The position numbers and the translations under genes were made by a program. This document shows, in pieces, positions 1 through 64,000 of a DNA stretch of 64,000 nt (positions are counted from its first letter, which is position 1; the number at the start of each line of letters is the position of its first letter). Under the pieces are notes generated by a model. It ran no database searches. It was not told the DNA's origin and was given only the letters and a program-made list of their open reading frames with translations. The DNA comes from Candidatus Saccharimonadales bacterium. GTDB taxonomy: Bacteria; Patescibacteriota; Saccharimonadia; Saccharimonadales; JBGSXW01. Where the stretch lies: positions 3,664-67,663 of the forward strand of contig JBGSXW010000005.1 of the NCBI GenBank assembly GCA_041751215.1, written 5' to 3'.

Positions 1-29
1 GGGACAACAAGCAAACCTCGTTACTATTT

Positions 30-422
30 ATGGGTATTCATGCAGTAGCATTGATCATATCAGAGGCATTTTTTAGCAAAAGTGGGCTCGATGGGTACAA
101 GTTATTCCTAGAAACATATGTAGACGGCGATGAAGATGATAAAAAATTTTCTAAAATAGCTACAACTATTCATGACTGGCGTAATATCTTAGCGCATCAA
201 TGGATAGGATCTACTGGGCATGATATAGGTTACGATTACGAAATGGATCTAGGTTGGCAAACTCGCAACGAGGTTACCTTTATAAACCCGAAAATTTATT
301 GTGAACAATACTTGTCCGTATTTCGTGCTGGCGGGAGAATGTGGAGCTATAAAGAACTTTTTTCTGAGGAACAGCTCGAAGAAATTAAATCGAGAATCAT
401 CGCCAAGTACGTAAAAAAATAA
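30..422 (+). CDS. hypothetical protein (frame stays open to the window edge, so possibly 5'-truncated)
   Basis: 130-aa ORF immediately upstream of the RM gene; no motif I recognise. Confidence 0.4.
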   Translation: MGIHAVALIISEAFFSKSGLDGYKLFLETYVDGDEDDKKFSKIATTIHDWRNILAHQWIGSTGHDIGYDYEMDLGWQTRNEVTFINPKIYCEQYLSVFRAGGRMWSYKELFSEEQLEEIKSRIIAKYVKK

Positions 423-499
423 CTATGCTGTGGGTATTTGGGTTACTTTTGTTTATAGCCTAACAACGTTAGAATATAGTTAAGGATGAGAAAAATATA

Positions 500-3400
500 A
501 TGGCAAACCTTTTTGGAAAAAACAAACTACGTGATAAAGCACTGCGATTAGACACTGAGAGCCTAGAAGACAAAATCGCAATTGTTAAAACATGGCATCA
601 CGACTACCACAACGGTAGCCTCAAAAAAGATAAGGAAACCTCTCGCGAACAAGCCTACAATTCAGACTTTTTCATCAAGATTCTCGGCTACAAAGAAAAA
701 CCATCTGTTCCATATAGCTTAGAACCAAAGGCAACCACTGAAAAAGGTCAGTTGCCTGATGCGGTCTTAGGTTTCACAGATGTTACGAAAGGCATTGTTA
801 ATATTGCCGCTGCAGTTGAGCTAAAAGGTGCATCCGTTGAACTTGACCGGCCACAACGCCGCGAGGGTAACATGAGCCCTGTCCAGCAAGGGTTCAAGTA
901 TAAGAGCCAGTATCGCAATTGTCCGTTTGTGATTGTGAGTAATTTCTGGGAGTTTCGTCTCTATCACGATAACCAACTAGACTACGAGCTTTGGACACTC
1001 GACGATCTGATTGACCCTAAAGATGACTACATTAAGTTCAAAACCTTCTACACCCTTATCCATAGCGATAATCTCACAAGTCCGAAGGGTTCTAGCAAAA
1101 CAGAGGACTTATTGAGTGATGTTCGTCTTGAGCAGGAAGAAATCGGTAGAAAATTCTATAAAGTATACGGTCAGGCACGTCATGAACTATTGCGTGATAT
1201 TTATAAGAAAAATGAGCATATAAAAACTGATATTGATACCGGCATCGAAAAGGCACAAAAAATTATTGACCGTATTGTTTTTGCTTGTTTTGCCGAAGAT
1301 CGAGGTTTACTTCCTGACGATACATTGCAGCGAGTTATTAAGGCAGCAGATACTTCTACGTTTGGCGGGTCTTTATGGTCTACCTTTAAGGCGTTCTTTG
1401 AAGCGATTGACGCAGGTAGCGAGAAACTTGATATCCCAGATGGTTACAATGGCGGCCTATTTGCACATGACTCAGTGTTAAATAGTCTCCAGATTAGCGA
1501 TGATGCTTTGCGTTCCGTCGCTAATATTAGTAACTACAATTTCGCCGAAAGCCTGAGTGTTACCATTCTTGGTCATATCTTTGAACAATCCATAAGCGAC
1601 CTAGAGGAAATAAAAAATAAGGTTAATGAAAGTCACAGTCTCAATACATTGCAGCAGTCTCGACGTAAGAAGGATGGCATATTTTATACTCCTGACTACA
1701 TAGTTCGTTACATCGTAGATAACTCACTAGGCACTTACTTGCGTGAATACGAGGAGCGATTCAAGCAAGAGTTTAGCCTCAAAGGTGATATCAACGACAA
1801 AAATTATGAGAAACGCGAGAAGCAGGCTTACAGCAAGTACCAAGAATTTCTGCAAAATGTGAAGGTTGTTGACCCTGCTTGTGGTTCTGGTGCGTTTCTT
1901 GTCTACGTGTTTGACTACTTGCTAGCGGAAAACAAGCGGGTTGCGAGCATACTTGGTAACAACCTTTTCTCGAGTGAAGACTATATAAAGTCAATTCTAC
2001 AAAACAACATTTATGGTGTTGACCTAAATGAGGAGTCAGTTGAGATTACTAAGCTTTCACTATGGCTTAAGACTGCTCAAAAAGGTAAGAAACTTACTGC
2101 TCTTGATGACAATATCAAATGCGGTAATAGCTTGATTGACGATCCTACTATAGCTGGTAGCAAAGCCTTCAATTGGCAAGAACAATTTGCGGATATTTTC
2201 AAAGATGGTGGGTTTGACATAGTTGTAGGCAACCCACCGTATGGTGTTAGTTTTAGTGCCGAAGAAAAAGCATACTTGTCCAAGTTTGATAATCTTGTGT
2301 CAGATTACGAAGCCTATATTTATTTCATATCACTTGTAAAGAAACTAGTAAAACCTGCTGGGATGCTATCCTACATATTCCCAAATACTTTCCTATCGAC
2401 ACTGTACGGTAAGAAGTACCGAGAGCAGCTTTTCTCAAATTATTCAGTTTTTGAAATGGTTGATTTATCGCGTGACCCAACATTTAGTGATGCTAGCGTT
2501 CGCACAGTAATCGTTAGCATTAAAAATTCTTCTAAAAACTATAGTTCACAGCTTAATGTCATAGACATAAGTAAAAATATTGTCTCATTTGCAAAGTATA
2601 GTAAGGATGACTTGTTGAAGAATAGTGAGAATCTACTAGTCCTCTTTACGCGGAGTGACGAAGCCAGTGCGTTAGTACAAAAAATACTAAGACAATCTAA
2701 GCCACTCAAGGACTACTTTTCAATCTCTCAGGGCTTAATACCCTACGATAAGTATCGCGGGCATGATGAGCATACGATTAAAAATCGTATCTGGCATTCT
2801 GATACTAAGAAAGATGAAACATATCGTCGAGAGCTTAAGGGCGGTGATATTACTCGATACTCACTCAACTGGAATGGTGGCTTATGGATTAGCTATGGTG
2901 ATTGGCTTGCAGCACCTCGTGAACCTAAGTTTTTTAGAGAGCCACGAATACTTGTCCGGGAAATCACCGATGATCAGCTTTACTGTGTATTTACAGATGA
3001 GGAATATTACAATACGCCATCATTAATTAATTGTGTAGGTAATAAGGGCGTTGATCAAATGTCAATCCTCGCAATTATGAATTCAAAACTCCTAGGATGG
3101 TATCATAACAACACTTCACCGAAGGCTAACAAGGGATTATTTCCAAAAATTCTCGTCAATGACGTTCGCAACCTACCAATAGTTACACCTACCAACAGTA
3201 AAGAGCTGTCCAGTAGGGCTGCAGTTATGCTGAATTTAAATAACAAGCTCGAAAGTAATTCTCAACACTTTCAAAACCTCCTATCCAGCGAATTCAAGTT
3301 AGATAAGTGGCCCACCAAACTATCAAAGTGGTGGAGACTTGAATTTACTGACCTTGTGACAGCATTAAAACTTAAGTTGTCTCTTCAGCAAAAAGATGAG

Positions 3401-3541
3401 CTGTTGCAGCTTTTTGAAAAGTATCGCCTTGAATGCTCGGAGCTTGACTTAAAAATTAATCAATTCGACCGTGAAATCGACCAGCTTGTCTACGAACTTT
3501 ATGACCTCACTAATGAAGAAACTAACCTTATAGAAAAATAA
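500..3541 (+). CDS. type IIG restriction endonuclease / N6-adenine DNA methyltransferase (MmeI-like fused enzyme)
   Basis: 1013 aa. N-terminal PD-ExK-like motif (PDAVLGF...AAAVELKG). SAM motif I VVDPACGSGAFLV. Catalytic motif IV VVGNPPYG. Long C-terminal specificity-like region. Confidence 0.85.
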   Translation: MANLFGKNKLRDKALRLDTESLEDKIAIVKTWHHDYHNGSLKKDKETSREQAYNSDFFIKILGYKEKPSVPYSLEPKATTEKGQLPDAVLGFTDVTKGIVNIAAAVELKGASVELDRPQRREGNMSPVQQGFKYKSQYRNCPFVIVSNFWEFRLYHDNQLDYELWTLDDLIDPKDDYIKFKTFYTLIHSDNLTSPKGSSKTEDLLSDVRLEQEEIGRKFYKVYGQARHELLRDIYKKNEHIKTDIDTGIEKAQKIIDRIVFACFAEDRGLLPDDTLQRVIKAADTSTFGGSLWSTFKAFFEAIDAGSEKLDIPDGYNGGLFAHDSVLNSLQISDDALRSVANISNYNFAESLSVTILGHIFEQSISDLEEIKNKVNESHSLNTLQQSRRKKDGIFYTPDYIVRYIVDNSLGTYLREYEERFKQEFSLKGDINDKNYEKREKQAYSKYQEFLQNVKVVDPACGSGAFLVYVFDYLLAENKRVASILGNNLFSSEDYIKSILQNNIYGVDLNEESVEITKLSLWLKTAQKGKKLTALDDNIKCGNSLIDDPTIAGSKAFNWQEQFADIFKDGGFDIVVGNPPYGVSFSAEEKAYLSKFDNLVSDYEAYIYFISLVKKLVKPAGMLSYIFPNTFLSTLYGKKYREQLFSNYSVFEMVDLSRDPTFSDASVRTVIVSIKNSSKNYSSQLNVIDISKNIVSFAKYSKDDLLKNSENLLVLFTRSDEASALVQKILRQSKPLKDYFSISQGLIPYDKYRGHDEHTIKNRIWHSDTKKDETYRRELKGGDITRYSLNWNGGLWISYGDWLAAPREPKFFREPRILVREITDDQLYCVFTDEEYYNTPSLINCVGNKGVDQMSILAIMNSKLLGWYHNNTSPKANKGLFPKILVNDVRNLPIVTPTNSKELSSRAAVMLNLNNKLESNSQHFQNLLSSEFKLDKWPTKLSKWWRLEFTDLVTALKLKLSLQQKDELLQLFEKYRLECSELDLKINQFDREIDQLVYELYDLTNEETNLIEK

Positions 3542-3546
3542 TAGAA

Positions 3547-4098
3547 ATGGGCAAATTAGAGATTTTAGATGTGTTATTAAGCAATATGGCTGTTTCTATC
3601 GGTAGAAACATACAGACGATTGAATCCATTGCGACAATCGCTGCTATTTGCGCTGGTCTTTGGTGGTTCTATAAAAGACGAGAAAAAGCTCCCAGGGCTA
3701 ATGTAGAACACCAAGTTAAGTTCATTGACCTAAAAAATGGAACTGTCTATGTGGGTGTTCATGTAAGCATTCAAAATACCGGCAATGTGATAATACGGCC
3801 AAAGGTCGAACAGAATCCCTCAAGCGTTGTAGTTGTTGAAGAACTTATGCCATACCTCAATAAGAAGCTTGAGTCACAGGAGCTATCGCCTGAGTATAAA
3901 ATGGGCTTTCTTGGGTCACGGACTTTTCCGCCAAAGATATGCATAGAGCCAGGAGAGAAGCAATCAATTCTATTCGAGTTTGTAATTCAGGGCAGTACTA
4001 AATCGATTAAAGTTTATTCACATATAGATAACAGCTATAATGGTGGTATAGGTTGGGACGCAACAACAATTCATGAGGTAAGATATGAGCGAGAATGA
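3547..4098 (+). CDS. hypothetical membrane protein
   Basis: 183-aa ORF 6 nt after the RM stop; one N-terminal hydrophobic helix (IATIAAICAGLWWFY). Confidence 0.5.
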   Translation: MGKLEILDVLLSNMAVSIGRNIQTIESIATIAAICAGLWWFYKRREKAPRANVEHQVKFIDLKNGTVYVGVHVSIQNTGNVIIRPKVEQNPSSVVVVEELMPYLNKKLESQELSPEYKMGFLGSRTFPPKICIEPGEKQSILFEFVIQGSTKSIKVYSHIDNSYNGGIGWDATTIHEVRYERE

Positions 4099-4288
4099 CC
4101 AGAAAAAGATAATCCAAGAGCAAGCTGAGGCAAATCAGAGAATTATTCAAGCTGTTGAGCAACAGCAAGAGGGCACATTTCAAGGTCAAGCACCTGTCAA
4201 TGAAAGAATAAAGCAAATGGGACCAAACGAGAGAATAGAAAATAAACCACAGCCTTCACCTCCAGAAGAAGACAGTAAACCAGAATAG
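4085..4288 (+). CDS. hypothetical small Q/E-rich protein
   Basis: 67-aa ORF overlapping the previous stop by 14 nt; low complexity. Confidence 0.3.
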   Translation: MSENDQKKIIQEQAEANQRIIQAVEQQQEGTFQGQAPVNERIKQMGPNERIENKPQPSPPEEDSKPE

Positions 4289-4357
4289 GTAGCTCCTAAG
4301 CACAAGAATGTGTTAGGCTAGTCCTACATGATGTAAGGGTATACTCTCCTCGCTTTA

Positions 4358-4424
4358 CTATAGCTTTTTTGCGTTTTTATAGTATAGTTAGCGCATCAAC
4401 GCATGAGTTTTGTGTGTTGGGAAC
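4358..4424 (+). promoter_or_regulatory. conserved 5' module of GC-rich cassette 1 (putative -10 TATAGT at 4383-4388, then leader GCGCATCAACGC...TTGGGAAC)
   Basis: Aligns with 5630-5698 (CTATAG..TTTTT..TATA(G/A)T..GCG(C/T)ATCAA(C/T)GC..TTGTG..GTTGGGAAC). Confidence 0.5.
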
Positions 4425-4471
4425 TTTTCGGTGATGTCAGAAGTAATTTCGACGATTAGAAAGGTGTTACG

Positions 4472-4678
4472 GTGACGAACATCGGTAGAACACATGATAT
4501 CGGGCTCGTCTACGACGGCCCCGCCAACATGCCCGCCCCTCGACCGATCGAGGCCGCGGAAAACCGCTTCCTCGACGCAGTCGCAGTCCTGATGGTGATC
4601 GCCATACCCTTTGTGATCGCCATACCCTTTGTGTTCGCCTACCGCAAGTTCCGCGAGTTGATCTTCCGCAAGTCCTAG
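4472..4678 (+). CDS. small hydrophobic protein, GC-rich cassette 1
   Basis: GTG start 5 nt after AAAGGTG; 68 aa; contains a duplicated VIAIPF segment in a predicted TM helix. Confidence 0.45.
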   Translation: MTNIGRTHDIGLVYDGPANMPAPRPIEAAENRFLDAVAVLMVIAIPFVIAIPFVFAYRKFRELIFRKS

Positions 4679-4709
4679 CAGACGGTTCGCCGTCAGAAAG
4701 GAGCGTCCA

Positions 4710-5096
4710 ATGGAGACGCTGCGCAGCAATCAGATCAAGCTGAAGCCGCTCAGAACAACGGGCGACTATGTGTTGGCCGATGAGCTTGGCAACAACTTCT
4801 TCGGCCTGGGGACGATCGAGCAGGCTCTGACCTTTCGGGGTCAGCGCTTCCTCTACCGGGGCTGCACGATCACCATCATCGAGCATGATGAGATGCCCGG
4901 TGCCGTCTTGCCGGTAGTGAGAGTCCACTCCGCCCCCTGCAAGCAGTGCCAGGCCAAGGTTTCGACCATCTGCCATCTCGAGACCTCGTGGACCCTCGTC
5001 CAGCTCAGGCTCAAATACGAGATGTGGCGCCATCGTTGCAACTACGACCGCCTGGTCGTCGACGTCCTGCCGCCCATCAACGTCAAGCCCACCTAG
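4710..5096 (+). CDS. small CxxC protein, paralog 1 (GC-rich cassette 1)
   Basis: ATG preceded by AAGGAG. Shares the pattern GQxF..G...(~25 aa)..CxxC...(8 aa)..W with ORFs 5124-5501 and 5826-6578. Confidence 0.55.
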   Translation: METLRSNQIKLKPLRTTGDYVLADELGNNFFGLGTIEQALTFRGQRFLYRGCTITIIEHDEMPGAVLPVVRVHSAPCKQCQAKVSTICHLETSWTLVQLRLKYEMWRHRCNYDRLVVDVLPPINVKPT

Positions 5097-5123
5097 GTCA
5101 CCTACCACAAGCGAGGCGGTTCA

Positions 5124-5501
5124 ATGCCAAGCAACATCCAACTCCAACCCATCCGCAATCGAAGGGACCGGCGTCGAGCAGCTCAGTACGGCAATTCCCT
5201 GTTCGGGCTCGGTCTCCTTCCGGAAGAAGGCCTCACAAGCGGACAGAAGTTCACCTTCTGCGGCTATCTGATCCAGTACTTCGATGGTCGATTGGTTTCG
5301 CCGTCGAGAGATGGTCAATCCAACTTCTACCGAAGCAAGGTCACGTGCTTCTGCCCGTGCTGTGGCGAGGAGATGAGCGAACTGTTCAACTTCGACACCG
5401 AATGGACCGAGGTTCATCAGCACATGTGCGGAGAGCGTGACGCCCACCAGTGTGACGCGCCCGAGCTGGCTGTACCGGATGCGAACTTCGCTTCCGTCTG
5501 A
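5124..5501 (+). CDS. small CxxC/zinc-ribbon-like protein, paralog 2 (GC-rich cassette 1)
   Basis: SD-like GAGGCGG upstream; motifs SGQKFTFCGY, CPCCGEEM, TEW, and a second Cys pair MCGERDAHQC. Confidence 0.55.
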   Translation: MPSNIQLQPIRNRRDRRRAAQYGNSLFGLGLLPEEGLTSGQKFTFCGYLIQYFDGRLVSPSRDGQSNFYRSKVTCFCPCCGEEMSELFNFDTEWTEVHQHMCGERDAHQCDAPELAVPDANFASV

Positions 5502-5558
5502 CATCATCCACCGTGCGCCGGCAGGAACCACTCTTTCCCAAGAGACTCCTGCCGGCGC
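5499..5558 (+). repeat. conserved 3' module of cassette 1 (TGA-CATCATCCACC + 40-nt nested hairpin CGGCAGGAACCACTCTTTCCCAAGAGACTCCTGCCGGCGC)
   Basis: The 40-nt core 5519-5558 is identical to 6599-6638. Confidence 0.8.
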
Positions 5559-5575
5559 CATCAACTTTGTTTAAG

Positions 5576-5597
5576 CCCTCAGATTGAGGGATTTTTT
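5576..5597 (+). terminator. intrinsic terminator candidate
   Basis: CCCTC-AGATT-GAGGG followed by ATTTTTT. Confidence 0.5.
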
Positions 5598-5629
5598 ATG
5601 CTCAAAATCAACAAAAGCACTACCGTAAA

Positions 5630-5698
5630 GCTATAGACTTTTTACTGTTAATCTTGTATAATCTGCGTATCAATGCGTCTTGTGACGGGTTGGGAACG
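5630..5698 (+). promoter_or_regulatory. conserved 5' module of GC-rich cassette 2 (extended -10 TGTATAAT at 5655-5662, then leader GCGTATCAATGCG...TTGGGAAC)
   Basis: Homologous to 4358-4424. Confidence 0.5.
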
Positions 5699-5825
5699 TT
5701 AAGATGATGGTCAATTCCCCTAAGTTTAATTCGAGTACTCGAATGTGGCTTTGAGGTTGCACTAAACATAGGCAGCTTCTGAGCCATATTCGAGCAACAC
5801 TCGTGACAACAAGGGAGATAACAAC

Positions 5826-6578
5826 ATGTTCAAGTTCATCAGCAAGCTGTTCAAGAAGAAGTCGGAGGAATCGGCCTACAAGATCTGGGGTCGCCACGAG
5901 CTGCCGCTCCCCAAGGGCCCAAACAGCACCTGGACGGACCGCCTGATCGGTCAGGAGTTCGTGATCGACGGCTACAACTTCGTGATCGTCGGGGAATCGA
6001 ACGCCCACGAGGGGATCTCGGCCCGTCTCGAACTTCCGTGCAAATCCTGTGGCCAGCCACATCGCTTGTGGCTCAGCGTCACCGCGACCTGGGATGATGT
6101 GCTGATGACGATCTTGAGCTTCGCCGAGAAGAGCTGCGACGACTGCAACCAGGTGCTCAACGGTGATATCGACCGCGTCGAAGAGGAGATGGCGAAGAAC
6201 GTCGAGGAGTGGAAAGGCATCGAGAAAGCTCTCGTGGCTTCCGGCCTCGACCTCGATTCCCTCGACCTCTTGGTCAACGACTCCGGCGAAGTCGACTGCG
6301 TCAGCCAGTTCCTCTGGCTCAAGTCTGGCTGGGTACCGCTCTGGCTGTACAGCCGTCGTGGTTTCCCAAGGGATCTGAGCAAGATAAACGAGCTCAAGCA
6401 CATGCTCGGCGTCAACGCCCACATCGAGGGAAACCTGATCTGCTTCTCGCCGATCCATGTGATGCGACCCAGTCGGATCGAAGAGTTCAACGAAGAGCTG
6501 GCAGAACTCCGCAAGCACCAGAACACCATGGAAGCCCACCGCCTCGCCCGCGCGTCGCGCAACACGAGCTCCATCTGA
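5826..6578 (+). CDS. CxxC/zinc-ribbon-like protein, paralog 3 with a C-terminal extension (GC-rich cassette 2)
   Basis: ATG preceded by AGGGAG; motifs IGQEFVIDGY, CKSCGQ, TATW, CDDC; 250 aa. Confidence 0.55.
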   Translation: MFKFISKLFKKKSEESAYKIWGRHELPLPKGPNSTWTDRLIGQEFVIDGYNFVIVGESNAHEGISARLELPCKSCGQPHRLWLSVTATWDDVLMTILSFAEKSCDDCNQVLNGDIDRVEEEMAKNVEEWKGIEKALVASGLDLDSLDLLVNDSGEVDCVSQFLWLKSGWVPLWLYSRRGFPRDLSKINELKHMLGVNAHIEGNLICFSPIHVMRPSRIEEFNEELAELRKHQNTMEAHRLARASRNTSSI

Positions 6579-6638
6579 CCATCATCCACCCCTTGCGTCG
6601 GCAGGAACCACTCTTTCCCAAGAGACTCCTGCCGGCGC
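6576..6638 (+). repeat. conserved 3' module of cassette 2
   Basis: TGACCATCATCCACC plus the same 40-nt hairpin as 5519-5558, followed by a T-run. Confidence 0.8.
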
Positions 6639-6664
6639 ATTTTTCTTTTCATCGCCCTTTTCCA

Positions 6665-6854
6665 CGCATCAGCTAAAACTCCTGAATTTGGGAGGGAGAA
6701 ACCCGGCGTAGCGAGGACTGTCCGCCAGCCGGCGGACGGGTTCCGCAGCCGCCCGAGTCCTTGGGTGAGCCAAGCTCATGAGAGTTTTTACAGCAGCGGG
6801 AAAGTTTTGAGCCACTTTTTAAAAAGTGGCGACCACCCCCGTCGTGGAAACGAC
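6665..6854 (-). repeat. element A, copy 1 (subfamily A1)
   Basis: Near-identical over long stretches to 47225-47395, and reverse-complement homologous to 19134-19311 and 55449-55636. Contains the palindrome GCCACTTTTTAAAAAGTGGC (6811-6830). Confidence 0.8.
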
Positions 6855-6879
6855 AAGCAAATTTAAGTTCTTAAAACGC

Positions 6880-7296
6880 CTAGCTAGCTAAGAGCCCAAA
6901 AACCAGGCCCATCATCGCATAACTTGTAACCACAAACAGCGCGTCAATAACTAGTAGTTTCTTGCGTCGCTTACCGAAGCCGTACATGGTAACTAGCGTT
7001 GTAACGGCGATACCCGAGCCGATAAAGGCTGCGTCAAACATCCCGTCAACCACTCCTTTAACGCCAATTAGTACTAACCCCAGAACTGTTGCACTAACAA
7101 ACGCCATCACCACCATTACGGCCATCATGGTCATGTTGGTTGACTCTAAGTCCTTCTTTTTTAAGCCAGAGGCTTTCATCCACTCGTTGCCGGCTACTGC
7201 TGGGCTATACCAAAGCATTCCCCAAAGAATGCTAACTACAGCTGCCACGACAACAGCCGACCAATTTAGGTTTTCTAGTGCTAATGAGAAGTCCAT
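6880..7296 (-). CDS. DUF1761-like membrane protein
   Basis: 138 aa, four hydrophobic helices; N-terminus NWSAVVVAAVVSILWGMLWYSP..W is paralogous to ORF 32005-32421. Confidence 0.55.
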   Translation of the reverse strand: MDFSLALENLNWSAVVVAAVVSILWGMLWYSPAVAGNEWMKASGLKKKDLESTNMTMMAVMVVMAFVSATVLGLVLIGVKGVVDGMFDAAFIGSGIAVTTLVTMYGFGKRRKKLLVIDALFVVTSYAMMGLVFGLLAS

Positions 7297-7465
7297 AGCT
7301 CCCCTCCTTTGTAATTACTTAAGCTTATTCTAACACTGGCGCAATTAAACCCCAATTGACTCTGTGGTTGCTTGTGCTATAACTGAACAGTTCGCTTTAG
7401 GGGTGAACGAGGTGTACCAGAGGCCTCAGAAGCAAATACTCTGGTAGTACGTTGAGGAGGAAATC

Positions 7466-7816
7466 TTGGGCGTCATAACGGGTAACCGGGTTGGCCGCGA
7501 GGAACGAACTGCAAGTAGTGCTCGGCGAATCGATGAGGGCATGCTACCTGACGGACACGCCGTGGTGCTGATCCTGGGCAGTACGACCTACATCTGCTCA
7601 CACTGCCGCTACGCAGTCGTCATCGGTGAGTACACCCACAAAACGTCACCGGCCGGTACAGACCTGCTCGCTTTCAAAGACGAAGCTGGTGAGCACGACG
7701 AGCGGATCTGCGGCAAGCATTTCACCATGTACGACGATCGCCGCGACCAGGCCAAGCGCGCGCCGCTACCACAGTGGTTCGACCGCCTCGGATCAGTGAT
7801 CTACGACGAAGACTGA
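7466..7816 (+). CDS. hypothetical GC-rich Cys-containing protein
   Basis: TTG start 5 nt after GAGGAGG; CSHC...CGKH motifs; GC-richer than the flanks. Confidence 0.45.
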   Translation: MGVITGNRVGREERTASSARRIDEGMLPDGHAVVLILGSTTYICSHCRYAVVIGEYTHKTSPAGTDLLAFKDEAGEHDERICGKHFTMYDDRRDQAKRAPLPQWFDRLGSVIYDED

Positions 7817-7906
7817 CGGCTTTGGGTCGGGTGCGAGCGTAAGCTCACAAAGCACCCGGCCCTAGCCAGTCAATCCGAATCTCCTCCTCAACTTTTTTTC
7901 TTGAAT

Positions 7907-9004
7907 TTAGAGCTGTATATAGTCTTTAACAGATGACTTTGCTAGTTCGCTAAGTAGATATTCATCCAAGTTAAAGTAGTTAAACTGGATGTGAGCAACG
8001 GTAATTTTATCGCCTTTTCTGCCCAGGTGCTTAACGATGTGTAAGCCGTACGGAACTTCGATTATCTCGGAGGCTTGACCCTGAGTTAAGTTAAATGCGG
8101 CCTCTATAAACGCAGCTGGATAGGCAGTGTCACTTCTGGCAATATCTCCAACCACCCCGTCTTTGGCCCGCGAAATTTGGTTATCAGAGAACTCTTTGGC
8201 TAGATCGCCAAAGTCTGCACCACTTTTAACCCGAGCTAACACCGTCTCGGCCTGTTCTCTGGTAGCTGTATCGAGCATTGGCAGCAGCTTTTGGCGAATG
8301 ATTTGCTGCTTAATAACTTTGCGTAGATCTGATTCATTCCAACCATAATAATTACTTAGAACCTGATTCAAACCAGTCTCGCCGCTCTCTTGAGTAGCAC
8401 CAGCTTGGATTTTAATTGGATCAATAGCAGCGCTAATCTCCTCTGAAGAAACCGTGATTCCTCGCTCGCGAGCTAACTGATTAGTGAGAGCCTGAAGTTT
8501 TACCTTTTGATAGGCCTGCCGTTTGCTCTCAGCTACGAGCACTTGGCCTTCTTTTGAGTCGATGTCGACTCCCTCTTGAGGGTGTGTTCGGTAGTAATGT
8601 AACAGATGTCGAATCTCAAAAAGGTAGTCTTCATAGGCTACAAAATTACCATTGATGCGCGCCACCGGAAACGGCACGATCTGGCTAATTCGGTAGGCGA
8701 AGTCGTTGGTGCTTTTAAAGCGATAGAGCATCAGGCCCGAAGCCACAAACAACATGGCAACTACGCCAATAATTAGGGCGCTCGATATAATAACAACTCG
8801 GTGTTTTGAGTGCTGCAGAGGATAAATAAAGCGCCGCGCAGCCCCCAGAACTTCTTCACGAACTTCTTCAACAGTCTGACTAGTAACTCGGTCTTGATTG
8901 GGCGCTGGTTCTTCGTTAAGACTTAACTTGTCTTTAACCGCAGTCTTTACCCCATCAATACTTGGTTTCTTAGCCCCACCACTCTTTTTACGTCTCAATT
9001 TCAT
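7907..9004 (-). CDS. membrane-anchored parvulin-type peptidyl-prolyl isomerase (PrsA/SurA-like)
   Basis: N-terminal TM helix; C-terminal PpiC-type block (VKSGADFGDLAKEFSDN...GLHIVKHLG). Confidence 0.7.
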   Translation of the reverse strand: MKLRRKKSGGAKKPSIDGVKTAVKDKLSLNEEPAPNQDRVTSQTVEEVREEVLGAARRFIYPLQHSKHRVVIISSALIIGVVAMLFVASGLMLYRFKSTNDFAYRISQIVPFPVARINGNFVAYEDYLFEIRHLLHYYRTHPQEGVDIDSKEGQVLVAESKRQAYQKVKLQALTNQLARERGITVSSEEISAAIDPIKIQAGATQESGETGLNQVLSNYYGWNESDLRKVIKQQIIRQKLLPMLDTATREQAETVLARVKSGADFGDLAKEFSDNQISRAKDGVVGDIARSDTAYPAAFIEAAFNLTQGQASEIIEVPYGLHIVKHLGRKGDKITVAHIQFNYFNLDEYLLSELAKSSVKDYIQL

Positions 9005-9065
9005 GTCGCCCCATTGTACCAGATTTAACAGGCATTAGCCTTAAAGAGAAGTTTCTCAAAAAGGC

Positions 9066-9620
9066 CTAGTTTTTAGGCGCCTTGAGGGCTTGCTCGGCAA
9101 AGTTTCCAACACCCAGCTCTTTAAGAGTCTTCACTAGTTTTTCTTGCATCCGATCAGGATGATGTACAAAATCGATCACCAAGTCTCCCACAAAAGTCTG
9201 AACCAAAACTGTGCCGTAGCCTAAGACCGTCTCTTGAAACCCCGATATCTGATAGTTGATGTTCTGGATCTTATCTAAACCAACGTCGACTACGGTTTTA
9301 TCCCATAGCCCCTTTTGCGTAATGCTTATTAGGCGCTGGTCGGTCATGATGATGTAAGTAAAATGCCAGTCGATCCAAGACCAAAACATAAAAACCAAAC
9401 CGACCAGCAGACCAAGTAACACAAACCACAAAAATTCTAAACGGGTTGGCCAGATCAGAGAAGGAATCATGCCGATCAGCAGACAAATTAGCACCAAGAT
9501 CAGCCCTTTGCGCATAACTAAAGGATGCTTATGAAAAGTCATTAACACTTCTTCGTCTGCGTGTTGACCGTCGAACTCAGGCTTAAAATCGTCTTTAGCT
9601 TTGCTAGCCTTTTTAAACAT
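9066..9620 (-). CDS. bacterial PH-domain (YdbS/YdbT-like) membrane protein
   Basis: Two TM helices followed by a ~90-aa beta-rich domain, the typical bPH_2 architecture. Confidence 0.5.
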   Translation of the reverse strand: MFKKASKAKDDFKPEFDGQHADEEVLMTFHKHPLVMRKGLILVLICLLIGMIPSLIWPTRLEFLWFVLLGLLVGLVFMFWSWIDWHFTYIIMTDQRLISITQKGLWDKTVVDVGLDKIQNINYQISGFQETVLGYGTVLVQTFVGDLVIDFVHHPDRMQEKLVKTLKELGVGNFAEQALKAPKN

Positions 9621-9641
9621 GAGTTCTATTATAGCGGATTA

Positions 9642-9807
9642 TGGCGTCCCGGGAGGGATTGACCTGACGGTCCGTTTCCTCACGTGCTCTCCGCCTAAGG
9701 CGGATGTGCGCGTTCGTCACGAACGAACCCGCCGCTACGCGGCACGGGGTTCTCATCATTTTCGAAAAGCCAAACGTTACAGTCCACCTACGGTGAACCG
9801 CAGCGTT
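9642..9807 (+). repeat. 147-nt GC-rich insert related to element A, plus a 19-nt duplicate of the tRNA-Arg 3' end
   Basis: TGGCGTCCCGGGAGGGATT occurs at 9642-9660 and again at 9808-9826 (inside the tRNA). The interior has GAGAACCCC..CGTAGCG..TCCGCC-TTAG-GCGGA, resembling the A1 core. Confidence 0.6.
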
Positions 9808-9884
9808 TGGCGTCCCGGGAGGGATTCGAACCCCCGACGCCCGCCTTAGGACGGCGGCGCTCTATCCAGCTGAGCTACCGAGAC
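9808..9884 (-). tRNA. tRNA-Arg (anticodon CCT), CCA encoded
   Basis: Hand-folded cloverleaf. Acceptor GTCTCGG/CCGGGAC. D-arm GCTCAGCTGGATAGAGC. Anticodon arm CCGCC-GTCCTAA-GGCGG. T-arm GGGGGTTCGAATCCCTC. Confidence 0.85.
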
Positions 9885-9903
9885 ACACTACAGTTAGTAT
9901 GCC

Positions 9904-11022
9904 TCAACTCTGTTGCTCCGCCAACTGCTCACCCTGATTAGATCCATCGGGCTCAACAATTACCAAGTGGCACCGTCCGTAGGCTTGAGTCCAACGCGTA
10001 GTAAAGTCCGGCTTACCATACTCCATCTCTCCCCTGTGTTTGGGGTCGTGGACATTAATGTGCCGCCCAGTAGCATCAAGTAAGATGTTATTGTGCCAAA
10101 CTCCTCCCGCTCGGGCTCCAAGGCCATTCGACACTAAAGACAGGACGCAGTAAATTCTAGCTTCGGGAATTCTTTCTTTAATTTTTTCGGTAATCTTATC
10201 GACAAAGCCAATGTCCGCTCCAAACATACTTAAAGTTTGAACTTCTATGCCGGTTTTTCTTCGTATGGCGTCAGATTGAAGCATTTTTAGATATGTCTCA
10301 TCTTCCATCAACCCCGTTCCATGGACGTTACTTAAGCCATCATAAAGGCCTTGGTAGGCGTCCTCGCTGATTAAGTCCTGTACTACCATGGCAAAAGCAC
10401 TTAAGGCGCAGTCCTGGTGTGCGCGCTGCTTTATAAACGGAGGTACTGTGAGTCGCCCCGCTGGCAGCTCTTGCTTGGCTGTTTCTTCGTAGCGCATAAA
10501 GGCTAAGTCTCTAAGAGCACTCAACTTGGCTTCTCGGATTTCGTAAATCTGCACGTAGTGATCCTTGCGGTCTTTAAATATCTGATTCATCGCCAGTCTT
10601 GCGCTTGGCGATCGGTATTCATCTGGCATTATGTACTCCGGCGTATAGGACGGGTCGAGTTCGAGGAGTCGGTCGCTAGTTTCCTCAAGAACGGCGGTTA
10701 TGTCAGCTGCCATCGGGCCAGCTAGAGTTCGAGGTGCTGGCTGGACGTGCTTGGCCTCAAAGAAAGCTTCAGTAAAAACCTTTGCCCACACTTGACGTGG
10801 TGTTCTCTCGGGCAGGTTAGCGGGAATAATCTCGCCGTTCTCATCGTGTGTAACCCGCAGCGTTACACCCACCGATGCCAGTAGATCTAGCTGCGCTTGC
10901 GAAACATCGGCATCGCCAAGTGATGGATCTATCTCCTCTAGTGTCTCGATTGGAGCCAGTTCACCTTCAATAACATCCGCTACTTCCCACCCTGAGTCTT
11001 CTCCAGGGAGAACTGACGACAT
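9904..11022 (-). CDS. hypothetical protein with a possible C-terminal papain/C39-like cysteine peptidase domain
   Basis: 372 aa; HQDCALSAFAMV (Q..C nucleophile-like) and a later VWHNNILLD..H..HD block; weak motif-level call. Confidence 0.35.
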   Translation of the reverse strand: MSSVLPGEDSGWEVADVIEGELAPIETLEEIDPSLGDADVSQAQLDLLASVGVTLRVTHDENGEIIPANLPERTPRQVWAKVFTEAFFEAKHVQPAPRTLAGPMAADITAVLEETSDRLLELDPSYTPEYIMPDEYRSPSARLAMNQIFKDRKDHYVQIYEIREAKLSALRDLAFMRYEETAKQELPAGRLTVPPFIKQRAHQDCALSAFAMVVQDLISEDAYQGLYDGLSNVHGTGLMEDETYLKMLQSDAIRRKTGIEVQTLSMFGADIGFVDKITEKIKERIPEARIYCVLSLVSNGLGARAGGVWHNNILLDATGRHINVHDPKHRGEMEYGKPDFTTRWTQAYGRCHLVIVEPDGSNQGEQLAEQQS

Positions 11023-11027
11023 AGCGA

Positions 11028-11492
11028 CTACTTGCGTTCGTAGGTCTCGTAAATGTGGATGTATTCAGACTTGTCGTACGAAAACAGCTCGTCCTTGCCA
11101 AAGAATCGGCTAACTTCTGACTGTCCGCTACTCTTGCTGTCTGAGGCGTGAATTAGATTGCGTCCGGTTCCGATAGAAAAGTCGCCGCGGATTGTGCCAG
11201 CATCGGCTTCGCGCGGATTGGTAGCACCAACTAAAACTCGTACCGAGTTGACGCACTCAAATCCCTCAACCGCCATAACAACTACTGGCGAGCTCTGCAT
11301 AAACTTAGCTAGATCTTCGTAAAAAGGCTTCTCTAGGTGCTCTGAATAGTGCTGAGAAAGCAGTTCGCTATCAAGGCTGAGCATCTTCATGCCGATTAAC
11401 TTAAGGCCCTTGCGCTCTAGTCTGGAGAGAATTTCTCCGACCAATCCACGCTGCACGGCATCTGGTTTAGCAATAATTAAAGTTCGTTCCAT
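11028..11492 (-). CDS. ndk: nucleoside diphosphate kinase
   Basis: ERTLIIAKPDAVQRGLVGEI...NLIHASDS active-site His context. Confidence 0.9.
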   Translation of the reverse strand: MERTLIIAKPDAVQRGLVGEILSRLERKGLKLIGMKMLSLDSELLSQHYSEHLEKPFYEDLAKFMQSSPVVVMAVEGFECVNSVRVLVGATNPREADAGTIRGDFSIGTGRNLIHASDSKSSGQSEVSRFFGKDELFSYDKSEYIHIYETYERK

Positions 11493-11510
11493 TTTAAATC
11501 CTGTTCGATC

Positions 11511-12314
11511 TTAGATATTTATCAGTAGTAATAGTACCAAAGCTAGAGCGATTCGGTAATACCCAAAGATCGCCAGACCATGTGACTTCAAATATTTAAG
11601 CAACCAATGGACCACACCAAGCCCCACAATTGCCGCCGTTAAGATGCCGACCACTGTAAGTGCTAGGTCATCTGTGACTGCTGCGCGGGCTTCATCATCG
11701 AGCAGTGTCTGAACCGAAGCTCCAAATATTACCGGCACGCCAATTAAAAACGAGTACTCCGCCGCATTTCTATTATCTAGACCCTGGCTGCGACCAGCTA
11801 AGATAGTAATTCCTGATCTGGAAGTTCCCGGAATTAACGCTGCAGCCTGAGCTACACCAACTATCAGGGCAGTTTTCTTTGAGATCTGAGAAAGCTTTAT
11901 TTCTTTTCCCTTTTTTTGCGGAAATTTGGGCGGAAAAAGCCGATCCGAAGCAATAAAGAGCAGACCAACTAGCACTAACATGACAATCACCACCTCAACG
12001 TGGCGCACATCCTCGCTAAAAAAGTCGTTAAACAAAAATCCGACAACCGCAGCTGGAATTGTTGAGATCACTAGCAGTGTAAACAGCTTATAGTCACGCC
12101 CGCTCAGCACATTTTTAGCTATTTCAAAGAGTTTAGGCCAAAAGTAGATTACTAAGGCCAGGAGCGTTCCGACGTGGAGCATAACGTCAATTGCCAGTGA
12201 ACTATCAATACCGGCAACTTCATCTAGCGCCAAGAGATGTCCGGAGCTAGAAACCGGCAAGAACTCGGTTAGCGCCTGAGTTACGGCTAGAATTAATATC
12301 TCAATTAAAATCAT
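11511..12314 (-). CDS. uppP: undecaprenyl-diphosphate phosphatase
   Basis: BacA motifs LPVSSSGHL and PGTSRSG; polytopic. Confidence 0.9.
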   Translation of the reverse strand: MILIEILILAVTQALTEFLPVSSSGHLLALDEVAGIDSSLAIDVMLHVGTLLALVIYFWPKLFEIAKNVLSGRDYKLFTLLVISTIPAAVVGFLFNDFFSEDVRHVEVVIVMLVLVGLLFIASDRLFPPKFPQKKGKEIKLSQISKKTALIVGVAQAAALIPGTSRSGITILAGRSQGLDNRNAAEYSFLIGVPVIFGASVQTLLDDEARAAVTDDLALTVVGILTAAIVGLGVVHWLLKYLKSHGLAIFGYYRIALALVLLLLINI

Positions 12315-12987
12315 TGCTGTTATTGTAACTCATCTAGCCCTTACTGCTGGAGCTAATTTCGCGTCCGTTTCCTTTGTTGAGCACAGTGTAATGCTCCCCA
12401 GTTGCTGGTATTTTTATGGTGACTACAAAAATTATACAGCCTAGTTGCGTCGTCAAACCGACTTGAAACGGCAAAAATATCGCGCGAGATTTACAATATT
12501 TCGTTGTTTATTCGTCAGCTAAAAGCGTGCAGTCTAATCTGTTCTTTGATCGCATCCGCTCTTACGGATTTAAAGGCACAATCTAACGTGCCGCCGTTTT
12601 TAGTACAAATTCCGTTGTTTTTTTATCTATGCCCTAAACAGGAATTTTGTTATGTTATGTTTTTACTCGAGTAGCCATGGTCTATTCATTCATTCTAAAG
12701 CCAGGTGCTGCCATGACTGAAACCACGCAAGGTGCTCGGACAATGTTTTTGTTGTAAATGCTATTGGTGTTTTTACAACAGGTAAGTCCCCCTGAGTGAC
12801 ATTTAGTGCTCCGAGTCAGCTCCGCTGGTTTAGATCTTAGCCCTCTTGAATTTTCTTGGCCGACCTAACGACAACACTGCCAACGTCAGAATTAGGCCAC
12901 CACATTAATTAACATGGCGGCGAAACTAAAGCTGAGTACTAGCATTACCTTTTTGGTATTGTGCGACACTAAGCGTAATATTGATTT

Positions 12988-13902
12988 ATGAACTTAAGTA
13001 ACGTTATCGTCGACTTTTTAGAGCATTTAGAAATCGAGCAAAATCGCTCGCAAATGACAATTGCCAATTACCACCACTACCTTATGCGTTTAGTTGAGTT
13101 TAGTGACGATGTTGATATAAGCAAGCTAGACGCCGAAGTAATACGTCGATGGCGCCTTTGGCTCAATCGATACAAAGATGCTCACGGGACGGAACTATCT
13201 AAGACTACTCAGAACTACCACTTAATTGCGCTGCGCAGTTTGCTTCGCTACTGCATGAAAAGAGATATCAAAACCCTCAGCCCAGATAAGATTGAGTTAG
13301 CCAAAGTCAGCCGAAAACAGGTTACATTCCTAAGTATCGAAGAAGTTGAACGACTGCTAGACCAGCCTGATCTTAGTAAGCTAACAGGGATGCGAGACCG
13401 TGCAATTTTAGAACTACTCTTCTGCGGGGGCCTCCGAGTGTCAGAACTTGTTAACCTAAATATCGATCACATTAACCTAAAACGATTAGAGTTTACGGTC
13501 CGCGGAAAAGGCCAAAAAGACCGCCCGATCTTTATTAGTGAACAAGCCGGTGAAGCAATTGGACGCTATCTTCAGGCCCGTCAAGATAACTTTCGACCCC
13601 TGTTTATCCACGCTGGCGGAACGCAAAGTGCGTTAGACGAAGGCGAATACACAAGGTTGAGTACAAGGAGTGTTCAAAGACTAGTTAGTCGCTACGCTAA
13701 GCTTGCTGGAATTACGAAAAAAGTCAGCCCACATACTTTGCGTCACTCGTTTGCCACCGACCTATTGATGAACGGGGCCGACCTGCGCAGCGTGCAGTCT
13801 TTGCTGGGACACAGCAATATTGGCACCACCCAGATTTACACTCACATTACCGACCCTCACCTGCGCGACGTGCACAAGAAATTCCATGGTAAAAGCCGAT
13901 AG
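12988..13902 (+). CDS. tyrosine site-specific recombinase XerC/XerD family
   Basis: C-terminal HTLRHSFATDLL..GADLRSVQSLLGHSNIGTTQIYTH. Confidence 0.85.
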   Translation: MNLSNVIVDFLEHLEIEQNRSQMTIANYHHYLMRLVEFSDDVDISKLDAEVIRRWRLWLNRYKDAHGTELSKTTQNYHLIALRSLLRYCMKRDIKTLSPDKIELAKVSRKQVTFLSIEEVERLLDQPDLSKLTGMRDRAILELLFCGGLRVSELVNLNIDHINLKRLEFTVRGKGQKDRPIFISEQAGEAIGRYLQARQDNFRPLFIHAGGTQSALDEGEYTRLSTRSVQRLVSRYAKLAGITKKVSPHTLRHSFATDLLMNGADLRSVQSLLGHSNIGTTQIYTHITDPHLRDVHKKFHGKSR

Positions 13903-13943
13903 TAGCCCCTGCTTTTTTTGTTAGAGCTTAGAAGTTTACTAAG

Positions 13944-15107
13944 TTAGAAGTCGCACCAGCTGGAAGCAAAGTTTTCAGCCGTGTTCCGAGTGGCAAAGGT
14001 CTTACAAAGCGAGTTGCCGCTGATGGTTATGTAGTTGGCGTCAGCTGGATCAATCCAGCCATCAACGGTGTCGTCTGGAATCTGCAACAGAGCCTTAAAG
14101 AAGATGCGATTAAGGTCTAGGGTTGCCTCTATGCGGCGAAATACGTCACCTGAGCGCCCAGTTACATCGGCAATTATCTGTCCTTGGTCCATCCCAACAT
14201 CTACTCGCTCACCGGTGTTGCCAGGCTCTGACCAGCGGGTGGCGGTGACCTTAACGGTGGCGCTACGGTAACGGGTACTGACCGCTACAGCAATGATGTC
14301 ACTATTGGTCGGCAGGTTGCGGATTTCGCGCACGCAAGCAAACTCACCGGGGAAGAATTCAACGGTAAGTACCTCGCAGTAGGTTGCGTGAATGCCGCCA
14401 TCAAAAGCACCGCTAAAGTTGCTAAATGGAGACTGGCTGTCTGAGAAAGGATACAAAAATACAGTTCTTTGCCTAAACTCAATTCCCTCTCGGTAAAAGA
14501 AGGTTACGCGGAGCAATGCTGGATATTGACGCTCATTCCAATCATCTTTGCGTAGAAGCTCTTTTTCTACATCGGTTGAAACATCAAAGTGGCCGTCGTT
14601 CGTTGGAGCTCCGGCTCCCTGCTCGGGTGTCTTGTGCCAAGCAATGTTGGCTCCGTCAGCTTGGCCGGGCAGAATTATGGTCTGCACATCGCCCTCACCA
14701 AGCTCGCCTGTCCATTCTGGGGCGGCACTGAGCTTAAGACAGGTATATTCCATGTCTAAATCGTCGGGTTCGGAGACCACGCTATCAAAACCAGTAGCTG
14801 TATTGCAGTTGCCGGCATTGTAGTTGGCGTTTAAATAGCTCTGAAAGTTTCCACTATAGCCCTCTGCCACCTCAACAATATAGGCGTTGGCCGCGTTTTT
14901 AAGCATAACTCGAGCGTCTGATAAGCCTGCCTCGGCGGCGTAGTAAGCTCTGGCGGATAAATCGTCATCGATTGCTTGACGCTGTTCGTTAATGCTTAGT
15001 CGTAAGAAGCCAAGCGTTAGGATCGATAACACAATCACCAGCAGCAGAACCGTGATGATGGCTACAGCACCTTGTTCGTTATGTTTAATTGATTGACTAA
15101 AACGCAT
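13944..15107 (-). CDS. PilX-N-like pilus-associated protein
   Basis: N-terminus EQGAVAIITVLLLVIVLSILTLGFLRL..E..Q; last gene of the pilin cluster. Confidence 0.5.
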   Translation of the reverse strand: MRFSQSIKHNEQGAVAIITVLLLVIVLSILTLGFLRLSINEQRQAIDDDLSARAYYAAEAGLSDARVMLKNAANAYIVEVAEGYSGNFQSYLNANYNAGNCNTATGFDSVVSEPDDLDMEYTCLKLSAAPEWTGELGEGDVQTIILPGQADGANIAWHKTPEQGAGAPTNDGHFDVSTDVEKELLRKDDWNERQYPALLRVTFFYREGIEFRQRTVFLYPFSDSQSPFSNFSGAFDGGIHATYCEVLTVEFFPGEFACVREIRNLPTNSDIIAVAVSTRYRSATVKVTATRWSEPGNTGERVDVGMDQGQIIADVTGRSGDVFRRIEATLDLNRIFFKALLQIPDDTVDGWIDPADANYITISGNSLCKTFATRNTAENFASSWCDF

Positions 15108-15115
15108 ATGCTCTC

Positions 15116-15742
15116 CTACTGCCTTGAGGTTATCACACTTGTTAAGTCCACGACATCACAGTAAGCGGAGGCTGGTCCAGACACAACTGCACATCTAGGC
15201 AGACCGGTATCAGTATCAACGGTCAGTCGCTCACCGGTTGCCACCATTGCCACCATCAATCTGTAGGTTTCATCCGCCCCAGGAACAGGGGTAACGTTAA
15301 TGTCCCAGACCGAAACTTGATCAGGCAACAACGGTTCTCTATCGCTCCACCCAGAAAGACAGCCCTGCCCTGTCCAGAGCCGAGCATTAACCCCGGCTGC
15401 AGCCTCATCGGCATCGGGTTCCTGCCAGTAATAGGTTTGTCCGTTCTCAAGACAAAGCATGCGCTCAATCTCCGGCGGTAATAGCGAAGCACAAGTTGCA
15501 GTTCCTTCATCGCACTTAGCATAAAGGGCGGTGTCGATGCGATTATGTCGAAGGTTGCGGGCCAAATCTTCAATCATTATACGAGCGTTATTGTGGACTT
15601 CTCGGACCACCACACCCTTGGTGTATTGCCGATTTATAAAGATGAACCCAGTGGTCATAAACACTAAAATAAAAGCAAAGAAGGTCATAGCCAGTAAAAG
15701 CTCGATGATCGTAAATCCGCGCTGGTTGTTTGGTCGGCTCAT
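15116..15742 (-). CDS. minor pilin (prepilin-type N-terminal cleavage/methylation domain)
   Basis: NQRGFTIIELLLAMTFFAFIL. Confidence 0.7.
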   Translation of the reverse strand: MSRPNNQRGFTIIELLLAMTFFAFILVFMTTGFIFINRQYTKGVVVREVHNNARIMIEDLARNLRHNRIDTALYAKCDEGTATCASLLPPEIERMLCLENGQTYYWQEPDADEAAAGVNARLWTGQGCLSGWSDREPLLPDQVSVWDINVTPVPGADETYRLMVAMVATGERLTVDTDTGLPRCAVVSGPASAYCDVVDLTSVITSRQ

Positions 15743-16242
15743 GTTCGTGGCACCCTCAACACTAGTCCGGTTTCTTGAGCCGGGCTATCACCTATGCCTT
15801 CCCAGCACGCCCGAATAGTAAAGTCGACGGTCTCACTGGTGGGAGATAAAGCGGGTGGTCGCTCTACCCAAATATAATAAAACTCACCCACTAAAAGCGG
15901 CTCTGGCTGATATACCAAGCCTGATTCGGTAGTGTCAATGCTAAATCCAGGACCGGTCGGAGCAGAATCACAAAAGCCAGGCGTTACAGCAGTGATATCG
16001 CCCTGTGTCGTTGTCAGCGGCGTTCCGATGTCCATACCGCGCTTTACGAGTTCGGCTTGACCCCTTAACAGATTAGAGACTTCGGTTTTTTCTAGTGCCG
16101 ACTGATTAATGCGGGTCGCTCGGTTAGAAATAGTAAACGAGCCAGCTAAAACCATCGAAAGCACCACGGTTGCTAGCAAAACCTCTACTAACGTATCCCC
16201 CCGCTGGTTGAGTCTATTCTTAAAACTCATTACATCGCTCAT
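15739..16242 (-). CDS. minor pilin (prepilin-type N-terminus)
   Basis: QRGDTLVEVLLATVVLSMVLAG. Confidence 0.6.
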   Translation of the reverse strand: MSDVMSFKNRLNQRGDTLVEVLLATVVLSMVLAGSFTISNRATRINQSALEKTEVSNLLRGQAELVKRGMDIGTPLTTTQGDITAVTPGFCDSAPTGPGFSIDTTESGLVYQPEPLLVGEFYYIWVERPPALSPTSETVDFTIRACWEGIGDSPAQETGLVLRVPRT

Positions 16243-16987
16243 CGTTAAACGTTAACTGACTAACATTGTTGGTGGTCTGGGCAGAAACTTCTATACTAAC
16301 GCGCTCGTTGTTAGCACCTCTAAAGCAATAGATTGAGTCTCTCATGTCGGTACCTCCGACCATAACCATCTGTGGAAACTGCATGCCTTCGGTGATGTCA
16401 TCCTCTGCTCGATAAGAAATTGCTACCACACCCGAGCTTCTGGGCAGCCTAATGAAGCCGATGTTATTGTTGGCAATTCGCGGATCATCAGTGGTTGCTA
16501 GGTCTACTACATTTCCACCCAAGAACACGGTGCCCCATTCGATTAAGTATCTCGACTGAGCAACCGAGCGAATGTTTGCTCGGAATAACTGTGTGTTTAA
16601 GCTGTTGGCACTATCGACTTCAGCCTGCGTTAAGTTTTCGCCAATCATAGTGTGAATAGTAACTTCACCGTTTGGCTTAGCCGGATTCCCGGCATAATGG
16701 AACTCCATCACGTAGCCCATCAAGATGCAGTCATCTGCCTTGCCCGGAAGTCTTACCTCAGAGGAATTACAGAAATTATTGGCCTCACGAGTGTTAACGC
16801 CTGTATAAACATCGCTAAATACGTCTTTAACCTGAGCATTAAGCGACTGCATTGAGTCAGTTAACTGAACGCTTCGAGTTCTAGCGCTAATACCAAAAAA
16901 GCCAATTATAAATAGCAACCCGCTAATAGCTAAGAAAAGCGTGACTTCTATAATCGTAAAACCGGACTGATTGGACCGCCCGCTCAT
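16220..16987 (-). CDS. minor pilin (prepilin-type N-terminus)
   Basis: NQSGFTIIEVTLFLAISGLLFI. Confidence 0.7.
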   Translation of the reverse strand: MSGRSNQSGFTIIEVTLFLAISGLLFIIGFFGISARTRSVQLTDSMQSLNAQVKDVFSDVYTGVNTREANNFCNSSEVRLPGKADDCILMGYVMEFHYAGNPAKPNGEVTIHTMIGENLTQAEVDSANSLNTQLFRANIRSVAQSRYLIEWGTVFLGGNVVDLATTDDPRIANNNIGFIRLPRSSGVVAISYRAEDDITEGMQFPQMVMVGGTDMRDSIYCFRGANNERVSIEVSAQTTNNVSQLTFNDERCNEF

Positions 16988-17032
16988 ATCTGTTGAATTA
17001 TATCATAAGCGTAATCAGAATGATTGCTGATT

Positions 17033-17851
17033 TTAGCCAGTGAGCAGAATGCTTGCACTATACCAATCAACTAGAGATTGGCCCCAAAGCACGGCAATAA
17101 AGAAGCCGAGGATTAAGTATGGACCAAATGGCACTTGTTGGTTACGGCTAAGTTTATGGGTACTCATCAACACAATCGATACAAAAGAACCAAGTAAGCT
17201 AGCCGTAAAGATCGCAAGCAATGCTAGTTGAGGTCCGAGCATAAGGCCCATCAAAATACCAAGCTTAACGTCGCCGCCGCCGATCCACCGACCCTTAGAC
17301 GCAGCAAACAATGCCCAAAAGATTCCAGCACCGCACAGCAGCCCTAAGGCAACGTGTCTTAGCTGATCTTGCAGTCCTCCATATAGCAGTACTTCTAGGC
17401 CAAGATAGCCCGCTGCTAAGGCAATTAACGGGAAGAGAATCCGATTTGGCAGAATCATCCACTTCAAGTCATAGACGAACAGAGCGACTAAGCCCACTAA
17501 AATAACCTCCCAAACTACGAAGCGCAGCAAACCAGCATCTACAAAGCCGTCTGGCCACCAAACATACGAAATCACCAAGCACAGCGCTGTAGCGGCCTCA
17601 ACTAAGGGGTACTGAGCGCTTATTGGCTTCTTGCAGTAACGACAGCGCCCTTTAAGGCTTAGCCAGCTTAAAACTGGCACTAGGTCTTTAGTCTCTAGTT
17701 GATGTTTGCAGCTAGGACACATGGAGCGCCCGCGTACAACCGAGAACTTCTTTGACTTAGGCTTGAGCTCCTGCTGTCGCAGTCGCCAAACCAGGGCATT
17801 TACAAAGCTTCCCAGCGCAAGCCCAAATACAGCTATAGCAAAAATTATCAT
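17033..17851 (-). CDS. pilD: prepilin peptidase (A24 family)
   Basis: N-terminal CPSC...CRYC zinc motif; polytopic; GGGDVKL aspartyl site. Confidence 0.85.
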   Translation of the reverse strand: MIIFAIAVFGLALGSFVNALVWRLRQQELKPKSKKFSVVRGRSMCPSCKHQLETKDLVPVLSWLSLKGRCRYCKKPISAQYPLVEAATALCLVISYVWWPDGFVDAGLLRFVVWEVILVGLVALFVYDLKWMILPNRILFPLIALAAGYLGLEVLLYGGLQDQLRHVALGLLCGAGIFWALFAASKGRWIGGGDVKLGILMGLMLGPQLALLAIFTASLLGSFVSIVLMSTHKLSRNQQVPFGPYLILGFFIAVLWGQSLVDWYSASILLTG

Positions 17852-17861
17852 TGTCCTTATG

Positions 17862-17898
17862 CTAGCAAAGAAATAACCCGGCGCAAGTCCGGGTTATT
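17862..17898 (-). terminator. intrinsic terminator candidate after the pilin genes
   Basis: AATAACCCGG-N7-CCGGGTTATT stem, followed on the minus strand by TTCTTTG. Confidence 0.45.
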
Positions 17899-17925
17899 TA
17901 ATCGGTGCTAGATTATCTAAGTAAA

Positions 17926-18414
17926 CTAAGCGTTGTCCTCGCAGTAGCTACCGCCACCCTCAAGCATAATAACAACAGCTACGTTTCTTGCGCCGCCTGA
18001 GGCCAAGCCAGCAAGAGCTGATCCGGACTGACATACAAGTCCCGATCCAACCACGATGTCGCCTGGTTCAGGGTCATAGGTGCCACCAGCGTATGCAGCA
18101 AGATAAACAGTTACGTTTTCCACCTGGTAGTTATTGCCAGTAGTAGGATCGGTTATTCCCTCTGGCAAATAATCTTCCATTATTGGATCAAACGTTGCAT
18201 TGTTAAGAATAGCGGGGTACTGTCCGTTATTGTTGCCGGCATAAGTTTCAAGTGCGCCCAGTATCCTAGCGGCGTCCTTCTTTCGCTGCGTATCACGACG
18301 TGATTTTTGCAGTTGTGGCAAGGCCAAGAAGACTATCAGAAAGATCAATCCTGCGATTGCAAGGACGAGCACGACCTCGATGATCGTGAAGCCGCGCTCG
18401 TTTTTCTTCAACAT
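17926..18414 (-). CDS. type IV pilin (paralog 1)
   Basis: ERGFTIIEVVLVLAIAGLIFLIVFLALPQ; C-terminal Cys pair. Confidence 0.8.
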   Translation of the reverse strand: MLKKNERGFTIIEVVLVLAIAGLIFLIVFLALPQLQKSRRDTQRKKDAARILGALETYAGNNNGQYPAILNNATFDPIMEDYLPEGITDPTTGNNYQVENVTVYLAAYAGGTYDPEPGDIVVGSGLVCQSGSALAGLASGGARNVAVVIMLEGGGSYCEDNA

Positions 18415-18434
18415 ATTATGTTGCCCTTAGTTGC

Positions 18435-18938
18435 TTATTGGTTATCCTGGCAGTAAGAACCAGTTTCTAATCGCATCACTATAGCGATATCTCGGCTACC
18501 AGAACCAGTTGCAATGGCTTCGCCAGAACAGACACCGTTAGTAGCATATCGGAAGTTACCTGGTGTGGTCCCTGCGCTACCTACTCCAAAAGTTGAAGTA
18601 GTTGGTGTTGTGCCAGTTGATGGTGGGTTAACACCATAACCAAGACCGCTGGTTGGGTCTAAGTAGTTGTCCGATAGGTACGTTGTTGCAAAGCTGGTGA
18701 AGCTGTTTGCTCCACTGGCAGCAGCAGCTGGATATACTCCGCTGTTGTTACCGGCATAGCTCTCAAGTGATGAAAGCATACGGCCAACGTCATTCTTGCG
18801 CTGTGTGTCGCGTCGTGAACGTTGTAATTGTGGCAAGGCTAGGAAGACGATCAAAAAGATCAATCCTGCGATTGCCAGTACTAATACGACTTCGATGATG
18901 GTGAAGCCTGATTCTTTACGATTGGTTGTTTTTTGCAT
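18435..18938 (-). CDS. type IV pilin (paralog 2)
   Basis: ESGFTIIEVVLVLAIAGLIFLIVFLALPQ; ATG at 18938 chosen because AGGAGGG lies 8 nt upstream (the track ORF extends to 18965). Confidence 0.8.
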   Translation of the reverse strand: MQKTTNRKESGFTIIEVVLVLAIAGLIFLIVFLALPQLQRSRRDTQRKNDVGRMLSSLESYAGNNSGVYPAAAASGANSFTSFATTYLSDNYLDPTSGLGYGVNPPSTGTTPTTSTFGVGSAGTTPGNFRYATNGVCSGEAIATGSGSRDIAIVMRLETGSYCQDNQ

Positions 18939-18988
18939 GTTTGCCACCCTCCTGTTAGTTGGCATTACATATAAATGCTCATGCCCTG

Positions 18989-19016
18989 ATTGTACTAAAG
19001 CTTAACCGTATTGCAA
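18989..19016 (-). promoter_or_regulatory. sigma70-like promoter candidate for the pilin genes
   Basis: Minus-strand TTGCAA-16 nt-TACAAT about 50 nt upstream of the pilin ATG. Confidence 0.4.
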
Positions 19017-19072
19017 TAGATAAAATCAGATGGATGCAATAACTATCCACAGGGTGCCTGCAAGGCGGCTAT

Positions 19073-19126
19073 GACACCTTTTAAAAAAGGTGCCCCAAAA
19101 CCTTCCCGTTGCTACCAAAACATAGT
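19073..19126 (+). repeat. partial element A head (palindrome GACACCTTTTAAAAAAGGTGCC + CCAAAACCTTCCCGTTGCTACCAAAACA)
   Basis: Reverse-complement match to 47341-47393. Confidence 0.7.
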
Positions 19127-19133
19127 TTCTTTT

Positions 19134-19311
19134 GTCGCTTGCCAGCGACGTGGCATTGCCACTTTTTAAAAAGTGGCTCAAAACTACCCCGCTGCTACTA
19201 AAACACTCATGAACTTGTTTCGCACAGAACTTGGGTTACTGCGGAGTACGTATGAACAGTCCTCGTCACGCCATGTTCTGTCCTTACAAGTTCAGAGATT
19301 TTAGTAGATGC
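19134..19311 (+). repeat. element A, copy 3 (subfamily A2)
   Basis: Hairpin GTCGCT-TGCC-AGCGAC; palindrome 19158-19177; closing helix CTACTAAAA../..TTTTAGTAG; core GCGGAGTACG..ACAGTCCTCGTCACGCC. Confidence 0.8.
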
Positions 19312-19350
19312 GGGTTTATCCGAACATCTGACCCTATTTTCAGGGATGAA

Positions 19351-19430
19351 GCACAAGGAAGTTGTGAGTAGTGGAAGGGTTGCTGTGCGTATAGCACTGC
19401 GCCCTGAGCAAGGGAACAACTAACGCAGAG
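19351..19430 (+). repeat. element B, copy i (intergenic, divergent)
   Basis: GCACAAGGAAG....GTGC-GTATA-GCAC hairpin....AACGCAGAG; aligns with 55728-55802. Confidence 0.6.
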
Positions 19431-19490
19431 CTCGTGGTGCGAGCTGCTCCGCAGCTCGGCAGACGAGCGGTGATTCGCCCTGAAAAGAGG

Positions 19491-20708
19491 TCAGACGGCT
19501 ATGGATTGGCCAACTAGGCCGTAAACTGGTAGCAAAATCGCCGCCACCAACAGTCCCGCCACCAAGGCCAAAACAATCATTAACACTGGTTCAATGGTCG
19601 AGGAAATCGCTTTAATTTCGTCATCAAGTTCTCGCTCGTAGTAAAGGGCGGTCTTTTCAAGCATCTTGTCTAAGCTGCCAGACTGCTCACCAATTCGGAT
19701 CATCTGCGGAACCAATGGCAAAAAGTTCTGATCGTCTTTTAGAGACTCAGACAGCGCCGTACCAGACTTAACTCTCTCGGACGCATGCATAACTGATTCT
19801 TTAATATGTACGTTATTTACAGCGTCTCCGGTAATGCGAAGCATTTCTAGCATCGGCACTCCACTGGCAGTTAGCGTTGTAGCGGTTCTAGCAAACCGAG
19901 CCATGTACATCTTCATAAACAAACGACCAAATATCGGAGCTGTCATCTTTAGCCTGTCACCGGCTCTACTGCCGCTACTGGACCTAAAGTATTTGGCGAT
20001 CATGTAGCCAACAATTCCAAAAAGAACGATTAGCGCATACCAGAACTTGATAATAAACTTAGCGATTGCCAGCATAAAAGCTGTAATAAATGGCAGTGAT
20101 TGTCTCAAGTCAACGTAAAGCTGCTCAACCTGGGGCAAGACAGTGGTTAACATGAAGATCACAACGCCACAAATAACCACCAACACAATGATTGGATAGA
20201 TCATGGCTCCACGAACTTTGGCAATAACTTCGGCGTCTTTTTCTTGCTGATCAGCGATGCGCTCCAGGGCTTTATCGAGCGTACCCGACGCCTCACCGGC
20301 TGCCACCAAGCTAACAAAAACTGTGTTAAATACCTTAGGGTGTTTTGCCAGCGAGCTAGCAAAAGTGCCACCGGCTTCAACATCTGTAATAACCTCGCTG
20401 ATTATCACCTGTAGAGGCTTGCTATCAGTTTGCTCTGACACGGTTCTAAGCGACTGCACCAGCGGAAGACCAGAGTTAATCATGGTCGAAAGCTGACGAG
20501 AAAACAGAACTTTATCTTTAGACTTAATGCGGTTTCCAAACCGACCCTTCAGACTGGTGTCTTTGGCGTCTTTGAGCTTGATTTCAATTGGCGCCAAACC
20601 CTCTTTGCTGAGTTGCTTGGCAGCTGCCCGCTCGTTATCAGCCTGCATCAGTGCGGTGATTTTTTCACCGGTCTTGGAATCTCTGGCTGTATATTCAAAA
20701 GTTAACAT
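19491..20708 (-). CDS. pilC: type IV pilus assembly platform protein (GspF family)
   Basis: 405 aa, two GspF-type repeats, three TM segments. Confidence 0.85.
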   Translation of the reverse strand: MLTFEYTARDSKTGEKITALMQADNERAAAKQLSKEGLAPIEIKLKDAKDTSLKGRFGNRIKSKDKVLFSRQLSTMINSGLPLVQSLRTVSEQTDSKPLQVIISEVITDVEAGGTFASSLAKHPKVFNTVFVSLVAAGEASGTLDKALERIADQQEKDAEVIAKVRGAMIYPIIVLVVICGVVIFMLTTVLPQVEQLYVDLRQSLPFITAFMLAIAKFIIKFWYALIVLFGIVGYMIAKYFRSSSGSRAGDRLKMTAPIFGRLFMKMYMARFARTATTLTASGVPMLEMLRITGDAVNNVHIKESVMHASERVKSGTALSESLKDDQNFLPLVPQMIRIGEQSGSLDKMLEKTALYYERELDDEIKAISSTIEPVLMIVLALVAGLLVAAILLPVYGLVGQSIAV

Positions 20709-20714
20709 GGTTGT

Positions 20715-21782
20715 TTAGCCGCGCATTAGGCGGTCAAGCTCCTCGATATCAACCGCAAAGTTGCGGGCTTCTTCGTAAGTTATGGTTCCGGCGTGAATTA
20801 GCGATACTAGTGTCTTGTCCATCGATTGCATGCCGTGCTCAGCACCGGTTTGAATTACGGCATCAAGCTGGTGAGATTTGCCTTCACGGATGATGTTACG
20901 AACAGCTGGCGTAGCTACCATGATTTCAGCCGCCACCATTCGCCCACCGCCGATAGCCGGAACTAGACGCTGCGACACAATGGCCTGCAACATGGCGGAG
21001 AGCTGAGCCCGAATCTGTGGCTGCTGGTGTGGCGGGAAAACGTCAATCATACGGTCAATCGACTGAGCAGCCGAGTTGGTGTGAAGGGTTGCAAACACCA
21101 AGTGGCCAGTTTCGGCAATGGTTATGGCTGCAGCAATAGTTTCGAGGTCGCGCATCTCACCGATCAGCACAACGTCGGGGTCTTGGCGCAAGCTTGAACG
21201 CAAAGCTGCCGAGAATGAATAGGTGTCGTAGTGAACTTCTCGTTGCACTACTACAGACTTCTTGGATTTGTGCGTAAACTCAATTGGATCTTCGATGGTA
21301 ACAATGTGCTCAGCACGCTCGGTGTTAATCTTGTCGATAATTGCAGCCAGCGTTGTTGACTTACCTGAACCGGTTGGACCGGTTACAAGAACTAGGCCAC
21401 GTGGATACTCGGCAAATGAGCTAACTACTTGAGGCAGACTCAGCTCGTCGATGGTTTTAATCTCATTAGGAATAAGGCGAAGTGCTGCCGCCATGTTTCC
21501 TCGCTCATGAAAAGCGTTAACACGGAAGCGACCAAGATCGCCAAAGGCAAACGAAAAGTCGAACTCTTTATCTTTAATAAGTATCTGCTTTTGGTCCTCG
21601 TCTAAAATTGCAAAGACTAGAGATTCTACTTGTTCTTCATTAAGATTTTCGGCACCGCTAACGGCTTTAAGTGAGCCATCAACACGGAGCATTGGCGGTA
21701 AGCCAACTTGCAAGTGAAGGTCAGAAGCTTTTTGCTTGATGACTTCTTCTAGTAGTAGTTCGATTCTTAGATTATTCGCCAT
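20715..21782 (-). CDS. pilT: twitching-motility retraction ATPase
   Basis: Walker A GPTGSGKST; TIEDPIE; Walker B/Asp box DPDVVLIGEMRD; His box ATLHTNSA; ~355 aa. Confidence 0.85.
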   Translation of the reverse strand: MANNLRIELLLEEVIKQKASDLHLQVGLPPMLRVDGSLKAVSGAENLNEEQVESLVFAILDEDQKQILIKDKEFDFSFAFGDLGRFRVNAFHERGNMAAALRLIPNEIKTIDELSLPQVVSSFAEYPRGLVLVTGPTGSGKSTTLAAIIDKINTERAEHIVTIEDPIEFTHKSKKSVVVQREVHYDTYSFSAALRSSLRQDPDVVLIGEMRDLETIAAAITIAETGHLVFATLHTNSAAQSIDRMIDVFPPHQQPQIRAQLSAMLQAIVSQRLVPAIGGGRMVAAEIMVATPAVRNIIREGKSHQLDAVIQTGAEHGMQSMDKTLVSLIHAGTITYEEARNFAVDIEELDRLMRG

Positions 21783-21805
21783 TTGTGTGTCCCCTCCCCG
21801 GAGTA

Positions 21806-23617
21806 TTAGGCGCTGTCAATGGCAGCGACGCGATTAACTTCCTCGAGCGTTGTCATCCCAGCCAGAGCCTTCAGGTAGCCGTCCTCGCGCATGGTAATCA
21901 TACCTTGCGCTTGCGCTGCTCGTTGAATCTCACTACTGGTTGAATGATTAAGGATTAACTCCTCAATGTGCTCGTCGATCTCGAATACCTCATAGAGGCC
22001 GAGACGACCTTTATAGCCGCCCGGGGCAGATCGCGTGTCTTTGCCCTTATATAAAGTATAAGCATTTTGGTTAGCCAAGGGCAAGCTCTCGTATCCGAGG
22101 TCCTTGGCAACCGCCGACATCTCTTCCTGGTTTTTGGGCAAAATGTGACCGATAGTTTCATTGATAGCCTGAGTCTCAACCTTGCTAGACTGATAGACCT
22201 CAGGCTCGCCGCCGATTCGTCTAACCAATCGTTGACCGATAACAGTATTAACCGTCGACGCAATCAAAAATGGCTCGATTTGCATGTCGAGAAGTCGAGG
22301 CAAGATGCCGGCAGCCGAGTTGGTGTGAAGCGTAGAGAAAACCAAGTGACCAGTCAAAGCTGCCTGAGTTGCCAGCTCGGCGGTTTCTTTGTCGCGGATC
22401 TCTCCGACCATCACTACGTCTGGGTCTTGGCGCAAGATTGAGCGCAAACCAGTAGCAAAAGTTAGACCAACTCCAGGGTTAATCTGAATCTGGTTAACGC
22501 CGCTAATTTTGTACTCTACCGGATCCTCGAGCGTCACAATGTTGATTTGCTCGTTCTTAATTTCCTTGATCATGGCGTACATCGAGGTCGACTTACCAGA
22601 ACCAGTTGGGCCGCTGGTTAGAACCATGCCGTTAGGACTAAGCAGGCCTTTTTTAATGGTTCGTAGTGCTCGGCCGGTGTAGCCCATGTCCGCCAAATCC
22701 ATGCTAGTGCCGGTTTTATCCAGCAAACGAATTACTATCTGCTCGCCCCAAACGGTTGGCGAAATCGCAATACGCAGGTCGATCTCTTTTTGCTTCACTT
22801 TAAGAGTAAACTGTCCGTCCTGAGGAACTCGGTGTTCATCAATCTTTAAGTTTGAGAGAATCTTTACTCGAGACACCAGCGCGGCTTCGGTGCTTTTGGG
22901 CAGATGCATGACTTCGCGCAGCACGCCGTCGACTCGAACTCGAATTTTGACTTCTTTTTCGGTTGGCTCGATGTGAACATCGGAAGCTTCGCTATCGGCA
23001 GCAAATTCCAAAATTGTAGTTAGCGCGCGGCTAATCGGCGAATCTTGTGAAACCGTAACAACTTCTTTATCACGGCCCAGCTCGGTGGTGGCGTCCGCTA
23101 GTTCTTTGGTATCGATACCTTTTATGCCTCCGCCGGTGGCTTGTCCTAAGGCGTCTGTAACTCCCCGCTTTATATCAGTGCCATACTGGCTAATAACATG
23201 CTTAATTCCCTCCTCGGAGGCCATATAGACCTTAAGGGGGCGTCCAATCTTCTGACTTAGGTAGTCGGCTGCCTGAACGTTATCGGCATCTAGCATGGCA
23301 ACTACTAGCCGATTCTGCATTTCTCCTAGCGGAACCGCCATAAAACGCTCAGCCGCATCTTGTGGCAGTAGATTTAAGATATCTGGGCTAACAGTTGCTT
23401 TGCTTAAATCAACGTATGGCAGATTTAAAACTTTTGCCGTTGCTTTGGTTAGTTGTTCCTCGCTAACTTTGTGGTTCTTAATAAGGTACGTTAGCAGCGG
23501 CTCGCGCAGCTGGCTGGCCGTTTTTTTGGCATCATCTAGTTGGGGCTTGGTCATTGCCCCTTGGGTTACAAGCAGATCGTAGACCTGCTGCTGATTGGTT
23601 TCAGATAGAACGCTCAA
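21806..23617 (-). CDS. pilB: type IV pilus assembly ATPase (GspE family)
   Basis: N-terminal MshEN/GSPII-like repeats; GPTGSGKST; LEDPVE; DPDVVMVGEIRD; STLHTNSA. Confidence 0.85.
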   Translation of the reverse strand: MSVLSETNQQQVYDLLVTQGAMTKPQLDDAKKTASQLREPLLTYLIKNHKVSEEQLTKATAKVLNLPYVDLSKATVSPDILNLLPQDAAERFMAVPLGEMQNRLVVAMLDADNVQAADYLSQKIGRPLKVYMASEEGIKHVISQYGTDIKRGVTDALGQATGGGIKGIDTKELADATTELGRDKEVVTVSQDSPISRALTTILEFAADSEASDVHIEPTEKEVKIRVRVDGVLREVMHLPKSTEAALVSRVKILSNLKIDEHRVPQDGQFTLKVKQKEIDLRIAISPTVWGEQIVIRLLDKTGTSMDLADMGYTGRALRTIKKGLLSPNGMVLTSGPTGSGKSTSMYAMIKEIKNEQINIVTLEDPVEYKISGVNQIQINPGVGLTFATGLRSILRQDPDVVMVGEIRDKETAELATQAALTGHLVFSTLHTNSAAGILPRLLDMQIEPFLIASTVNTVIGQRLVRRIGGEPEVYQSSKVETQAINETIGHILPKNQEEMSAVAKDLGYESLPLANQNAYTLYKGKDTRSAPGGYKGRLGLYEVFEIDEHIEELILNHSTSSEIQRAAQAQGMITMREDGYLKALAGMTTLEEVNRVAAIDSA

Positions 23618-23629
23618 AGCTAACTACTC

Positions 23630-23869
23630 CTACTGAAAGGGGTTGTTGCTGTTGGACTCACCGATGCGTATAAGTTCGGTTGGGTTGAGGTAACCCTCCG
23701 CAAAAATCTTGGTGTCCGGTTGCGGAAAGTCAGCATCGATTGGAGCTACAATTTCGACTTCCGTGCTACGACTAGCCTCGGTATTGATCAGCATGTCAAA
23801 GACAAACCATGAAACCATTAAGCTGACCCCGACTACTAGAATCAGTGCTGCTATATCTTTTTGTTTCAT
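23630..23869 (-). CDS. small single-TM protein in the pilMNO block
   Basis: 79 aa, N-terminal TM, translationally coupled (4-nt overlap) to the upstream gene. Confidence 0.45.
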   Translation of the reverse strand: MKQKDIAALILVVGVSLMVSWFVFDMLINTEASRSTEVEIVAPIDADFPQPDTKIFAEGYLNPTELIRIGESNSNNPFQ

Positions 23870-24498
23870 TGGATTACTCCTTTGCTAATGTCGAGGTTGG
23901 TAGAAGGCTGGTAGAAGGTGCTGATCTGTAAGTCGGCGGTCATGACATTATCGCTACCACTCATGCGCATGCTGTCGATTCTAAATGGTCGTATTGAGCG
24001 TTCTAGTGATCTCACAAACGACTGGACATCACCATATGTTCCCTCAATAGAAACGCTAAACGGAATCTCTACTGGTTCTGGTGTAGCGCTGGTTCCTACC
24101 GCATCAGTTGATGCGTCGGTTCCGGCAAACGAAGCTAGGCTCCCACCGGTTCCGGTAACGATTTTCTCGACTGATGTCGCAACGGCTGGAAAGTCATATT
24201 TGCTTGGCAGCGCATCAAGTATCAACTGTGAGTCAATGTCCGAAGCCTCAAGCGCCACAAACGAGTTTTGGAGTTCTTCGGCGTTAGTGAGGTTAGTGTC
24301 TAGCTGGTTGCGCGCTGTTTCTTGCGCTGCAATGACCCTACTCTGATAACCTCGCTGATCCCACAAAATCTTACCAATGACCAAAGAGGCCGATACGATA
24401 ATTGAACTCACAACGAGAGTAATAAAGATATGCGCGTTGGCCTGCTGAATTAGGACTCGCTTGTCGTACGATTTTTTGATTGGTTTCATGCCAAGCAT
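23866..24498 (-). CDS. pilO: PilO-like pilus assembly protein
   Basis: TM + coiled-coil + C-terminal ferredoxin-like segment; position after pilN. Confidence 0.55.
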   Translation of the reverse strand: MLGMKPIKKSYDKRVLIQQANAHIFITLVVSSIIVSASLVIGKILWDQRGYQSRVIAAQETARNQLDTNLTNAEELQNSFVALEASDIDSQLILDALPSKYDFPAVATSVEKIVTGTGGSLASFAGTDASTDAVGTSATPEPVEIPFSVSIEGTYGDVQSFVRSLERSIRPFRIDSMRMSGSDNVMTADLQISTFYQPSTNLDISKGVIQ

Positions 24499-25197
24499 TT
24501 AGTTACCCTCCGAAAAGACTGATGGTTTTTCTTTACTAGACACCGTGCTGGCGATAGATGGAATCGACATAGTAACTACTTTGTCCGAAGCAAAGATTGC
24601 TGGATCAAACTGCATCGATAAAACAAAGCCAGTTGCAAACCGAGACTCAGCCTGCGGGTCGCGGCCAATGCTGGTTAGAACTACATTTGGAAAGGCCGGT
24701 AGCGACACGTCTTTTAGGTCAGCCGTTACGTATGAGGCGTTTTTGATGGTGTCGACATAGCGGTTTACGGCTTTAAAGTTAGTGGATCGTCCGGTCAGTT
24801 GGATCTGTTGAACTGCCCCTTCAACTGAGCCACCGAGACTCATCTCGCTGGCATCAAGCACGACATCAGCGGGTGTAATCTGCGACAAATATCTAAAGAA
24901 TCGACTTATCTCGGGCGCCTGAGCATGAAGTCCGGGCAAAGCCTTAAGTTGAGACTGAACAGTTAGAATCTCTGGCAGTTCTGGAATTGCCTGAAGCTCG
25001 CTGGCCTTGCTAGAAATATCGGTCTCTAAGTTAGCAATGTGACGCTTTTGCACCACGTATACACTTAGCGTCAAAATAACGACGATCGCTAAGAAGAAGC
25101 CACCTATTCCGAGTGCGGTGAGCACGATAATCCGCTTTGCTCGCTGAGCCTTTAGGAATTCTTGCTTAACATTTGGTACCAGGTTTAGTTGTATCAT
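24499..25197 (-). CDS. pilN: PilN-like pilus assembly protein
   Basis: N-terminal IQLNLVPN motif, then a TM helix. Confidence 0.6.
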   Translation of the reverse strand: MIQLNLVPNVKQEFLKAQRAKRIIVLTALGIGGFFLAIVVILTLSVYVVQKRHIANLETDISSKASELQAIPELPEILTVQSQLKALPGLHAQAPEISRFFRYLSQITPADVVLDASEMSLGGSVEGAVQQIQLTGRSTNFKAVNRYVDTIKNASYVTADLKDVSLPAFPNVVLTSIGRDPQAESRFATGFVLSMQFDPAIFASDKVVTMSIPSIASTVSSKEKPSVFSEGN

Positions 25198-25198
25198 A

Positions 25199-26236
25199 TT
25201 ATTCCACCCTCAATGCTAGTCCGGTAGCCACGCCAAACTGGCTGGATACGGCAATTAATTCGTTGTAACGATCCCTCGGGTAGCTCACGTTTGTCCAAGT
25301 ATTACCGATCTCGACCGGTATGTGGGTTTGATTAGCTAGGTAAAGTGGAAATTCTGGCAAAGTTGAAGCGCCGCCGGTTACGACAATCTTTTCTAAATCT
25401 TGGTTGTAGCGAGTTTTAAAGAACTTAACAGACTTATCGACTTCGCTAACTAGGCTGTCTACGGTGTGCTGCAGGGCTCGGAATACTTGGCCTTCGAGCT
25501 TATCTTGGCTCAGTCCAAACTTGTAGACGAACTGTTTTGCCTGGGCTTCGTCGACATTCAAGTTTTGCATGGCAGCTTTAATGAATGATGATCCGCCAGT
25601 TGGAATCGAGCGCACCAGTTTTGGATTGGCAGCGGCGCTAATTACTAAGTCTGTAGCGTGGTTGCCGATATCTAAAATCATTTGCGGGGTTGAGGTGGCT
25701 GGCGGCGTCAAAGAACGCACCAGCGCCAAGGCTTCAGGCTCTAAGGCAATGACGTTAAAACCTGCACCCTCTAGGCTGTTGAGCCGAGATTCAGCAAAGT
25801 CGTTTGGAACAGATGCGAATAGAACTTCTACTTTTCCGCGATCGGCTGGAGAATCTCCCAGTAGTGACCAGTCAAGCTTAACTTCGTTTAGTGGCTGTGG
25901 AATAAAACTTTCTGCCTGGTAGGCGACCGTTTTGCGCAGCTCAGCTTCTTCTAGCTTTGGAATATCGGCTACGGTCACAAAGCTTCGGTTGGCGGGTACG
26001 CCAACAGCGACATTGCGAGTTGTGATGCCAGTTTCGTTAACTAGAGCAACAATGGCGTCGATTAAACGCTTTTGATCTGCCGGAGCATCACTTTGTGCAG
26101 TTTTAACGTCTACTGCCTTTTGGCCGTAGCGCATTAGCACGCTTTGTCTTCCGGAGGTTTTTATCTGGACCACCCGTATCGCCGAGCTTCCGATATCCAA
26201 ACCGAAGAAATCGCCGATACCGCTTAAGATTCCCAT
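25199..26236 (-). CDS. pilM: PilM, actin-like ATPase of the pilus alignment complex
   Basis: GLDIGSSAIRVV phosphate-1 motif; ...VVTGGAS. Confidence 0.8.
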   Translation of the reverse strand: MGILSGIGDFFGLDIGSSAIRVVQIKTSGRQSVLMRYGQKAVDVKTAQSDAPADQKRLIDAIVALVNETGITTRNVAVGVPANRSFVTVADIPKLEEAELRKTVAYQAESFIPQPLNEVKLDWSLLGDSPADRGKVEVLFASVPNDFAESRLNSLEGAGFNVIALEPEALALVRSLTPPATSTPQMILDIGNHATDLVISAAANPKLVRSIPTGGSSFIKAAMQNLNVDEAQAKQFVYKFGLSQDKLEGQVFRALQHTVDSLVSEVDKSVKFFKTRYNQDLEKIVVTGGASTLPEFPLYLANQTHIPVEIGNTWTNVSYPRDRYNELIAVSSQFGVATGLALRVE

Positions 26237-26327
26237 GGCGTCATTCTAGCATAAGCGTAATGTTGCTGCGATGGTTTTTCGTACTCTGTTGTGTATTCGG
26301 ACTTGCCCACCCTATGCTCCTCTTCTT

Positions 26328-29072
26328 TTAATATATTGGCGGTAACTCTTTTATCAACGAAATGTTCGGTAAATCTGCATCCTCACTGTCACCGTCGAGC
26401 TGGCCACCTTGCGCTCCAAGAGGCGCTAGCAATAGCTCGCCGGGGTCAAAGCTGATAACTTCGCTGGCCCACAGTAACTGCTGGGCTGGAGTCGCGCTGT
26501 CACCGATCCTAAACAGGCCATTGGTAGTACCGCCGGTTCGCATCAAGAACAGCGACTTTGCGAAAATCTGCCCTTCCATCACTAAGCTTATTGGGCAAAT
26601 CGTAGTAGACAGATTAAACCGTGGCGTATACGGCGCAGCGGTTGTGGCACAGGTGTAAATATTTCCGCCGTTGCCGGGTTCGTTAGGCAAAGCAATTAGC
26701 CGAGCATCGACTCGATCAACAGTTTCGGTTACCTTAATATCTCCGCCTCTGGTAATGATGCTGATCTGAGGAAAGAACAGCTGACCGCCCGATTCGTAAA
26801 TCTCGTTGTTTAAGATGTTGTTCCTGATTATCACGTCTTGCTCAGTAATAATGGTGATCCTCCGAGGGTTGGAGTATGAGCCTGGAGCCGGCCGGGTGAT
26901 CACAAGCGGTCCGCTGCCGGTGTGCTTATACAGTCTGTGTCCGTGTCCGCCAGGAGGCGTAGCTAGCACGAAGCTGTTGGTGTTAAACACGTGCGTTTCG
27001 CTGGGACTAAAGTAGGCTTCGGCGGCTTTGTAGTAGTCGTCAATACAGCGTGGTGTCGAAATAACCGAGTGTTGGGTTTTATCTTGGCCATCACTGTAGT
27101 AGTAGCCACGGTGGATAAGATTTCCGCCGCCTAGCAAGAAGCCTTCGCCTGGGACAGAGTTGGCAAACATTAAGCCGATTGCGTTAAGCAGGTTGTAGGG
27201 TGGATTCAGCCCAAGATCCATTTGCCTGGTGTTGGCGGAGGCAATTCTAGTGTTGCCGAGCCCATAAATTCCGTACTCTCCAGATGAACCTTGAGTGTTG
27301 GGAAGATTATTGCCATAAATGTGTCCGTCGTTGGTTGGGTCGCCGTCACTCAGGTTTCCGTAAGTCACCCCTGACATAGCCGAAGCGTCACAGCGCCCTA
27401 GAGCATCTGACCCATGTTGACTGGCAAAAACAGCCCCAGCCCATAGATCAGCACCTTGAACTTTAAAGTAAGGGCGATTGACTACAATGAAACAACGCCG
27501 TGTGCCAGAATTTGTTACCGAACTTGCACCGGTAGATGGCGGGCCTGTGTTGCCAGTATGCGGAGCCACGATTGCTCTAAAGCAGTATTCTTCCCCCGGG
27601 ATAACATTATTAGGGACGTCGTATGAGACCTCTATCCAGCCACGACCCGAACCATACCCCCCGGTGCCCGGTGAGTCCGTACCATTACAGTTGCTTGCGG
27701 TACCAGATCCCGCCCCTGGAACACCAGCTGGGTGTCTAATTTCCCATCTTGAATGGCCAGCATGGTCCGGGTTTGGACTGTTGGCCACAATAATATTGTC
27801 GTTTGGCGTAGATGGATTACCTTCATAGCTGTTATAGGTTGAATTTATGCGCGTAAATCGACGACTGTTATCAAGCGTGCCATCTCCGTTAACTATAGAT
27901 GGCGCTTCGATCCTAATTGCTAACGGATTAGCCGCCGATGCATGGTAAATGCCGTCGCCAATGTTACATACACTGGCCCTAACAGTAACGACATCTCCCG
28001 GTCCTACCTCTGTTGGCTGCCCATCCGGTACACCGTGCTTAACGACATGGTCGTATTCTGGCGGATCGCCTACACACTCGGTGTAAAAGTTTGTTCCGTG
28101 ATAGCCGTTTGGCAGGTAAAACTGCACTCCATTGTTGCCGTCCACGTCGTACCAGATCCACTCGTATTTATGGTTTGCTTGGGGCGTAAAGTTAAATTGG
28201 CCCTCGGCATCATTGCCACCCATCGGCGCATCTCCTGGAACTGTAGCAAGCCTAGTGTTGGTAGTTCGATTCCAGAGCTCAAACCTAATGTTCAAGTCTT
28301 GAGGAATGCCTGCAGCTCCCCGGTCGGCATCATACCAACGAAGGGTTGTCGAGCTCCCAACAGAGCAGGGCGCGCCGAAACGTATATGAAAGTTATCTTC
28401 GCCGGAGGGATTAACTCTGTTCTGCATAGCCACACGGTTAGCATTTGAAGTAGCTCCAGTACCAGCAAAGCCTACATACCCCCCAGGAGCATGCACCTTA
28501 AATCCGTTGTTGCGCCCTCCCCACTCGCCCGAAGCATTTGCATACGTAACACGTAGTAGCGTACTTGAACTATTCGTGGTTGGATCATAAGTAAACCTAG
28601 CAGCCCCCACGGTAACGGTGCGCCATAACATGTGCCAATCCTTTCCTGCAGTGTCGGTGGTAGCTGGATTGCTGCCGTTTAATCGAGAAAAGGTGTAGTT
28701 GACCACATTTCTGGCATGGCCGCTTCTGCACTGTGTATTATTGTCTTGTTCGAACCAACCCAGAATAGGGTTTGCAGCAAAGGTGTCTACTGCGCCAGCT
28801 TTTGCCCTACAGAGAGCGCCATCAAATATCTCAACGTCTCTGCTTCCGCTAGTTATCTCTCCTGGGAAGGTGACGATAACACTGGCGGATGGCGCATCAA
28901 TATTCGTCCCTGGAGGGTCGTGTATGTAGGTTGCGAGGTAAATCTGACTGCTGTGCAGGTCGCTATCGGGCAGCAGGCTGGGTGTTTGGGCTGAGGCGTC
29001 TTGGGCCAAGATTACACTAGAAGCCACGAGTAGAAAGGTGATTGCCAATAATCGATGGGCTTTTCTTTTCAT
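26328..29072 (-). CDS. large secreted protein of unknown function (signal peptide)
   Basis: 914 aa; N-terminus KRKAHRLLAITFLLVASSVILAQDASAQ; G/N/T/S-rich; directly upstream of pilM on the same strand. Confidence 0.6.
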   Translation of the reverse strand: MKRKAHRLLAITFLLVASSVILAQDASAQTPSLLPDSDLHSSQIYLATYIHDPPGTNIDAPSASVIVTFPGEITSGSRDVEIFDGALCRAKAGAVDTFAANPILGWFEQDNNTQCRSGHARNVVNYTFSRLNGSNPATTDTAGKDWHMLWRTVTVGAARFTYDPTTNSSSTLLRVTYANASGEWGGRNNGFKVHAPGGYVGFAGTGATSNANRVAMQNRVNPSGEDNFHIRFGAPCSVGSSTTLRWYDADRGAAGIPQDLNIRFELWNRTTNTRLATVPGDAPMGGNDAEGQFNFTPQANHKYEWIWYDVDGNNGVQFYLPNGYHGTNFYTECVGDPPEYDHVVKHGVPDGQPTEVGPGDVVTVRASVCNIGDGIYHASAANPLAIRIEAPSIVNGDGTLDNSRRFTRINSTYNSYEGNPSTPNDNIIVANSPNPDHAGHSRWEIRHPAGVPGAGSGTASNCNGTDSPGTGGYGSGRGWIEVSYDVPNNVIPGEEYCFRAIVAPHTGNTGPPSTGASSVTNSGTRRCFIVVNRPYFKVQGADLWAGAVFASQHGSDALGRCDASAMSGVTYGNLSDGDPTNDGHIYGNNLPNTQGSSGEYGIYGLGNTRIASANTRQMDLGLNPPYNLLNAIGLMFANSVPGEGFLLGGGNLIHRGYYYSDGQDKTQHSVISTPRCIDDYYKAAEAYFSPSETHVFNTNSFVLATPPGGHGHRLYKHTGSGPLVITRPAPGSYSNPRRITIITEQDVIIRNNILNNEIYESGGQLFFPQISIITRGGDIKVTETVDRVDARLIALPNEPGNGGNIYTCATTAAPYTPRFNLSTTICPISLVMEGQIFAKSLFLMRTGGTTNGLFRIGDSATPAQQLLWASEVISFDPGELLLAPLGAQGGQLDGDSEDADLPNISLIKELPPIY

Positions 29073-29641
29073 TGACCCAACCTCTGTATCGAAAGCTTAA
29101 TTAGCTGAACGGCTTCGACTGCCTCGTCACCTTGTTGCTCTGCTGTTTTTAAGGCCTTGTTGTACCAAGACAAAGCTAACTGATCTTGATTCAACTGCTC
29201 GTACAGCTGAGCCAGATGAAATTCTCCATGCAGCGTAAGGTCTTGATCGTTTGGCATTGAACCGAGAGCTGTCTCTAAGCACTCGGTGTCCTTAGCCTCT
29301 ACGCAGACGGTTATCTTTGCCCGCACTGCAGGTATCTTCTCTTCGTCTGCTGACTGCTGGTAAATAGCCTCCAGCTGAGAAATTGCTTCATCGGTAGATA
29401 GCTCTTTACTTTTATGGGCAGCTACAACGTCCGTAATAGGATGAGCTATGGTAACAGGCCCACCTTCTACCAATTCTATGGATTCATTTAAACTCTCGGT
29501 ATTAGAGTCTGTTCTAGTTATTAGCCAAACAACAAAAACCACACCCAACACCAGCAACCCCAATATCAATAGGGTGCTTCTTTTGTTGCTAAGCAAGGCT
29601 ATAGTTTTAATCTTCATTTCCCTCAAAAAGCTTATGCCCAA
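29069..29641 (-). CDS. membrane-anchored TPR-like protein
   Basis: N-terminal TM; C-terminal helical repeat (HLAQLYEQLNQDQLALSWYNKALKTAE); 4-nt overlap with the downstream gene. Confidence 0.45.
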   Translation of the reverse strand: MGISFLREMKIKTIALLSNKRSTLLILGLLVLGVVFVVWLITRTDSNTESLNESIELVEGGPVTIAHPITDVVAAHKSKELSTDEAISQLEAIYQQSADEEKIPAVRAKITVCVEAKDTECLETALGSMPNDQDLTLHGEFHLAQLYEQLNQDQLALSWYNKALKTAEQQGDEAVEAVQLIKLSIQRLGQ

Positions 29642-29689
29642 ATTGTAGATGTCCTCTAGGGTAAAAGCAAATTAAAGTGCTTATGTGTA

Positions 29690-29718
29690 TTGACATTTTA
29701 AGCATTAGAGTGTATAGT
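29690..29718 (+). promoter_or_regulatory. sigma70-like promoter (TTGACA-17 nt-TATAGT)
   Basis: Consensus -35 at 29690-29695 and -10 at 29713-29718, about 175 nt upstream of the GC-rich surface-protein gene. Confidence 0.6.
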
Positions 29719-29892
29719 GTTGCTCACTGTGATTTTGAGGTGGAAATCTCGTTAATCGCGGCACTTTTACAAACTGGGCTATCCAGGGAACAATGACTGC
29801 AAGATCAAGATTGTGGCCATCGTCCCCTGGATAACCATGGGAAAAACCGGCGCCTAACCAAGCGCCCCGAACCTCAGAAAGAGGTGATTTTG

Positions 29893-30594
29893 ATGAAGCA
29901 TCCCCGCTTCCTCATCGGAGCGCTCGCCATCATGGCGCTGTCGCTCTTCGCAACCCCGGCCTTCGCGGCCACCGCAACCATCAGCCCCGCCATGGGGCCG
30001 GCTGGCACCATCGTCAACATCAGCGGTGGCGAGTGCCTGCCGACGGAGGAGTTCCCGGTCCATCCTCGGGTCGGTTTCCTCGTCCGCGACGACGACGGCA
30101 ACGAGATCCACTTCGACCTCAACGTCGATGTCGACGAAGAAGGCATGTGGAGCTTCAGCTACGAGATCCCTCTGGTGGATACGGAGTACCTGGAGTTCCT
30201 CGCGTTCTGCAGCGGTGGAAACGGTACGGATCCGGCTCAACTCGTCGACTACGACAGCCTGATCTTCACCTACGCCGAGATCGGCCCGCCTCCGACCACG
30301 GAACCCGAGCCGACCACGACCACCACCGAGGCACCGCCGACGACCGAGCAGCCGACCACCACGGTCGAGCAGCCCGAACCCACGACGGCCCCGACGGTCG
30401 CACCCACGGTCATCACCAACCCCGAGTTCACCTCGCCTCCCGGCGGCGGTGTCCAGACGGACGGTGGTGTCCCTGATGAGGCTGCGCACGAGCAGAACAA
30501 CGCGCTCGTGTTCGGGATCATGGCCGGGTTCTTCGCCCTCATGCTGTTCCTGACCAGGAACAAGAAGGCCAAGAAGGTCAACAGCACGGAGTAG
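29893..30594 (+). CDS. GC-rich secreted surface protein: signal peptide, Pro/Thr-rich linker, C-terminal hydrophobic helix + basic tail
   Basis: ATG after AGAGGTG; signal peptide MKHPRFLIGALAIMALSLFATPAFA; PTTEPEPTTTTTEAPPTTEQPTTT; C-terminus ALVFGIMAGFFALMLFLTRNKKAKK. Confidence 0.7.
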   Translation: MKHPRFLIGALAIMALSLFATPAFAATATISPAMGPAGTIVNISGGECLPTEEFPVHPRVGFLVRDDDGNEIHFDLNVDVDEEGMWSFSYEIPLVDTEYLEFLAFCSGGNGTDPAQLVDYDSLIFTYAEIGPPPTTEPEPTTTTTEAPPTTEQPTTTVEQPEPTTAPTVAPTVITNPEFTSPPGGGVQTDGGVPDEAAHEQNNALVFGIMAGFFALMLFLTRNKKAKKVNSTE

Positions 30595-30804
30595 TTCTTC
30601 CCAGCAATGCCCAGCAAGCGAGCGGTCCGGGTGGGTCATTTGATTACAGACTCAACATCTGAACATCATCTGATCCACCCGGCCCTCGCAACACACTTTT
30701 CTAGGATAGATACAGATCTCACATCTGATTAACAGATGAGAAACCTATACCTGAACTAGAAACAACAGAGGTGACACTTTATTTCCACCCCTGTTATAAT
30801 GGTA

Positions 30805-30833
30805 TTGCTTTTTATTGACTAATTTGGTATAAT
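30805..30833 (+). promoter_or_regulatory. promoter candidate (TTGCTT-17 nt-TATAAT with TG extension)
   Basis: AT-rich block upstream of a ~250-nt leader preceding the sortase gene. Confidence 0.45.
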
Positions 30834-31091
30834 ATACAAGTTCAGTTGGGAGACTCTTAACTGATGAAGGATCAACATAATGATCCGACCTTACCAAGCT
30901 TTGGCAGCAAATTGTCTAGGGATTCTTACCCGGAACTACACCCCGCCCTCCCTGGGAGCACACCATCCAATCTATTCCATCGTACTCCTCATTCGCTTAA
31001 ATAATCGTGAGAATCATCTGAGAACTTTCCGCGTAGGACTCCCTAGACAAGGGACATTCGTCATCTGGCGAATTACAACAAAGGAGCAACA

Positions 31092-31835
31092 ATGCGCTTC
31101 CCCAAGCACATCCTGTTTCTGGTCTGGTTGACACTCGTGTTTTCCCTGACCAGCGGGTCGGTGCAGCAGGAGCGCTTCATGCTCCCTCCGCAACCCACCC
31201 AGGCGGCCGCAGAAGCACCTGCGACCACCACAAGCACCACCGAAAGGCGGGATCGTGTACCAACGTCCCAGGCGTCGACCAGACCCAGCAACCCGGCAAC
31301 AACAGCTCCAGCGCAGCCGACAACGACAGCGCCGGAAACCACGCCGGAACCCGCGGGAATCCCCCGCGTGGTGGTCGAATCGATTGGGGTGGATGAACCG
31401 CTCGTCGTAGGCAACTACTTCGACGAGAACGGCAACATCTCCCCGCCGTGGCAGACAGCCAACCTCTACGGGGGCGGCTCCATGCCTGGACAGGTTGGCA
31501 CGAGCCTCATCGCAGGCCACGTTTCGTCATCGACCTATGGACCCGATGTGTTCTACAACCTCGGGAACATCCAGATCGGCGACATCGTACAGGTCAGCGA
31601 TGGCACCACCAACTTCACCTATCAGGTGACGCTCATCCGCGTTCAGGACAAGCGCCTGCTCGCAACCAGCGAAGCCCCTGGTGAAGATCCCGACGCCGTC
31701 ATTCAGTGGTCTGACATGGAACGCGTGACCGATTGGTCCGTGCTCTACCTGATCACCTGTGGTGGCGAGTTCGGAAATGTCCGCCCGGGTAGTTTCGATT
31801 CGAACATCATCGTTCGAGCCGAGATCGTCCCCTGA
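31092..31835 (+). CDS. sortase family transpeptidase (class F-like), GC-rich
   Basis: AAGGAG SD; N-terminal TM; catalytic His context LIAGHVS; catalytic Cys motif LYLITCGG; conserved Arg near the C-terminus (IIVRAE). Confidence 0.8.
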   Translation: MRFPKHILFLVWLTLVFSLTSGSVQQERFMLPPQPTQAAAEAPATTTSTTERRDRVPTSQASTRPSNPATTAPAQPTTTAPETTPEPAGIPRVVVESIGVDEPLVVGNYFDENGNISPPWQTANLYGGGSMPGQVGTSLIAGHVSSSTYGPDVFYNLGNIQIGDIVQVSDGTTNFTYQVTLIRVQDKRLLATSEAPGEDPDAVIQWSDMERVTDWSVLYLITCGGEFGNVRPGSFDSNIIVRAEIVP

Positions 31836-32004
31836 CCCCGCTCAGCCAGAGCAAAACCAGGGCTGGAGGCCGCATGAGGAGAAGGTTGATCGTACTTAAC
31901 GATCCCCTTTACACTCCCTTGCGCGCCTCCAGTCCTAATCACACCCTTTGATTATTCGAACAGTTGGCCTAGCAAGGCTTAAGCCAAGAGTTCGAGAAAT
32001 TAAG

Positions 32005-32421
32005 CTAGTTTAACCAGCCGACAACGGCTCCCATTACTAACAGAGTTATGAGCTCGTTAGCTACCGTCATTAAAGTAAGTAGTCGCGGTCGTTGCTCAAA
32101 TAGGTCGTGTACGGAGACTCTGGTTAGCACAATTCCCAACCACAACCAAAAAGCCGTCATAACACCGGCTTCGATCTGAGAGACCTCAAAATAGGCCTCA
32201 GACACCTCCATAAACAGCACGAGCACGTAGGCTGTCACAAGCGATAGTAAAAAGGCCAAGCCCATTGCTGCGGGAGCACCGCGTTGCATGTCTTTATCGG
32301 TTAGTTTGACTAGTTTTTGCCACTTTGCACCCACCATCGGCTTGGAGTACCACCAGGCACCGACCAACATACTAGAGGCCGCACCGGCTAGCACAGCCCA
32401 CAAATTTACATGTACGTCCAT
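32005..32421 (-). CDS. DUF1761-like membrane protein (paralog of 6880-7296)
   Basis: NLWAVLAGAASSMLVGAWWYSKPMVGAKW. Confidence 0.55.
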   Translation of the reverse strand: MDVHVNLWAVLAGAASSMLVGAWWYSKPMVGAKWQKLVKLTDKDMQRGAPAAMGLAFLLSLVTAYVLVLFMEVSEAYFEVSQIEAGVMTAFWLWLGIVLTRVSVHDLFEQRPRLLTLMTVANELITLLVMGAVVGWLN

Positions 32422-32472
32422 AATTATTCCTCCTGTGTTTATAGAGGAATTATACTCCCACCTGGCAAGGTT

Positions 32473-32559
32473 CTAGTCCTTTAGCAAGTCGTCGATCCAG
32501 TTTGGATCTAGATCGTTCGAGTCGAGAATAGTTGTGATGGTTTCTGGTTGTTTTTGCAT
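32473..32559 (-). CDS. candidate 28-aa acidic micro-protein
   Basis: MQKQPETITTILDSNDLDPNWIDDLLKD; sits behind a copy of the duplicated promoter box; below the ORF-track cutoff. Confidence 0.25.
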   Translation of the reverse strand: MQKQPETITTILDSNDLDPNWIDDLLKD

Positions 32560-32583
32560 TTTTGTTTTAACTTTAGTTTTTAT

Positions 32584-32612
32584 ATACTAGCATACTTCTT
32601 GTGTTTTGGCAA
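32584..32612 (-). promoter_or_regulatory. promoter candidate TTGCCA-17 nt-TAGTAT within a 26-nt repeat
   Basis: 26 nt TAGCATACTTCTTGTGTTTTGGCAAG at 32588-32613, identical to 33176-33201. Confidence 0.45.
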
Positions 32613-32659
32613 GAGCCTGCTAGCGACTCTTAAGCCACGGCTCAGAGCGCAGGAATAGT

Positions 32660-33133
32660 TTACTGCTCTTCTGTTGGCTCTTCGGGCTCTTGGTTGCTCT
32701 CTAGCAGCTTAGCGTCTTGCTCAGGGATAGTTAGAGAATTAGGGTCCTGAGCGTAGTGCATCCTTAAGCGCTCTTGCTCCGATGGCGTTGTAGCCTTTGC
32801 CGAGAGATACTTAAAGGCCGCGCGTTTTTTGGGATCAATGGATGAATAGGCGTCGGCATTGTAGTTAGCGTAGCGCTCAGCCTGATCACCAACCGTATCA
32901 GACAAGCCAGCTTCAAGAGATTTTACAAAGTTACCGCTCAAATCATTTTCTGCCAGAAACTGTTCGGCTTCGTCGGCTAATTGTGAACCTTGTGCATCGG
33001 CTTGAGTAGTTAAGTGTGCATCCGCCACAAGAAGCCTTGCTAGATCCTCAACGACTGGCTCAGTAGCCTCGCGAACTGCTTCGGCTGCGTTTTCTAGGTA
33101 GGCTTGTTCACGTTCTGGCGGGATCTGATTCAT
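32660..33133 (-). CDS. hypothetical acidic protein
   Basis: ATG at 33133 (MNQIPPERE...) chosen; the track ORF extends to 33181 through the promoter box. Confidence 0.5.
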   Translation of the reverse strand: MNQIPPEREQAYLENAAEAVREATEPVVEDLARLLVADAHLTTQADAQGSQLADEAEQFLAENDLSGNFVKSLEAGLSDTVGDQAERYANYNADAYSSIDPKKRAAFKYLSAKATTPSEQERLRMHYAQDPNSLTIPEQDAKLLESNQEPEEPTEEQ

Positions 33134-33171
33134 TGTTGTTGAGCTTGTTTGTATCTTATATTTACAAACAT

Positions 33172-33200
33172 ACATTAGCATACTTCTTGTGTTTTGGCAA
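33172..33200 (-). promoter_or_regulatory. promoter candidate TTGCCA-17 nt-TAATGT within a 26-nt repeat
   Basis: Second copy of the box described at 32584-32612. Confidence 0.45.
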
Positions 33201-33220
33201 GGTTGGTAGTTTAGTGGTGA

Positions 33221-34027
33221 CTAAAATCTGCTGCGCGCTTCTCTTAGCTCTTCTTTGACCAACTGCATACGCTCTTTTGAACCTCTAAATGTGCCTTCTG
33301 CTATCAAACGCTCTACCAATCTAATCTGACCCCTAGTTTCAATCGTCGGTAGTTCAGAGTGAGGCTTGCTGTCTAAAAATCTTTGCAGCTCGCTTGTAAG
33401 CTCGTCGAATTCACTAGTCCGACCAGAGTGCCCATTATTTTTTCGGTGTTCGGTATTGCGCCGAATCATCGCCAGCCGCGAGGACGTAGAAATAACTTCC
33501 GGCTTAGGGACTATGGTCTTTGCTGGTTGAGAGGGCTCCGGCTTAGCTATCGGCTCTACAACTTCTGCCTCTTGAGTTATCGCTTCAGGCTCATTCTCTT
33601 CGTCTTCAAACATAGCGGCCACCAGACCTCTCAGCTCTTCATCGCTCTTGCCAATTGCTATGTCTATGATGATGCTTACATCCTGGGCTAGATCTGAGTC
33701 TGCGTCGGGCTCGTCCTCCAACGCTATCCTGATGAAATCATTGCAAAAAATTATCATGTCGGCGTAGCGCCGATCAAGAATCTGGTTGCCAATAAGGCGA
33801 CCGTCTACGTCTTGAGCAATCGCCAGCAGAGCTTTTGGATACTCGCCGAGCTCCCCGCTAGCAGGCTGCTTCTGCGCAAATTCCTTAACCACACCAAGAT
33901 AAGCCTCGGGGTTGGTGGCTAGCACTCGGATTAGATGCTCGTCGACTTCATCCGCATCATTTGCTGCCACTAGGCTCTCGACTTCACTCGAAACTAGCTG
34001 CTCATCGCTCACAGAACTGCTGCTCAT
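33221..34027 (-). CDS. hypothetical acidic protein
   Basis: ATG at 34027 preceded by GGAGGGG; the track ORF extends to 34111. Confidence 0.5.
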   Translation of the reverse strand: MSSSSVSDEQLVSSEVESLVAANDADEVDEHLIRVLATNPEAYLGVVKEFAQKQPASGELGEYPKALLAIAQDVDGRLIGNQILDRRYADMIIFCNDFIRIALEDEPDADSDLAQDVSIIIDIAIGKSDEELRGLVAAMFEDEENEPEAITQEAEVVEPIAKPEPSQPAKTIVPKPEVISTSSRLAMIRRNTEHRKNNGHSGRTSEFDELTSELQRFLDSKPHSELPTIETRGQIRLVERLIAEGTFRGSKERMQLVKEELREARSRF

Positions 34028-34119
34028 CGCCCCTCCGGTTTGTAAATTTATGTCCTGATTTTGGTTGATGACACAAGAAACGGCAAGCATGAGCGTAATC
34101 AACTGATACACTAGGCGCT

Positions 34120-35202
34120 ATGAGTTTATCTATCGGAATCGTCGGCTTGCCTAATGTTGGTAAGTCCACCCTATTTAACGCCCTGACCAAGAACAATGTT
34201 CTGGCAGCTAACTATCCTTTTGCCACAATCGAGCCCAATACCGGCGTGGTTCCGGTTCCGGACGAGCGTTTACCAAAACTCGCCGAGCTTTTTAGCTCGC
34301 AAAAGACTATTCCGGCGACTGTAACTTTTATTGATATCGCTGGCATTGTAGCTGGAGCTCACAAGGGCGAGGGTATGGGCAACGCCTTCCTATCTCACAT
34401 TCGTGAAACCGATGCTATTGCCCAAGTTGTGCGAGCTTTTGATGACGGTGATGTCCAGCACGTTAGCAACGAAGTTAATCCCAAGAACGATATCGAAACA
34501 ATTAATACAGAGCTGATTTTGGCCGACCTACAAACAATCGAAAACCACCTGCCAAAAGTTGCTCGCCTGGCTAAAAGTGACCCAAAACTTAAGGGCCAAG
34601 TTGAGCTACTTGAGCAAATAAAGCACGTGCTAGAGCAAGGCAAGTTAGTGATTGAGCTCGAGTTTAGCGAGGATCAGCAAGCAGCCTTAAAGCAGATTCA
34701 TTTACTTACAAACAAGCCTTTTATCTACGTTTTTAACGTCGATGAGGCGACGCTTGCCGACAAAGCCAAGCAAGAAGAACTAAAATCTCTCGCCCCAACT
34801 GAACACGTTGTCTTTGTGAACGCCAAGCTAGAATCTGAGCTAAGCGAACTTGACGACGCTGATGCCAAAGAACTGATGGCCGAATACGGCATTAACGAGC
34901 CAGGACTAGACCTTTTAGCTAGGGTTGGCTACGAAACACTCGGCCTGCAAAGCTACTTAACGGCGGGCGAAAAAGAAGTTCGCGCCTGGACGATCAAGAC
35001 TGGCTATACTGCCCCGCAAGCTGCTGGAGTGATTCACGGTGACTTTGAGCGCGGCTTTATTGCCGCTGATGTAATTGATTATGACGATCTAATCACCGCT
35101 GGCTCCTGGAGCGCCGCTCGCACCGCCGGCAAAGTGCGCATGGAGGGTAAAACCTACGTGATGCGCCCTAGCGACGTCGTTGAGTTTAAGTTTAACGTCT
35201 AG
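34120..35202 (+). CDS. ychF: ribosome-binding ATPase YchF
   Basis: [18 protein letters not shown]; NxxD-type G4; C-terminal TGS domain. Confidence 0.9.
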
Positions 35203-35204
35203 AG

Positions 35205-35912
35205 TTACGTACTAAGAATCCACTCGATAACTTGTTTTTTGAGCTTGTAATACTGCTCTTCTTCCATCTGGATGTTGGCTATGCAAAACCTCTTCCCTCT
35301 GGTGTGTGAACAAAACATACATTCGTACATATCTCCTGCATCACTAATAAATAAGCTGTTTGTAATGTTCGCAGACCAAGAAACCGAAAAGCTATTACTA
35401 CAGTTTGTGGAGTCCTCTACCCGAGCGGAGTAGGCTAGGTTGTTAGATCTCTGTGAACCGACAACAAACTCGCTGTTTTTTGCGCCATCACTAAACAAAA
35501 TGTTCTTGGAGTAATGTACATCCAACGATCGATAGACCATCTCCGACTCGTAGATATTGTCGCTTTCAAAAACATTTAGCGAGTCTAAGTACCGCTCGGT
35601 GGTCGTGTAGTTAATTTCATTCCAGGCAGCTAAAACATCTTCGAGACTGTTCATCTCCCTCGGAGGCGGTGTAAAGTCCTGAAACGGCACCACACCACTC
35701 TCGTTCTGAGAGTTTTTCATCGTGATGAACTTGACCGGATTGGCAGACTGAGCCCAAGTTGACTCGCCAGTGATTGAGTCGTTTACTTCGACTGGCAAAC
35801 GCACATCGAACAAAAACTTCTGCTGAAATTGTTCCAATGTGTAGGGGTTCTTGTAGCCAAATATTTGAGCCACAATTTTATCCAAAATCTCTTGGGCGAC
35901 CTTCTCGTTCAC
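35205..35912 (-). CDS. hypothetical protein (downstream partner of the split ATPase)
   Basis: 235 aa; start abuts the stop of the ATPase gene; C-terminal CMFCSH..C motif. Confidence 0.5.
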   Translation of the reverse strand: MNEKVAQEILDKIVAQIFGYKNPYTLEQFQQKFLFDVRLPVEVNDSITGESTWAQSANPVKFITMKNSQNESGVVPFQDFTPPPREMNSLEDVLAAWNEINYTTTERYLDSLNVFESDNIYESEMVYRSLDVHYSKNILFSDGAKNSEFVVGSQRSNNLAYSARVEDSTNCSNSFSVSWSANITNSLFISDAGDMYECMFCSHTRGKRFCIANIQMEEEQYYKLKKQVIEWILST

Positions 35913-37883
35913 TATTGATCCTTCTTTCTGCGGTTAACCTTGAATCTACTAGACGAATGTTCGGACAAAATTGTACTTAGGTTAAGAAACTCTTCCTCGG
36001 GCTTTGGTTCTTCGGACACCTGCCCTTCAGTCTTTTGCTCTGTTTCTGAGGCTCTCTCAACAAACTTTGTTGGTACGGCTTTCTGCTCAACTGGAATCAG
36101 GTCGGCCGTACCATGTTGAAGCGGCGTAGCTAAGAAGTTTGCGTCAACGGTTCTAGCTTTTACGCACGGTATGATTTGACCATTAGCCGCTAATCTAACC
36201 AAGCATTCGCGTGGATTAAGCTCGGTTAAGATCTTAACGCGAATATCACTTTCTTTGAGCCCGCGGTCTTTCTCGGACTCAACTAGGGCTTTTGGTAGGT
36301 TAATCGATAAGTTTCCCTCAAGTGCGCGCGCATCTTCCTGAGAAACCTTGAACACATAGTAGTTGTAAACGTTGGCAAAAATTGCCGCCTGCAAATCGCG
36401 CTCAATCTGGCCAAAGTACTGCTGGCTCAAGATAACTGACAGATTAAACTTACGCGCCTCGGCCAAGACTTGAGCCAACGCGGGCGTCTGCACCACTGAT
36501 ACCTCATCAATAATTAAGATAATCTTTTCGTTAAAAGCTCTTGCCTGAGCCAGCAAGAAAATCTGTTGAATCAGCAAGCCAGCCACCGTCTTAACAACCT
36601 TCTCGCCCATGCTGACTTTGTTGAGCGAGAAGATGGTCAAGAAATTGCCCTTAACAACACTGGCCAGCGAGATATCGCTCTCTGCCCCCAAAGATGGTTG
36701 TAGTTGCATCTCCTCCACCAACGAAGTGATTGGCTGAATAGCCTCAGCGTAGTGTTGAGTGCGCATTTCGTTAAAGTCAGAGCCAAAAAAGTGCACAATG
36801 TTAGTCGGCACGTAGCCTTTAACATGCGCTAGTATCTGATTCCTAAACTCCAGATCAGTTAGCAGACGCTTCAGAGAGTCTAGCGACATGTTTTGAGCAG
36901 TAAATAGAACATATAGACTGAATCTTAAGGTTCGCTCCAGCCGTGGGTTAAACTGCTCACCAATCAGCGACCTAAACAGCACGGTTGTAAGTTCGGTTGC
37001 GGCTTGAATATCTTGGGCGCCCTCTGTAAACAGTTGGGTGCCTTCGTCGTGCGTGAAGTTGATGTTTTTACTAGATGGAATGTGCTTTAGGTCCTCGGCT
37101 AGTGCAGCGTGGGGGGTCAACAACGATAACTCGGTAGTTGTTGCGTTGCTCCGAGGCAGCCAAACGATCAATCATCAGACTTATGAGCTTAGATTTTCCG
37201 CTGCCGGTTGCTCCAACTAAAAACGAATGCTTATCAAACTCGTATTGAGGCAAGCCGATGAAGTACTGCTGGTTAAAGTAAGGAAAGCCATCAACACTAA
37301 AGAGCGCTCCGTGTTCGTCGCTGCTAAATAGAGGTGTAGCTTTTTCGATATCAAGATATTTAGAAATCGTCTTTTTGGTGTAACGACCGTTGTTGCCGGA
37401 AAAGTCGGCAGCAAGCAGGTTGGTTGGCAAAAATGTAAACATCTTGGGCGCTACAGAGTAAGTCCCAGCGGCGGTTTTAAAGTAGAACCGCCCTTTAACC
37501 ACGGCTTTGTCTTTATTGACGGCTCTGACGTTTAGAACAGCGTATTCCAGATCCTCGCCACTTTTTACAGCATACTTTTCTTTAAAGTCTAGTAAGTTAC
37601 CGCCGGCAACAAATTGCAGCATCCGCTTCTTTTTTCTGGTTTCAGGGATGTGGAACGCGTTTTTTGCAACTGGGCGCAAAAGCAATCCATCTAGGTTATT
37701 GGCAACCGCTCCAAGATCTTGATCGCTAAGCAAAAAATATCTAACGATGTTGTCTTTGATGCTGGTTACAATCTGAAACTTTGGCAAAACACCACTATAG
37801 GCATTTACCGCGTCATAGAGTTTTTGCCACTGTTTTCTCTCAACAGAATCAGTGAGCACATAAATTTCAAAGCAGTGTTTCAA
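35912..37883 (-). pseudogene. P-loop ATPase (HerA/VirD4/TraD-like) split by a +1 frameshift in a C6 tract
   Basis: ORF 37071-37883 carries Walker A (GATGSGKS) and ends ..[15 protein letters not shown] 35912-37171 continues ..[10 protein letters not shown].. and carries Walker B (IILIIDEVS). Removing one C of the run at 37111-37116 joins them as [14 protein letters not shown]. Confidence 0.65.
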
Positions 37884-37930
37884 GTTTGTTAATCCTTCTC
37901 AAGGATAGATTATATCAGGAAGTAAAGTGT

Positions 37931-38560
37931 TTAGGCTTTTCGGGCGGTAATTGCAAAACTATCGGACTCAAGATAGTCGGCTTGGCCGGCTTTAATGTAC
38001 TCGGCTTTAAAGTCTTTATCGTGGCGTTTGTGGTAGGCAATCCCCTTAAAACCCAAACCCTCAAGTAACTCCCTTGCCTTGTCGGGATCATAAAAGTCGC
38101 CAGCGTAACTTGGCGAAATTGTTTCGATAATTGTTAGTTCAGCACCTGGCCTCATGAGTTCGCGAGCATGCAAAAGCGTTTCGATCTTTGAGTCAAACTT
38201 CGACACCCGAGGCTGAATAGAGGCTGAGGTTTCTGGTTCTCCGAAAACGTTAGCCACTAAGACCCGACTTACTTTTTCTTCCGGTATAAGTTCGTGAATT
38301 AAATCTCTATCATGTAAGGCCGTGTAAACCGCGTAGCGGCTAGGTCCGATGTGCTTTTCGTTCATATGCCGGTGAGATCTGGGATCGATGTTCCAAGCCA
38401 CGTAAACGTTGTCTTCATCAAAATTATTCACCGAATCAGTCATGAGCATCGGGCGGCCTAAACCAGTGCCAACTTCTAAGGTCACTTCTTCGGCGGCTTC
38501 AATAGCCTCCTGAAACCTGGTGACCTCAGCGGCAAATGGATCTTCTAGGGTCTCAGTCAT
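37931..38560 (-). CDS. putative class I SAM-dependent methyltransferase-fold protein (paralog a)
   Basis: LEVGTGLG (motif I-like), WNID, ANVFGE, RPGAELTIIE; paralogous to 38777-39487. Confidence 0.4.
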   Translation of the reverse strand: MTETLEDPFAAEVTRFQEAIEAAEEVTLEVGTGLGRPMLMTDSVNNFDEDNVYVAWNIDPRSHRHMNEKHIGPSRYAVYTALHDRDLIHELIPEEKVSRVLVANVFGEPETSASIQPRVSKFDSKIETLLHARELMRPGAELTIIETISPSYAGDFYDPDKARELLEGLGFKGIAYHKRHDKDFKAEYIKAGQADYLESDSFAITARKA

Positions 38561-38566
38561 GATTAA

Positions 38567-38704
38567 TTAGCTTAGGTGGCTAAAACTACCGTCGGGCTGT
38601 TGGCCAAACAATTCACCTTCGTCGTCGGTAAATTGTAAGATATTGCCAACTTTTTGGTAAGCAATGGCTTGTTCGGGTGGTTCGAGTGTTAGTAGCTCGC
38701 TCAT
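38567..38704 (-). CDS. candidate 45-aa protein between the two paralogs
   Basis: MSELLTLEPPEQAIAYQKVGNILQFTDDEGELFGQQPDGSFSHLS; stop lies 6 nt before the next ATG; below the ORF-track cutoff. Confidence 0.3.
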   Translation of the reverse strand: MSELLTLEPPEQAIAYQKVGNILQFTDDEGELFGQQPDGSFSHLS

Positions 38705-38776
38705 GATTTTGCCTTTTGGATTTTGCTTTTGTTTTAGTTAAGTACAAAGCTACTGTAACAAAACTTAAGCGTTTTG

Positions 38777-39487
38777 TCAATTTTGTGATGTTGCGGGCTT
38801 TTCCCCCACCACCAGGTAGCTAAACGACGACATCCCGTAAGCAACACTGTACTTCATTAGCGCAGTGCGAAAGCGAATAGGAGTTTCATCGCCAGTCGTA
38901 ACAATGTTAACAAATCCCGCCTCCTCAAGAAGACGCTCAGGCCCTAGCCTACTATCATCGCCTGCTAATAGGCGCGACGAATGCTGTGAGCCATTCCATG
39001 GAGTGTAAGTTTCAATCAGTACTATTTGGCCTCCAGGCTTAATCAGCTCCCTTGCGAGCCTAAGGCTTTCGAACTTTTGAGTAAGCGGCGTTGCGCCTAG
39101 GTATTTGGGAAGCTGGCCAGTACTAGGGTTAATCTTGGTACCAAGATAGTGCTCGAGCCCAGGTCTCTCCCCGAGCACGTTAATTGCTACCGCCTCATCT
39201 ACGCTGTTGGACGGGACAATATCAAGCAGTCGTTCGGACTCTTCTATTGGCACGTGCACCGCTAGGCACCCATTGCCCATAAGTCTTTCCGTGTAGTAAC
39301 GATGTTGCCGCGAATCTATGTTCCAGCCAACGTAGACATTGCCTTCGTCAAAGTGATGCGGCCCCAGATTGCGTGGCAACGGATTAAGTCCAGTGCCAAT
39401 CTCAAAAGTGACGTGCTGAGCGCCTAAAATTGCATCTTGAAACTGATTGATTTCCGCTTGCCACGGATCGGTCATAACTTCTGTCAT
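38777..39487 (-). CDS. putative class I SAM-dependent methyltransferase-fold protein (paralog b)
   Basis: FEIGTGLN, WNID, INVLGE, KPGGQIVLIE. Confidence 0.4.
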   Translation of the reverse strand: MTEVMTDPWQAEINQFQDAILGAQHVTFEIGTGLNPLPRNLGPHHFDEGNVYVGWNIDSRQHRYYTERLMGNGCLAVHVPIEESERLLDIVPSNSVDEAVAINVLGERPGLEHYLGTKINPSTGQLPKYLGATPLTQKFESLRLARELIKPGGQIVLIETYTPWNGSQHSSRLLAGDDSRLGPERLLEEAGFVNIVTTGDETPIRFRTALMKYSVAYGMSSFSYLVVGEKPATSQN

Positions 39488-39552
39488 CGGCGCGACTATA
39501 ACAGATTAAAACTAAGTAAACAAAAGCGCTTAGCGCCTACTCGTGAGCTGAG

Positions 39553-40296
39553 CTATCGGCCAACGCTGCTAACAGACTTAAGCAAGTAAAACCGTTCGCG
39601 GTTTCCTTTGGCACCTGATACTGCCGAATCGGCTTTGCCCAGGACTAAAAACTCTCGGTTAAGCCACTCTTCAAAGTTCTTGATGATACGACGACGCAAG
39701 GTGTCGTTTTTAATGACTCCGTTGTGCTTCTCGCGGTCTCCAGCCTCAAACTGGGGCTTTAGCATAGCTACAATTCGAGTTCTGGTGCCAGCTAGCTGCT
39801 TAACAGTTGGCAAAACTCCGCGCAATGAAATAAACGAGACGTCTATGAGAATAATGTCAGGAGGTGTAGAGAGTTTGCCAATTAAACGAATGTCGGTTTT
39901 TTCGTGCAGCTCAATTCTTTTGTCGCCGTGCAAGCTTTTGTGCAACTGATCTGTACCAACATCTACAGCGATCACCTTTTTAGCTCCGTGCTGCAACGCA
40001 AAGTCTGTAAAGCCGCCCGTTGATGAGCCGACATCGAGCACTACTTTGTCTTTAAAGTTCAGCTTAAAATCACCAGCAACCGAGGCTAGTTTGTATCCAG
40101 CGCGGGAAACATACTGTTCGTCACTGCCTAAAGTAACTTCGGTTTCTGCAGTTACTAGCTTTGCTGGCTTGGTGACAACAACTCCGGCTACCTTAACTTT
40201 GCCTAGCTGAATAAGAGTCTCCGCGTGAGATCTGGTGTCTGCGAGCTTGCGATCAACCATGGCTTGATCTAGTCTGATTTTTTCCGATGAACTCAT
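39553..40296 (-). CDS. tlyA: TlyA-family rRNA 2'-O-ribose methyltransferase
   Basis: N-terminal S4 domain (RLDQAMVDRKLADTRSHAETLI..G.V.V); YVSRAGYKL; LDVGSSTGGFTD. Confidence 0.85.
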   Translation of the reverse strand: MSSSEKIRLDQAMVDRKLADTRSHAETLIQLGKVKVAGVVVTKPAKLVTAETEVTLGSDEQYVSRAGYKLASVAGDFKLNFKDKVVLDVGSSTGGFTDFALQHGAKKVIAVDVGTDQLHKSLHGDKRIELHEKTDIRLIGKLSTPPDIILIDVSFISLRGVLPTVKQLAGTRTRIVAMLKPQFEAGDREKHNGVIKNDTLRRRIIKNFEEWLNREFLVLGKADSAVSGAKGNRERFYLLKSVSSVGR

Positions 40297-40856
40297 GTTT
40301 TTTGCCGTTCTACGTAAGATCCGTCTCTTGAATCAACTAAAATCACGTCGCCAGTTTTAATAAAGATCGGAACCTGAACTTCTGCGCCAGTCTCTAGTTT
40401 GGCGACTTTCATAACCGTAGACTGGGTGTCACCCTTTACTACGTCTGGCGCTTCGGTAACTTTGAGCGGGACTTTAATTGGCAGCTCTACATTAATGACC
40501 CGGCCATCAAAAAGCTGAGCAGTAGCAGTTGCTCCATCCTTTAAAAGCTTGGCGCTCTCGCCCATAGAGTCGGACGAGACCTCGAACTGATCGTAGGTTT
40601 GCTCGTTCATAAAGAAAAGCTTGCCGCCGTCTTCGTATAAAAATTGAACTTTTTGCAGACTGACGTCGGCTTCTTCGACTTTGTCGGCACCCTTAAAGGT
40701 TTTGGGGATCACACTGCCATCGAGCAGGTTCTTAAGACGAGTATTCACAATTGAACCACCGCGACCCATCTGTTTTTGGTTGTATTCAACAACTTTATAC
40801 GGGACCCCATCCATTTGGATAATGGTGTCTTTTTTTAGGTCGGTTATTGAGTACAT
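40293..40856 (-). CDS. efp: elongation factor P
   Basis: 187 aa; typical N-terminus SITDLKKDTIIQMDGVPYKVVEY.....GRGGS. Confidence 0.9.
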   Translation of the reverse strand: MYSITDLKKDTIIQMDGVPYKVVEYNQKQMGRGGSIVNTRLKNLLDGSVIPKTFKGADKVEEADVSLQKVQFLYEDGGKLFFMNEQTYDQFEVSSDSMGESAKLLKDGATATAQLFDGRVINVELPIKVPLKVTEAPDVVKGDTQSTVMKVAKLETGAEVQVPIFIKTGDVILVDSRDGSYVERQKT

Positions 40857-40858
40857 GA

Positions 40859-41260
40859 TTAGAACTCTCTTTTGTGCTTAGCGTAAAATGCGCCAAAAAC
40901 CATGGAGCCAAAGATAACTGAGTTGGCGATAAAGGCAAGGGCCGAGTAACTATCGGCTTCTAGGTTGCAGCTTGGAATTTCTTGGTGGGTTTTCCAAGAG
41001 AACGGCAGCCCGTAGTTAGTCTCCTGAATAATTACCCCTTTGCCGTCAGCAGTTAGGCCAAATACTTCGGATACGAATACGGATCCTCCGTCTGAGCCAT
41101 CAACACCTTCACCCGAGTTAGTAGACTGGCATTGCATATAGTCTATGCTCCGATTCGGTGAAAATAAGCCGGTTACGAAGATCTTGGGAGCTGGAACTAA
41201 GCCCAACAGCAAAGAGATAAACATCCCTGAAAGTAACGATAACGCGATGGCCTTTTGCAT
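40859..41260 (-). CDS. hypothetical membrane protein
   Basis: 133 aa with N- and C-terminal hydrophobic helices. Confidence 0.45.
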   Translation of the reverse strand: MQKAIALSLLSGMFISLLLGLVPAPKIFVTGLFSPNRSIDYMQCQSTNSGEGVDGSDGGSVFVSEVFGLTADGKGVIIQETNYGLPFSWKTHQEIPSCNLEADSYSALAFIANSVIFGSMVFGAFYAKHKREF

Positions 41261-41262
41261 TA

Positions 41263-41466
41263 CTACCTAACTACGAAAGGTAGTAATGCGAGGTGTCGGG
41301 CGCGCTTGATGGCAGTCGCTAGTTCACGTTGCTGTTTTGCGCTAAGTCCACTGCGGCGGCGTGATTCGATCTGCCCGTAAGCATTCACGTAACGTTGCAG
41401 GGTCTTGTAGTCTTTGTAGTCAAAGAATTCGACTTCTGGTTTCTTCATTCGTTGGGTATAACTCAT
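41263..41466 (-). CDS. rpsR: 30S ribosomal protein S18
   Basis: [43 protein letters not shown]. Confidence 0.9.
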
Positions 41467-41566
41467 ATCTTCTTATTCCTGTTTACTTATATTGTAACTG
41501 ATTGTTCTGGATTCTCGATCAGGTCGAGAATGACGTTTGCTAGGTTTTAACGATTTTGGTGAATCA

Positions 41567-41650
41567 GATGCACGGAAGATGCGAGTCGCGGAGTCCAGTT
41601 GTACATCAGCGTACCACTGGCGAGCAACGGAGCACCTGACACAGCAGATG
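41567..41650 (+). repeat. element B, copy vii (inside the ssb-rpsR spacer, antisense to the operon)
   Basis: GCACGGAAGATGCGAGTCGCGGAGTCCAGTTGTACATCAGCGTACCACTGGCGAGCAACGGAGCACCTGACACAGCAG aligns with 55728-55802. Confidence 0.75.
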
Positions 41651-41664
41651 GCCACCATAAATTG

Positions 41665-42144
41665 TTAAAAGGGGATTTCGGAGAGATCAACTGGCTCATC
41701 ATCAATATCTTCGATGACAACATCTTCGTCTTTCTTTTTGCTATCAACTTTTGGTGCTGACGACTCGGTGTTAGAAGACTTAAAGCTCCCACCGCCAGAG
41801 CCACCGCCCTCACCTTGACCGCCAATAAAGTTAAAGTCTTCTACTACGACCTCAACCTTTGAGCGCTTTTGGCCATCTTGTTCCCAAGATCGACTCGATA
41901 AACGACCAGAAACTAGTAGTGGTCGGCCTTTTTGGACGTACTGATTAATAATCTCGCCAGCTTTGCCCCAAGCGACGCAGTCAAAAAAGTCGACGGCTTC
42001 TTGAGTTTCGCCGGCTTGATTCTTCCAGCTACGATTAACAGCCAGCGCAAACGAACAAACATTTTGCCCGTTTGGAGTAGTTCTTAGCTCTGGATCCCTG
42101 GTTAGGTTGCCAAGTAGTGTAACTTTGTTAAAACCTTTAGCCAT
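41665..42144 (-). CDS. ssb: single-stranded DNA-binding protein
   Basis: OB-fold N-terminus (NKVTLLGNLTRDPELR); Gly-rich linker; acidic tip DLSEIPF. Confidence 0.9.
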   Translation of the reverse strand: MAKGFNKVTLLGNLTRDPELRTTPNGQNVCSFALAVNRSWKNQAGETQEAVDFFDCVAWGKAGEIINQYVQKGRPLLVSGRLSSRSWEQDGQKRSKVEVVVEDFNFIGGQGEGGGSGGGSFKSSNTESSAPKVDSKKKDEDVVIEDIDDEPVDLSEIPF

Positions 42145-42146
42145 AT

Positions 42147-42542
42147 TTACGCTTCCTTATCTTCCTTAGGTTTCGGAGCCTGTTCGCCTGCTGGCGAATT
42201 AGCTTCTGAATCTTCATCGGTTTTGGTGTCTGCTTGCGTTGATTCAACTGCTGTCGGCACGGGTCCAGGCTTAGCAATAAGATATCGCAAAACTTCGTCG
42301 GTAATATTAAGAGTTGATTCAATCTTAGCAATTGACTCAGCTGGTAGCTCTACTTCGTAGTAAACGTAAACTGCGTTGTCCTGTTTTTTAATCGGATACG
42401 CAAGCTTGCGCTTGCCCCAGTTGTCGGTCTTGTTGATCTTGCCACCGTTGGCGCTTAGGATCTTCTCGACCTTTTGCATTGGTTTTTCCAGATCAATCTC
42501 TAGATCCGGGTGGTAGAGTGCGACAAATTCGTACTCATTCAT
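42147..42542 (-). CDS. rpsF: 30S ribosomal protein S6 (with an acidic C-terminal tail)
   Basis: YEFVALYHPDLE...; rpsF-ssb-rpsR synteny. Confidence 0.85.
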   Translation of the reverse strand: MNEYEFVALYHPDLEIDLEKPMQKVEKILSANGGKINKTDNWGKRKLAYPIKKQDNAVYVYYEVELPAESIAKIESTLNITDEVLRYLIAKPGPVPTAVESTQADTKTDEDSEANSPAGEQAPKPKEDKEA

Positions 42543-42698
42543 GTAAAAACTCCTTTGGACCCTATCGAATAGATAGGGGCTCGCTCTTAAACGAGCAGGT
42601 TAAATTGTTATACCCAAACTATATCTGTTTTACCCCTGTTAGTCAAGCGGCTGAACCGAAGTTCTAAGTAAGTTCTAATAAAGCTCGGTGTTACAATT

Positions 42699-43538
42699 AT
42701 GCCCATGAACGTACCAAAACTCGCTCTCGGCACCTACGGTTTCGGCGGCGCAAAAGAACGAGACCCAAACAACGACGACAGCAAAGATGTAGAGGTCGTA
42801 AAGCTAGCAATACACAACGGTGTCAGCCTCATTGACACTGCTCAGGTTTACGCAGAGGGTAAAAGTGAGGAATTGATCGGACAAGCCACCAAAGACCTTG
42901 CTCGCTCTTCCTACATGGTTGAGACCAAGCAATTGCCCGGAAGCATTAGCTACACCGACACAATGTTGGGGGTGGAAGCCAGCTTAAAGCGCCTTGGTGT
43001 GGACTACATAGATATATTTCTCTGTCATTCTCCAGATGCCAGCACAGACCTACGCGAGTTCTTTAAGGCTACCAATGAGCTTCATGAATTGGGCAAGATT
43101 AAACACGTTGGGGTCAGTAATTTTGGCCCTAAAATGCTCAAAATTGCCATGGAGACTTCTGACACTCCGATTGTCCTAAATCAGGTTAACGTTTCGCCTA
43201 GTTTTGATGACGTATTTGCGAGCGGAACATACGATTTTTGTAGAGAAAACGGAATTGAGGTCCAAGCCTACAGTGTCTTACGACGACTTCGTGAGAATGA
43301 AAAAACCGTCAAAGTCTTAGAAAGCATAGCCAAGCATAGAGATAAGACAATAGAACAACTGGCAATCGCCTTCGTAAACTCGTTGGGTGTGAAGATGGTC
43401 ATCAAGGCAAGCTCTCAAGAACACTGGGATCAAGTTAAAGAAGCGCTGGATATATCACTTACCGATCAAGAAATACTAAAGATAAAAGACGCTCAGAAAG
43501 CGAATAGCAGTAAGTTTGGACATCTACTCGAGCTCTGA
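42699..43538 (+). CDS. aldo/keto reductase
   Basis: LGTYGFGG, IDTAQVY, HVGVSNF. Confidence 0.8.
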   Translation: MPMNVPKLALGTYGFGGAKERDPNNDDSKDVEVVKLAIHNGVSLIDTAQVYAEGKSEELIGQATKDLARSSYMVETKQLPGSISYTDTMLGVEASLKRLGVDYIDIFLCHSPDASTDLREFFKATNELHELGKIKHVGVSNFGPKMLKIAMETSDTPIVLNQVNVSPSFDDVFASGTYDFCRENGIEVQAYSVLRRLRENEKTVKVLESIAKHRDKTIEQLAIAFVNSLGVKMVIKASSQEHWDQVKEALDISLTDQEILKIKDAQKANSSKFGHLLEL

Positions 43539-44195
43539 TTGATAGTAAATCGTGCGCTGAATTGTAGTTTGGCGCGAAAAGTTGTTAATCGCGCTGACCT
43601 CTAGGCTGTTGCGTCCTTCTTGAAGATAAATCGTAACCGCAAACTCTCCGTCCTCGCTTAACACCACCGGATCGCCGTTTACTAAGACACTGGTGTCGGC
43701 ACCAGCTCGGCCTCTTACCTCGTAGTCAGATTGGGTTGCCACAGTATCGCTGGCTGGCTCAGTTACAGTTAGCCTGGGGTTCGAGGTTAGTCCGTATATT
43801 TGGAACAGCGCGTAGCCAGCAACCACCGCTGCTGCTACTCCAACCGCGGCAATAGACGTTAAACGAGACAATACAATCGGCGATCGGGACTTTCGTTGGC
43901 GGCGTCTTTGCAAACCGCTAGCCTGAGTTTTGTCGGGATCGGCTAGCATCGACTCGATATCCCCATCGGCCAAGCCCAGGTGTTGGGCGTAGCGCCGGGC
44001 GAGGCCTGGAAGATGGCTTGCAGGAATGGTTGTGTCGCTACTGTTCTCTAGATCTTTGAGCGTAGATTCTGGGATCTTTAGCTCTTTGCTTAACTTGCCG
44101 ATACTTAGTTTGCGGTCTAACCTAGTCTGCTTTAACTGGTTAGCGATCCGCTCACGCGTCGAGTGGTTGGTCGTCATCGCTGCTGTCGTCGGCAA
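43524..44195 (-). CDS. RodZ-like HTH + TM + beta-domain protein
   Basis: HTH (LKQTRLDRKLSIGKLSKELKIP), central TM, C-terminal DUF4115-like segment; start uncertain (alternative M at 44177). Confidence 0.55.
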   Translation of the reverse strand: MPTTAAMTTNHSTRERIANQLKQTRLDRKLSIGKLSKELKIPESTLKDLENSSDTTIPASHLPGLARRYAQHLGLADGDIESMLADPDKTQASGLQRRRQRKSRSPIVLSRLTSIAAVGVAAAVVAGYALFQIYGLTSNPRLTVTEPASDTVATQSDYEVRGRAGADTSVLVNGDPVVLSEDGEFAVTIYLQEGRNSLEVSAINNFSRQTTIQRTIYYQSELE

Positions 44196-46326
44196 ATTGA
44201 TCGACGCTTGAAATCAAGACGTCGCGTGGTCTTGCGCCATCGGCCTGGCCAACGATTCCTTGTTCTTCCATGGTTTCTATCAAGCGCGCGGCTCTGGCAT
44301 AGCCAACTCTTAGTCGGCGTTGCAGAAGCGACGCAGAGGCTTTGCCGCTCTCTACAACCACCTTTACGGCTTCTTGGTAGAGACTGTCGTCAGCTGAGTC
44401 CATGCTGCCACTCATGCCGCCCTTGGCTAACTGAACTGGTTGAGCAGTAACTTCATCGTCATACTCTGGAGCTCGCTCGTCACGGAGGAAGTCTGCAACC
44501 GAACCAACCTCTTTGTCGTCTACTAATGCGCCTTGGATACGACGAGGTTTAGCGATGTCTGGCGTGGTGTAGAGCATGTCTCCTTGGCCTAATAGCTTTT
44601 CGGCGCCCATCCCATCTAAGATGGTGCGTGAATCAACCTGGCTGGTGACAGTAAAGGCAATACGAGCTGGAACGTTAGCCTTGATTAGGCCGGTAATAAC
44701 GTCTACGGATGGACGCTGAGTGGCTAACACCAAGTGAATTCCAACTGCTCGAGCTTTTTGCGCTAAGCGTACAATCAGAGCCTCGACGTCTCGGGCCGCG
44801 AGCATCATCAAGTCGGCCAACTCATCAATTACGATCACGATGTAAGGCATGCCCTCTTCTTTTTTAAGCTCGTTGTATTCAGCAATGTTGCGCTTTTTAG
44901 CTTCAGACAAAGCATGATAGCGACGATCCATCTCCGCCACCGCCCATTTGAGCGCTGAGATACACTTTTCTGGATCGGTAATAACTGGGGTGAGCAGGTG
45001 TGGAATCTCGTTGTACGGCGTAAGTTCAACGTGCTTTGGATCAACCATAATTAGCTTCATATCGGCCGGTGAATTGCGATAAAGCAAGCTAAGCAAGAAG
45101 CTGTTGATCATGACTGATTTACCAGAACCCGTAGCTCCAGCGATCAACAAGTGAGGCATTTTAGTTAAGTCCGCCACCACAGGTTGGCCAGAAATATCTT
45201 TACCGACAACAAAAGCTAATTGAGTCTTAAGGCCAGTCCAGTCGTTAGACTTAAAGATGTCATGCAAGCGAACTGTTGCCGCCTTTTGGTTAGGTACTTC
45301 GATACCAACTGCGCGCTTACCCGGAATTGGAGCCTCAATACGAATGGAGTGAGCTGCTAGGTTTAAGGCCAAGTTGTTCTCTAGAGCCGTAATCTTTGTT
45401 AGGCGCACGCCACTAGGTGGAGTAAGTGTAAACTGAGTCACTCGCGGACCAACATTTGCGCCCTGCATCTCGACATTAATACCAAAGTCCTCAAGGGTTT
45501 CTTTGATGATTTTGGCGTTACCTTCGATGTCTCCAGCGTCAGCAGTATCTTGTTTCTTGTTTAGTAAGTCCAGTCCCGGAAACTTCCAATTAGGGTCGCT
45601 GGTAGTAACTAGCGCCACTCCGGACTCGCTTTCCATCGCCCGCTCGGCTGTGTCTTTAAGAGATCGCAAGCCGCGCGATCGCTGAACCGGTACGCCCTCG
45701 TTTAGAGTAAACTCTGGTTTTTTCTCTTCTTCCTGCTCGGATTCGTCCTCTTCTTCGCCCTCGGCCCGTTCTCGGCGCATGATGCCAACCGCGCGCATGA
45801 AAGTAGTTAGCGGAATGCTAAGTACGTAGTGCAAAGAAATTACGATCGCAACTATCAATAAGAGTCCGGCCGTAAAGGTATTAAGGATTGTTAATAGACC
45901 GCTAGCTGCGACGTGTCCGGCAATTCCGCCGCCCTGCCCGTTATCTACCGCTGCCAGCGACTCGGCGCTATCTATAAATAAGTGCAAAAATCCGCAAACC
46001 GAAGCCAAGAAAACAAACAACCCAATCATGGTTGAGCGTGGCAGCCGAGTAGTTTCTGAGCGCAATCTAACTACCGCTACAAAAACTAGAACCAGAGGTA
46101 AAACAAACGAGAACGAACCAGACGCAAACCGCGCCCAATCGTGAAGTTTAAGTGCTAAAGGGCCGCCAGTGTTTAAGCTACCGATGAACATCAATGCCGC
46201 AACTAAAATCAGAATCAGGGAAAAGGCCTGACTCCAAAAGTTCTCGGGCAAGCTAGAAGCTGCTGCCTTGCTCTTTGCCCCTTTTTTGCTAGTTGTTTTC
46301 TTGCTTTGTTTACGTTTCTTGGCCAT
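44152..46326 (-). CDS. ftsK: DNA translocase FtsK/SpoIIIE
   Basis: N-terminal TM block; Walker A GATGSGKS; Walker B VIVIDELADL; C-terminal gamma (winged-helix) domain. ATG at 46326 (MAKKRKQ) preferred over 46380. Confidence 0.9.
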   Translation of the reverse strand: MAKKRKQSKKTTSKKGAKSKAAASSLPENFWSQAFSLILILVAALMFIGSLNTGGPLALKLHDWARFASGSFSFVLPLVLVFVAVVRLRSETTRLPRSTMIGLFVFLASVCGFLHLFIDSAESLAAVDNGQGGGIAGHVAASGLLTILNTFTAGLLLIVAIVISLHYVLSIPLTTFMRAVGIMRRERAEGEEEDESEQEEEKKPEFTLNEGVPVQRSRGLRSLKDTAERAMESESGVALVTTSDPNWKFPGLDLLNKKQDTADAGDIEGNAKIIKETLEDFGINVEMQGANVGPRVTQFTLTPPSGVRLTKITALENNLALNLAAHSIRIEAPIPGKRAVGIEVPNQKAATVRLHDIFKSNDWTGLKTQLAFVVGKDISGQPVVADLTKMPHLLIAGATGSGKSVMINSFLLSLLYRNSPADMKLIMVDPKHVELTPYNEIPHLLTPVITDPEKCISALKWAVAEMDRRYHALSEAKKRNIAEYNELKKEEGMPYIVIVIDELADLMMLAARDVEALIVRLAQKARAVGIHLVLATQRPSVDVITGLIKANVPARIAFTVTSQVDSRTILDGMGAEKLLGQGDMLYTTPDIAKPRRIQGALVDDKEVGSVADFLRDERAPEYDDEVTAQPVQLAKGGMSGSMDSADDSLYQEAVKVVVESGKASASLLQRRLRVGYARAARLIETMEEQGIVGQADGARPRDVLISSVDQFADDSSDDDQPLDA

Positions 46327-46399
46327 CCGTAACAGTATAGCGCTAGAGACTAGATGTAGAAAGTCGAAAGATTGTGACAATAACTGGTATCCTCACAGT

Positions 46400-47173
46400 A
46401 TGAAAATAGAGTTCACAAAAATGAACGGGCTGAAAAACGACTTTGTGGTTATTAAGGGACCTCAGTCGCTCGATACCGATCAAATTCAGCAACTATGCGA
46501 TCGAAAGTCTGGCATTGGCGCTGATGGCTTGTTAATTGTTACGCCGGTGGACGACTCGCACGTGCAAATGAAGTACTACAACGCAGACGGATCGGTGGCG
46601 GAAATGTGCGGCAATGGGCTGCGCTGTGTCGCGCGCTTTGCAGTTGAGAATAAACTTGTTAAGTCTGGTGACTTTATCGTGAATACCGATGCTGGTCCAC
46701 TAAGAGTTACTTGCAACGAATCAGACTTCAAACAGATTGAAGTACAGGTCGGAAGGCTGGTTATTGAAGCTGGATCGCTTAATTTACTCGGCTTTGATTT
46801 CATTCAAGTTAACGTAGGTAATCCGCACGTCGTAGTGTTTGTTGACGATGTGTCCACTGCCCCGGTCAAAGAAATCGGACCAAAAGTTGAAGTAGATAAA
46901 CACTTCCCAAACAAAACTAATGTCGAGTTCGTAGAATCAATTAGCGAACATGAAATTAGGATGAGAGTTTGGGAGAGGGGCGTTGGTGAAACTCAAGCTT
47001 GCGCGACTGGAATGGTTGTGGCGGCAGGAGCTGCAGTGAAGTCTAAAAAAGCGAGCTACCCTGTTAGGGTTACGGTGCCCGGCGGTTCTGCGAAGGTTTG
47101 GCTCGATGATGACAGTTTTGTCAGAATGATCGGCCCAGCAGAAATCGAGTTCAAAGATTCTCTAGAGTTCTAG
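46400..47173 (+). CDS. dapF: diaminopimelate epimerase
   Basis: MKIEFTKMNGLKNDFVV; catalytic Cys contexts EMCGNGLRC and TQACATG. ATG at 46400 chosen; the track ORF starts at 46268 inside ftsK. Confidence 0.85.
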   Translation: MKIEFTKMNGLKNDFVVIKGPQSLDTDQIQQLCDRKSGIGADGLLIVTPVDDSHVQMKYYNADGSVAEMCGNGLRCVARFAVENKLVKSGDFIVNTDAGPLRVTCNESDFKQIEVQVGRLVIEAGSLNLLGFDFIQVNVGNPHVVVFVDDVSTAPVKEIGPKVEVDKHFPNKTNVEFVESISEHEIRMRVWERGVGETQACATGMVVAAGAAVKSKKASYPVRVTVPGGSAKVWLDDDSFVRMIGPAEIEFKDSLEF

Positions 47174-47224
47174 ATTCCTGCTTTCGCAGGAATGACCTGC
47201 CTAGCGGCAGGCAGGCTGGAGCCG

Positions 47225-47395
47225 CGCATCAGCTAAAACTCCTGAATTTGTGAGGGAGAAACCCGGCGTAGCGAGGACTGTCCGCCAGTTGGCGGACGGA
47301 CTCCGCAGCTACCCGAGTTTTGACTGAGCAAATTCAAGGATTGTTTTAGCTGCAGCGTGAAAGGTTTTGGGGCACCTTTTTTAAAAAGGTGTCGT
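47225..47395 (-). repeat. element A, copy 2 (subfamily A1)
   Basis: CGCATCAGCTAAAACTCCTGAATTTG.GAGGGAGAAACCCGGCGTAGCGAGGACTGTCCGCCAG..GGCGGACGG matches 6665-6740 almost base for base; palindrome at 47371-47393. Confidence 0.85.
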
Positions 47396-47399
47396 TACG

Positions 47400-49370
47400 T
47401 TAGCCTTGACCGCGAAGCTCGGCTCTCTTAGCCGCCTGCTCATTAAGCTCACCCTTGCTCCCCACGACATTAACAACCGGAATCACGATTGGTGATCGTT
47501 GGGTATGTTCGTAGAGGAAGTAAGTGATGTGATCTTTGAGCTCGGCTTTAAATCGCTCGAGATCCACGCGCTTAAAGCGCTGCAGAACTGTTCGTCTTAG
47601 TTCGGCGCGGAAGGTGTTCATCAGCTCCTCGTTATCACGCATGTAAATAAATCCGCGCGAGATAATATCTGGGCTGGTCATTAGTTGTCCGCTCTTGCGG
47701 TCAACTGTCAGCAGCACTACAACTAAGCCTTCTTCGGCTAGCATCAAACGGTCTTTAACAACTACGCCGGATACCAGCGCACCAGTGTTATCAACTAGCA
47801 TTGTGCCGTGCGGAACAGTGCCGCCAAGGGTAGCTTTTTCTTTTGTTAGCTCAATAACCTCGCCTGGCTCAGCGTTGATGCAGTCTTTTCGGGTCATGCC
47901 GTGGTTGATGGCAATGTCGATGTGTCGCTTCTTAGCATGGTAACTACCGTAAATTGGCACAAAAAACTTTGGTTTGGTCATGTCGATCATTGCGCCGTAT
48001 TCCTCGATAGCCGAGTGGCCAGAAACGTGCAGCGGGCCCATGCCGTCGAGTTCTTGGGTAACGTGCTGAAAGACGTGCACTCCCATTCTCATCAACTTAT
48101 CTACCATACGGGTGATGTGAGCGTCGTTGCCAGTCTCCGGAATTGGAGTAGAGCTGAGGATGACCGTGTCTTGTTCGGCCATCTTGACGTGCCTGTGCTC
48201 ACCGGCTGCCATACGCTGCAGGGCGGCATTTGGTTCGCCCTGTGAGCCAGTACAGACAACTATTAAGTCTTTGCCCTTCATATTGGCTGCAGCAGCAATT
48301 GGTACGAATGTCCCCTTAGGGATCTTGATCATGCCCAAACGTACGGCGGTTTCTAGAGTCGACATCATTGATCGGCCGTCCATGGCAATCTTACGACCAT
48401 GTTTAGCGGCTGAGTTTACAATCATCTGAATGCGGTTAATGTTGGTAGAGAAACAAGCCACAAAAACTCGGCCTTCTGCGCGCGAGATAATCTCGTGAAA
48501 AGCCGGTTCGATGACATGTTCGGTTGGAGTTCGGCCAAGTCTCATGGTGTTTGTACACTCAGAAAGCAAGGCTAATACGCCTTCTCGTCCGAGCTCTTCG
48601 AGTCGGGCAGTGTCGGTTGGCTTTTGGTCTAGCGGATCAGGGTCAATTTTAAAGTCGCCGGTGTTAATAATCGTTCCGACTGGAGTTCTGACCACAATGG
48701 CCGTGCTATCAGGAATTGAGTGCGTTACGCGAACGAATTCGATGCCGAATGATTCACCAATTTGTAATCGTTCGTGATTGTCCTGGTTCATGACAACGGT
48801 TTTAAGCTCAAAGCCATCTACTTGATGGTCGCTGCCCTTAACAATTTGCTCGACCATACCAATGGTAAAGCGCGAGCCATAAACTGGTGCCGGAAACTTA
48901 GGCACGATGTATGGCAGTCCACCGATGTGATCTAGGTGGCCGTGAGTAATTACGTAGGCTTTGATTTTATGCTTAATGCTTTCTAGGTAACTAGTGTCGG
49001 GGATGCCGAAGTTTACTCCTGGCAAATCAACTCCGAGGTCGTTGCCGCAGTCCATGATGATGGCGTCGTTTTGGTACTCGACCACGATCATGTTTTTAGA
49101 GCCGGTGGCATCCATGCCGCCTAGGCCGATTATTTTCAGCCTTGGGCTGTCATCGATCTGATTAGCGCGCCGATGGGTGTTCTTAACCGATGAAGCGTCT
49201 TGATATAGGTTGACTACGCGGTGAGCGTCGTCAGAGTTGCGCCGGCTGGCGCGAATAGCTTGTCCTCGACTCGATCCTCTTGCCCCGCGGGGTTTAGAAG
49301 AAGGTCGATTAGACTTTTGGCCTTGGCCTTGGGGCCTTGGTCTGTTGTTGTTATTTGGTTGGTTTGACAT
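47400..49370 (-). CDS. rnj: ribonuclease J (metallo-beta-lactamase/beta-CASP) with an R/G/N-rich N-terminal extension
   Basis: ITHGHLDHIGG; beta-CASP region; 656 aa. Confidence 0.85.
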   Translation of the reverse strand: MSNQPNNNNRPRPQGQGQKSNRPSSKPRGARGSSRGQAIRASRRNSDDAHRVVNLYQDASSVKNTHRRANQIDDSPRLKIIGLGGMDATGSKNMIVVEYQNDAIIMDCGNDLGVDLPGVNFGIPDTSYLESIKHKIKAYVITHGHLDHIGGLPYIVPKFPAPVYGSRFTIGMVEQIVKGSDHQVDGFELKTVVMNQDNHERLQIGESFGIEFVRVTHSIPDSTAIVVRTPVGTIINTGDFKIDPDPLDQKPTDTARLEELGREGVLALLSECTNTMRLGRTPTEHVIEPAFHEIISRAEGRVFVACFSTNINRIQMIVNSAAKHGRKIAMDGRSMMSTLETAVRLGMIKIPKGTFVPIAAAANMKGKDLIVVCTGSQGEPNAALQRMAAGEHRHVKMAEQDTVILSSTPIPETGNDAHITRMVDKLMRMGVHVFQHVTQELDGMGPLHVSGHSAIEEYGAMIDMTKPKFFVPIYGSYHAKKRHIDIAINHGMTRKDCINAEPGEVIELTKEKATLGGTVPHGTMLVDNTGALVSGVVVKDRLMLAEEGLVVVLLTVDRKSGQLMTSPDIISRGFIYMRDNEELMNTFRAELRRTVLQRFKRVDLERFKAELKDHITYFLYEHTQRSPIVIPVVNVVGSKGELNEQAAKRAELRGQG

Positions 49371-49389
49371 TTAAGTCCTTTCTTAATTT

Positions 49390-50145
49390 CTAGGCTTTTG
49401 CCTTATCTTTTTCTATAAGTTCCAAAATTTTAGGTATACGGGCGAAGTCTTCTAGTAGCACTGTTCTCATTCCCCCGTTGTAGAGTGCTGCGGCCGGGTG
49501 GTACAGGGGCAGGATGACGAACGCCAGCTGGGACTGCTTACTGACTCCGTCAGTAACTCCTCCCAGCTTCGCGGCGATCTGCTGCGTTGACGCCTCCAGT
49601 GCTCCGTCTTCGGATGCTCGATCCGTGTCTGTCCGCGCTTCGGCGTCGCCTTGCAGCTCATCCGCGCGCTCGCCCCCTGGAGTCTTTTCGATATTAAAGC
49701 GCTTCCTCTTTGGCTGCCCATGCGCCTCGCCGATGCGAACATCAGGCAGGAATGCATTGGTCGAGTGGCGCCCGAGCGTGACAATCAAATCTGGTTTAAT
49801 TGCCTCGATCTGGCGCGTTAGAAACGGCATAAACTGAGCTTTTTCCTCTGGCAGAGGGTCTCGGTTAGCCGGAGGTCGATACTTAACAATGTTGGTAATG
49901 TACACGTCTTCTCGATTGAGATTAATGCTTTGCAGCATTTTGTTTAGAAACTTCCCAGCGGCTCCAACAAACGGCTTGCCCTGCTTGTCTTCCTGAGCGC
50001 CAGGAGCCTCGCCGATAAACATAAGTTTAGCATCGAGACTGCCATCGCCCATTACCAGTTGAGTGGCTCCAGCGGCCAGCTCCGAGCAAATGTTTTGATT
50101 TTTAATGTCCTGTTCGATGCGATCTAGCTGCTGTTGCTTGCTCAT
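49390..50145 (-). CDS. family-4 uracil-DNA glycosylase carrying an in-frame element B insert
   Basis: Motif A FIGEAPG; motif B LYHPAAALYN; about 50 extra residues before motif B. Confidence 0.8.
   Translation of the reverse strand: MSKQQQLDRIEQDIKNQNICSELAAGATQLVMGDGSLDAKLMFIGEAPGAQEDKQGKPFVGAAGKFLNKMLQSINLNREDVYITNIVKYRPPANRDPLPEEKAQFMPFLTRQIEAIKPDLIVTLGRHSTNAFLPDVRIGEAHGQPKRKRFNIEKTPGGERADELQGDAEARTDTDRASEDGALEASTQQIAAKLGGVTDGVSKQSQLAFVILPLYHPAAALYNGGMRTVLLEDFARIPKILELIEKDKAKA
49531..49689 (-). repeat. element B, copy ii (in-frame within the UDG gene; boundaries approximate)
   Basis: Coding strand GATGAGCTGCAAGGCGACGCCGAAGCGCGGACA..CGGAT-CGAGC-ATCCG..GGAGCACTGGAGGCGTCAACGCAGCAG. Confidence 0.75.
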
Positions 50146-50208
50146 GGTTGTATCTCGTATTTAGTATCCTGCGGCTAGATACTAAATACTAGCCGCTAGA
50201 TACGACGT

Positions 50209-52323
50209 TTAATCGGCTTGCTTCATCGAAAGCACTAGTCGTCCGCGATCATCAATGGCTACTAGTTTGGCGCGAACCGCCTGGCCTTCTTCAACTAGGT
50301 CGCTTGGGTGTTCGACGCGCTTGTCATCCATTTCAGATACGTGCACAAGGCCTTCTTTGCCTGGCATGATCTCGACAAAGGCACCAAATTCCATGATCTT
50401 AACTACCTTGGCGTCGTAGGTCTTACCAACTTCTGGATCAACTGTTAGGTTGGTAATCCATTCTTTGGCAGCATCTATCGCCTTTTTGTCTGGAGCCGAT
50501 ACCATGACTAATCCACCGTCACGAATATCAATTTCGGCACCGGTTTCATCAATTATCTTGTTGATGGTCTCTCCGCCCTTACCGATGATGTCCCGAACTC
50601 TATCGGGGTTAACCATGATTGATTCAACCTGAGGAGCAAATGGTGAAAGTTCATCTCGTGGCTTAGCGATGGTTTCAATCATGTGCTCAAGAATTTTAGC
50701 GCGACCAGCCTTAGCTTGCTCAATAGCCTGAGCTAAGATGTCGATGCTTAAACCGTGAACCTTCATGTCCATCTGCAAAGCGGTAATTCCTTCGGATGTT
50801 CCGGCTACCTTAAAGTCCATGTCGCCAGCAAAGTCCTCGGCATCGGCAATGTCGCTAAAGACAATTGGGCGATCGCCGTCGAGCATCAAGCCCATCGCAA
50901 TACCAGATACTGGAGCCTTGATCGGCACACCAGCGTCCATTAGAGCCATACAGCTCGAGCAGGTTGCAGCCATGCTTGATGATCCGTGTTGGCTCATAGT
51001 TTCGGTAACGCTGCGAATAGCGTACGGGAAGTCTTCTTCGCTAGGAATAACTGGTAACAAAGCTCGTTCAGCTAAAGCGCTGTGGCCGATTTCGCGCCGA
51101 CCTGGGCTACCCAGACGCTTAATCTCACCGACTGTATAGCCAGGGGCGTTGTAGTGGTGCATATAGCGCTTTTCTTGGTCTTTTTCCATCGTATCGATGA
51201 CCTGGGTGTAGCTTAGTGGTGCTAGGGTTACGATGTTTAGCCCTTGAGTGATTCCTCGGGTAAACAGGCTTGAGCCGTGAGTTCGTGGTAAAACGCCGAC
51301 TTCGCTTGATAGCGGACGAATCTCGTCCATGGCTCGCCCATCAGGACGGACATTTTCTTCAATGATGCCTTTACGAACATCTTTGTTAGCCGCTGCAGCA
51401 AATGCGTCTTCGTAATCGCGTTTCACAGCTTCCCATTCGTCTCCGAGCTTTTCTTCAAAGTGAGCTAGTACGCCTTCGCGCAGTTCATGCATCTTTTCGT
51501 GTCGCTCAGGATAAGGCAAGCGGATGCTTTTACCCATTTTTCCATCAAGCCAAGCATCAACTTCTTTTTGAATGTCTTCGCTAGGCAAAATAAGTTCGTA
51601 TTCCTGCGCTTCTACACCGACCTTTTTTACCAACTCTTCTTGCAGTTCGATAGCTGGACGCATCTGTTCTTGAGCAAATTTTAGTCCGGCAATGACTTGA
51701 TCTTCTGAAACTTCGTTAGCACCAGCTTCAACCATCATGATGGCATCTTTAGTCCCGGCTACAATTAGATCAAGTTTGCCTTGATCGAGCTTTTCCATAG
51801 GCAAGAAAGCCGCTAGTTTGTCGCCGTCTAGGCCAATTCGTAGACCGGCCACCGGTCCATCAAATGGTGCTCCGGTAAGCATAAAGGCAGCACTCAAAGC
51901 GATCATCGCAATCATATCTGGGCGAAACTCTGGGTCCATGCTCAAAACTGTTGCTACGCCTTGAACTTCGTGGCGATAGCCTTTTGGCCACAATGGACGA
52001 ATTGGACGATCGATCAAACGACCGATTAAAATTGCATCCTCTGAAGGACGGCCTTCGCGCTTAATAAAGCGGCTGCCGCTGATTTTTCCAGCTGCGTACA
52101 TCTTCTCTTCGTAATCGATACTTAGAGGAAAGTAATCAAAGCCCTTCATTGTCTTTGGGCTGACCATTGCCGTGCCGAGCACAACCGTGTCGCCGTAACG
52201 CGCTGTAACTGAGGCGGTGGTTCTAAAGCCAAGGCGATTAACCTCTAGGCTTAGCGTTCGACCGCAAAACTCAGTCTCTACTTTAATAATGTCTTTACCG
52301 AATGGGTTAATGGTTTGTCCCAT
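50209..52323 (-). CDS. pnp: polyribonucleotide nucleotidyltransferase (PNPase)
   Basis: Two RNase PH domains + KH + S1. ATG at 52323 preceded by AAGGAG (the track ORF extends to 52347). Confidence 0.9.
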   Translation of the reverse strand: MGQTINPFGKDIIKVETEFCGRTLSLEVNRLGFRTTASVTARYGDTVVLGTAMVSPKTMKGFDYFPLSIDYEEKMYAAGKISGSRFIKREGRPSEDAILIGRLIDRPIRPLWPKGYRHEVQGVATVLSMDPEFRPDMIAMIALSAAFMLTGAPFDGPVAGLRIGLDGDKLAAFLPMEKLDQGKLDLIVAGTKDAIMMVEAGANEVSEDQVIAGLKFAQEQMRPAIELQEELVKKVGVEAQEYELILPSEDIQKEVDAWLDGKMGKSIRLPYPERHEKMHELREGVLAHFEEKLGDEWEAVKRDYEDAFAAAANKDVRKGIIEENVRPDGRAMDEIRPLSSEVGVLPRTHGSSLFTRGITQGLNIVTLAPLSYTQVIDTMEKDQEKRYMHHYNAPGYTVGEIKRLGSPGRREIGHSALAERALLPVIPSEEDFPYAIRSVTETMSQHGSSSMAATCSSCMALMDAGVPIKAPVSGIAMGLMLDGDRPIVFSDIADAEDFAGDMDFKVAGTSEGITALQMDMKVHGLSIDILAQAIEQAKAGRAKILEHMIETIAKPRDELSPFAPQVESIMVNPDRVRDIIGKGGETINKIIDETGAEIDIRDGGLVMVSAPDKKAIDAAKEWITNLTVDPEVGKTYDAKVVKIMEFGAFVEIMPGKEGLVHVSEMDDKRVEHPSDLVEEGQAVRAKLVAIDDRGRLVLSMKQAD

Positions 52324-52509
52324 GGTTCTCCTTTTCTTAAGACCCAAGCACGTCGTGCCTGTGTAACAAAGTCCAAAGCATTCTTACGCTCTCAACTCTG
52401 TCACACACATGTAACACGCGGGGGTCTGTTGATTAATGATGGTACGACGACCTCTAGGTCTGTCTAAAAGCCGTTCCCAGAGTGGCAAAAGCCCGCCTAG
52501 GAATAACTT

Positions 52510-52776
52510 CTATACTCGAATGCCAAACTTTTTAGCAATGTCAGCGTGAGCTTGAGCGTCTTGGCGCTTTAGGTAAGCTAGCAATCGCTTACGTTTACCA
52601 ACTAGCTGCAGCAGGCCGCGGCGTGAATGAAAGTCATGCTTGTGAATCTGAACGTGACCAGTTAATTCCTTGATCCGCTCAGACATAATAGCAATCTGGA
52701 CCTCTGGCGAACCAGTGTCTACTTTGCTCTTTTGGTTATCTACAACCAACTTGGTTTTTTTCTCACTACTAATCAT
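52510..52776 (-). CDS. rpsO: 30S ribosomal protein S15
   Basis: DTGSPEVQIA..S.RI..LT.H...HKHDFHSRRGLL.LVGKRKRLL.YL. The 88-aa form from ATG 52776 matches canonical length; upstream alternative starts exist. Confidence 0.8.
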   Translation of the reverse strand: MISSEKKTKLVVDNQKSKVDTGSPEVQIAIMSERIKELTGHVQIHKHDFHSRRGLLQLVGKRKRLLAYLKRQDAQAHADIAKKFGIRV

Positions 52777-52807
52777 TCGAGTCCGTATATTACCAGATGT
52801 CGTCATC

Positions 52808-53659
52808 TTATTCAAGAGGAATTACTGATGAAATTATTTTCTCGGCATCAGCTTCCGGAGATACCGCTTCATCTACCCTGTAGCTGGCAATGGTAGTTCG
52901 TCTCAGATCTGTTAGGTAGGCGCCGGTGTTTAGCCCCTTACCGATGTCCTCTGCCAAGCTACGAATGTAGGTTCCGCTAGAAACTTTGGTCCTGCATTTA
53001 AGTTTTGGGTACTCATAAGAAACAACTTCAAGCGAATGAATAACAACTGTGCGCGACTTTAACTCAATTGGCTGACCTTTGCGGGCCTGTTTATAGGCTG
53101 GCTGACCGTTTACTTTAATCGCCGAATAGCTGTGTGGGCGTTGCATAATCTCGCCCGTAAATTGCTTAATGACCTCTGTTATTTGCGATTCTGTGGGCGC
53201 CTTGGCATTTGGCCATGGTTCAGGTTCGCCTTCGGCATCACCGGTGACTGTAGTTGCTCCGAGTTGAGCCGTGAAGTCATATGACTTATCAAGCTTTAAA
53301 AGCCTGTCGGCTTGCTTGGTGGCCGATCCAATAAGCAAAATCATCAGTCCAGAAGCTAGAGGATCTAATGTTCCGGCATGCCCAACGCGAAGCTTCCGCA
53401 CCGCGTCGCCCTGTTGTCCGGCTACGCCGGCCATGCCGGCGAGCTTGTGGCGCAGCGCTGTGTCAGCTGGCGTCTGTCGCTCGCTCACCGTGTCATTTAC
53501 ACGACGCGCTCGCTCCTCCTGGCTTCCTTGCGCTGCATCCACATGCGAAAGTCGCGCACTTTCCGCCAGTTGAGCTCTTCGCAGAGTTCCGCGGACCTTC
53601 GCCACTACGTCAAAAGACGACCAGCCTTTTGGTTTATCTACTAGCAAAATGCCGTTCAT
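52808..53659 (-). CDS. truB: tRNA pseudouridine-55 synthase carrying an in-frame element B insert
   Basis: GILLVDKPKGWSSFDVV...VGHAGTLDPLASGL, with about 59 extra residues between the two conserved blocks. Confidence 0.8.
   Translation of the reverse strand: MNGILLVDKPKGWSSFDVVAKVRGTLRRAQLAESARLSHVDAAQGSQEERARRVNDTVSERQTPADTALRHKLAGMAGVAGQQGDAVRKLRVGHAGTLDPLASGLMILLIGSATKQADRLLKLDKSYDFTAQLGATTVTGDAEGEPEPWPNAKAPTESQITEVIKQFTGEIMQRPHSYSAIKVNGQPAYKQARKGQPIELKSRTVVIHSLEVVSYEYPKLKCRTKVSSGTYIRSLAEDIGKGLNTGAYLTDLRRTTIASYRVDEAVSPEADAEKIISSVIPLE
53399..53575 (-). repeat. element B, copy iii (in-frame within truB; boundaries approximate)
   Basis: Coding strand GTGGATGCAGCGCAAGGAAGCCAGGAGGAGCGA..CGTGT-AAATG-ACACG..GACGCCAGCTGACACAGCG. 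Confidence 0.7.
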
Positions 53660-53692
53660 TGCCTAATTGTATAACTTTTTAGAGCTAAGAAC

Positions 53693-55345
53693 TTAAGACT
53701 GTGGCTGCGGCGGAATCGGTGGTGGCGATCCGGGCAGGTTTGGAATCACAAAATCATTGCTCGATGGCGGCGGTGGTGGTGCTTGAGGAGGAGACTGCAT
53801 GGCTTCTGGTTGAGTTTGCGGTGCTTGAGGTGGAGTTGGGACCGGGCTTAAGCCTGGGGGCGGAAATGGAGGGGGCATGTCTGGTGGCATATCAGTTGGA
53901 GCGCTTGGCATCGGCGCCGGAACTGTTGCTGGTGGTGGCGAGAATGTATCTAGAACCGGTGCCTGATCTAAAACTGGCATGTCTGGCAGCGGCTGCGAGC
54001 CTACCCCCTGCTTGGGGTTGTTGTCAGGAAAGAAATCTCCGCCGGAAATTGCGTTTTCAACCGCAGCTCGAGCTTCATCTACACCAACCTTTGGTGCTTG
54101 AACTGGATTGGTTGGCTCAGGTGCCGAAGTTGCTGGCTGACTAAAGTCTAGCTGCCCTGTGGGCTCAACAGGATGGGCTAAAATCTCGTTATTGAGCTTC
54201 TCTTTTTTAGCTGCAGCCTCTTCTTGCGCGTAAGACGAGGTGGCGTTAAATGTTCCTCCAAGCGTTGGATTCTCGGAAGCATCTTGCTCTTTTGGTCCGG
54301 ATCCGCGTGCAGGGCTTATAAACGGCGCTTTGTTGTCTATAAGTGAACTATCTAAAGGCTTGACCTCTGGAATTGCTGGTTCGGGGGCCTTTTCGGGAGT
54401 GTCGATGATCGCCGGAGTTGGTTCGTTGATTGGCTCGGGAAGTTTTATTTCTTCGGTTGGCTTAGATTCCTCGGATTTTTCGGTAGGCTTTGGTACTTCC
54501 GGTAGGTCTTCGTCATCGTGCGAAACCTTGGCACTGGCCTCAGTTGGAGCGCCCTCTTCATTAATGTTTAGCTCGGTGCTGCTTTTGACTGGCTTGCCGT
54601 CCTCTCCTAGATTCTGAGCAATTAACTGCTGGTTTGCACCGGCTGCCATAAGCTGAGCTGACATTGTCATAACCTTAGGACTGGTGCGCTCGTTACTAAA
54701 GCGATCGGTGGCTGCTACAATTCCGGTTAAGAAAGCGGTGGCCATCTGGGCATCTATAATGTTGCCCTCTAGTGATTCGCTGATGCTAACAAGCATCTCG
54801 CTTAGACTGCCCGCGCTTGGTTCGTGCCAGTCGATTGAACCAATATTACTGGTAGTCTCACCGGTGTTAACGCCAATAACTGATGCGTCGTGCAAGATTC
54901 GGCCGTGTGCAGCAATTGCTGCATCGATGTCGTCACGATTGGTAACGCCTAGGGCAACTACGGCATCAACATTAAAGTCCCCTTGCTCAAATCGGATATC
55001 ATCTTTGCCAATCTTAGTTCTATAAGGAGTAATAAAGATTTTTACTACATCGCCATCAACTTTGTAGCGAAGCTTGTCGGCTTTGTCTTTATCGAGCGAA
55101 ATAATGAAGTCCCGAAGCGAATCAACTGTAGTTTCGATAGTTTTTTGAGGCTCCAAAAACTCCATGGTGTCGGGCACTTTGCCGCTAAATACACAGGTGG
55201 TGTGCTTGCCGAGTTTGTTGAGCATCAAAGTCAATCCAACTGCCGATGCTAACTGATCGACGCTTGGATTTTTGCTTACCGTCACCAAGACGTTATTGGC
55301 TTGGCGAAGCTTTTCGGCAACTTGCTGTTTCGCGGTTTGTTCCAT
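53693..55345 (-). CDS. DHH/NrnA-like N-terminal domain protein with a long Pro-rich C-terminal tail
   Basis: The N-terminal ~300 aa resemble the degenerate DHH-DHHA1 architecture. The last ~250 aa are P/A/E/Q-rich low complexity. ATG at 55345 (MEQTAKQ) preferred. Confidence 0.45.
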   Translation of the reverse strand: MEQTAKQQVAEKLRQANNVLVTVSKNPSVDQLASAVGLTLMLNKLGKHTTCVFSGKVPDTMEFLEPQKTIETTVDSLRDFIISLDKDKADKLRYKVDGDVVKIFITPYRTKIGKDDIRFEQGDFNVDAVVALGVTNRDDIDAAIAAHGRILHDASVIGVNTGETTSNIGSIDWHEPSAGSLSEMLVSISESLEGNIIDAQMATAFLTGIVAATDRFSNERTSPKVMTMSAQLMAAGANQQLIAQNLGEDGKPVKSSTELNINEEGAPTEASAKVSHDDEDLPEVPKPTEKSEESKPTEEIKLPEPINEPTPAIIDTPEKAPEPAIPEVKPLDSSLIDNKAPFISPARGSGPKEQDASENPTLGGTFNATSSYAQEEAAAKKEKLNNEILAHPVEPTGQLDFSQPATSAPEPTNPVQAPKVGVDEARAAVENAISGGDFFPDNNPKQGVGSQPLPDMPVLDQAPVLDTFSPPPATVPAPMPSAPTDMPPDMPPPFPPPGLSPVPTPPQAPQTQPEAMQSPPQAPPPPPSSNDFVIPNLPGSPPPIPPQPQS

Positions 55346-55448
55346 GTAGTTAATCTTTTTTGTTTTTTGCAATAAGCTATCAGGGGTAGAGTAGCATAAC
55401 CACATTGCTAGGTCAACCGGGACGCATTACAGAGCAAGGATCTGCATT

Positions 55449-55636
55449 GTCGCTCCCGCGACGGGGCAATGCCACTTTTTATAAAGTGGCGTTGGAACTC
55501 TCCCGCTAACTACCAAAACAAAACTCATTAGTCTATGGGGCCAAAGAACTCGGGCAACTTGCGGAGTCCGTCTGAACAGTCCTCGTTGCGCCGGGTCTTT
55601 GGCCGCACAGCCTTAAAGAGGTTTTGGTAGAGACGG
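55449..55636 (+). repeat. element A, copy 4 (subfamily A2)
   Basis: Hairpin GTCGC-TCCC-GCGAC; palindrome GCCACTTTTTATAAAGTGGC (55471-55490); helix CTACCAAAAC../..GTTTTGGTAG; core GCGGAGTCCGTCTGAACAGTCCTCGTTGCGCC. Confidence 0.8.
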
Positions 55637-55727
55637 AAAGTTACAGGAAGGGCTTTACATCTCACCTCTGTTAGTGTATATTCATCCCCTGAAACTAAAT
55701 TAAGTACGGGTTTCGTACTTAGGTGTA

Positions 55728-55802
55728 GTGCAAGGAAGAAGCGAAGCGCGGAGCCTAGTTGTACAGTCGTACTGCTAGCGAGCACTAGAGCGTCTGACGC
55801 AG
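55728..55802 (+). repeat. element B, copy iv (intergenic, upstream of rpsT)
   Basis: GTGCAAGGAAGAAGCGAAGCGCGGAGC-CTAGTTGTAC-AGTC-GTACTGCTAG-CGAGCACTAGAGCGTCTGACGCAG. Confidence 0.8.
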
Positions 55803-55878
55803 TAATACACTAAGAACCTTGACGGGTGGCCAGTTCAACTGGACAGCAGGTCAAGGTGATACGAAAGCCAGAGGTCAT

Positions 55879-56265
55879 ATGCCAATTATTCAATCAGCCA
55901 AGAAAAGAGCACGACAAGAAGTTATACGCCGTGAGCGCAATGTTAAGACTAAGCGCGACATGAAGTCGGCTCTTAAGAGTCTTGAGGCCGCAGTTGCTAA
56001 AAACTCCCCTGCTGACGTTGCAAAAGCTATGTCACAAGTTCAAAGTAGCCTTGATAAAGCCGTAAAGAAGAATCTAATTCACAAGAACAAAGCTGCACGA
56101 AAAAAGGTTCAGGCCAGTAATCTTGCCAAGACCGTGCTTAAGACCAAAGACATCAAGCCAAGTGCTAAAAAAACTGCAGCCAAGCCTGCTGCTAAGAAGG
56201 CGGCTCCTGCTAAAAAGCCAGCAGCCAAAAAAGCTCCAGCCAAAAAGCCTGCTGCTAAGAAGTAG
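55879..56265 (+). CDS. rpsT: 30S ribosomal protein S20 with a Lys/Ala-rich C-terminal tail
   Basis: MPIIQSAKKRARQEVIRRERN...; ATG at 55879 after AGAGGT; tail KPAAKKAAPAKKPAAKKAPAKKPAAKK. Confidence 0.85.
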   Translation: MPIIQSAKKRARQEVIRRERNVKTKRDMKSALKSLEAAVAKNSPADVAKAMSQVQSSLDKAVKKNLIHKNKAARKKVQASNLAKTVLKTKDIKPSAKKTAAKPAAKKAAPAKKPAAKKAPAKKPAAKK

Positions 56266-57187
56266 TCAGCACTCCCACTCTTAGTAAGTACTGCTCTAAA
56301 CAGTCGTCGGGTTCGGCGCCGTTTTTTAGTTCTAGATCGGCATTAAGTGTTAGTTCAACCAGTTCTCGCAGCCGTTGCTTGCTCAGATTTCGAGTTACGC
56401 CGGTTAGTTTCTTGGCAACATAAGGAGAAATCCCGGCCGAACGCGCAATCTGATCTGGATCGCTCATCTTTGAGCTACCAACCACGGCAATGTTATTAAT
56501 CTGCCAAGCCAACATGCTCATAATGTAGCCGGTCTCGAGCCGAGCGTTGCGCAAGGCACGGTAAGTCGCGATCGCCTGCTTGCTATTACCCTGGGTTGCC
56601 TGATCTAGCAGCTGAAAGATGTTGTCTTTAGGTGCAAGCTGAACTAATTCATCGATAGCCTGGCGACTAATTTTGGGCTCGTACGCCACCAATTTATCTA
56701 GCTCGTTAGATAGACGCCACTGGTCATTACCGCATCTATCAATCAGATAGCTGGCGTCGCCTTGACTAAGCTCGCCGCCTCGCTCTTTAGCCTCATCGAC
56801 CAGCCACTTAGACAGCTGGTAAGGCTCTAGGTTCTTGTACTCAATGACTTCGGCGGATTTTTTAAGATCTTTATAAAAAGTTTGTCGCTTGTCTATGCTT
56901 GGTTCGTGCAGAATCAATGTACTATCGGGGTCTTTAGCCTTAGCGCGCTCAATGATCAACTCGTGCAAAGCCTTGTTGCCGCTGGCGCCATCAACAATTG
57001 TTAGCACTGTGGGCGCAAACAACGAACCTCCTGAAGTTGCCTCGGCTAGCTGGTTGGCAGTTAGGTCCTCGGCCTCCATGCGCTGAACACTTAAGTCGCC
57101 GTGATCGGCCTTAAAATCAGCAATTCTTCGTCCTAATTCCTGACGACGAAGATAAGCATTTTCCCCTGTTATAAGAACTACTGACAT
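56255..57187 (-). CDS. holA: DNA polymerase III delta subunit
   Basis: 310 aa; N-terminal ..LITGENAYL...; helical C-terminal domain; call based on overall pattern and length. Confidence 0.65.
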   Translation of the reverse strand: MSVVLITGENAYLRRQELGRRIADFKADHGDLSVQRMEAEDLTANQLAEATSGGSLFAPTVLTIVDGASGNKALHELIIERAKAKDPDSTLILHEPSIDKRQTFYKDLKKSAEVIEYKNLEPYQLSKWLVDEAKERGGELSQGDASYLIDRCGNDQWRLSNELDKLVAYEPKISRQAIDELVQLAPKDNIFQLLDQATQGNSKQAIATYRALRNARLETGYIMSMLAWQINNIAVVGSSKMSDPDQIARSAGISPYVAKKLTGVTRNLSKQRLRELVELTLNADLELKNGAEPDDCLEQYLLRVGVLTTS

Positions 57188-57367
57188 AATTTGCTCTTGG
57201 TCATAAGGTCAGACTTTTCGAGCGAAAAGAATGAAGAGCGAGGAGGCATATCCGTAGGACTATGGTGACGAACTATGAGTTCTTTGCAGCCGAAAAAGAT
57301 GACTTTAGGACGAGATGAAATTATATAAGTAGTTCTATCCACTACACTCATGGTCTATATCATAGCA

Positions 57368-58402
57368 CTACTTAGGGGCTAAGAAGCACTCCTCGGGTAC
57401 TAATCTCAGCATCTCTAGCGTGCGATTAGCAGTGCCGGGAAATACTTGGTCGCCACCATCGAACAAATGTTCAAGATGCATGGCTTGGCTGCGCTGACGA
57501 TAAGACATGAGTGACGCAACCGACCAGTCTTCTAGCTCCTCTTCGCTCAGCGGAGGCGTAATGTGATGTCGAACGGTGTTGTAGCCCTGACCGGGTAGCC
57601 TAATTATTTCGAACTGGTCGGCAAGGCCCGAGGATGTGTCTTCTACATAAACAAAGGCAGACTCACGGTTAAAGTCGCTGTGCATTCTAATAAAGCCTCG
57701 GCTGGATCCTTCATCATCCTCGTGTGCAAAACACGTAACAGCAACGCCCCCATGCATGAGCTGAGAAACCGGAATATTCGGATTGGATACAATGTCTTTT
57801 ATTGCACCGAAGAATTGGCTGCCGATTTCAGATTCGGCAACAATTTCTTCGCTGGTTCGATAATCACGAACTACCATCCAGCTGTCCCGCGCTCTAGCTT
57901 CATATAACGTAGTTTCTAACCTATTGCCAGGTGTGGTCTCTAGCACCGCTCGGTAGATGCGTTCGGGCATTGCGCCCAAGTGCCCTCGGTATCTATCGGT
58001 GAATTTTTCTCTAATTTTTGCTCCAAGACTGCCCGCCACCAACTCAAGATATCCGTAATTTAGATCAATTTGTTGGTCAGATTCATTAACTACTAGCCTG
58101 GCGATTGCATGTCGCTGCGCACGACCTGGCTGGTCACGATCATCGGGACTCAGTGCTCGAGGCAGCCTATCGACAACATTAATGATAAATGGATTGTCCC
58201 CTCTGGCGGCAGCGCCAATCAATGGACGACTCGGTATTCGACCTGGCCGCTCAACAAAGAGCATTGACTCAGAGGTCTTAAAATCAGCAAAGTTGCTGCC
58301 AACTGCCTTGCGTGGCACTAGTATGCCAAGTCGATCGATTACATCTTGTTTGGCTAAAATCGGGTCATGGAGACGTTCGTTGGGGAATTTATCACCGCTC
58401 AT
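57368..58402 (-). CDS. hypothetical protein
   Basis: 344-aa ORF, no recognisable motif. Confidence 0.5.
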   Translation of the reverse strand: MSGDKFPNERLHDPILAKQDVIDRLGILVPRKAVGSNFADFKTSESMLFVERPGRIPSRPLIGAAARGDNPFIINVVDRLPRALSPDDRDQPGRAQRHAIARLVVNESDQQIDLNYGYLELVAGSLGAKIREKFTDRYRGHLGAMPERIYRAVLETTPGNRLETTLYEARARDSWMVVRDYRTSEEIVAESEIGSQFFGAIKDIVSNPNIPVSQLMHGGVAVTCFAHEDDEGSSRGFIRMHSDFNRESAFVYVEDTSSGLADQFEIIRLPGQGYNTVRHHITPPLSEEELEDWSVASLMSYRQRSQAMHLEHLFDGGDQVFPGTANRTLEMLRLVPEECFLAPK

Positions 58403-58509
58403 ATCCCTATAGCTATACCACTTTTTAAGCAGTTGTTGCTACTTATGCTTCCCTGAACTCTTTTCACTACCAATCACCGTTCACCTGCCTAGCTGCAAAG
58501 CAGCTAGCA

Positions 58510-58595
58510 CTGCGAACTCTTTGTCAGACACTCCGCTGCTCGCAAGTAGTACGCAATGTACAACTTGGCTGCGCTGCTCACGTCTTCCGCGTGCT
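58510..58595 (-). repeat. element B, copy v (immediately 3' of mutM)
   Basis: Minus strand CACGCGGAAGACGTGAGCAGCGCAGC-CAAGTTGTAC-ATTGC-GTACTACTTG-CGAGCAGCGGAGTGTCTGACAAAG. Confidence 0.7.
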
Positions 58596-58612
58596 TGGTT
58601 AGTGCAACGAGC

Positions 58613-59650
58613 TCAAGGTTTTTGGCACCGCGGACAATAGTGCGTACCCCGGCCAGCAACTCTCGTCTTTAAAATCTCCGACCCACAAACTCGGCAAGCC
58701 AAGCCCTCGCGCTTAAACACTCGAGCGTGCTCTAAATAATCGCCTCTCGTTCCCAAAACATTTACATAATTAGTAAAGCTCGTGCCGCCACGTTCAATGC
58801 CATCGTGCAGAGTTGATTTGACTGCCTCGTACAAAGTTTCAATCTGTTTATCGCTAAGTTTAGAAGACTTTATAGCTGGGTGAATTTTGGCTAAGTGAAG
58901 TGATTCGTCGGCATAAATGTTGCCGATTCCAGCCACGGTAGTCTGATCTAAAAGTACGGCTTTGATTGGAGCGTTTCGTTTCTTAACGACACCCTTAAAG
59001 TGCGCCAGCGTAAACTCCTTGCCGTGCGGTTCTGGGCCAACTTTGAGCAAAAATGGATCCTCATCCACGCTCTGCGTGCGCACTAACTTTACCCAGCCAA
59101 ACTTGCGTTGGTCGTTAAAGTAAACTATAGAACCACTTGCAAAGTGAAAGATCAGGCGAGTGCTGCTGTCAGGAAGCGAATTCTTGAGATCCATACTGGT
59201 ACTTGGATGGCCGCCCGCAAATCTTTCAAAACTCATAGATTGTGAGCTGCGAGGCGCCTGCCGTCTAGTAGCACTAGCCGCACCGCGCCTCTCTGCGTCA
59301 GTGGCTCCGGTACTCTCGCCCAGTACGCTGTTGTACTGATTGGTCCGTTCCTCGTCACTTCCTTGCAGCTCATCGGCCTGATGAGCTTTGAACCCAACTT
59401 GATTATCTACAATAACTTGGCCGGTCATCTTGAGGTGAAACATCAAAGAGTAGCCAGATGCCAAGTCGATGATCAAAACTTTGGCACGTCGGCGAACGGC
59501 CGTAACTTTGCTTCCAATCGCATTGAGGTAATCATCCTGCTCAAATAATGCAGTCTTAGGTGTTAATACATCGATGCTAGTTAGTGTGTCGCCAACAATC
59601 CGCGGCTCCAAGCCACGTTTTATTGTCTCGACCTCAGGTAATTCAGGCAT
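58613..59650 (-). CDS. mutM: formamidopyrimidine-DNA glycosylase carrying an in-frame element B insert
   Basis: MPELPEVET N-terminus; H2TH; C-terminal zinc finger CRVCGSEI....GRGTHYCPRCQ; 345 aa versus the usual ~270-290. Confidence 0.85.
   Translation of the reverse strand: MPELPEVETIKRGLEPRIVGDTLTSIDVLTPKTALFEQDDYLNAIGSKVTAVRRRAKVLIIDLASGYSLMFHLKMTGQVIVDNQVGFKAHQADELQGSDEERTNQYNSVLGESTGATDAERRGAASATRRQAPRSSQSMSFERFAGGHPSTSMDLKNSLPDSSTRLIFHFASGSIVYFNDQRKFGWVKLVRTQSVDEDPFLLKVGPEPHGKEFTLAHFKGVVKKRNAPIKAVLLDQTTVAGIGNIYADESLHLAKIHPAIKSSKLSDKQIETLYEAVKSTLHDGIERGGTSFTNYVNVLGTRGDYLEHARVFKREGLACRVCGSEILKTRVAGRGTHYCPRCQKP
59231..59389 (-). repeat. element B, copy vi (in-frame within mutM; boundaries approximate)
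   Basis: Coding strand GCCGATGAGCTGCAAGGAAGTGACGAGGAACGGACCAAT-CAGTAC-AACAGC-GTACTG-GGCGAGAGTACCGGAGCCACTGACGCAGAG. Confidence 0.8.
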
Positions 59651-59780
59651 AGTTCAATAGTAACAGAACGTGTATTCAAACATTGTTGCCTTTTTTGCAA
59701 ATAGTTGTAGTATTAACTCAAGTGTACGGTTGGTGCCGTGGACTTGTACCTATACATTCTAGTGATGCAGGAGGTGCATC

Positions 59781-60374
59781 GTGTTTGATGATAGAGGTTC
59801 AACGACAGGCACCGCAGCCGGTGTCTTTGTGGGTGCAGTTGGCCTGTACTCCATCGTGCAGTTCTTTCTGCTGTTCATGGCAGCAGCTGCCATGGGAGTG
59901 GGCATCCTGGTGTTTCTGGCGGTTCTTTGTGTGTACGGAGTGATCAAGTTCCTCATTCGAGCTGCAGAGTTCGATGAAGAGTGGTACCGCAATGTCGGCC
60001 TCGCTCTGTTCTGCACCGGTGTTGCCGCAGCCGCGGGATACTTCATCGGTGTCGAGCTGGGCTTTTCTCAGGTTCTGGCCGACTTCATCGTGAACGGCGA
60101 GGAAGCGAGCGAGATGCGCAGCAACTCGATCATCTACCCGCTGATCACTCTCTTCTTCGGCATCCTGCTCGCGGGCTCGTACTTCTTGGGTCTCCCGATC
60201 ACGCTGTGGATCTTCGCGACGGACGATTTCGATGAGTGGTGGGAGATGGCTTGGTTCCCGAGCCTCAACTTCTTCATCCTGATCGTCCTCATGGAGGCTG
60301 CTCGTCTCGATCTGGGACCCCTCCAGGACGAGATGCCGACCCTGTGGGAGGCGTTCACGCAACCCTTCGGTTGA
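59781..60374 (+). CDS. polytopic membrane protein, tandem paralog 1 (GC-rich)
   Basis: GTG start after GGAGGTG; N-terminus VFDDRGSTTGTAAGVFVG; C-terminus TLWEAFTQPFG; 4-5 TM helices. Confidence 0.6.
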   Translation: MFDDRGSTTGTAAGVFVGAVGLYSIVQFFLLFMAAAAMGVGILVFLAVLCVYGVIKFLIRAAEFDEEWYRNVGLALFCTGVAAAAGYFIGVELGFSQVLADFIVNGEEASEMRSNSIIYPLITLFFGILLAGSYFLGLPITLWIFATDDFDEWWEMAWFPSLNFFILIVLMEAARLDLGPLQDEMPTLWEAFTQPFG

Positions 60375-60402
60375 CCCCTAGTTACTTCGGAAAGGAGTAA
60401 TC

Positions 60403-61092
60403 GTGTTTGATGACCGTGGTTCCAGCAGCGCTGGAACGGCCGTAGGTGTATTCCTCGGTATGGCCGGTATGTACTGGCTTGCTGTGCTCTGCACCTATGT
60501 GCTCTTCGCGTCCATAGTGGGTGCCCTGGTGGGTATCATCCTGGTCGTGGTTTACATCAGCTTCGTTATCTTTGCGGTTGGCAAGGTCCTGATGTCGATT
60601 TCTAAAGCAGGAACTGCTGGCTTCAGGATTATCGGAGTAGCCCTTGGCTTTGGAGCTGTGGCTGGAGTAATAGCTAGCTTCGCGTCTGGTTTCGGTGTAG
60701 CCGAGTGGATTGATGTAACGCTCGCTAGCTTCGGGAGCTACAACGAGGAGAGCCTGCCAGAAGTGCCTGCTTGGCGCACATATATCGTTGCTCCAATACT
60801 CGGCCTGCTCACTGTCGGCGCATACTTCGGTGGCATTCCATACGTCCTGGTCACATTGAGCTTCACTCTGGATGAAATTTTGGAGGATGAAGACGACTCG
60901 ATAGCCAAAACACCAGAAGGGTCGTTTGACCCGGACTACATCCTCATCGGAGGAAGCCTGGTGGGGTTCCATCTTGCGATAGTGACCTTCATCATGGTCA
61001 TGTTCATCGAGTCCGAAAGAGCGCACATGCTGCGACTCGGCGAGGACGTTCCATCACTACTCGAGGCCTTTTTCCAACCTTGGATAATGTAA
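60403..61092 (+). CDS. polytopic membrane protein, tandem paralog 2
   Basis: GTG start after AAGGAG; N-terminus VFDDRGSSSAGTAVGVFLG; C-terminus SLLEAFFQPWIM. Confidence 0.6.
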   Translation: MFDDRGSSSAGTAVGVFLGMAGMYWLAVLCTYVLFASIVGALVGIILVVVYISFVIFAVGKVLMSISKAGTAGFRIIGVALGFGAVAGVIASFASGFGVAEWIDVTLASFGSYNEESLPEVPAWRTYIVAPILGLLTVGAYFGGIPYVLVTLSFTLDEILEDEDDSIAKTPEGSFDPDYILIGGSLVGFHLAIVTFIMVMFIESERAHMLRLGEDVPSLLEAFFQPWIM

Positions 61093-61253
61093 GGTCTCGC
61101 AACGGACAACATAGCCTCATCTGCCTTTGGTGGATGGTCCGTGTACAAGTCTGCTTCCCGCACCGGAAGATCAACAGACTTGTATGTTAGGCGCCCTACA
61201 CGCTTAGCGTCTGATGAGACCTGGGAAGTTCAGGTCGAATAGGGCAACACTCG

Positions 61254-61272
61254 GCTACTTTTATAAAGTAGC
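61254..61272. repeat. stand-alone palindrome GCTACTTTTATAAAGTAGC (same type as the element A palindrome)
   Basis: Compare GCCACTTTTTATAAAGTGGC at 55471-55490. Confidence 0.55.
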
Positions 61273-61276
61273 GTGG

Positions 61277-61855
61277 TTAAGAAAGAAGATCGTCGATTTG
61301 CTGTTTGGCATTGATAACATCTATGTACCTAATCGCATTCAATCCAGCCTCGCTGGCCCCTACAACATGCCTGGGGCTGTCATCGAGCATGAGAGCTTCT
61401 TCGGGCTTAACTCCAGGTGCAACCAACTCCAAAGCTTTTAAAAATGCCTCTGGTGCTGGCTTATATGTGCCTAGCTGTGAGGAAACAATGATCTCATCAA
61501 AAACATCACCGTAACCGCCTTGCTCAACCAGCTCTATTACATCCTGACGATACCCGTTAGAAAACAAGCCAATCCTGACCGAGCCATGCAAACTTCGCAG
61601 ATATTCTAGCAGCGCACGGTTGATGGTAGGACGCGCATAAACAGCGGGCTGATCAGGATGTTTGCTGTCTTCTGCCAGGATCGATATGGCCTGCTGAAAA
61701 GTTTCGTTATCGATTAAGCCTTGGTTGATCTGCCGAATAATTCCCTGCAGTTGTTCAGACTTTTCGGGATCGCTGTGTACGCGCTCGTAAATCACCTGCC
61801 AATCGAAGTTGTCATAAACCACGCCGTAAAAGTCGGTGAGAATTACTTTGATCAA
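61277..61855 (-). CDS. HAD-superfamily hydrolase
   Basis: N-terminal VILTDFYGVV (degenerate DxD), LFSNG, MLDDSPRHV. Confidence 0.6.
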   Translation of the reverse strand: MIKVILTDFYGVVYDNFDWQVIYERVHSDPEKSEQLQGIIRQINQGLIDNETFQQAISILAEDSKHPDQPAVYARPTINRALLEYLRSLHGSVRIGLFSNGYRQDVIELVEQGGYGDVFDEIIVSSQLGTYKPAPEAFLKALELVAPGVKPEEALMLDDSPRHVVGASEAGLNAIRYIDVINAKQQIDDLLS

Positions 61856-62247
61856 CTAGAAACTCTCTCGACCTTAACTTTATTACGAAAAGTCTGAACC
61901 AACTCCTCGCTGGAAAGTTTAGACATGTAAAATTCCTCTGGGGCACCTTCTTTAGGGATATCAAAGTAAACTTCTTTGATACCAGCCCAGGCCGCACTTG
62001 ATAAACACATAATGCAAGGTTCGTGTGAAGCCCATAATACACAGTCAGACAAATCCGGATTGTTTAAAGCTTTGGCAGCGTTTCTGATAGCATCAACTTC
62101 CGCATGACAAGATGGGTCACGCGTTTCGGCTACCCTAGCCCTTCCGCTTGCAACTAAATTTCCGTCTTTGGTAATTGCAGCGCCAAATTGGTATGGAGCT
62201 GGGCATTTTTTGGCTTCTTTCCAAGCAATCTCTATAAACTCATTCAT
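61852..62247 (-). CDS. CMP/dCMP-type zinc deaminase (tRNA-adenosine/guanine deaminase-like)
   Basis: CHAEVDAI and PCIMC zinc motifs; ATG at 62247 follows AAGGAG (the track ORF extends to 62292). Confidence 0.75.
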   Translation of the reverse strand: MNEFIEIAWKEAKKCPAPYQFGAAITKDGNLVASGRARVAETRDPSCHAEVDAIRNAAKALNNPDLSDCVLWASHEPCIMCLSSAAWAGIKEVYFDIPKEGAPEEFYMSKLSSEELVQTFRNKVKVERVSS

Positions 62248-62680
62248 CTTTGGCTCCTTTAAGTTTCCGTTGCTTACAATATACTTCAACACCAGCTGCC
62301 AAGTTATCTATGAGCATTTCGCGGGCTTGCTTTGGCTCAGCCCAAAGGTATTCGCCGTGCTCATCATCGAGCTCAATTGGATCTGGTAGGTCGGCTTTAA
62401 CGTGATAAAACAAAAAGACTAAGCTCACACCGTCATCTGTAATGTCGTTATGAACGCGTTTGGCAAACACCAAATCGCCAACTTCAATATTCTTAATGCC
62501 GGGTAGCTCTTCTGCTAGTTCGCGGTGCAGCGTGTCTTCGATCGACTCATCGCCGTCGATGCGACCACCGGGAATCTTCCAGAAAGAATTATCGCCCGCA
62601 CCTTTGAGGATCAGGATCTTGCCGTCTTGCTCGAAGATAGCTTTGACGCCGACGTTAAAGACTTTCATGCTACTTCCCAT
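62240..62680 (-). CDS. NUDIX hydrolase
   Basis: Nudix box GGRIDGDESIEDTLHRELAEELPG. Confidence 0.8.
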   Translation of the reverse strand: MGSSMKVFNVGVKAIFEQDGKILILKGAGDNSFWKIPGGRIDGDESIEDTLHRELAEELPGIKNIEVGDLVFAKRVHNDITDDGVSLVFLFYHVKADLPDPIELDDEHGEYLWAEPKQAREMLIDNLAAGVEVYCKQRKLKGAKDE

Positions 62681-62722
62681 TCACCAACTCCAGTGCTCGA
62701 TCCAGTGCCTCGCTATCTGGAG

Positions 62723-63112
62723 TCATAACATCATAATTTGCACGATCTTCGATTCCCCGATCCAAGCATATTTGTCGTGTTCTGGACTTAGTTTTACCGC
62801 GCCCTTTTTAACAGTGCACAAAGTAAAGATAGCGATAATCTGTAGCTGCTGACCTTTGATTGTTGGGTGCCACTCGCCCAGATAAACAGGTGTTTTAATA
62901 AAATCAACTTCTAGGCCTGTTTCCTCCTTAGCTTCTCGTTTTAAGCCGTCTTCGTAGGCTTCTCCTTCATCTAAGCGCCCACCAGGAAATTGATACTGGC
63001 CGGCTTTGCTGCGCTCTTCGTCATCTGCCGACTCACGCAGCATCAAGATGCGACCTTTGTCGTCGGTTATGACGGCTTTTGCAGAGACTTTAAGTTGCAT
63101 GCTATTTGACAT
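62723..63112 (-). CDS. NUDIX hydrolase
   Basis: Nudix box GGRLDEGEAYEDGLKREAKEETGL. Confidence 0.8.
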   Translation of the reverse strand: MSNSMQLKVSAKAVITDDKGRILMLRESADDEERSKAGQYQFPGGRLDEGEAYEDGLKREAKEETGLEVDFIKTPVYLGEWHPTIKGQQLQIIAIFTLCTVKKGAVKLSPEHDKYAWIGESKIVQIMML

Positions 63113-63914
63113 CTGACGGATCCCAGCAAGTTCTTAGGTTGCTATCGAGCTTCTTGATTTTAGCTAGATCAGATTTGTCGAGTTCAAAGTCAAAGATATC
63201 GAGGTTCTCGGCTTGGCGCTCAGCATTGTTCGACTTAGGAATCGTGACAAAGCCCTGCTCGATGCACCAGCGCAGCATAACTTGAGCAGCGGTTTTTTTG
63301 TACTTGGCTCCAATCGTTTGCAGCACTTCGTTGTCCAGTCCGTGATTGTGGGCTAGCGGCGAGTACGCCTCCAGCACAATTCCGTTGTCCTGACAGAACT
63401 TGACCAGCTCCGGTTGTTGCAAATACACATGCAGCTCAACTTGGTTGACGGCCGGAATAACCTCAGCATGCTTGAGGAGTTCTTTGAGATGCTTAACGGT
63501 GTAGTTGCTGACCCCGATCGAGTTAGCGCGACCAGAATGATAGATTTCCTCAAGCTGCTTCCAGGCCTCAGCCCGGGTCTCTGTGACCGGAAAGTGAATT
63601 AGCAACATATCTACATAGTCGGTTCTGAGCTTACGCAGCGAGTTCTCAAAACTAGGCATCAGCTTGTCTTTAGCCTGGTTGCCATTCCAGATTTTGGTGG
63701 TAACAAAGATTTGCTCGCGCGGAATCCCGCTCTCGGCAATTGCCGCCCCCACTTGCCCCTGATTTAGGTAAATCTGGGCCGTATCAATGTGGCGATAACC
63801 AATTTTAAGTGCCGATAAAACCGCTGGCTTGGCGGGATGGTTAAGCTTCATCTTCCAGGTGCCAAGACCTAGTTGTGGGATTTCACGATCGTTGTTGAGT
63901 TTTATATTCTTCAT
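63102..63914 (-). CDS. aldo/keto reductase (2,5-diketo-D-gluconate reductase-like)
   Basis: LGTWK, HIDTAQIY, IGVSNY, LEAYSPL. Confidence 0.85.
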   Translation of the reverse strand: MKNIKLNNDREIPQLGLGTWKMKLNHPAKPAVLSALKIGYRHIDTAQIYLNQGQVGAAIAESGIPREQIFVTTKIWNGNQAKDKLMPSFENSLRKLRTDYVDMLLIHFPVTETRAEAWKQLEEIYHSGRANSIGVSNYTVKHLKELLKHAEVIPAVNQVELHVYLQQPELVKFCQDNGIVLEAYSPLAHNHGLDNEVLQTIGAKYKKTAAQVMLRWCIEQGFVTIPKSNNAERQAENLDIFDFELDKSDLAKIKKLDSNLRTCWDPSDVK

Positions 63915-64000
63915 AGCTACATCCTAACAAATTATTGATATGGAGGTCGTTTGCCGATATCGGTTCTAAATATTGCCGGCTGGCCATCGTAGCGAATTTT

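Follow-up and report, generated by a model that had tools for sequence, protein, structure and literature searches.

Here, we describe two adjacent GC-rich mini-operons on the chromosome of an uncultured Candidatus Saccharibacteria (TM7) host, which we read as old tandem copies of one another: the promoter with its leader and the terminator hairpin were kept, while the small zinc-ribbon-like proteins encoded between them diverged. We regard this reading as evenly poised between right and wrong. The units, c1 (about 4354-5558) and c2 (about 5634-6639), and the modules and genes placed in them lie on the + strand of the window, i.e. the whole 64-kb stretch of DNA that was analysed; both carry a sigma-70-like promoter, a conserved leader and an identical 40-nt hairpin. 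Their bodies have a GC content of 0.55-0.61, whereas the left flank has 0.39 and the core genome about 0.47-0.50; taken per unit body, 58-60% GC stands against about 47% for the host genome. An earlier note on this DNA had already proposed tandem units, each with its own promoter and a conserved terminal hairpin, and bodies richer in GC than the flanks; a consensus scan with one promoter-like site per unit, the exact hairpin match and the composition values bear this out.

Why would such a locus be of interest? Saccharibacteria and other Patescibacteria have tiny genomes, so that lineage-specific, duplicated and fast-evolving genes are candidates for an interaction with host bacteria or phages. 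The locus also offers a compact and testable mRNA-end architecture, consisting of a 5' stem-loop, a predicted 5'-3' closing helix over start and stop codon, and an invariant terminator. To our knowledge, almost nothing is known about post-transcriptional control in this phylum. As automatic gene callers choose the wrong strand in GC3-rich islands, the family is largely invisible in protein databases. If the locus is only a duplicated orphan operon, its value is modest, namely a correct annotation and a new small protein family.

Results

Promoter-like sites and predicted leader structures

The same AT-rich start had been noted for both units, and indeed the 5' modules align with 75% identity and share the blocks CTATAG(A)CTTTTT, GTATA(G/A)T, GCG(C/T)ATCAA(C/T)GC, GGTTGGGAAC and GATG. 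We placed the promoter-like site of c1 at 4354-4388 by a consensus scan and by alignment with c2, where promoters, start sites and terminators are throughout to be read as consensus matches only. The scan itself (match 4354-4383) returned TTTACT-18-TATAGT, and the -10 element homologous to that of c2 is TATAGT at 4383-4388, with TAGCTT as -35. The c2 site at 5634-5662 reads TAGACT-17-TATAAT and matches the consensus at 10 of 12 positions. A sigma-54 or ECF-type promoter in GGTTGGGAAC was ruled out by direct reading, as spacing and second elements do not fit, and a shared operator box GCGYATCAAYGC was discarded, as with two mismatches it occurs elsewhere in the window at chance rate.

Folding predicts a 5'-terminal stem-loop in both units, at 4396-4420 in c1, where it begins at about the predicted transcription start, and at 5665-5699 in c2. 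The outer pairs are conserved (UCAAC...GUUGG in c1, UCAAU/GUUGG in c2), and the inner stems differ and are still paired, G-U-rich in c1 and CGUC/GACG in c2. The 5' module thus looks like a promoter followed by a 5'-terminal stem-loop. We propose that a sigma-70-type promoter would start the mRNA right at this stem-loop, which would act as a stabiliser against 5'-end-dependent decay; the host genome encodes RNase J and PNPase. In the position of the stem-loop, a few nucleotides from the predicted start, the units resemble the stabiliser stem-loops of the ompA, ermC and aprE leaders, although the sequences are unrelated.

Downstream of the stem-loop, direct reading suggests a leader mini-ORF in each unit, of 13 codons in c1 (4434-4475) and of 16 codons in c2 (5704-5754). 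The UGA of the c1 mini-ORF overlaps the GUG start of the first gene, p68 (GGUGA), and its peptide is not conserved with that of c2. Only c2 has in addition a long leader hairpin (5738-5794), found by inverted-match search and folding, and its 137-nt leader folds at -54 kcal/mol (z -6.0).

Terminal hairpins

There are exactly two occurrences of the 40-nt hairpin CGGCAGGAACCACTCTTTCCCAAGAGACTCCTGCCGGCGC, one at 5519-5558 and one at 6599-6638, the identical terminal element that the earlier note had reported; in shuffled sequences it was matched in 0 of 100 cases. Homology at the 3' side begins in the last codons, (TCC)(G/A)TC TGA (C)CATCATCCACC, and ends directly after the hairpin. In c1 the terminal hairpin (5515-5558; -30.9 kcal/mol, z -5.9) is built of a 12-bp stem rich in G+C and, beyond an internal loop, an apical stem of 5 bp that is capped by a UCCC loop; a second, canonical intrinsic terminator, CCCTCAGATTGAGGG then T6, follows at 5576-5600. 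In c2 the hairpin (-29.3 kcal/mol, z -6.0) and the T-rich tract AUUUUUCUUUU behind it occupy 6594-6650; here the stem counts 13 bp including one G-U pair, which is G-C in c1. This C-to-U change keeps the pair only in the + strand RNA.

By its sequence, the c2 hairpin with its T-rich tract is an intrinsic terminator, and the 3' module in general looks like one. Such a strong G+C hairpin would end transcription and would block 3' exonucleases, of which PNPase is encoded in the genome. The likeness to Rho-independent terminators lies in the strong G+C 3' hairpin with its T tract; unlike in these, the T tract of the c1 hairpin is poor, with the second terminator behind it, and the identity of 40/40 bases between c1 and c2 exceeds what a generic terminator needs. 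A pairing of GUUGGGAAC with the hairpin loop UUCCCAA was rejected, being 7 nt long, chance-expected and without covariation.

A predicted closing helix

In both units, a 10-11 bp helix is predicted in which the start codon of the leader mini-ORF pairs with the last stop codon. In c1 the 5' arm GGUGAUGUCAGA (4430-4441) holds the AUG of the mini-ORF and the 3' arm UCUGACAUCAUC (5497-5508) the UGA stop of the p125 gene; the arms form ten Watson-Crick pairs, for which shuffling of the 3' segment gives P of about 6e-4. In c2 the 5' arm GAUGAUGGUCA (5703-5713) holds AUGAUG and the 3' arm UGACCAUCAUC (6576-6586) the UGA stop of the p250 gene, with eleven Watson-Crick pairs (P about 1.2e-3 against shuffles). 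An extra G in the 5' arm of c2 is compensated by a matching extra C in the 3' arm, and the helix appears in the minimum-free-energy folds of both whole units; the two helices are not independent observations, since the units share ancestry. Chance perfect 12-nt inverted matches are also seen elsewhere in the same 2.4-kb GC-rich stretch.

We propose that the pyrimidine-rich tract at the last stop, UGA-(C)CAUCAUCC, would fold back onto the GAUG start region of the leader mini-ORF, which would close the finished mRNA and restrict further initiation in a manner that resembles fold-back inhibition in hok mRNA. Is the helix a common property of GC-rich units? All four other GC-rich units that were taken as controls are devoid of it, which rules this out. 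An extended 5'/3' panhandle over the whole modules was likewise dropped in favour of the short helix, as its pairing is no better than in shuffles. The full c2 fold reaches a z of -6.8, due to the leader and terminator hairpins, and the c2 body alone gives z = -1.1, within the range of core genes. Given such ordinary z-scores of the coding bodies and no Rfam match (the covariance models returned only a chance miRNA match at E=1), a structured RNA gene was ruled out.

Coding sequences

The c1 unit encodes p68 (4472-4678), p128 (4710-5096) and p125 (5124-5501), and c2 encodes p250 (5826-6578). The GC contents at the three codon positions are 0.56/0.40/0.85 in p128 and 0.58/0.45/0.69 in p125; p68 (GC3 0.80), p128 and p250 show about 0.56/0.39/0.80-0.85, compared with a GC3 of 0.4-0.55 in core genes. 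Antisense ORFs have an atypical codon-position GC, and their translations match only at E=4. By these sequence properties, the + strand ORFs are real genes, as their GC3 is 0.69-0.85 and paralogy is found in sense frames only; the antisense ORFs that the earlier note had named as the alternative which could overturn it are not favoured. Its claims of a Shine-Dalgarno sequence at all four ORFs (AAAGGTG, AAAGGAG, GAGG and AGGGAG on direct reading) and of a hydrophobic small peptide hold, p68 being a small protein that has a hydrophobic helix in its C-terminal part and ends in a basic tail. The automatic gene caller of the public assembly picked antisense ORFs in c1. The p68 gene contains a perfect 18-nt tandem duplication.

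Three paralogs had been proposed. For p128 and p125 this is clear at the sequence level (BLASTP E=2e-10). The N-terminal approximately 100 aa of p250 are probably related to them, as BLASTP against either gives only E=0.03 and 0.15, while a p128+p125 profile aligns to p250 residues 41-96 with E=7e-5 (hhalign, probability 63%); the C-terminal approximately 150 aa form an extension that is unrelated to them. The tail N-T-S-S-I of p250 resembles the tail N-F-A-S-V of p125, and at the protein level the bodies are 20-26% identical. A further candidate for a fourth member, p116 (7466-7816), was rejected after comparison. The hairpin with its 40/40 identical bases stands beside proteins that are only 20-26% identical, which is hard to explain by purifying selection alone.

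The family shows a pattern CxxC...(C/H)x(0-2)C, spaced about 27 residues, and a predicted beta-hairpin-rich core followed by a helix. In this pattern it resembles small zinc-ribbon or CPxCG-type zinc fingers; in contrast to an established member, its closest Pfam match (p125 to DUF7385, E=0.0019, 18.2 bits) lies below the 28-bit cut-off, PDB sequence profiles match only at E>1, and a zinc-ribbon fold is putative. AlphaFold models were poor (pLDDT 52 and 43), and a Foldseek search of the better one against the PDB gave no match at E<0.6. As a guess, the proteins are cytoplasmic and without a signal peptide. It is likewise a guess that they act in conflict (defence, anti-defence or addiction), as suggested by their fast evolution and by the position beside a restriction-modification/IS island.

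Database searches

That this signature belongs to no described family, as first noted from the sequence, is supported by all protein searches. The p128/p125/p250 family has no match above the curated threshold in Pfam, PADLOC, PHROGs or PDB sequences; a word search with p250 only, among 5.8 billion proteins, found no relative, and a profile built from the three paralogs and run on 1.84 billion representatives returned only self matches and two low-complexity proteins, which were rejected after reading their sequences. No relative emerged from tblastn against phages, nor from blastn with the complete locus against phage and plasmid sequences.

The modules, too, are confined to this locus. No further copy was found in the 64-kb window or in the fetched related Saccharibacteria loci, and the modules are absent from 185,579 species-representative genomes, JGI metagenomes and IMG/VR. 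A degenerate hairpin pattern with 24 fixed bases, scanned against three sequence collections, gave 0 matches. The 5' pattern GTTCCCAAC-N6-16-GCRTTGATRCGC gave 8+1 matches in metagenomes and IMG/VR, which were dismissed, as all of them fall within unrelated coding sequence of high GC content, have no flanks in common and come in the number expected by chance. The modular, duplicating cassette, mobile or recurrent, that the earlier note had suggested is thus not supported: there are exactly two copies and none in the remainder of the window, the related loci or the three collections. The note had named modules without recurrence and proteins without similarity as speaking against it; the first is what we found, the second is not, the proteins being related.

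Discussion

From these data we are about half persuaded that c1 and c2 are accessory transcription units that arose by tandem duplication, with mRNA-end modules that stayed conserved and a possible fold-back control. One ancestral unit, consisting of a promoter, a structured leader, a gene for a small zinc-ribbon-like protein and a terminator hairpin, would have been tandemly duplicated to give c1 and c2. The duplication took in the gene, as p250 residues 41-96 match the p128/p125 profile and the 3' homology starts within the last codons. Since then, the coding bodies would have diverged almost beyond recognition, with c1 gaining an internal gene duplication (p128/p125) and the small membrane protein p68, and c2 a C-terminal extension of approximately 150 aa. 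The non-coding ends may have stayed similar on account of a function as RNA signals; for the 40-nt hairpin, homogenisation via gene conversion probably contributed as well. The pattern fits a single old tandem duplication of a whole transcription unit whose regulatory RNA ends were kept or homogenised. The comparison is between two copies (n=2) and consists of a single compensated indel, a single change compatible with G-U pairing and one inner stem that differs and is paired again. The 40/40 identity of the hairpin needs gene conversion or a sequence-specific partner, and both are hypothetical.

Could the array instead be a recent arrival? Saccharibacteria are naturally competent and have Actinobacteria of high GC content as their hosts. 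A two-unit array recently acquired from a donor rich in GC, for instance the actinobacterial host or one of its phages or plasmids, with the ends as donor signals, would agree with this biology and with the GC3 of 0.69-0.85 against 0.4-0.55 in core genes. The neighbourhood points in the same direction: the units adjoin a low-GC mobile/restriction island, genes on their left side code for a type IIG restriction enzyme, an IS1595 transposase and a Replic_Relax protein, a tRNA-Arg is nearby, and the syntenic position of the closest relative found (SurA-DUF1761 then MgtE) lacks the units. We nevertheless consider a recent acquisition unlikely. The GC shift follows the coding sequences, while promoters, leaders and spacer share the AT-richness of the recipient, and no donor homolog appeared among billions of proteins or in phage and plasmid collections. 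Furthermore, at least four other accessory units in the window share the GC-rich coding composition. A comparable GC-rich unit, the sortase unit with GC-rich bodies and an AT-rich intergenic region, is kept in a relative, with only 42% protein identity and 84% identical promoter DNA between the two genomes; being ancestral to two diverged Saccharibacteria genomes, it indicates that high GC3 persists in the lineage. GC-rich coding thus seems to be a long-lived trait of a gene class and not proof of very recent transfer.

It is similarly doubtful that the promoter/leader and the hairpin serve as recombination handles or sites between which GC-rich genes are captured, exchanged or duplicated. Conceivable routes for such a platform are an integron-like hairpin site, an Xer/dif-module-like core, as GCGC(C)ATCAAC is present at both c1 ends, or allele replacement by transformation with the flanks as homology arms. 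It would account for ends that are 75-100% identical around bodies with 20-26% protein identity, and for the recurrence of GCGCATCAAC (4391-4400) as GCGCCATCAAC (5554-5564) directly after the c1 hairpin. An Xer-like tyrosine recombinase is encoded 6 kb away (12988-13902). In the same genome the GC-rich p116 unit, together with its promoter, is inserted between two genes that a relative has side by side, and the sortase unit repeats the pattern of conserved flanks and diverged body between genomes. On the other hand, only two copies exist across the window, the fetched related loci and three large collections, the c1 and c2 bodies are homologous and hence were not independently captured, c2 has no flanking direct repeat, and the other GC-rich units have different ends.

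Like integron cassettes, the units stand in tandem, each has an imperfect hairpin at its end, and the content varies while the ends are conserved; unlike these, each has its own promoter, and there are only two, mutually homologous. Direct reading of 5495-5575 and 6573-6655 found no attC core sites R''/R' (RYYYAAC/GTTRRRY) at the borders of the stem GCGCCGGCAGGA/TCCTGCCGGCGC, and the integron layout of promoterless cassettes, Pc and intI/attI is absent, with no integrase adjoining c1 or c2 and the gene at 12988-13902 as the only one seen for a tyrosine recombinase. With Acinetobacter pdif modules the locus has in common a short motif at both c1 ends and an Xer-like recombinase nearby; the motif GCG(C/T)AT(C)AA, repeated at both c1 ends, presumably resembles part of the XerC-binding arm (about 8 nt). 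In contrast to pdif, there is no recognisable 28-bp two-arm site, no XerD arm, and no right-hand copy in c2. The locus does not look like a MITE or IS-type element either, as the 10-11 bp inverted repeats lie inside the modules and not at their ends, no duplication flanks both units, and the two adjacent copies have 0 matches in the window remainder and the three collections. Bolder still, and quite unlikely in our view, is that c1 and c2 are the visible members of a promoter-bearing cassette system of ultrasmall epibionts, with portable RNA/DNA ends (the promoter with its 5' stem-loop on one side, a 3' hairpin of invariant sequence on the other) around fast-evolving GC3-rich accessory genes that are duplicated, swapped or captured via the modules, e.g. 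by natural transformation or a hairpin-recognising recombinase. If true, a genome-reduced parasite would possess a small and rapidly renewable arsenal against its actinobacterial host or phages.

The predicted fold-back invites a comparison with type I toxin-antitoxin or abortive-infection modules of the hok type, in which p68 would be a membrane toxin coupled to the leader ORF, fold-back would keep the full-length mRNA inactive, and partners or regulators would be provided by the zinc-ribbon proteins. We judge this very improbable. The 5'-3' fold-back pairing characteristic of hok is predicted in both units and significant against shuffles: as in the hok family (5' tac/3' fbi), the helix between leader and 3' end would close the full-length mRNA and hide the start of the leader frame, and in c1 this frame would be translationally coupled, its stop overlapping the p68 start codon, to a small hydrophobic protein, whose helix and basic tail fit a toxin loosely at 68 aa. 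The defence-island neighbourhood would also suit such a module. In contrast to hok, however, there is no sequence relation and no evident antisense RNA, the - strand showing only one weak consensus promoter (4792-4765). The transcript would be polycistronic and 1 kb long. The 3' arm of the predicted helix includes the stop codon of the last gene and is found at a distance of 1 kb, past two further genes. Moreover, c2 has the same RNA architecture without a p68-like or other toxin-like gene, and neither PADLOC nor Pfam gave a match.

Finally, a phase-variable inversion, in which a recombinase would use the 10-11 bp inverted repeats as its sites and flip each gene body relative to a fixed promoter, is extremely improbable: the repeats (4432-4441/5497-5506 and 5703-5713/6576-6586) do enclose precisely the coding bodies and leave promoter and terminator outside, long antisense ORFs exist and a tyrosine recombinase is encoded in the window, but the antisense ORFs show a non-coding-like codon-position GC and no paralogy, the recombinase looks like a housekeeping Xer and does not adjoin the units, changes compatible with G-U pairs speak for pairing in RNA, and an independent unitig from the same read set spans both c2 repeats in the window orientation only.

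Two tandem units with conserved ends

Cassettes 1 and 2 (~4354-5558 and ~5634-6639) are, as an earlier note had proposed, twin tandem self-contained units, each with a promoter-like match and a shared 40-nt hairpin. This repeat, CGGCAGGAACCACTCTTTCCCAAGAGACTCCTGCCGGCGC, lies at 5519-5558 and 6599-6638, has no third copy in the window and gave zero matches in shuffled sequence. The likeness of the two 3' ends begins in the final codons, runs through TGA-(C)CATCATCCACC into the hairpin and then stops sharply. The 5' ends align with 75% identity in discrete blocks, and a consensus scan predicts a sigma-70-like promoter in both. The bodies are indeed GC-richer than the flank, with the GC content rising from 0.39 on the left to 0.55-0.61 (core genome ~0.47-0.50). 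The earlier interpretation thus has partial support, for the tandem self-contained units and for an undescribed small Cys-rich family. We give an even chance to the explanation that a single complete transcription unit was duplicated in tandem long ago and that its ends were kept as working RNA signals.

Coding strand and protein family

The GC-rich DNA gives rise to long ORFs in several frames. The + strand ORFs of both units (p68, p128 and p125 in cassette 1, p250 in cassette 2, named after their lengths in amino acids) have GC1>GC2, the universal pattern, and a GC3 that is very high: GC1/GC2/GC3 amounts to 0.56/0.39/0.80-0.85 for p68, p128 and p250, and to 0.58/0.45/0.69 for p125. Among the antisense ORFs, GC1 is either 0.66-0.77 or lower than GC2. 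Moreover, p128 and p125 are clear paralogs (E=2e-10), whereas the antisense translations of the same stretches have no similarity (E=4). Codon-position GC and this sense-only paralogy both favour the + strand as the coding one, in line with the earlier note, and direct reading of the sequence found the Shine-Dalgarno sequences reported there for the four + ORFs. The automatic calls of the public assembly in cassette 1 are antisense ORFs of 213 and 141 aa (- strand; 8130-9209 of the fetched locus L015, window ~4467-5546). Therefore, the + genes p125 and p68 are missing from protein collections, and the family is obscured in protein-based searches.

Is p250 a third paralog, as originally suggested for a trio of CxxC proteins? 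Pairwise BLAST against p128 and p125 gave just E=0.03 and 0.15. A profile of p128 and p125 aligned to residues 41-96 of p250 (hhalign E=7e-5, probability 63%), a segment carrying GQxF..GY..CxxC..W..V. In its C-terminal tail and in the DNA around the stop codon, p250 also resembles p125. This alignment and the p125-like tail and stop region indicate that the cassette 2 gene most likely diverged from a common copy and acquired a region of ~150 aa; p250 is thus a likely relative, next to one clear pair. The neighbouring GC-rich ORF p116 (7466-7816) was rejected as a family member by comparison. The Cys/His pattern suggests the zinc ribbon that had been envisaged, with limited support from a sub-threshold DUF7385 Pfam match (18 bits, cut-off 28) and from PDB matches to zinc-finger subdomains (E>1). 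The AlphaFold models were poor (pLDDT 52 and 43), and Foldseek returned no match with the better one. Within p68, the 18-nt GTGATCGCCATACCCTTT is perfectly tandem-duplicated (4595-4630), which doubles a V-I-A-I-P-F motif within the hydrophobic helix and reads as a sign of recent slippage.

That this small Cys-rich family is undescribed was borne out by all searches. Among 5.8 billion clustered proteins, p250 matched itself alone, and a three-paralog profile retrieved from 1.84 billion representatives p128 and p250 themselves, together with two low-complexity proteins that we rejected as false positives. Phage tblastn, blastn of the locus against phages and plasmids, PADLOC and PHROGs were all negative. 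The sole other occurrences of the locus are two contigs of read set SRR28170463, 100% identical to the window, both of which end inside the repeated hairpin, as expected from a k-mer assembler.

RNA architecture of the unit ends

In both units, GCGYAUCAAYGC downstream of the -10 is predicted to pair with GGUUGGGAAC in a stem-loop whose 5' edge would roughly coincide with the predicted transcription start (~4395 in cassette 1, ~5669 in cassette 2; the predicted ends are ~5560-5600 and ~6640-6650). Between the units, the outer UCAAY/GUUGG pairs persist through a C-G to U-G change, and the inner stems differ in sequence with their pairing kept; this covariation evidence comes from n=2 non-independent copies and is thin. 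The predicted 3' hairpin comprises 12-13 bp plus 5 bp (~-30 kcal/mol, z ~-6), and the lone difference in its stem, a C to U change in cassette 2, preserves a G-U pair in the + strand RNA alone. Followed by a T-rich tract, the cassette 2 hairpin is predicted to be a canonical terminator, and a second terminator is predicted 18 nt downstream of the cassette 1 hairpin.

The earlier account lacked a further helix, in which a leader segment is predicted to pair with the segment at the last stop codon: UGAUGUCAGA (4432-4441) with UCUGACAUCA (5497-5506) in cassette 1, and GAUGAUGGUCA (5703-5713) with UGACCAUCAUC (6576-6586) in cassette 2, where an additional G in the 5' arm is offset by an additional C in the 3' arm. 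Each complete unit shows the helix in its minimum-free-energy fold, and the helix length exceeds the shuffle expectation (P ~6e-4 for cassette 1 and 1.2e-3 for cassette 2, the copies being non-independent). Nothing comparable was found in four other GC-rich units. The 5' arm includes the AUG of a short leader ORF, which has 13 codons in cassette 1, with a stop overlapping the p68 start, and 16 codons in cassette 2. Folding of the coding bodies revealed no unusual structure, and Rfam no family match for the units. Promoters, starts, ends and helices are predictions.

Chromosomal setting

The window is chromosomal, carrying PNPase, RNase J, FtsK and type IV pilus genes, and belongs to Candidatus Saccharibacteria; every relative of the adjacent SurA-like gene comes from a Saccharibacteria MAG. 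Cassette 1 adjoins a low-GC (38-41%) mobile/defence block (window 1-4288 and L015 1-4160, 3.7 kb left of the window) with an IS1595-family transposase, a Replic_Relax protein, a YjzC-like ORF, a 195-aa ORF, an MmeI-like type IIG restriction-modification enzyme of 1013 aa, and small proteins (a 183-aa membrane protein and a 67-aa one). To the right of the units follow a repeated intergenic element, DUF1761, p116, SurA, a bPH protein and tRNA-Arg. In GCA_964349695.1, the closest available relative, whose SurA shares 60% identity, DUF1761 comes straight after SurA and MgtE after that, and the syntenic locus is without p116, cassettes and restriction island. Thus, the units lie in a lineage-specific, variable region. 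The 116-aa p116 (7297-7906 region) carries a CxxC motif and starts with TTG behind a strong Shine-Dalgarno sequence. Together with its own promoter, it is inserted between SurA and DUF1761, a gap of just 46 nt in the relative (L018), with no visible target duplication. A Xer-like tyrosine recombinase (Phage_integrase and SAM-like N-terminal domain; 12988-13902), ~6 kb from the cassettes, is probably a housekeeping enzyme.

A GC3-rich gene class

Codon-position analysis of all major ORFs gave six GC3-rich units (GC3 0.69-0.86; 4472-6578, 7466-7816, 29884-30594, 31092-31835 and 59781-60374, with 60403-61092 alongside), 6/6 on the + strand and every one with a long leader behind an AT-rich, sigma-70-like promoter. 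Core genes have a GC3 of 0.4-0.55 and lie mostly on the - strand. The genome thus holds two distinct codon-usage classes. Among these, a GC-rich sortase preceded by a likewise GC-rich surface protein with signal peptide, Pro/Thr-rich linker and C-terminal anchor (29884-31835; L016 1-1257) is conserved in GCA_964349695.1, again as GC-rich bodies with AT-rich intergenic DNA. Protein identity is just 42% there, against 84% for the promoter DNA and 76% for the core gene ychF. Therefore, high GC3 lasts over long divergence in this class, and the coding bodies evolve faster than the regulatory flanks. With this precedent, conserved ends around a diverged body stand out less in this lineage. The high GC3 may stem from donor legacy, from GC-biased gene conversion at recombining loci or from selection. 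The hairpin after the surface-protein gene is re-paired with different sequence in the relative (CCGGGTGGGTCA.../...TGATCCACCCGG versus CGAGAGGATCAGATA.../...TATCTGAACCCTCTCG). Two multi-pass membrane proteins encoded in tandem at 59781-61092 are paralogs with the same start, VFDDRGS..., and differ in GC3 (0.73 versus 0.60), as if one were drifting to the host composition.

Origin of the units

On the simplest account, an ancestral unit was duplicated whole and in tandem long ago. Its non-coding ends would have stayed in place because they are working RNA signals, with the hairpin probably also homogenised between the copies. The 5' end would provide a promoter with a 5' stabiliser stem-loop, the 3' hairpin a terminator doubling as a block to 3' exonucleases, and the fold-back helix would shut the completed mRNA over the start codon of the leader, in the manner of the fold-back inhibition of hok mRNA. 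We do not claim membership of the hok family, since cassette 2 is without a toxin-like gene and there is no evident antisense RNA. We regard the units as ordinary accessory operons whose mRNA-end architecture is unusual and conserved and whose protein family is an orphan, in a phylum that has received little study.

Among the rivals, a genuine platform for cassettes or recombination, close to the modular, duplicating cassette of the earlier note, is unlikely: the extreme contrast between ends and bodies, GCGC(C)ATCAAC repeated at both ends of cassette 1 and promoter-bearing insertions such as p116 speak for it, but the two bodies are homologous to each other and further copies are totally lacking, in the window as in 185,579 species genomes, JGI metagenomes and IMG/VR, where a degenerate hairpin pattern had zero matches. 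A handful of matches to a 5'-module pattern were plainly chance. That a GC-rich donor recently supplied the whole block is likewise doubtful, as the persistence of high GC3 over long divergence in this gene class weakens a fresh import. A type I toxin-antitoxin-like module appears quite improbable, and a DNA inverton has hardly any likelihood.

Other repeated elements

Diverged direct repeats in the type IV pilus cluster (18211-18393/18726-18908 and 21067-21204/22311-22448, 75-86% identity) probably mark paralogous pilin and ATPase genes. The repeated intergenic element of ~170 nt occurs in four copies within the 64 kb, at 6660-6832 (+), directly after cassette 2, 47220-47392 (+), 19155-19332 (-) and 55468-55628 (-). 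Its conserved core reads CGAGGACUGU...ACUCCGCAG...CCCGAGU, and it ends in a bidirectional terminator, GCCACTTTTTAAAAAGTGGC. It matches no Rfam family and may represent a family of structured RNAs or REP-like elements in Saccharibacteria that is as yet undescribed; RNAalifold folds it into a long stem of 31 pairs, with compensatory changes in 7.

Follow-up and report, generated by a model that had tools for sequence, protein, structure and literature searches.

The window, by which we mean the whole 64-kb stretch of Saccharimonadales DNA analysed here, contains four full copies (c1–c4) and one partial 3' module of a structured repeat (Table 1). Copy c1 is preceded by a plus-strand terminator-like hairpin with a T-run (6591–6638), and on its other side lies the stop codon of a convergent DUF1761 gene (6880). 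Copy c2, flanked by dapF (+) and an RNase J gene (−) whose nearest relative is 70% identical, has its 3' limit a few nucleotides short of the RNase J stop codon (ORF end 47400). Copy c3 lies beside a T2SS-F/PilC-like gene (19491–20708) and a pilin-like gene (18435–18965), and its apical hairpin has shrunk to UGU-UCAU-ACG. The neighbours of c4, the most diverged copy, are a divergent rpsT (S20; 55819, +) and a 570-aa ORF (53693–55405, −); its U-tract is degenerate (UUCCAA). The extra 3' module behind c3 resembles the c2 tail, with a 26-nt exact inverted match to 47361–47386 in a repeat scan. Tail duplication of the same kind is seen in Rhodocyclaceae copies.

Table 1. Copies of the repeat in the window and their parts, with scores under covariance models R1 and R2
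Feature	Sequence	Positions	Strand	Score or remark
c1, full element		6662–6854	+	R1 160 bits; R2 28.5 bits, E=1e-6; fold z = −3.1
c1 P1a	CC(A)CGC / GCGGG	6662–6667 / 6796–6800	+	paired
c1 P1b	GCUAAAAC / GUUUUUAC	6672–6679 / 6784–6791	+	paired
c1 core, 5' half	CGAGGACUGU	6712–6721	+	
c1 apical hairpin	GUCCGCC-AGCC-GGCGGAC	6720–6737	+	
c1 core, 3' half	GUUCCGCAG	6740–6748	+	
c1 U-tract (S1)		6805–6808	+	
c1 palindrome	GCCACU5A5GUGGC	6811–6830	+	
c1 terminal hairpin	GUCGU-GGAA-ACGAC	6841–6854	+	
c2, full element		47222–47396	+	R1 152 bits; R2 20.7 bits, E=3e-4
c2 core	CGAGGACUGU	47272–47281	+	
c2 apical hairpin	GTCCGCC-N4-GGCGGAC	47280–47297	+	
c2 UCCGCAG	UCCGCAG	47302–47308	+	
c2 segment	GUUUUAGC	47343–47350	+	
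c2 U-tract		47365–47368	+	
c2 palindrome	GGCACCU6A5GGUGUC	47371–47393	+	
c3, full element		19134–19314	−	R1 176 bits; R2 20.3 bits
c3 P1a	CCCGC	19314–19310	−	
c3 core	CGAGGACUGU	19265–19256	−	
c3 UCCGCAG	UCCGCAG	19245–19239	−	
c3 palindrome		19177–19158	−	
c3 terminal hairpin		19149–19134	−	
Extra 3' module behind c3	GUUUUGGUAG-CAACGGGAAGG-UUUU-GGGGCACCU6A4GGUGUC	19070–19133	−	duplicated; R1 31 bits at 19070–19150
Palindrome of extra 3' module		19094–19073	−	
c4, full element		55449–55638	−	R1 137 bits; R2 6.3 bits, E=7.8
c4 core	CGAGGACUGU	55585–55576	−	
c4 segment	UCCGCAAG	55565–55558	−	
c4 palindrome	GCCACUUUAUAAAAAGUGGC	55490–55471	−	
c4 terminal hairpin		55462–55449	−	

The preliminary description of this DNA had placed four full copies at these sites, and there they align with a mean column identity of 72% (MAFFT) and score 137–176 bits (E<=1e-27) with covariance model R1; nothing in the rest of the 64 kb exceeds 35 R1 bits except reverse-strand echoes. 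The parts it had listed are also present, namely the T5A5 palindromes in all four copies and the extra module, the terminal GTCGY...RCGAC hairpin in every copy except c2, the extra hairpin GTCCGCC-N4-GGCGGAC in c1 and c2, and the conserved core CGAGGACTGT...TCCGCAG, which had been given as its reverse complement. A partial copy reported near 19073–19126 is real, but it is the extra 3' module in the orientation used here and not a 'head', and the label 'GC-rich' applies only mildly (44–57% GC in the copies against ~48% in the window). The 'related short copy' at 9661–9807 had to be abandoned as a sixth copy: neither R1 nor R2 matches it (E<=10, filters off), it does not align, and it is an unrelated GC-rich insert between 19-nt duplications of a tRNA-Arg 3' end.

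The compensatory stem changes are genuine. Across the window copies 93.7% of cells are paired and both sides have changed in 10 of 44 pairs, a number matched by 1 of 500 shuffles, and sliding the structures by 1–3 columns leaves at most three both-side-changed pairs and 36–48% pairing. A lack of covariation had been named as grounds for giving up the element; covariation was found and the description stands. Folded alone, c3 forms a single rod (MFE −78.6 kcal/mol, z = −7.6).

A scan with the core recovered relatives, numbering at least 130, from Pseudomonadota, Patescibacteria, Bacillota, Actinomycetota, Bacteroidota and other phyla. The further copies that the earlier description had asked for exist both in other Saccharimonadales (L013, L014, L075, L087, L091, L095 and L098) and in genomes labelled as ~10 bacterial phyla, usually as several copies per genome. 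Units are ~170–330 nt long, and the canonical form is a long variable hairpin, the 'rod', with a cap containing tandem G.A pairs (CGAGGACUGUYUGAG-hairpin-CGAGUUCCGCAG) that appears near-invariant, the search pattern itself having forced part of this invariance. This rod-tip-triplex repeat family is defined by model R2, made from 69 non-window sequences, together with alignment A6. Under R2, c1, c2 and c3 rank first in the window with 20–28 bits (E 1e-6 to 4e-4), compared with 45–73 bits for canonical copies; these three share with the family the tip helix CGAGGA/UCCGCAG and its flanking co-varying pairs, and c4 reaches 6.3 bits. The long rod closed by a CCCC/GGGG-type P1 is likewise kept in the window copies through compensatory change. 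In the other direction, R1 matches L075, L013, L098 and L014 outside the window, and, in support of homology to canonical Saccharimonadales copies, a 10-sequence alignment has both-side changes in 13 of 22 predicted pairs. The window repeats are thus diverged members of a large family that is not catalogued in Rfam 15. Close relatives of the window's variant tip were absent from a metagenome scan, which returned canonical copies and chance matches only; PLSDB plasmids gave no BLAST match to a canonical copy, and a pattern scan of IMG/VR gave two chance matches and no canonical copy.

At gathering thresholds Rfam 15 recognises only tRNAs in the window and 18 related loci, and at E<=10 it returns nothing meaningful for the window, c1, the 9.6-kb region or two canonical elements, which agrees with the earlier statement that the repeat belongs to no known RNA family. 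A repeat scan of the window found no CRISPR array, the sole CRISPR-DR similarity having E=6.6. Some proteobacterial copies resemble c-di-GMP-I by eye (ACGCACAGGG ... GUAGCGGGG), an identity rejected for want of Rfam support. Hammerhead and other known ribozymes, integron attC sites, group IIC intron insertion, and mimicry of 6S, Y RNA, SRP or 5S were dropped because their defining sequence features or neighbour genes are absent. Full-text literature searches for the core, written as DNA or as RNA, returned unrelated primers only, and searches for work on CPR repeats, kink-turn repeats and bacterial triplex sRNAs turned up no account of the element.

The canonical tip has UGUYU as a 5-nt bulge, G.A/A.G pairs in tandem and a small hairpin that varies between members. 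The tandem positions are G.A in 67 of 69 sequences and A.G in all 69, and tip pairs 20–22/74–76 co-vary, as do the hairpin pairs (covariation score 0.25, against 0.08 in shuffles and at most 0.11 in slid structures). In all four window copies the UGUYU bulge and the tandem G.A/A.G motif (YUGAG ... CGAG) are absent, UGAG/CGAG being missing; instead, UGU pairs with ACG and is capped by GUCCGCC-N4-GGCGGAC or a tetraloop. We accept the UGU/ACG fold for the window variant and reject it for canonical members, where it conflicts with the co-varying hairpin pairs. The strand modelled is the only one that carries both the G.A tandems and a pyrimidine third strand. Its fold is the more stable one in 83 of 118 units, and isolated mismatches inside the rod helices favour G.U (25) over A.C (10), although rods on the other strand fold nearly as well (mean −46 versus −49 kcal/mol) and the mismatch bias is only 2.5:1.

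The rod is often followed by a 3' module, a U/C tract with a hairpin behind it, one arm of which consists of pyrimidines and the other of purines. The upstream tract of canonical members is the mirror image of the hairpin's pyrimidine arm, which would allow it to occupy the major groove alongside the purine arm, in parallel orientation, and form a U.A-U/C+.G-C triplex; such a mirror tract with a pyrimidine/purine hairpin is the sequence signature expected of this triple helix. When the tract was compared with the mirrored and the direct arm in non-redundant cases, the mirror was the better fit in 19 and the poorer one in 3, and 11 showed no difference. The place of the C shifts in step among the three strands, as in L040 (UUUCUUUU/UUUUCUUU/AAAGAAAA) and L085 (UUUUCUUU/UUUCUUUU/AAAAGAAA), and in L016, L039 and L076 a G stands opposite a U-A inversion. 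Where paired copies have mirror-image tracts, the two members could instead engage each other in trans by Watson-Crick pairing, without a triplex in cis. The 3' modules of the window consist of UUUU, degenerate in c4, followed by a loop-less T5A5 palindrome, with room for only ~3 U-A pairs in a triplex, and the tracts are homopolymeric, so that mirror and direct arm are indistinguishable there.

The genomic contexts vary from copy to copy and no neighbouring gene family recurs in 96 loci, which supports the earlier view of a dispersed structured element over that of a gene-specific regulator. Outside the window the flanking genes are of the housekeeping type (guaB, guaA, ABC ATPases and similar genes). 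Clustering of ORFs of >=120 aa within 2.5 kb of 104 copies revealed as recurring only ORFs that overlap the element or belong to common housekeeping families. Convergent contexts outnumber divergent ones by 24 to 5, and beside co-directional flanking genes the two orientations are almost equally frequent (23 versus 24). A purely cis-acting end-of-gene element of ERIC/REP type, which would terminate transcription or stabilise neighbouring mRNA 3' ends, be retained for that and have no function in trans, would fit this excess of convergent contexts and the way in which copies abut the stop codons of convergent genes: c2 does so at RNase J, and the L075 hairpins start from a few to about a dozen nucleotides past stop codons. 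It would also fit the reverse strands of c3, where a GUGGC-loop-GCCAC hairpin with U5 is flagged as terminator-like, and of c1, where GUGG-loop-CCAC with U5 can be seen by eye; c2 and c4 have no terminator-like hairpin of the c3 kind on the reverse strand. However, no U-run follows the 3'-module hairpin on the element's own strand, the terminator-like match on the c1 strand is an internal rod hairpin, and the canonical hairpins of L035 and L075 were not flagged. Moreover, c1 sits behind the upstream gene's own terminator-like hairpin, c4 occupies a divergent promoter region, and a terminator or stabiliser would have no need of a ~27-nt tip conserved across phyla. We therefore consider a purely cis-acting role unlikely.

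The main rival to an RNA is a mobile element that works as a single-stranded DNA hairpin, of the REP/REPIN/BIME or IS200/IS605-PATE kind, in which the rod would fold during replication or transposition, the tip would be the recognition or nicking site of an HUH/Y1 enzyme encoded elsewhere, and the head-to-head doublet would be the mobile unit, as with the Y/Z REP pairs of BIMEs. The copies are dispersed, multi-copy and intergenic, as this would predict, and of 23 close pairs 20 are head-to-head and join two distinct member types, the repeated unit in Rhodocyclaceae and L075 being the whole pair with its spacer. HUH origins, too, combine a variable stem with a conserved tip, DNA can also form sheared G.A pairs and pyrimidine-motif triplexes, both strands fold nearly equally, and no promoter-like sites above shuffle expectation precede any window copy or lie in the L035 and L075 spacers. 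Against these points, no Y1/RAYT, IS200-type or other transposase was found within 2.5 kb of 104 copies or among the window ORFs tested. The window copies, two on each strand, have no strand bias relative to the window's uniform GC skew. The rod arms are long inverted repeats whose outermost ends are not conserved between lineages, and inspection of c1–c4 by eye, with copy boundaries that are uncertain, revealed no terminal inverted repeats, flanking direct repeats or target duplication. Known REPs are 20–40 nt long and tied to their own RAYT lineage, and to our knowledge are not conserved across phyla. On balance we judge the single-stranded DNA reading to be rather improbable.

Multi-copy occurrence, a patchy distribution across phyla, a strongly conserved RNA core and absence from Rfam would also suit an orphan RNA that serves an RNA-guided enzyme of a mobile element as scaffold or guide, the enzyme being encoded elsewhere; a TnpB/IscB omega-RNA, an IS110 bridge RNA and a template for reverse transcriptase would be of this kind. 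An IS1595 transposase is indeed encoded just beyond the window, in 3.6 kb of further upstream sequence on a Logan contig that holds no extra copy, but we know of no use of RNA by IS1595 enzymes. None of ~130 copies adjoins a TnpB, IscB, IS110 or RT gene, no variable guide-like segment is evident, and there is no match to HEARO, the IS605-orfB motifs or other Rfam families, making such an origin highly improbable.

The reading that we prefer, tentatively, is that the element is a structured RNA, transcribed from dispersed copies as a module whose 3' end is protected, and that it is present here as a local, diverged form of the widespread family. Each unit forms one long imperfect hairpin, on the plus strand for c1, with CCCGC/GCGGG and CUAAAAC/GUUUUAG at the rod base and the conserved helix-with-defects CGAGGA/UCCGCAG at the tip. 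It would be transcribed as a self-contained, stable RNA, its tip may serve as a docking site for a conserved trans-acting partner, and the 3' triplex or hairpin may protect the 3' end against 3'-to-5' exonucleases. The DNA would have spread non-autonomously, in many cases as head-to-head pairs of two types, and survived mainly at the 3' ends of genes, where it does little harm; such mobility is suggested by its copy number, by the sharp limits of the repeats and by its patchy phyletic spread. The window copies retain the rod and the CGAGGA/UCCGCAG helix, have the G.A/bulge replaced by a plain UGU/ACG helix and carry a loop-less T5A5 palindrome as their triplex region, and are therefore a simplified variant; c1, c2 and c3 probably also act as end-of-gene structures. 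A bolder version, in which the family comprises unrecognised cross-phylum bacterial ncRNA genes, often in divergently transcribed two-type pairs, with a conserved kink-turn-like tip that recruits a likewise conserved partner, cellular or selfish, and a genuine 3' U.A-U/C+.G-C major-groove triplex, is possible but doubtful.

If the family is as it appears, it ranks with the most widespread of the bacterial structured elements missing from Rfam, with a nucleotide-level core common to Patescibacteria, Pseudomonadota, Bacillota, Actinomycetota and others. Such cross-phylum conservation, in a repeat to which no gene is linked, would then imply a new conserved partner or chemistry. From the window variant it can be seen that the CGAGGA/UCCGCAG helix and the rod are what is retained of the motif after the rest is lost. 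For annotation, the family accounts for spurious ORFs and for 'empty' intergenic stretches that recur in many MAGs. The mirror-repeat 3' module would offer a candidate stability triple helix from bacteria that lends itself to direct testing; were the triplex reading true, it would be the first bacterial RNA-stability triplex and a counterpart of the ENE/MALAT1 elements found in lncRNAs and transposons of eukaryotes.

Several known systems share parts of this architecture. ERIC/IRU sequences are imperfect palindromes that form one long RNA hairpin, are intergenic, non-coding and found in either orientation, and have a conserved centre, all features that the present family has in common with them. 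However, ERIC elements are ~127 bp long and confined to Enterobacteriaceae and Vibrionaceae, whereas the present family extends to ~10 phyla as labelled and has a near-invariant, non-palindromic G.A tip, head-to-head pairs of two types and a distinct triplex-type module on the 3' side. REP, BIME and REPIN sequences are similarly multi-copy extragenic hairpins at gene ends that are kept by compensatory change, and BIMEs are likewise inverted doublets of two sequence types (Y/Z). REPs differ in their 20–40 nt length, 5' GTAG, single RAYT lineage and lack of a cross-phylum core; the present units (170–330 nt) are 5–10 times longer, with no RAYT seen near any copy. The PATEs of IS200/IS605 and the omega-RNAs of TnpB/IscB resemble the family in being non-autonomous, multi-copy and widespread, with a structured RNA, but the present fold is a rod where theirs is a multi-stem scaffold with pseudoknots, there is no evident guide segment, no TnpA, TnpB or IscB lies near the copies, and Rfam gives no HEARO or IS605-orfB match.

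In canonical members the tip has the elements of a kink-turn, arranged on the strands as in that motif: a canonical GGAC/GUUCC stem, a bulge in the 5' strand, sheared G.A/A.G pairs in tandem and then a non-canonical stem. It departs from the kink-turn in that the bulge has 5 nt (UGUYU) instead of 3 and the C-stem has an extra U, and the motif is absent from the window copies. The 3' module is closest to the ENE/MALAT1/PAN triplexes, in which two U-rich strands sandwich an A-rich strand in U.A-U (and C+.G-C) triples near the RNA 3' end. Triplexes of this 3'-end type are known from viruses and from the lncRNAs and transposable elements of eukaryotes only, with no bacterial example in two reviews, and bacterial triple helices are documented only in riboswitches and group II introns (PMC7583470, PMC13541005). 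On the side of the present family, the likeness is a sequence signature, a third-strand tract that co-varies as the mirror of the Watson-Crick pyrimidine strand. The topologies also differ: in an ENE a U-rich internal loop clamps a downstream A-tract, whereas here the 5' tail is predicted to fold into the groove of its own hairpin.

Element A is a genuine repeat with a conserved structure. With all copies oriented as c1 on the + strand, the alignment of the four full copies (c1-c4), which lie at the sites given in the preliminary description, spans ~170-190 nt and averages 72% identity per column; a repeat finder independently recovered the same relations between them (D2, D3, D13, I1-I3, I6). 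R1, a covariance model derived from these four and run over the whole window with filters off, scores them at 137-176 bits; beyond these and one partial copy it returned only reverse-strand echoes of known copies or hits of less than 12 bits. The structure predicted by RNAalifold comprises a closing helix, a long interrupted helix and the T/A palindrome; 93.7% of its cells are paired, against 36-48% for control structures slid by 1-3 columns. The compensatory changes noticed earlier in the stems are borne out: 10 of 44 pairs are altered on both sides, a level matched by 1 of 500 shuffles, and slid structures contain at most three such pairs. On its own, c3 gives a single unbroken rod (-78.6 kcal/mol, z = -7.6); the c1 fold has z = -3.1.

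The sixth copy once proposed at 9661-9807 falls away, as both R1 and the family model R2 are silent there and the segment does not align to the copies. The terminal 19 nt of tRNA-Arg(CCT), on the minus strand, are repeated around ~145 nt of GC-rich hairpins; the region has no Rfam match and looks like the att scar, or what is left, of a small integrative element that targets a tRNA gene.

Positions of the element A copies and of other features in and beside the window
Feature	Position (strand)	Setting or observation
c1	6662-6854 (+)	Terminator-like hairpin 6591-6638 (+) then T-run on one side; convergent DUF1761 gene end on the other
c2	47222-47396 (+)	Between dapF and RNase J; palindrome stops a few nt short of the RNase J stop codon
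c3	19134-19314 (-)	Between PilC-like gene and promoter-like site of pilin-like gene
c4	55449-55638 (-)	Between divergent rpsT and 570-aa ORF
Partial copy	19070-19150 (-)	R1, 31 bits
tRNA-Arg(CCT) last 19 nt, AATCCCTCCCGGGACGCCA	9808-9826 (-)	tRNA end
Repeat of AATCCCTCCCGGGACGCCA	9644-9662 (-)	
48-nt hairpin repeat	5511-5558; 6591-6638	96% identical; ATTTTTCTTTTC directly after second copy
Low-GC start	1-4000	38-40% GC vs ~48% elsewhere
MmeI-type restriction-modification enzyme	500-3541	First long gene of the window
IS1595-family transposase	L150 1131-1988	On Logan contig extending the window, ~2.7 kb beyond window start
Adjacent ORFs	17926-18965; 20715-23617	Internal repeats in common
183-nt repeat	18211-18393; 18726-18908	75% identity
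44-66-nt repeats	21067-21204; 22311-22448	83-86% identity, ~1244 nt apart
ORF	18435-18965	Pilin N-terminal methylation motif (sole one of these repeat ORFs checked)
Overlapping ORFs, both strands	4.4-6.7 kb	None with a Pfam match
GC-rich regions	29800-31900; 59700-61100	55-58% GC; long overlapping ORFs, both strands

Further copies exist outside the window: the core pattern CGAGGACTGT-N(3-24)-ACGNNNTCCGCA, scanned against one genome per species, occurs at at least 119 loci. The majority of the loci listed carry a motif that varies far less, CGAGGACUGUYUGAG-[small hairpin]-CGAGUUCCGCAG, whose flanks pair with each other yet differ wholly between lineages. By record titles as given, in which some MAG assignments may be wrong, the carriers include Rhodocyclaceae, Azonexus, Uliginosibacterium and Methylophilaceae; several gammaproteobacterial groups, Halopseudomonas isolates among them; Saccharimonadales, Parcubacteria, Gracilibacteria, Peribacteria, Portnoybacteria and Nomurabacteria; Lachnospiraceae, Eggerthellaceae, Bacteroidales and Treponemataceae; and Elusimicrobiales, Myxococcota and Gastranaerophilales. 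Copy number is high in several genomes, with at least 19 copies in one gammaproteobacterial MAG and at least 12 in one Rhodocyclaceae MAG. Copies and flanks of L008 (labelled Phycisphaeraceae) and L104 (Pontibacterium) are very similar and have neighbouring ORF families in common; misbinning may lie behind one of these assignments, and the phylum count needs cautious reading. In the gammaproteobacterial MAG CAXBFG01 (L006, L021, L033, L042, L051, L058, L063, L079 and others) the repeated unit is longer (~330 nt), with a conserved 5' extension from CCTGTCGTCAGACGG, often preceded by TGACGAC, with which it forms a hairpin, and a 3' end ...TTTCAAACTGACGCACTACC without the triplex-type hairpin.

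The family is absent from Rfam 15. Over the window Rfam 15 found tRNA only, upholding the earlier failure to match a known RNA family; around c1 at E<=10 it gave nothing credible, and 18 related loci and two canonical elements (the latter at E<=10) had no match. Text searches for core strings and matching descriptions found none, and no canonical copies were found in PLSDB plasmids or IMG/VR.

Canonical members, those with a G.A-bearing tip, show covariation in the hairpin pairs and in the pairs immediately outside the core in the R2 alignment (pair 22-74: GC 34, CG 18, UA 4, AU 3; pair 40-59: CG 22, GC 20), and the tip covariation score is 0.25 versus 0.08 for shuffles and <=0.11 for slid structures. 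A 5-nt bulge separates the GGAC/GUUCC stem from the hairpin, with G.A (67/69) and A.G (69/69) oppositions, and a second G.A/A.G tandem frequently follows the first; tip invariance is partly imposed by the search pattern, which leaves YUGAG, the GU of GAGUUCC and the final G free. Except in bulge length, the succession of stem, bulge, tandem G.A and stem resembles that of a kink-turn. In the rod, a long variable hairpin below the tip, the 60 nt on one side of the tip pair with the 60 nt on the other at a mean of -49 kcal/mol.

The window copies are a diverged variant within this large cross-phylum family. R1 matches seven copies at five Saccharimonadales loci (26-59 bits); in a 10-sequence alignment of these matches with the window copies the order of parts is identical, and 13 of 22 predicted pairs stay paired despite changes on both sides. 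R2, trained on 69 diverse tips with 22-nt flanks and with zero sequences from the window, has as its best three hits there, filters off, c1 (28.5 bits, E=1e-6), c2 (20.7) and c3 (20.3); c4 scores just 6.3 bits and canonical copies 45-73. These matches and the alignment together show that the window copies are homologous to the family, but diverged. CGAGGACUGU and (G/C)UCCGCAG are retained as the least variable stretches among the four; YUGAG/CGAG are missing, with a UGU-ACG pairing in their place. This helix is capped by GUCCGCC-N4-GGCGGAC in c1 and c2 and by a tetraloop in c3 and c4, so the "extra hairpin" of the preliminary description occupies the position of the family's variable apical hairpin.

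The strand used here folds better in 83 of 118 units; isolated mismatches within helices are G.U in 25 cases versus A.C in 10, U.G wobbles are frequent at the hairpin base, and G.A tandems occur on this strand only. Together these observations give a moderate bias favouring the orientation used, short of the 5:1 or more (G.U:A.C) expected of well-established RNAs. The family likely acts as a folded single strand of given orientation, most simply RNA, with a conserved tip recognised by something. The main rival, which we consider unlikely, is an ssDNA-hairpin element that an unlinked HUH-type enzyme would mobilise. The 20 window ORFs tested include no transposase, RT or Y1 gene; an IS1595-family transposase lies outside the window, 2.2 kb upstream of the MmeI-type gene, and with the low-GC start probably marks a horizontally acquired island.

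Behind the rod, proteobacterial, CPR, Elusimicrobiales, Bacteroidales and some Firmicutes copies carry a 3' module: GCGGGG and a few nt, a U/C tract (S1) with GG, a hairpin with a U/C-rich 5' arm (S2) and an A/G-rich 3' arm (S3), and often CUCGCC. Extra duplicated modules follow some canonical copies and likewise c3. S1 is the mirror of S2, not its copy: a single C moves in step between them (L040, L085, L113, L099, L106, L069, L037, L045 and others), and of the non-redundant cases that are informative, 19 fit the mirror better and 3 the direct arm, with 11 ties. In L016, L039 and L076, S1 carries G opposite an inverted A-U pair of S2/S3. Watson-Crick pairing with S3 is impossible for a mirror pyrimidine tract; judged from these tracts, S1 could run alongside S3 in parallel orientation and serve as the Hoogsteen strand of a U.A-U/C+.G-C triplex, and a 2-nt GG linker could span the groove of a 5-bp base stem (pseudoknot geometry). 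Alternatively, two pair members with mirror-image tracts might pair in trans. In the Rhodocyclaceae MAG 5N065 (L007, L015, L017, L022, L023, L034, L072, L092, L110), head-to-head members have such tracts (type A, S1 UUCUUU and S2 UUUCUU; type B, S1 UUUCUU and S2 UUCUUU), so S1 of one could form Watson-Crick pairs with the other's purine arm; one or two more ~105-nt repeats (GGGCGAACUCCCGGCC ... GCAAGAAAGGGC) follow the 3' hairpin there. The 3' module is likely able to form the cis triplex. In two reviews (2020 and 2026), bacterial RNA triplexes are confined to riboswitches and group II introns, and stability triplexes to eukaryotic, viral and eukaryotic-transposon RNAs (PMC7583470, PMC13541005).

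The family has no linked gene: the 2.5-kb surroundings of 104 copies contain no recurring protein family, and sampled neighbours include guaB, guaA, ABC ATPases, kinases and hydrolases. Among the possible readings, an orphan guide or scaffold RNA ranks last and seems very improbable. Copies prefer gene ends (24 between convergent genes versus 5 between divergent ones); inside co-directional pairs their orientation is even (23 versus 24). A purely cis-acting end-of-gene element ranks after the ssDNA element and is rather improbable. Close pairs are head-to-head in 20 of 23 cases, with different rod sequences in the two members; in Rhodocyclaceae the repeated unit is the entire pair with its ~350-nt spacer. 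In L075 (Saccharimonadales), two pairs have an identical two-type make-up and face opposite ways; each sits tightly between convergent genes, its hairpins a few nt to ~12 nt from stop codons. Promoter scans of pair spacers did not exceed shuffle expectation.

All four window copies are single. The window organism is a Saccharimonadales lineage without a close relative in the protein collection searched, where its RNase J has <=70% identity to the best match. On its reverse strand c3 has a GUGGC-loop-GCCAC hairpin, then U5, which looks like a terminator for a gene running into c3; by eye, c1 is arranged likewise. The 6591-6638 hairpin just upstream of c1 is likely an intrinsic + strand terminator, given the ATTTTTCTTTTC directly after it. 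The repeats in the adjacent ORFs at 17926-18965 and 20715-23617 point to tandem paralogues, perhaps within a pilus or secretion gene cluster.

We tentatively favour an RNA module, stable and self-contained, whose DNA spreads non-autonomously as a repeat; a genuinely new ncRNA class with a bacterial stability triplex is possible but doubtful. Dispersed structured intergenic repeats are already familiar from ERIC, REP/BIME and MITEs; to our knowledge, a cross-phylum core, two-type head-to-head pairs and a triplex signature set this family apart from them.

What the first reader, a model, noticed from the sequence alone, without database searches (positions are those of the whole stretch)
9642..9884. 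19-nt duplication of the tRNA-Arg(CCT) 3' end flanking a 147-nt element-A-like insert
TGGCGTCCCGGGAGGGATT, the reverse complement of the tRNA's T-arm/acceptor/CCA end, occurs at 9808-9826 inside the tRNA and again at 9642-9660. The 147 nt between the two copies are GC-rich. They contain GAGAACCCC..CGTAGCG and a TCCGCC-TTAG-GCGGA hairpin resembling the element A1 core. Direct repeats of a tRNA 3' end are the classic scar of site-specific integration, although this insert is tiny. A similar boundary string, GGTCAA..CCGGGACGC, also lies at 55413-55427 just outside element A copy 4. This hints that the family uses, or derives from, this tRNA end.
Basis: seen in the sequence. Interest (0 to 1): 0.6.

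Follow-up and report, generated by a model that had tools for sequence, protein, structure and literature searches.

The report
Structured insert behind tRNA-Arg gene
The repeated 19 bases are real and bracket a small, folded, non-coding insert from a family that recurs at the tail end of tRNA genes in Saccharibacteria: a miniature, recombinase-less version of mobile DNA's known habit of inserting into tRNA genes, and unrelated to the window's "element A".

Summary
Observation confirmed. TGGCGTCCCGGGAGGGATT occurs exactly twice (9642-9660, 9808-9826). It is tRNA-Arg(CCT) positions 58-76, T-loop to CCA. The 147 nt between are a hairpin starting at the CCA plus a ~110-nt four-helix non-coding module.

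In about 165 related Saccharimonadia loci the order NDK, tRNA-Arg, bPH gene is conserved and is usually "empty", with the tRNA 14-90 nt from the bPH start. About 27 tRNA-Arg(CCT), Asp(GTC) and Thr(CGT) genes carry a second copy of their own 3' end. It is always downstream on the same strand, mostly ~80 or 160-185 nt away.

A covariance model built only from other genomes hits the window insert full-length (36 bits, E 2.5e-9). It hits nothing else in the window. Helices covary, and inserts evolve slower than synonymous sites.

The distal copy sits where the tRNA end sits in empty sites, so it is the displaced original end.

Best reading: a miniature, recombinase-less, tRNA T-loop-targeting insertion element or trailer RNA. 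The mover is unknown.

The "element-A-like" claim fails three tests.

Interest is moderate to high: a new variant of a known kind.

The parts
9808..9884 (-). tRNA-Arg(CCT), intact, CCA encoded
   Evidence: ARAGORN; Rfam tRNA 56.3 bits.
9808..9826 (-). Proximal copy of the 19-nt repeat, equal to tRNA positions 58-76
   Evidence: Exact match; position within the tRNA read.
9770..9810 (-). Hairpin H0, whose 5' strand starts at the CCA (CCAAACG...CGTTTGG). It resembles the tRNA terminators of this phylum but has only a 4-T tail.
   Evidence: Sequence and fold. Not called as a canonical terminator. The same design is seen after tRNAs and after distal repeats in L072, L100, L026 and L024.
9759..9768 (-). 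Small palindrome TTTTCGAAAA, at the position of hairpin H1 in other family members
   Evidence: Sequence; comparison.
9661..9758 (-). Non-coding module X (type 1): GAUGAG, helix H2, a junction, helix P3a closing hairpin H3, a junction, and hairpin H4
   Evidence: Covariance model R2, built from 10 copies in other genomes, matches 9642-9758 full-length at 36.2 bits, E 2.5e-9; the next best hit in the window scores 11 bits. R1 gave 16.5 bits. Fold z-score -3.3 to -3.6.
9725..9752 (-). Helix H2 (GAACCC..GGGUUC) with an inner hairpin GCCGC-GUA-GCGGC. An extra hairpin CGUUCG-UGA-CGAACG follows at 9711-9725.
   Evidence: H2 is 94% paired across the family.
9683..9712 (-). Helix P3a (CGCGC / GCACG, central C.A mismatch), a 3x2 internal loop (ACA / GA), and hairpin H3 (UCCGCC-UUA-GGCGGA, 9690-9704)
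   Evidence: Alignment to the model. P3a covaries across copies: GAAGC/GCAUC, GGAGC/GCACC and CGCGC/GCACG.
9661..9673 (-). Hairpin H4 (GGACC-GUCA-GGUC), directly before the distal repeat
   Evidence: The H4 position is conserved while its sequence varies.
9642..9660 (-). Distal copy of the 19-nt repeat; inferred to be the displaced original 3' end of the tRNA gene
   Evidence: Exact match. It lies 8 nt before the TATAAT box and 21 nt before the bPH ATG, the same layout as CCA, then -10 box, then ATG in empty sites. L104 versus L013 shows directly that a distal fragment can be the resident allele's end.
9066..9633 (-). Downstream host gene: -10 box TATAAT at 9628-9633, ATG at 9618-9620, bPH-domain membrane protein at 9066-9620. 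It serves as the anchor of conserved synteny.
9904..11022 (-). Orphan 372-aa ORF between NDK and the tRNA. It is a second lineage-specific insertion at this tRNA and may be part of the same incoming block (uncertain).
   Evidence: No homologue in 5.8 billion proteins or in the related loci. Relatives have 0-150 nt between NDK and the tRNA.
55410..55425 (+). AGGTCAACCGGGACGC: looks like the module-end/repeat junction with TCCCTC deleted. It may be a decayed second junction.
   Evidence: No module detected beside it.

Best explanation
The two 19-nt copies are the end marks of a 166-bp insertion at the T-loop sublocation of the tRNA-Arg(CCT) gene.

On the minus strand the order is:
- the intact tRNA, whose last 19 nt (A58 to CCA) are copy 1;
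- a hairpin that begins at the CCA;
- a ~110-nt four-helix non-coding module;
- copy 2;
- 8 nt further on, the -10 box of the next gene.

Copy 2 sits where the tRNA's end sits in relatives that lack the insert. It is therefore the displaced original end, and the incoming DNA regenerated the tRNA. This is inferred for this locus and shown for an analogous one.

The module is a divergent member of a family ('type 1'). That family occupies the same position behind tRNA-Arg(CCT) and tRNA-Asp(GTC) genes in many Saccharimonadia. Other insert types sit behind Arg and Thr.

The family has conserved sequence blocks, covarying helices, and sequence conservation above the neutral rate. It is therefore a maintained structured element, not a decaying scar.

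Inferred steps:
- It is placed by T-loop-class site-specific recombination supplied in trans, because it encodes no protein.
- It can then spread between strains by recombination through tRNA homology.
- It is transcribed with the tRNA as a structured trailer RNA, in which the first half of the repeat is part of the fold.
For: - The repeat is exact and non-random.
- The identity block runs from the T-loop to the 3' end, as in class II tRNA-integrating elements. PMC1762012 describes the Ms6 26-base core from T-stem to 3' end. [quoted passage not shown]
- Empty sites exist in most of about 130 tRNA-Arg loci. NDK, tRNA, bPH is the conserved order.
- Second copies of a tRNA's own 3' 17-mer (up to 3 mismatches) occur only downstream on the same strand: Arg 14, Asp 9, Thr 2, Gly 0.
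- Tandem arrays and cargo-bearing versions exist (L100; L106).
- L104 versus L013 have near-identical flanks. L013 holds a different tRNA-Arg allele plus 127 nt, followed by the last 22 nt of the L104 allele.
- Family membership of the window copy: R2 gives 36.2 bits, E 2.5e-9, full-length.
- All robust model hits (17 in 0.88 Mb of related loci) lie behind tRNA-Arg or tRNA-Asp.
- Structure: 85-87% of cells are paired, against 30-39% for slid controls. 20-25 of 29 pairs show compensatory changes, and 0 of 500 shuffles reach the observed values.
- Constraint: between L020 and L029 the hairpin, module and repeat are 93% identical, against 75% at bPH third codon positions (p 2e-6). The type-3 insert is 91-95% identical between hosts whose third positions are saturated.
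- No canonical terminator or promoter lies between the tRNA and the bPH gene, so co-transcription is plausible.
Against: - No integrase, transposase or reverse transcriptase lies in or beside any occupied site, including the cargo versions. The nearby Xer gene is housekeeping.
- The repeats are exact at three tRNA species and many alleles. This is awkward if the regenerating 3' end is carried by the element.
- Some duplications extend past the CCA: L151 by about 7 nt, L072 by about 37 nt, L006 by 3 nt.
- In L013 the whole tRNA, not just its 3' end, is foreign.
- Pattern scans of IMG/VR found no free or viral form.
- The window copy lacks the closing helix between the module's 5' end and the repeat that many other copies have.
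- There are no expression data.
- Pair counts were made on model-fitted alignments, which lean towards the structure.
Confidence: 0.5

Rival explanations
1. True target-site duplication. An unknown enzyme makes staggered cuts 16-28 bp apart around the tRNA 3' end, recognising the T-arm palindrome, and inserts the hairpin-plus-module unit. Candidates are a casposase/Cas1-like integrase, another transposase, or target-primed reverse transcription. Both repeat copies would then derive from the target.
For: - The repeats are exact at Arg, Asp and Thr tRNAs and at many alleles, while the module is homologous. L155 (Asp) and L020 (Arg) share about 40 nt of conserved blocks.
- The duplicated window shifts between copies: 52-76, 58-76, 62-83, and 59-76 plus 37 nt.
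- The type-3 insert is 91-95% identical in hosts with saturated synonymous divergence, while each repeat matches its own tRNA allele.
- Precedent: the A. boonei casposase uses the T-psi-C-loop region of tRNA-Pro as its recognition segment and makes a 15-bp duplication overlapping the tRNA end (PMC5137440).
Against: - The right boundary is usually exactly the CCA.
- L013, L046 and L007 have distal fragments from a different tRNA allele than the functional gene. Those proximal copies are therefore not target-derived.
- The window copy has no terminal inverted repeats.
- No Cas1, transposase or RT was seen in any locus.
- The duplication length is not fixed.
Confidence: 0.2
2. A resident small-RNA gene rather than a mobile element. 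The module plus repeat would be a tRNA-linked sRNA whose 3' end mimics the neighbouring tRNA's T-stem and acceptor 3' strand and CCA, for processing, decoy or tagging. Its identity to the tRNA would be kept by selection or conversion, and its patchy distribution would reflect loss.
For: - Purifying selection acts on the hairpin, module and repeat.
- Four helices covary and junction blocks are conserved.
- In many copies a 5' segment pairs with the repeat's T-stem-3'/acceptor part. Helices of 7-12 bp are seen, Fisher p 2e-7, and the partner changes with the tRNA species.
- Units of module, repeat and terminator look like tandem genes in L100.
- Truncated repeats keep the paired 5' half and lose the CCA (L032, L018, L035).
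Against: - Identity of unpaired bases (58-60, discriminator, CCA) is not explained by pairing.
- The CCA is lost or mutated in several copies (L155 has CTA, L163 has TCA, and some are truncated), so a tRNA-like end is not essential.
- No promoter was found.
- Occupancy is only about 10%, alongside clean empty sites.
- Cargo insertions and allele replacement show the site is recombinationally active.
- The window copy lacks the closing helix.
Confidence: 0.15
3. One reading: a neutral scar. The two att sites of a once larger integrated island or prophage remain, its interior has been deleted, and the 147 nt are meaningless leftovers.
For: - Direct repeats of a tRNA 3' end are the classic island end marks (PMC4383910).
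- Decayed repeats with 1-3 mismatches or truncation exist elsewhere.
- Cargo islands without an integrase exist.
Against: - The 147 nt are homologous in sequence and structure to inserts in unrelated genomes and at another tRNA species.
- Sizes cluster at 160-185 nt.
- Conservation exceeds the neutral rate.
- The region folds better than shuffles and has 59% G+C.
Confidence: 0.08
4. Local accident: replication slippage or tandem duplication of the tRNA end, chance similarity, or mis-assembly.
For: In L072 the duplicated unit includes the tRNA end plus its terminator, which looks like a local tandem duplication.
Against: - Chance is excluded.
- An independent assembly has the same junction.
- The spacer is a family member found in other genomes.
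Confidence: 0.03

Closest known systems
Genomic islands and prophages integrated at the T-loop sublocation of tRNA genes by tyrosine integrases (class II; for example mycobacteriophage Ms6; Islander-type islands)
   Same: Both show a regenerated, intact tRNA followed by a displaced 3' fragment in direct orientation. In both, the identity block starts in the T-arm and ends at the tRNA 3' end. Ms6 has a 26-base core (PMC1762012); here the block is 16-25 nt. Both show tandem accretion and cargo at the same site, and empty sites in relatives (PMC4383910).
   Different: The insert is 147 nt with no gene at all, and none of about 27 occupied sites has an integrase. The interior is a conserved, covarying four-helix module rather than arm-type protein sites. 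The same module family serves two tRNA species. Some duplications run past the CCA.
CIMEs / miniature non-autonomous integrative elements (att-flanked remnants mobilisable in trans; from my own knowledge of the Streptococcus thermophilus ICESt literature)
   Same: Both are flanked by attL- and attR-like repeats, lack recombination genes, and would need a recombinase from elsewhere.
   Different: No cognate autonomous element was found. The size is about ten-fold smaller than described CIMEs. The sequence and structure are conserved across distant hosts, which a deletion remnant would not show.
Casposon integration at tRNA 3' ends (A. boonei casposase, PMC5137440)
   Same: In both, the T-psi-C-arm palindrome acts as the positioning element, and a long duplication overlaps the tRNA 3' end. 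Directional, repeated insertion next to the tRNA is possible in both.
   Different: The casposon duplication is a fixed 15 bp lying mostly downstream of the tRNA (5-bp overlap). Casposon elements are large, carry TIRs and encode Cas1 and PolB. None of these features is seen here.
Guide-type RNAs of transposon-encoded nucleases (TnpB reRNA: a ~130-150-nt scaffold followed by a 16-20-nt flank-derived guide) and tRNA-like 3' tags recognised by RNase P or reverse transcriptases (from my own knowledge)
   Same: The architecture is similar: a conserved structured scaffold followed by about 18 variable nucleotides that equal the sequence next to a conserved motif of the target (here the T-loop TTCGA). 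The RNA would end in NCCA.
   Different: There is no nuclease or RT gene. The repeats decay or are truncated in several copies. The window copy shows no sign of an adjacent transposon end. This is resemblance only.

Membership tests
tRNA-integrating island/prophage, class II (T-loop) tyrosine-integrase type | Intact regenerated tRNA plus a displaced 3' fragment in direct orientation downstream | tested here: met
   The pattern is general across relatives.
tRNA-integrating island/prophage, class II (T-loop) tyrosine-integrase type | Identity block begins in the T-arm or T-loop and runs to the tRNA 3' end | tested here: met
   The block is positions 58-76 in the window and 16-25 nt elsewhere. 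Compare the 26-base Ms6 core.
tRNA-integrating island/prophage, class II (T-loop) tyrosine-integrase type | Integrase gene inside the element, next to the tRNA | tested here: not met
   The 147 nt hold no gene. There is no integrase in the larger inserts. The Xer gene at 12988-13902 is conserved in 98 loci regardless of occupancy.
tRNA-integrating island/prophage, class II (T-loop) tyrosine-integrase type | Empty (uninterrupted) site in relatives | tested here: met
tRNA-integrating island/prophage, class II (T-loop) tyrosine-integrase type | Free or circular form carrying the attP junction | tested here: inconclusive
   Three IMG/VR pattern scans found only jumbo-phage tRNA-Trp genes or nothing. 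Exact-pattern scans are insensitive.
CIME-like non-autonomous integrative element | att-flanked, with no recombination genes | tested here: met
CIME-like non-autonomous integrative element | Derived from, and mobilised by, a cognate autonomous element | tested here: inconclusive
   None was found in 0.94 Mb of related loci or in IMG/VR. Whole genomes could not be searched.
MITE | Terminal inverted repeats and a short (2-10 bp) target duplication | tested here: not met
   The window insert ends AACGCTGCGG... and ...CCGTCAGGTC are not inverted repeats. The duplication is 19 bp.
Casposon-type insertion | Fixed 14-15-bp duplication, TIRs, and Cas1-solo/PolB genes | tested here: not met
   The duplication is 16-28 nt and variable. 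There are no TIRs and no such genes in the loci examined.
Element A of this window | Matches the A1-A4 sequence profile and rod-like fold | tested here: not met
   Smith-Waterman p about 0.09. The nhmmer A-profile finds only the four A copies. Models R1 and R2 do not hit A1-A4.
Any Rfam family (including group I intron, tmRNA, hammerhead, Y RNA-like, 6S, SRP) | Covariance-model score at or near the gathering threshold | tested here: not met
   Only the tRNA passes. Nothing has E<1 in 9560-9960. Patescibacterial tRNA group I introns sit at position 35/36, not in the T-loop (PMC13011429).
IS200/IS605 PATE or TnpB guide RNA | Insertion 3' of a 4-5-nt motif without duplication; a TnpB/TnpA gene or transposon ends | tested here: not met
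   A 19-nt duplication is present and there is no such ORF. The scaffold-plus-guide resemblance could not be tested further.
Type-1 tRNA-trailer module (family defined here) | Full-length match to a model built from copies in other genomes; position directly behind a tRNA and before a copy of its 3' end | tested here: met
   R2 gives 36.2 bits, E 2.5e-9, model positions 1-129 of 129. For context.
Small protein gene | Reading frame conserved relative to the conserved nucleotides | tested here: not met
   ORFs starting at the conserved ATGAGAAC exist. However, the H2 loop length differs by 8 nt between L020 and L155, which shifts the frame across the conserved blocks (sequences).

The most novel reading that the evidence does not exclude
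The module is a retargetable, tRNA-tagged RNA element. Its conserved ~110-nt scaffold always ends in a copy of the last ~18 nt of whichever tRNA gene it follows, that is, the sequence next to the universal T-loop TTCGA. Many copies also carry a 5' segment complementary to that copy. The tRNA-derived tail would then be functional rather than a scar. It could act as a guide or homing address, as a primer or initiation tag for reverse transcription (the block starts at position 58/59, where reverse transcriptases stop on tRNA), or as a minihelix mimic for RNase P/CCA processing. That would make this a new class of non-coding mobile RNA gene in ultra-small bacteria.
Probability: 0.2. Interest if true: 0.85.

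Novelty: new variant of a known kind. Interest (0 to 1): 0.6.

Why it matters
Saccharibacteria have roughly 1-Mb genomes with very little non-coding DNA and few recognised mobile elements. This finding describes a ~110-nt structured, protein-less element that does four things:
- it repeatedly occupies the 3' ends of at least two tRNA species;
- it regenerates the tRNA;
- it stacks in tandem and collects cargo genes behind it;
- it is conserved above the neutral rate.

It is therefore one of two things. It may be the smallest known kind of tRNA-targeting integrative element, which raises the question of which host or foreign enzyme moves it. Or it may be a new tRNA-linked RNA with a function of its own.

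Practically, these sites mark hotspots where genes enter CPR genomes, such as the orphan ORF and the cargo in L106, L021 and L069. The duplicated tRNA ends can also mislead island finders and tRNA annotation. The covariance model built here makes the question directly testable in complete genomes and transcriptomes.

Tried and rejected
- Rfam at gathering and at E-value thresholds on the insert and on element A1: only the tRNA was found.
- Phage collection BLAST of 9000-12500: only tRNA-like hits.
- IMG/VR scans: the 19-mer matched only jumbo-phage tRNA-Trp genes. The Asp module/repeat junction and the module core gave no hits.
- Element-A relationship: rejected by Smith-Waterman, two covariance models and an nhmmer profile.
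- Coding potential of the module (MRT... ORFs): rejected because the frame is not conserved.
- Hammerhead-like reading of GAUGAG plus helix: rejected. There is no GAA after the helix, the C3/U4 positions are not conserved, and there is no Rfam hit.
- Group I intron in tRNA (PMC13011429): wrong position and no model hit.
- Nearby integrase as the mover: it is a housekeeping Xer gene present in 98 loci.
- The orphan 372-aa ORF as a candidate mobilising enzyme: it has no homologues at all, so no association can be drawn.
- The claim that H2's 3' strand tracks the resident T-stem: it holds in L072 but not in L106, so it was dropped.
- A closing helix between the module's 5' end and the repeat: significant across the family but absent in the window copy.
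- G.U versus A.C strand test: 11 versus 6, not decisive.
- L014 as an empty-site partner of L047: it keeps the first 8 nt of the insert, so it is an imprecise deletion rather than a clean empty site.
- The closest relatives (L001 at 85% and L087/L088 at 69-70% bPH identity) have a different neighbour, an inverted tRNA, or no tRNA. No strict filled/empty pair exists for the window itself.
- MAFFT alone could not align the variable hairpins, so model-based alignment was used.
Full report
**1. The observation**

The 19-mer TGGCGTCCCGGGAGGGATT occurs exactly at 9642-9660 and 9808-9826. No other place in the window matches even with three mismatches (expected 0.01). ARAGORN and Rfam place tRNA-Arg(CCT) at 9884..9808 on the minus strand. 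On that strand the repeat reads AATCCCTCCCGGGACGCCA, which is tRNA positions 58-76: the end of the T-loop, the T-stem 3' strand, the acceptor 3' strand, the discriminator and the encoded CCA. The spacer is 147 nt with 59% G+C in a 47-50% background. An independent assembly of another sequencing run carries the identical junction from module through repeat to gene.

**2. Anatomy on the minus strand**

- tRNA, 9884-9808.
- Hairpin H0, 9810-9770, whose 5' strand begins at the CCA.
- A small palindrome, 9768-9759.
- GAUGAG, followed by helix H2 (9752-9725) with an inner hairpin.
- An extra hairpin, 9725-9711.
- A 5-bp helix P3a (CGCGC/GCACG) with a 3x2 internal loop, closing hairpin H3 (9704-9690).
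- Hairpin H4, 9673-9661.
- The second repeat copy, 9660-9642.
- TAATCCGC, then TATAAT (9633-9628), then the ATG of a bPH-domain membrane protein (9620).

The 166-nt stretch folds better than shuffles (z -3.6). Rfam finds nothing but the tRNA. The simple scan finds no canonical promoter or terminator between the tRNA and the next gene.

**3. Organism and conserved context**

The bPH protein's homologues are from Candidatus Saccharimonadales. Using an alignment of these proteins, I fetched 80 loci from species-representative genomes and 80 from metagenomes.

The order Xer recombinase, NDK, tRNA-Arg(CCT), bPH, PPIase is conserved:
- NDK is in 118 loci and the PPIase in 158.
- The Xer gene is in 98 loci at 62-70% identity.
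- NDK ends 0-150 nt from the tRNA in most loci.

In most loci the tRNA ends 14-90 nt before the bPH start, with the layout CCA, 10-30 nt, TACAAT/TATAAT, ATG. The window differs on both sides of the tRNA. Upstream it has a 372-aa ORF with no homologue anywhere. Downstream it has the 166-nt block. The distal repeat copy in the window, and in L020/L029, has the same spacing to the -10 box as the tRNA end has in empty sites.

**4. The duplication is a recurrent phenomenon**

For every tRNA in the loci (132 Arg-CCT, 80 Asp-GTC, 35 Thr-CGT, 30 Gly-CCC), I searched for a second copy of its own 3' end.

- Exact 14-mers recur at 12 Arg, 5 Asp and 2 Thr genes.
- Allowing up to 3 mismatches in 17 nt, the counts are 14 Arg, 9 Asp, 2 Thr and 0 Gly.
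- Every copy is downstream on the same strand. The only opposite-strand or distant hits are two 3-mismatch matches of the kind expected by chance.
- Spacings cluster at about 80 nt (5 cases) and 160-185 nt (15 cases). Outliers are 127, 137, 625, 669 and 2427 nt.
- The identity block starts at position 52-62 and usually ends exactly at the CCA. In L151, L006 and L072 it runs 3 to about 37 nt further.
- Seventeen repeats are exact. Others have 1-3 mismatches (CCA to CTA or TCA) or are truncated.

This gives a spectrum from fresh to decayed.

**5. The spacers are a family**

The inserts share an architecture: hairpin at the CCA, a small hairpin, GA(A/G)CC-loop-GGUUCG, two further hairpins..AU, then the repeat.

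'Type 1' copies have conserved blocks: (G)AUGAGAAC-loop-GUUCGGCG.ACGAGRAGCRCA-[hairpin]-GAGCAYCGCAGGRAGGA-[hairpin]-G.GAU|AU. These blocks are shared between a tRNA-Asp insert (L155) and tRNA-Arg inserts (L020, L029, L051).

A covariance model built from four copies (R1) found further copies. Searching the whole window without filters, its best hit was 9642-9758 (16.5 bits, E 0.005).

A second model built from ten copies, none from the window (R2), scores the window insert at 36.2 bits, E 2.5e-9, full-length. The next best hit scores 11 bits. The window insert is therefore a divergent but genuine member.

R2 finds 17 copies in 0.88 Mb of related loci. All lie directly behind tRNA-Arg(CCT) or tRNA-Asp(GTC), or are separated from the tRNA by cargo.

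On the model-fitted alignments:
- 85-87% of cells pair, against 30-39% when partners are slid.
- 20-25 of 29 pairs show changes on both sides.
- No shuffle reaches the observed values.

The caveat is that such alignments lean towards the model's structure. Even so, H3 and H4 keep their positions with entirely different sequences. P3a covaries as GAAGC/GCAUC, GGAGC/GCACC and CGCGC/GCACG.

**6. Not a neutral scar**

Between L020 and L029 the sequence identities are:

| Region | Identity |
|---|---|
| tRNA | 100% |
| Hairpin H0 | 97% |
| Module | 91% |
| Repeat | 100% |
| bPH third codon positions | 75% |

The difference is significant (p 7e-4 for the module, 2e-6 for the whole block).

The short 'type 3' insert is found at tRNA-Arg in L047, L067, L151 and L166 and at tRNA-Thr in L006. 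It is 91-95% identical between hosts whose bPH third positions are saturated at 46%. This reflects either strong constraint or recent transfer, and either excludes passive decay.

In many copies a segment just 5' of H2 is complementary to the junction and first half of the repeat. Helices are 7-12 bp, the combined p is 2e-7, and the partner differs between Arg and Asp copies. Truncated repeats retain just that half. The window copy does not have this helix.

**7. Which copy is the original?**

L104 and L013 have nearly identical flanks on both sides. L104 has one tRNA-Arg allele directly before the bPH promoter. L013 has a different allele, then 127 nt, then the last 22 nt of the L104 allele, then the same promoter. 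In that case the distal fragment is the resident gene's relic, and the functional tRNA is incoming.

L046 and L007 also carry distal fragments of a foreign-looking allele.

L100 has a tandem array: tRNA-Asp, then hairpin-module-repeat, then hairpin-module-interrupted repeat, then a terminator.

L106 has 2.2 kb of cargo between the tRNA and a unit made of a degenerate remnant, hairpin, module and exact repeat; the L163 tRNA-Asp-type copy (6813-6937) has the same degenerate remnant, hairpin, module and exact repeat, but its tRNA and any cargo lie beyond the end of the locus. [quoted passage not shown] The extent of the identity block matches class II, T-loop-targeting integrases; Ms6 has a 26-base core from T-stem to 3' end (PMC1762012).

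**8. What does not fit the classic model**

- No occupied site, including the cargo versions, contains an integrase, transposase or RT.
- The only tyrosine recombinase nearby is a Xer-type housekeeping gene.
- The repeats are exact at three tRNA species and many alleles.
- Some duplications include flank beyond the CCA.
- In L013 the whole tRNA was replaced.

These points keep alive a target-derived duplication model. The casposase of A. boonei is a precedent: it reads the T-psi-C-arm region of tRNA-Pro and makes a 15-bp duplication (PMC5137440). They also keep alive a model in which the tRNA-derived tail is a functional part of an RNA.

I therefore rank the explanations as follows:

| Explanation | Confidence |
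|---|---|
| Miniature, protein-less, T-loop-class insertion element whose structured module is maintained, probably as a co-transcribed trailer RNA | 0.5 |
| True target-site duplication by an unknown enzyme | 0.2 |
| Resident tRNA-tagged sRNA | 0.15 |
| Neutral scar | 0.08 |
| Local accident or artefact | 0.03 |

**9. The element-A link**

The four A copies (6652-6801, 47213-47360, 19187-19343, 55503-55651) are rod-like structured repeats followed by a bidirectional terminator.

- They are not significantly similar to the insert. The best local alignment is 17/18 with a 4-nt gap, p about 0.09.
- They are not hit by R1 or R2.
- Their nhmmer profile hits neither the insert nor any of the 165 related loci.

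The string beside A4 (AGGTCAACCGGGACGC, 55410-55425) is real. It looks like the module-end/repeat junction with six bases deleted. It lies on the opposite strand to A4 with no module next to it. It may be a decayed second junction, but it does not tie the A family to the tRNA end.

**10. Verdict**

The integration-signature idea is right in kind. The insert is neither a leftover nor element-A-like. The mechanism of movement and any RNA function remain inferred.

Noticed in passing
window 6652-6801(+), 47213-47360(+), 19187-19343(-), 55503-55651(-): 'Element A' is four copies of a ~140-nt rod-like structured repeat with core GGCG..ACGAGGACUGU[optional hairpin]ACGGACUCCGCAG (fold z -3.3 to -6.6). 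Each copy is followed by a bidirectional terminator (GCCACTTTTTAAAAAGTGGC-like) and a small covarying hairpin. There is no Rfam match, and the repeat is absent from about 165 related loci, so it is lineage-specific and of unknown nature.
   Followed up: partly
window 5511-5558 and 6591-6638; ORF 5826-6578; block ~4000-8000: A 48-nt terminator-like sequence (96% identical copies) brackets an ORF of 250 aa with no Pfam match. It lies inside a block of 50-57% G+C next to a 39% G+C region (1-4000). This looks like a gene cassette inserted with duplication of the preceding gene end and terminator.
   Followed up: no
window 9904-11022 (-): A 372-aa ORF sits between NDK and tRNA-Arg, where more than 100 relatives have 0-150 nt. 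It has no homologue among 5.8 billion proteins and only a weak C39-peptidase-like motif (QDCALSAF..H..D). It may have arrived together with the tRNA-plus-module block.
   Followed up: partly
related loci L002-L168 (e.g. L087 1491-1566, L008, L011, L025, L027, L039): The tRNA-Arg(CCT) gene lies between NDK and the bPH gene in either orientation in different lineages, with only tens of nucleotides on each side. This indicates repeated in-place inversion or cassette-like replacement of a single tRNA gene. The window's closest informative relative (L087) has it inverted.
   Followed up: partly
L104 vs L013 (tRNA-Arg region): Two near-identical genomes differ by replacement of the first ~54 nt of the resident tRNA-Arg with a complete tRNA-Arg of another allele plus 127 nt. 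The resident 3' end is left as an orphan. This is direct evidence for whole-tRNA cassette exchange at this site.
   Followed up: yes
L100 5824-6300; L106 3296-5800; L163 6813-7099: L100 carries a tandem array of two hairpin-module-repeat units behind tRNA-Asp, the second repeat being split by a further 37-nt hairpin insert. L106 holds 2.2 kb of cargo genes (NUDIX-like and unknowns, no integrase) between the tRNA and an older unit. In L163 a unit with a degenerate remnant and an exact repeat is seen, but the tRNA and any cargo lie beyond the end of the locus.
   Followed up: partly
window 12988-13902 (+): A Xer-type tyrosine recombinase (XerD/XerC/XerA-like, below the equivalog cut-offs) is conserved at 62-70% identity about 1 kb from tRNA-Arg(CCT) in 98 related loci. 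It is probably the housekeeping dif recombinase, but its constant proximity to a recombination hotspot is notable.
   Followed up: partly
window 9690-9704 vs 9845-9860: Hairpin H3 of the window's module (UCCGCC/GGCGGA) has the same stem sequence as the anticodon stem of the adjacent tRNA (CCGCC/GGCGG). In the minimum-energy fold of the whole 243-nt transcript, the tRNA's 5' strands pair with the distal repeat and with H3. Other family members do not show this, so it may be coincidence.
   Followed up: no
window 55410-55425 (+): AGGTCAACCGGGACGC resembles the module-end/repeat junction at 9644-9665 with TCCCTC missing. It lies between element A4's terminator and the promoter of the next minus-strand gene, and no module is detectable beside it.
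   Followed up: partly
L014 vs L047/L166 (downstream of identical tRNA-Arg): L014 keeps only the first 8 nt (GGTTTCAC) of the type-3 insert. It lacks the rest of the insert, the repeat and 9 nt of flank. This is an imprecise deletion footprint rather than excision through the repeats.
   Followed up: partly
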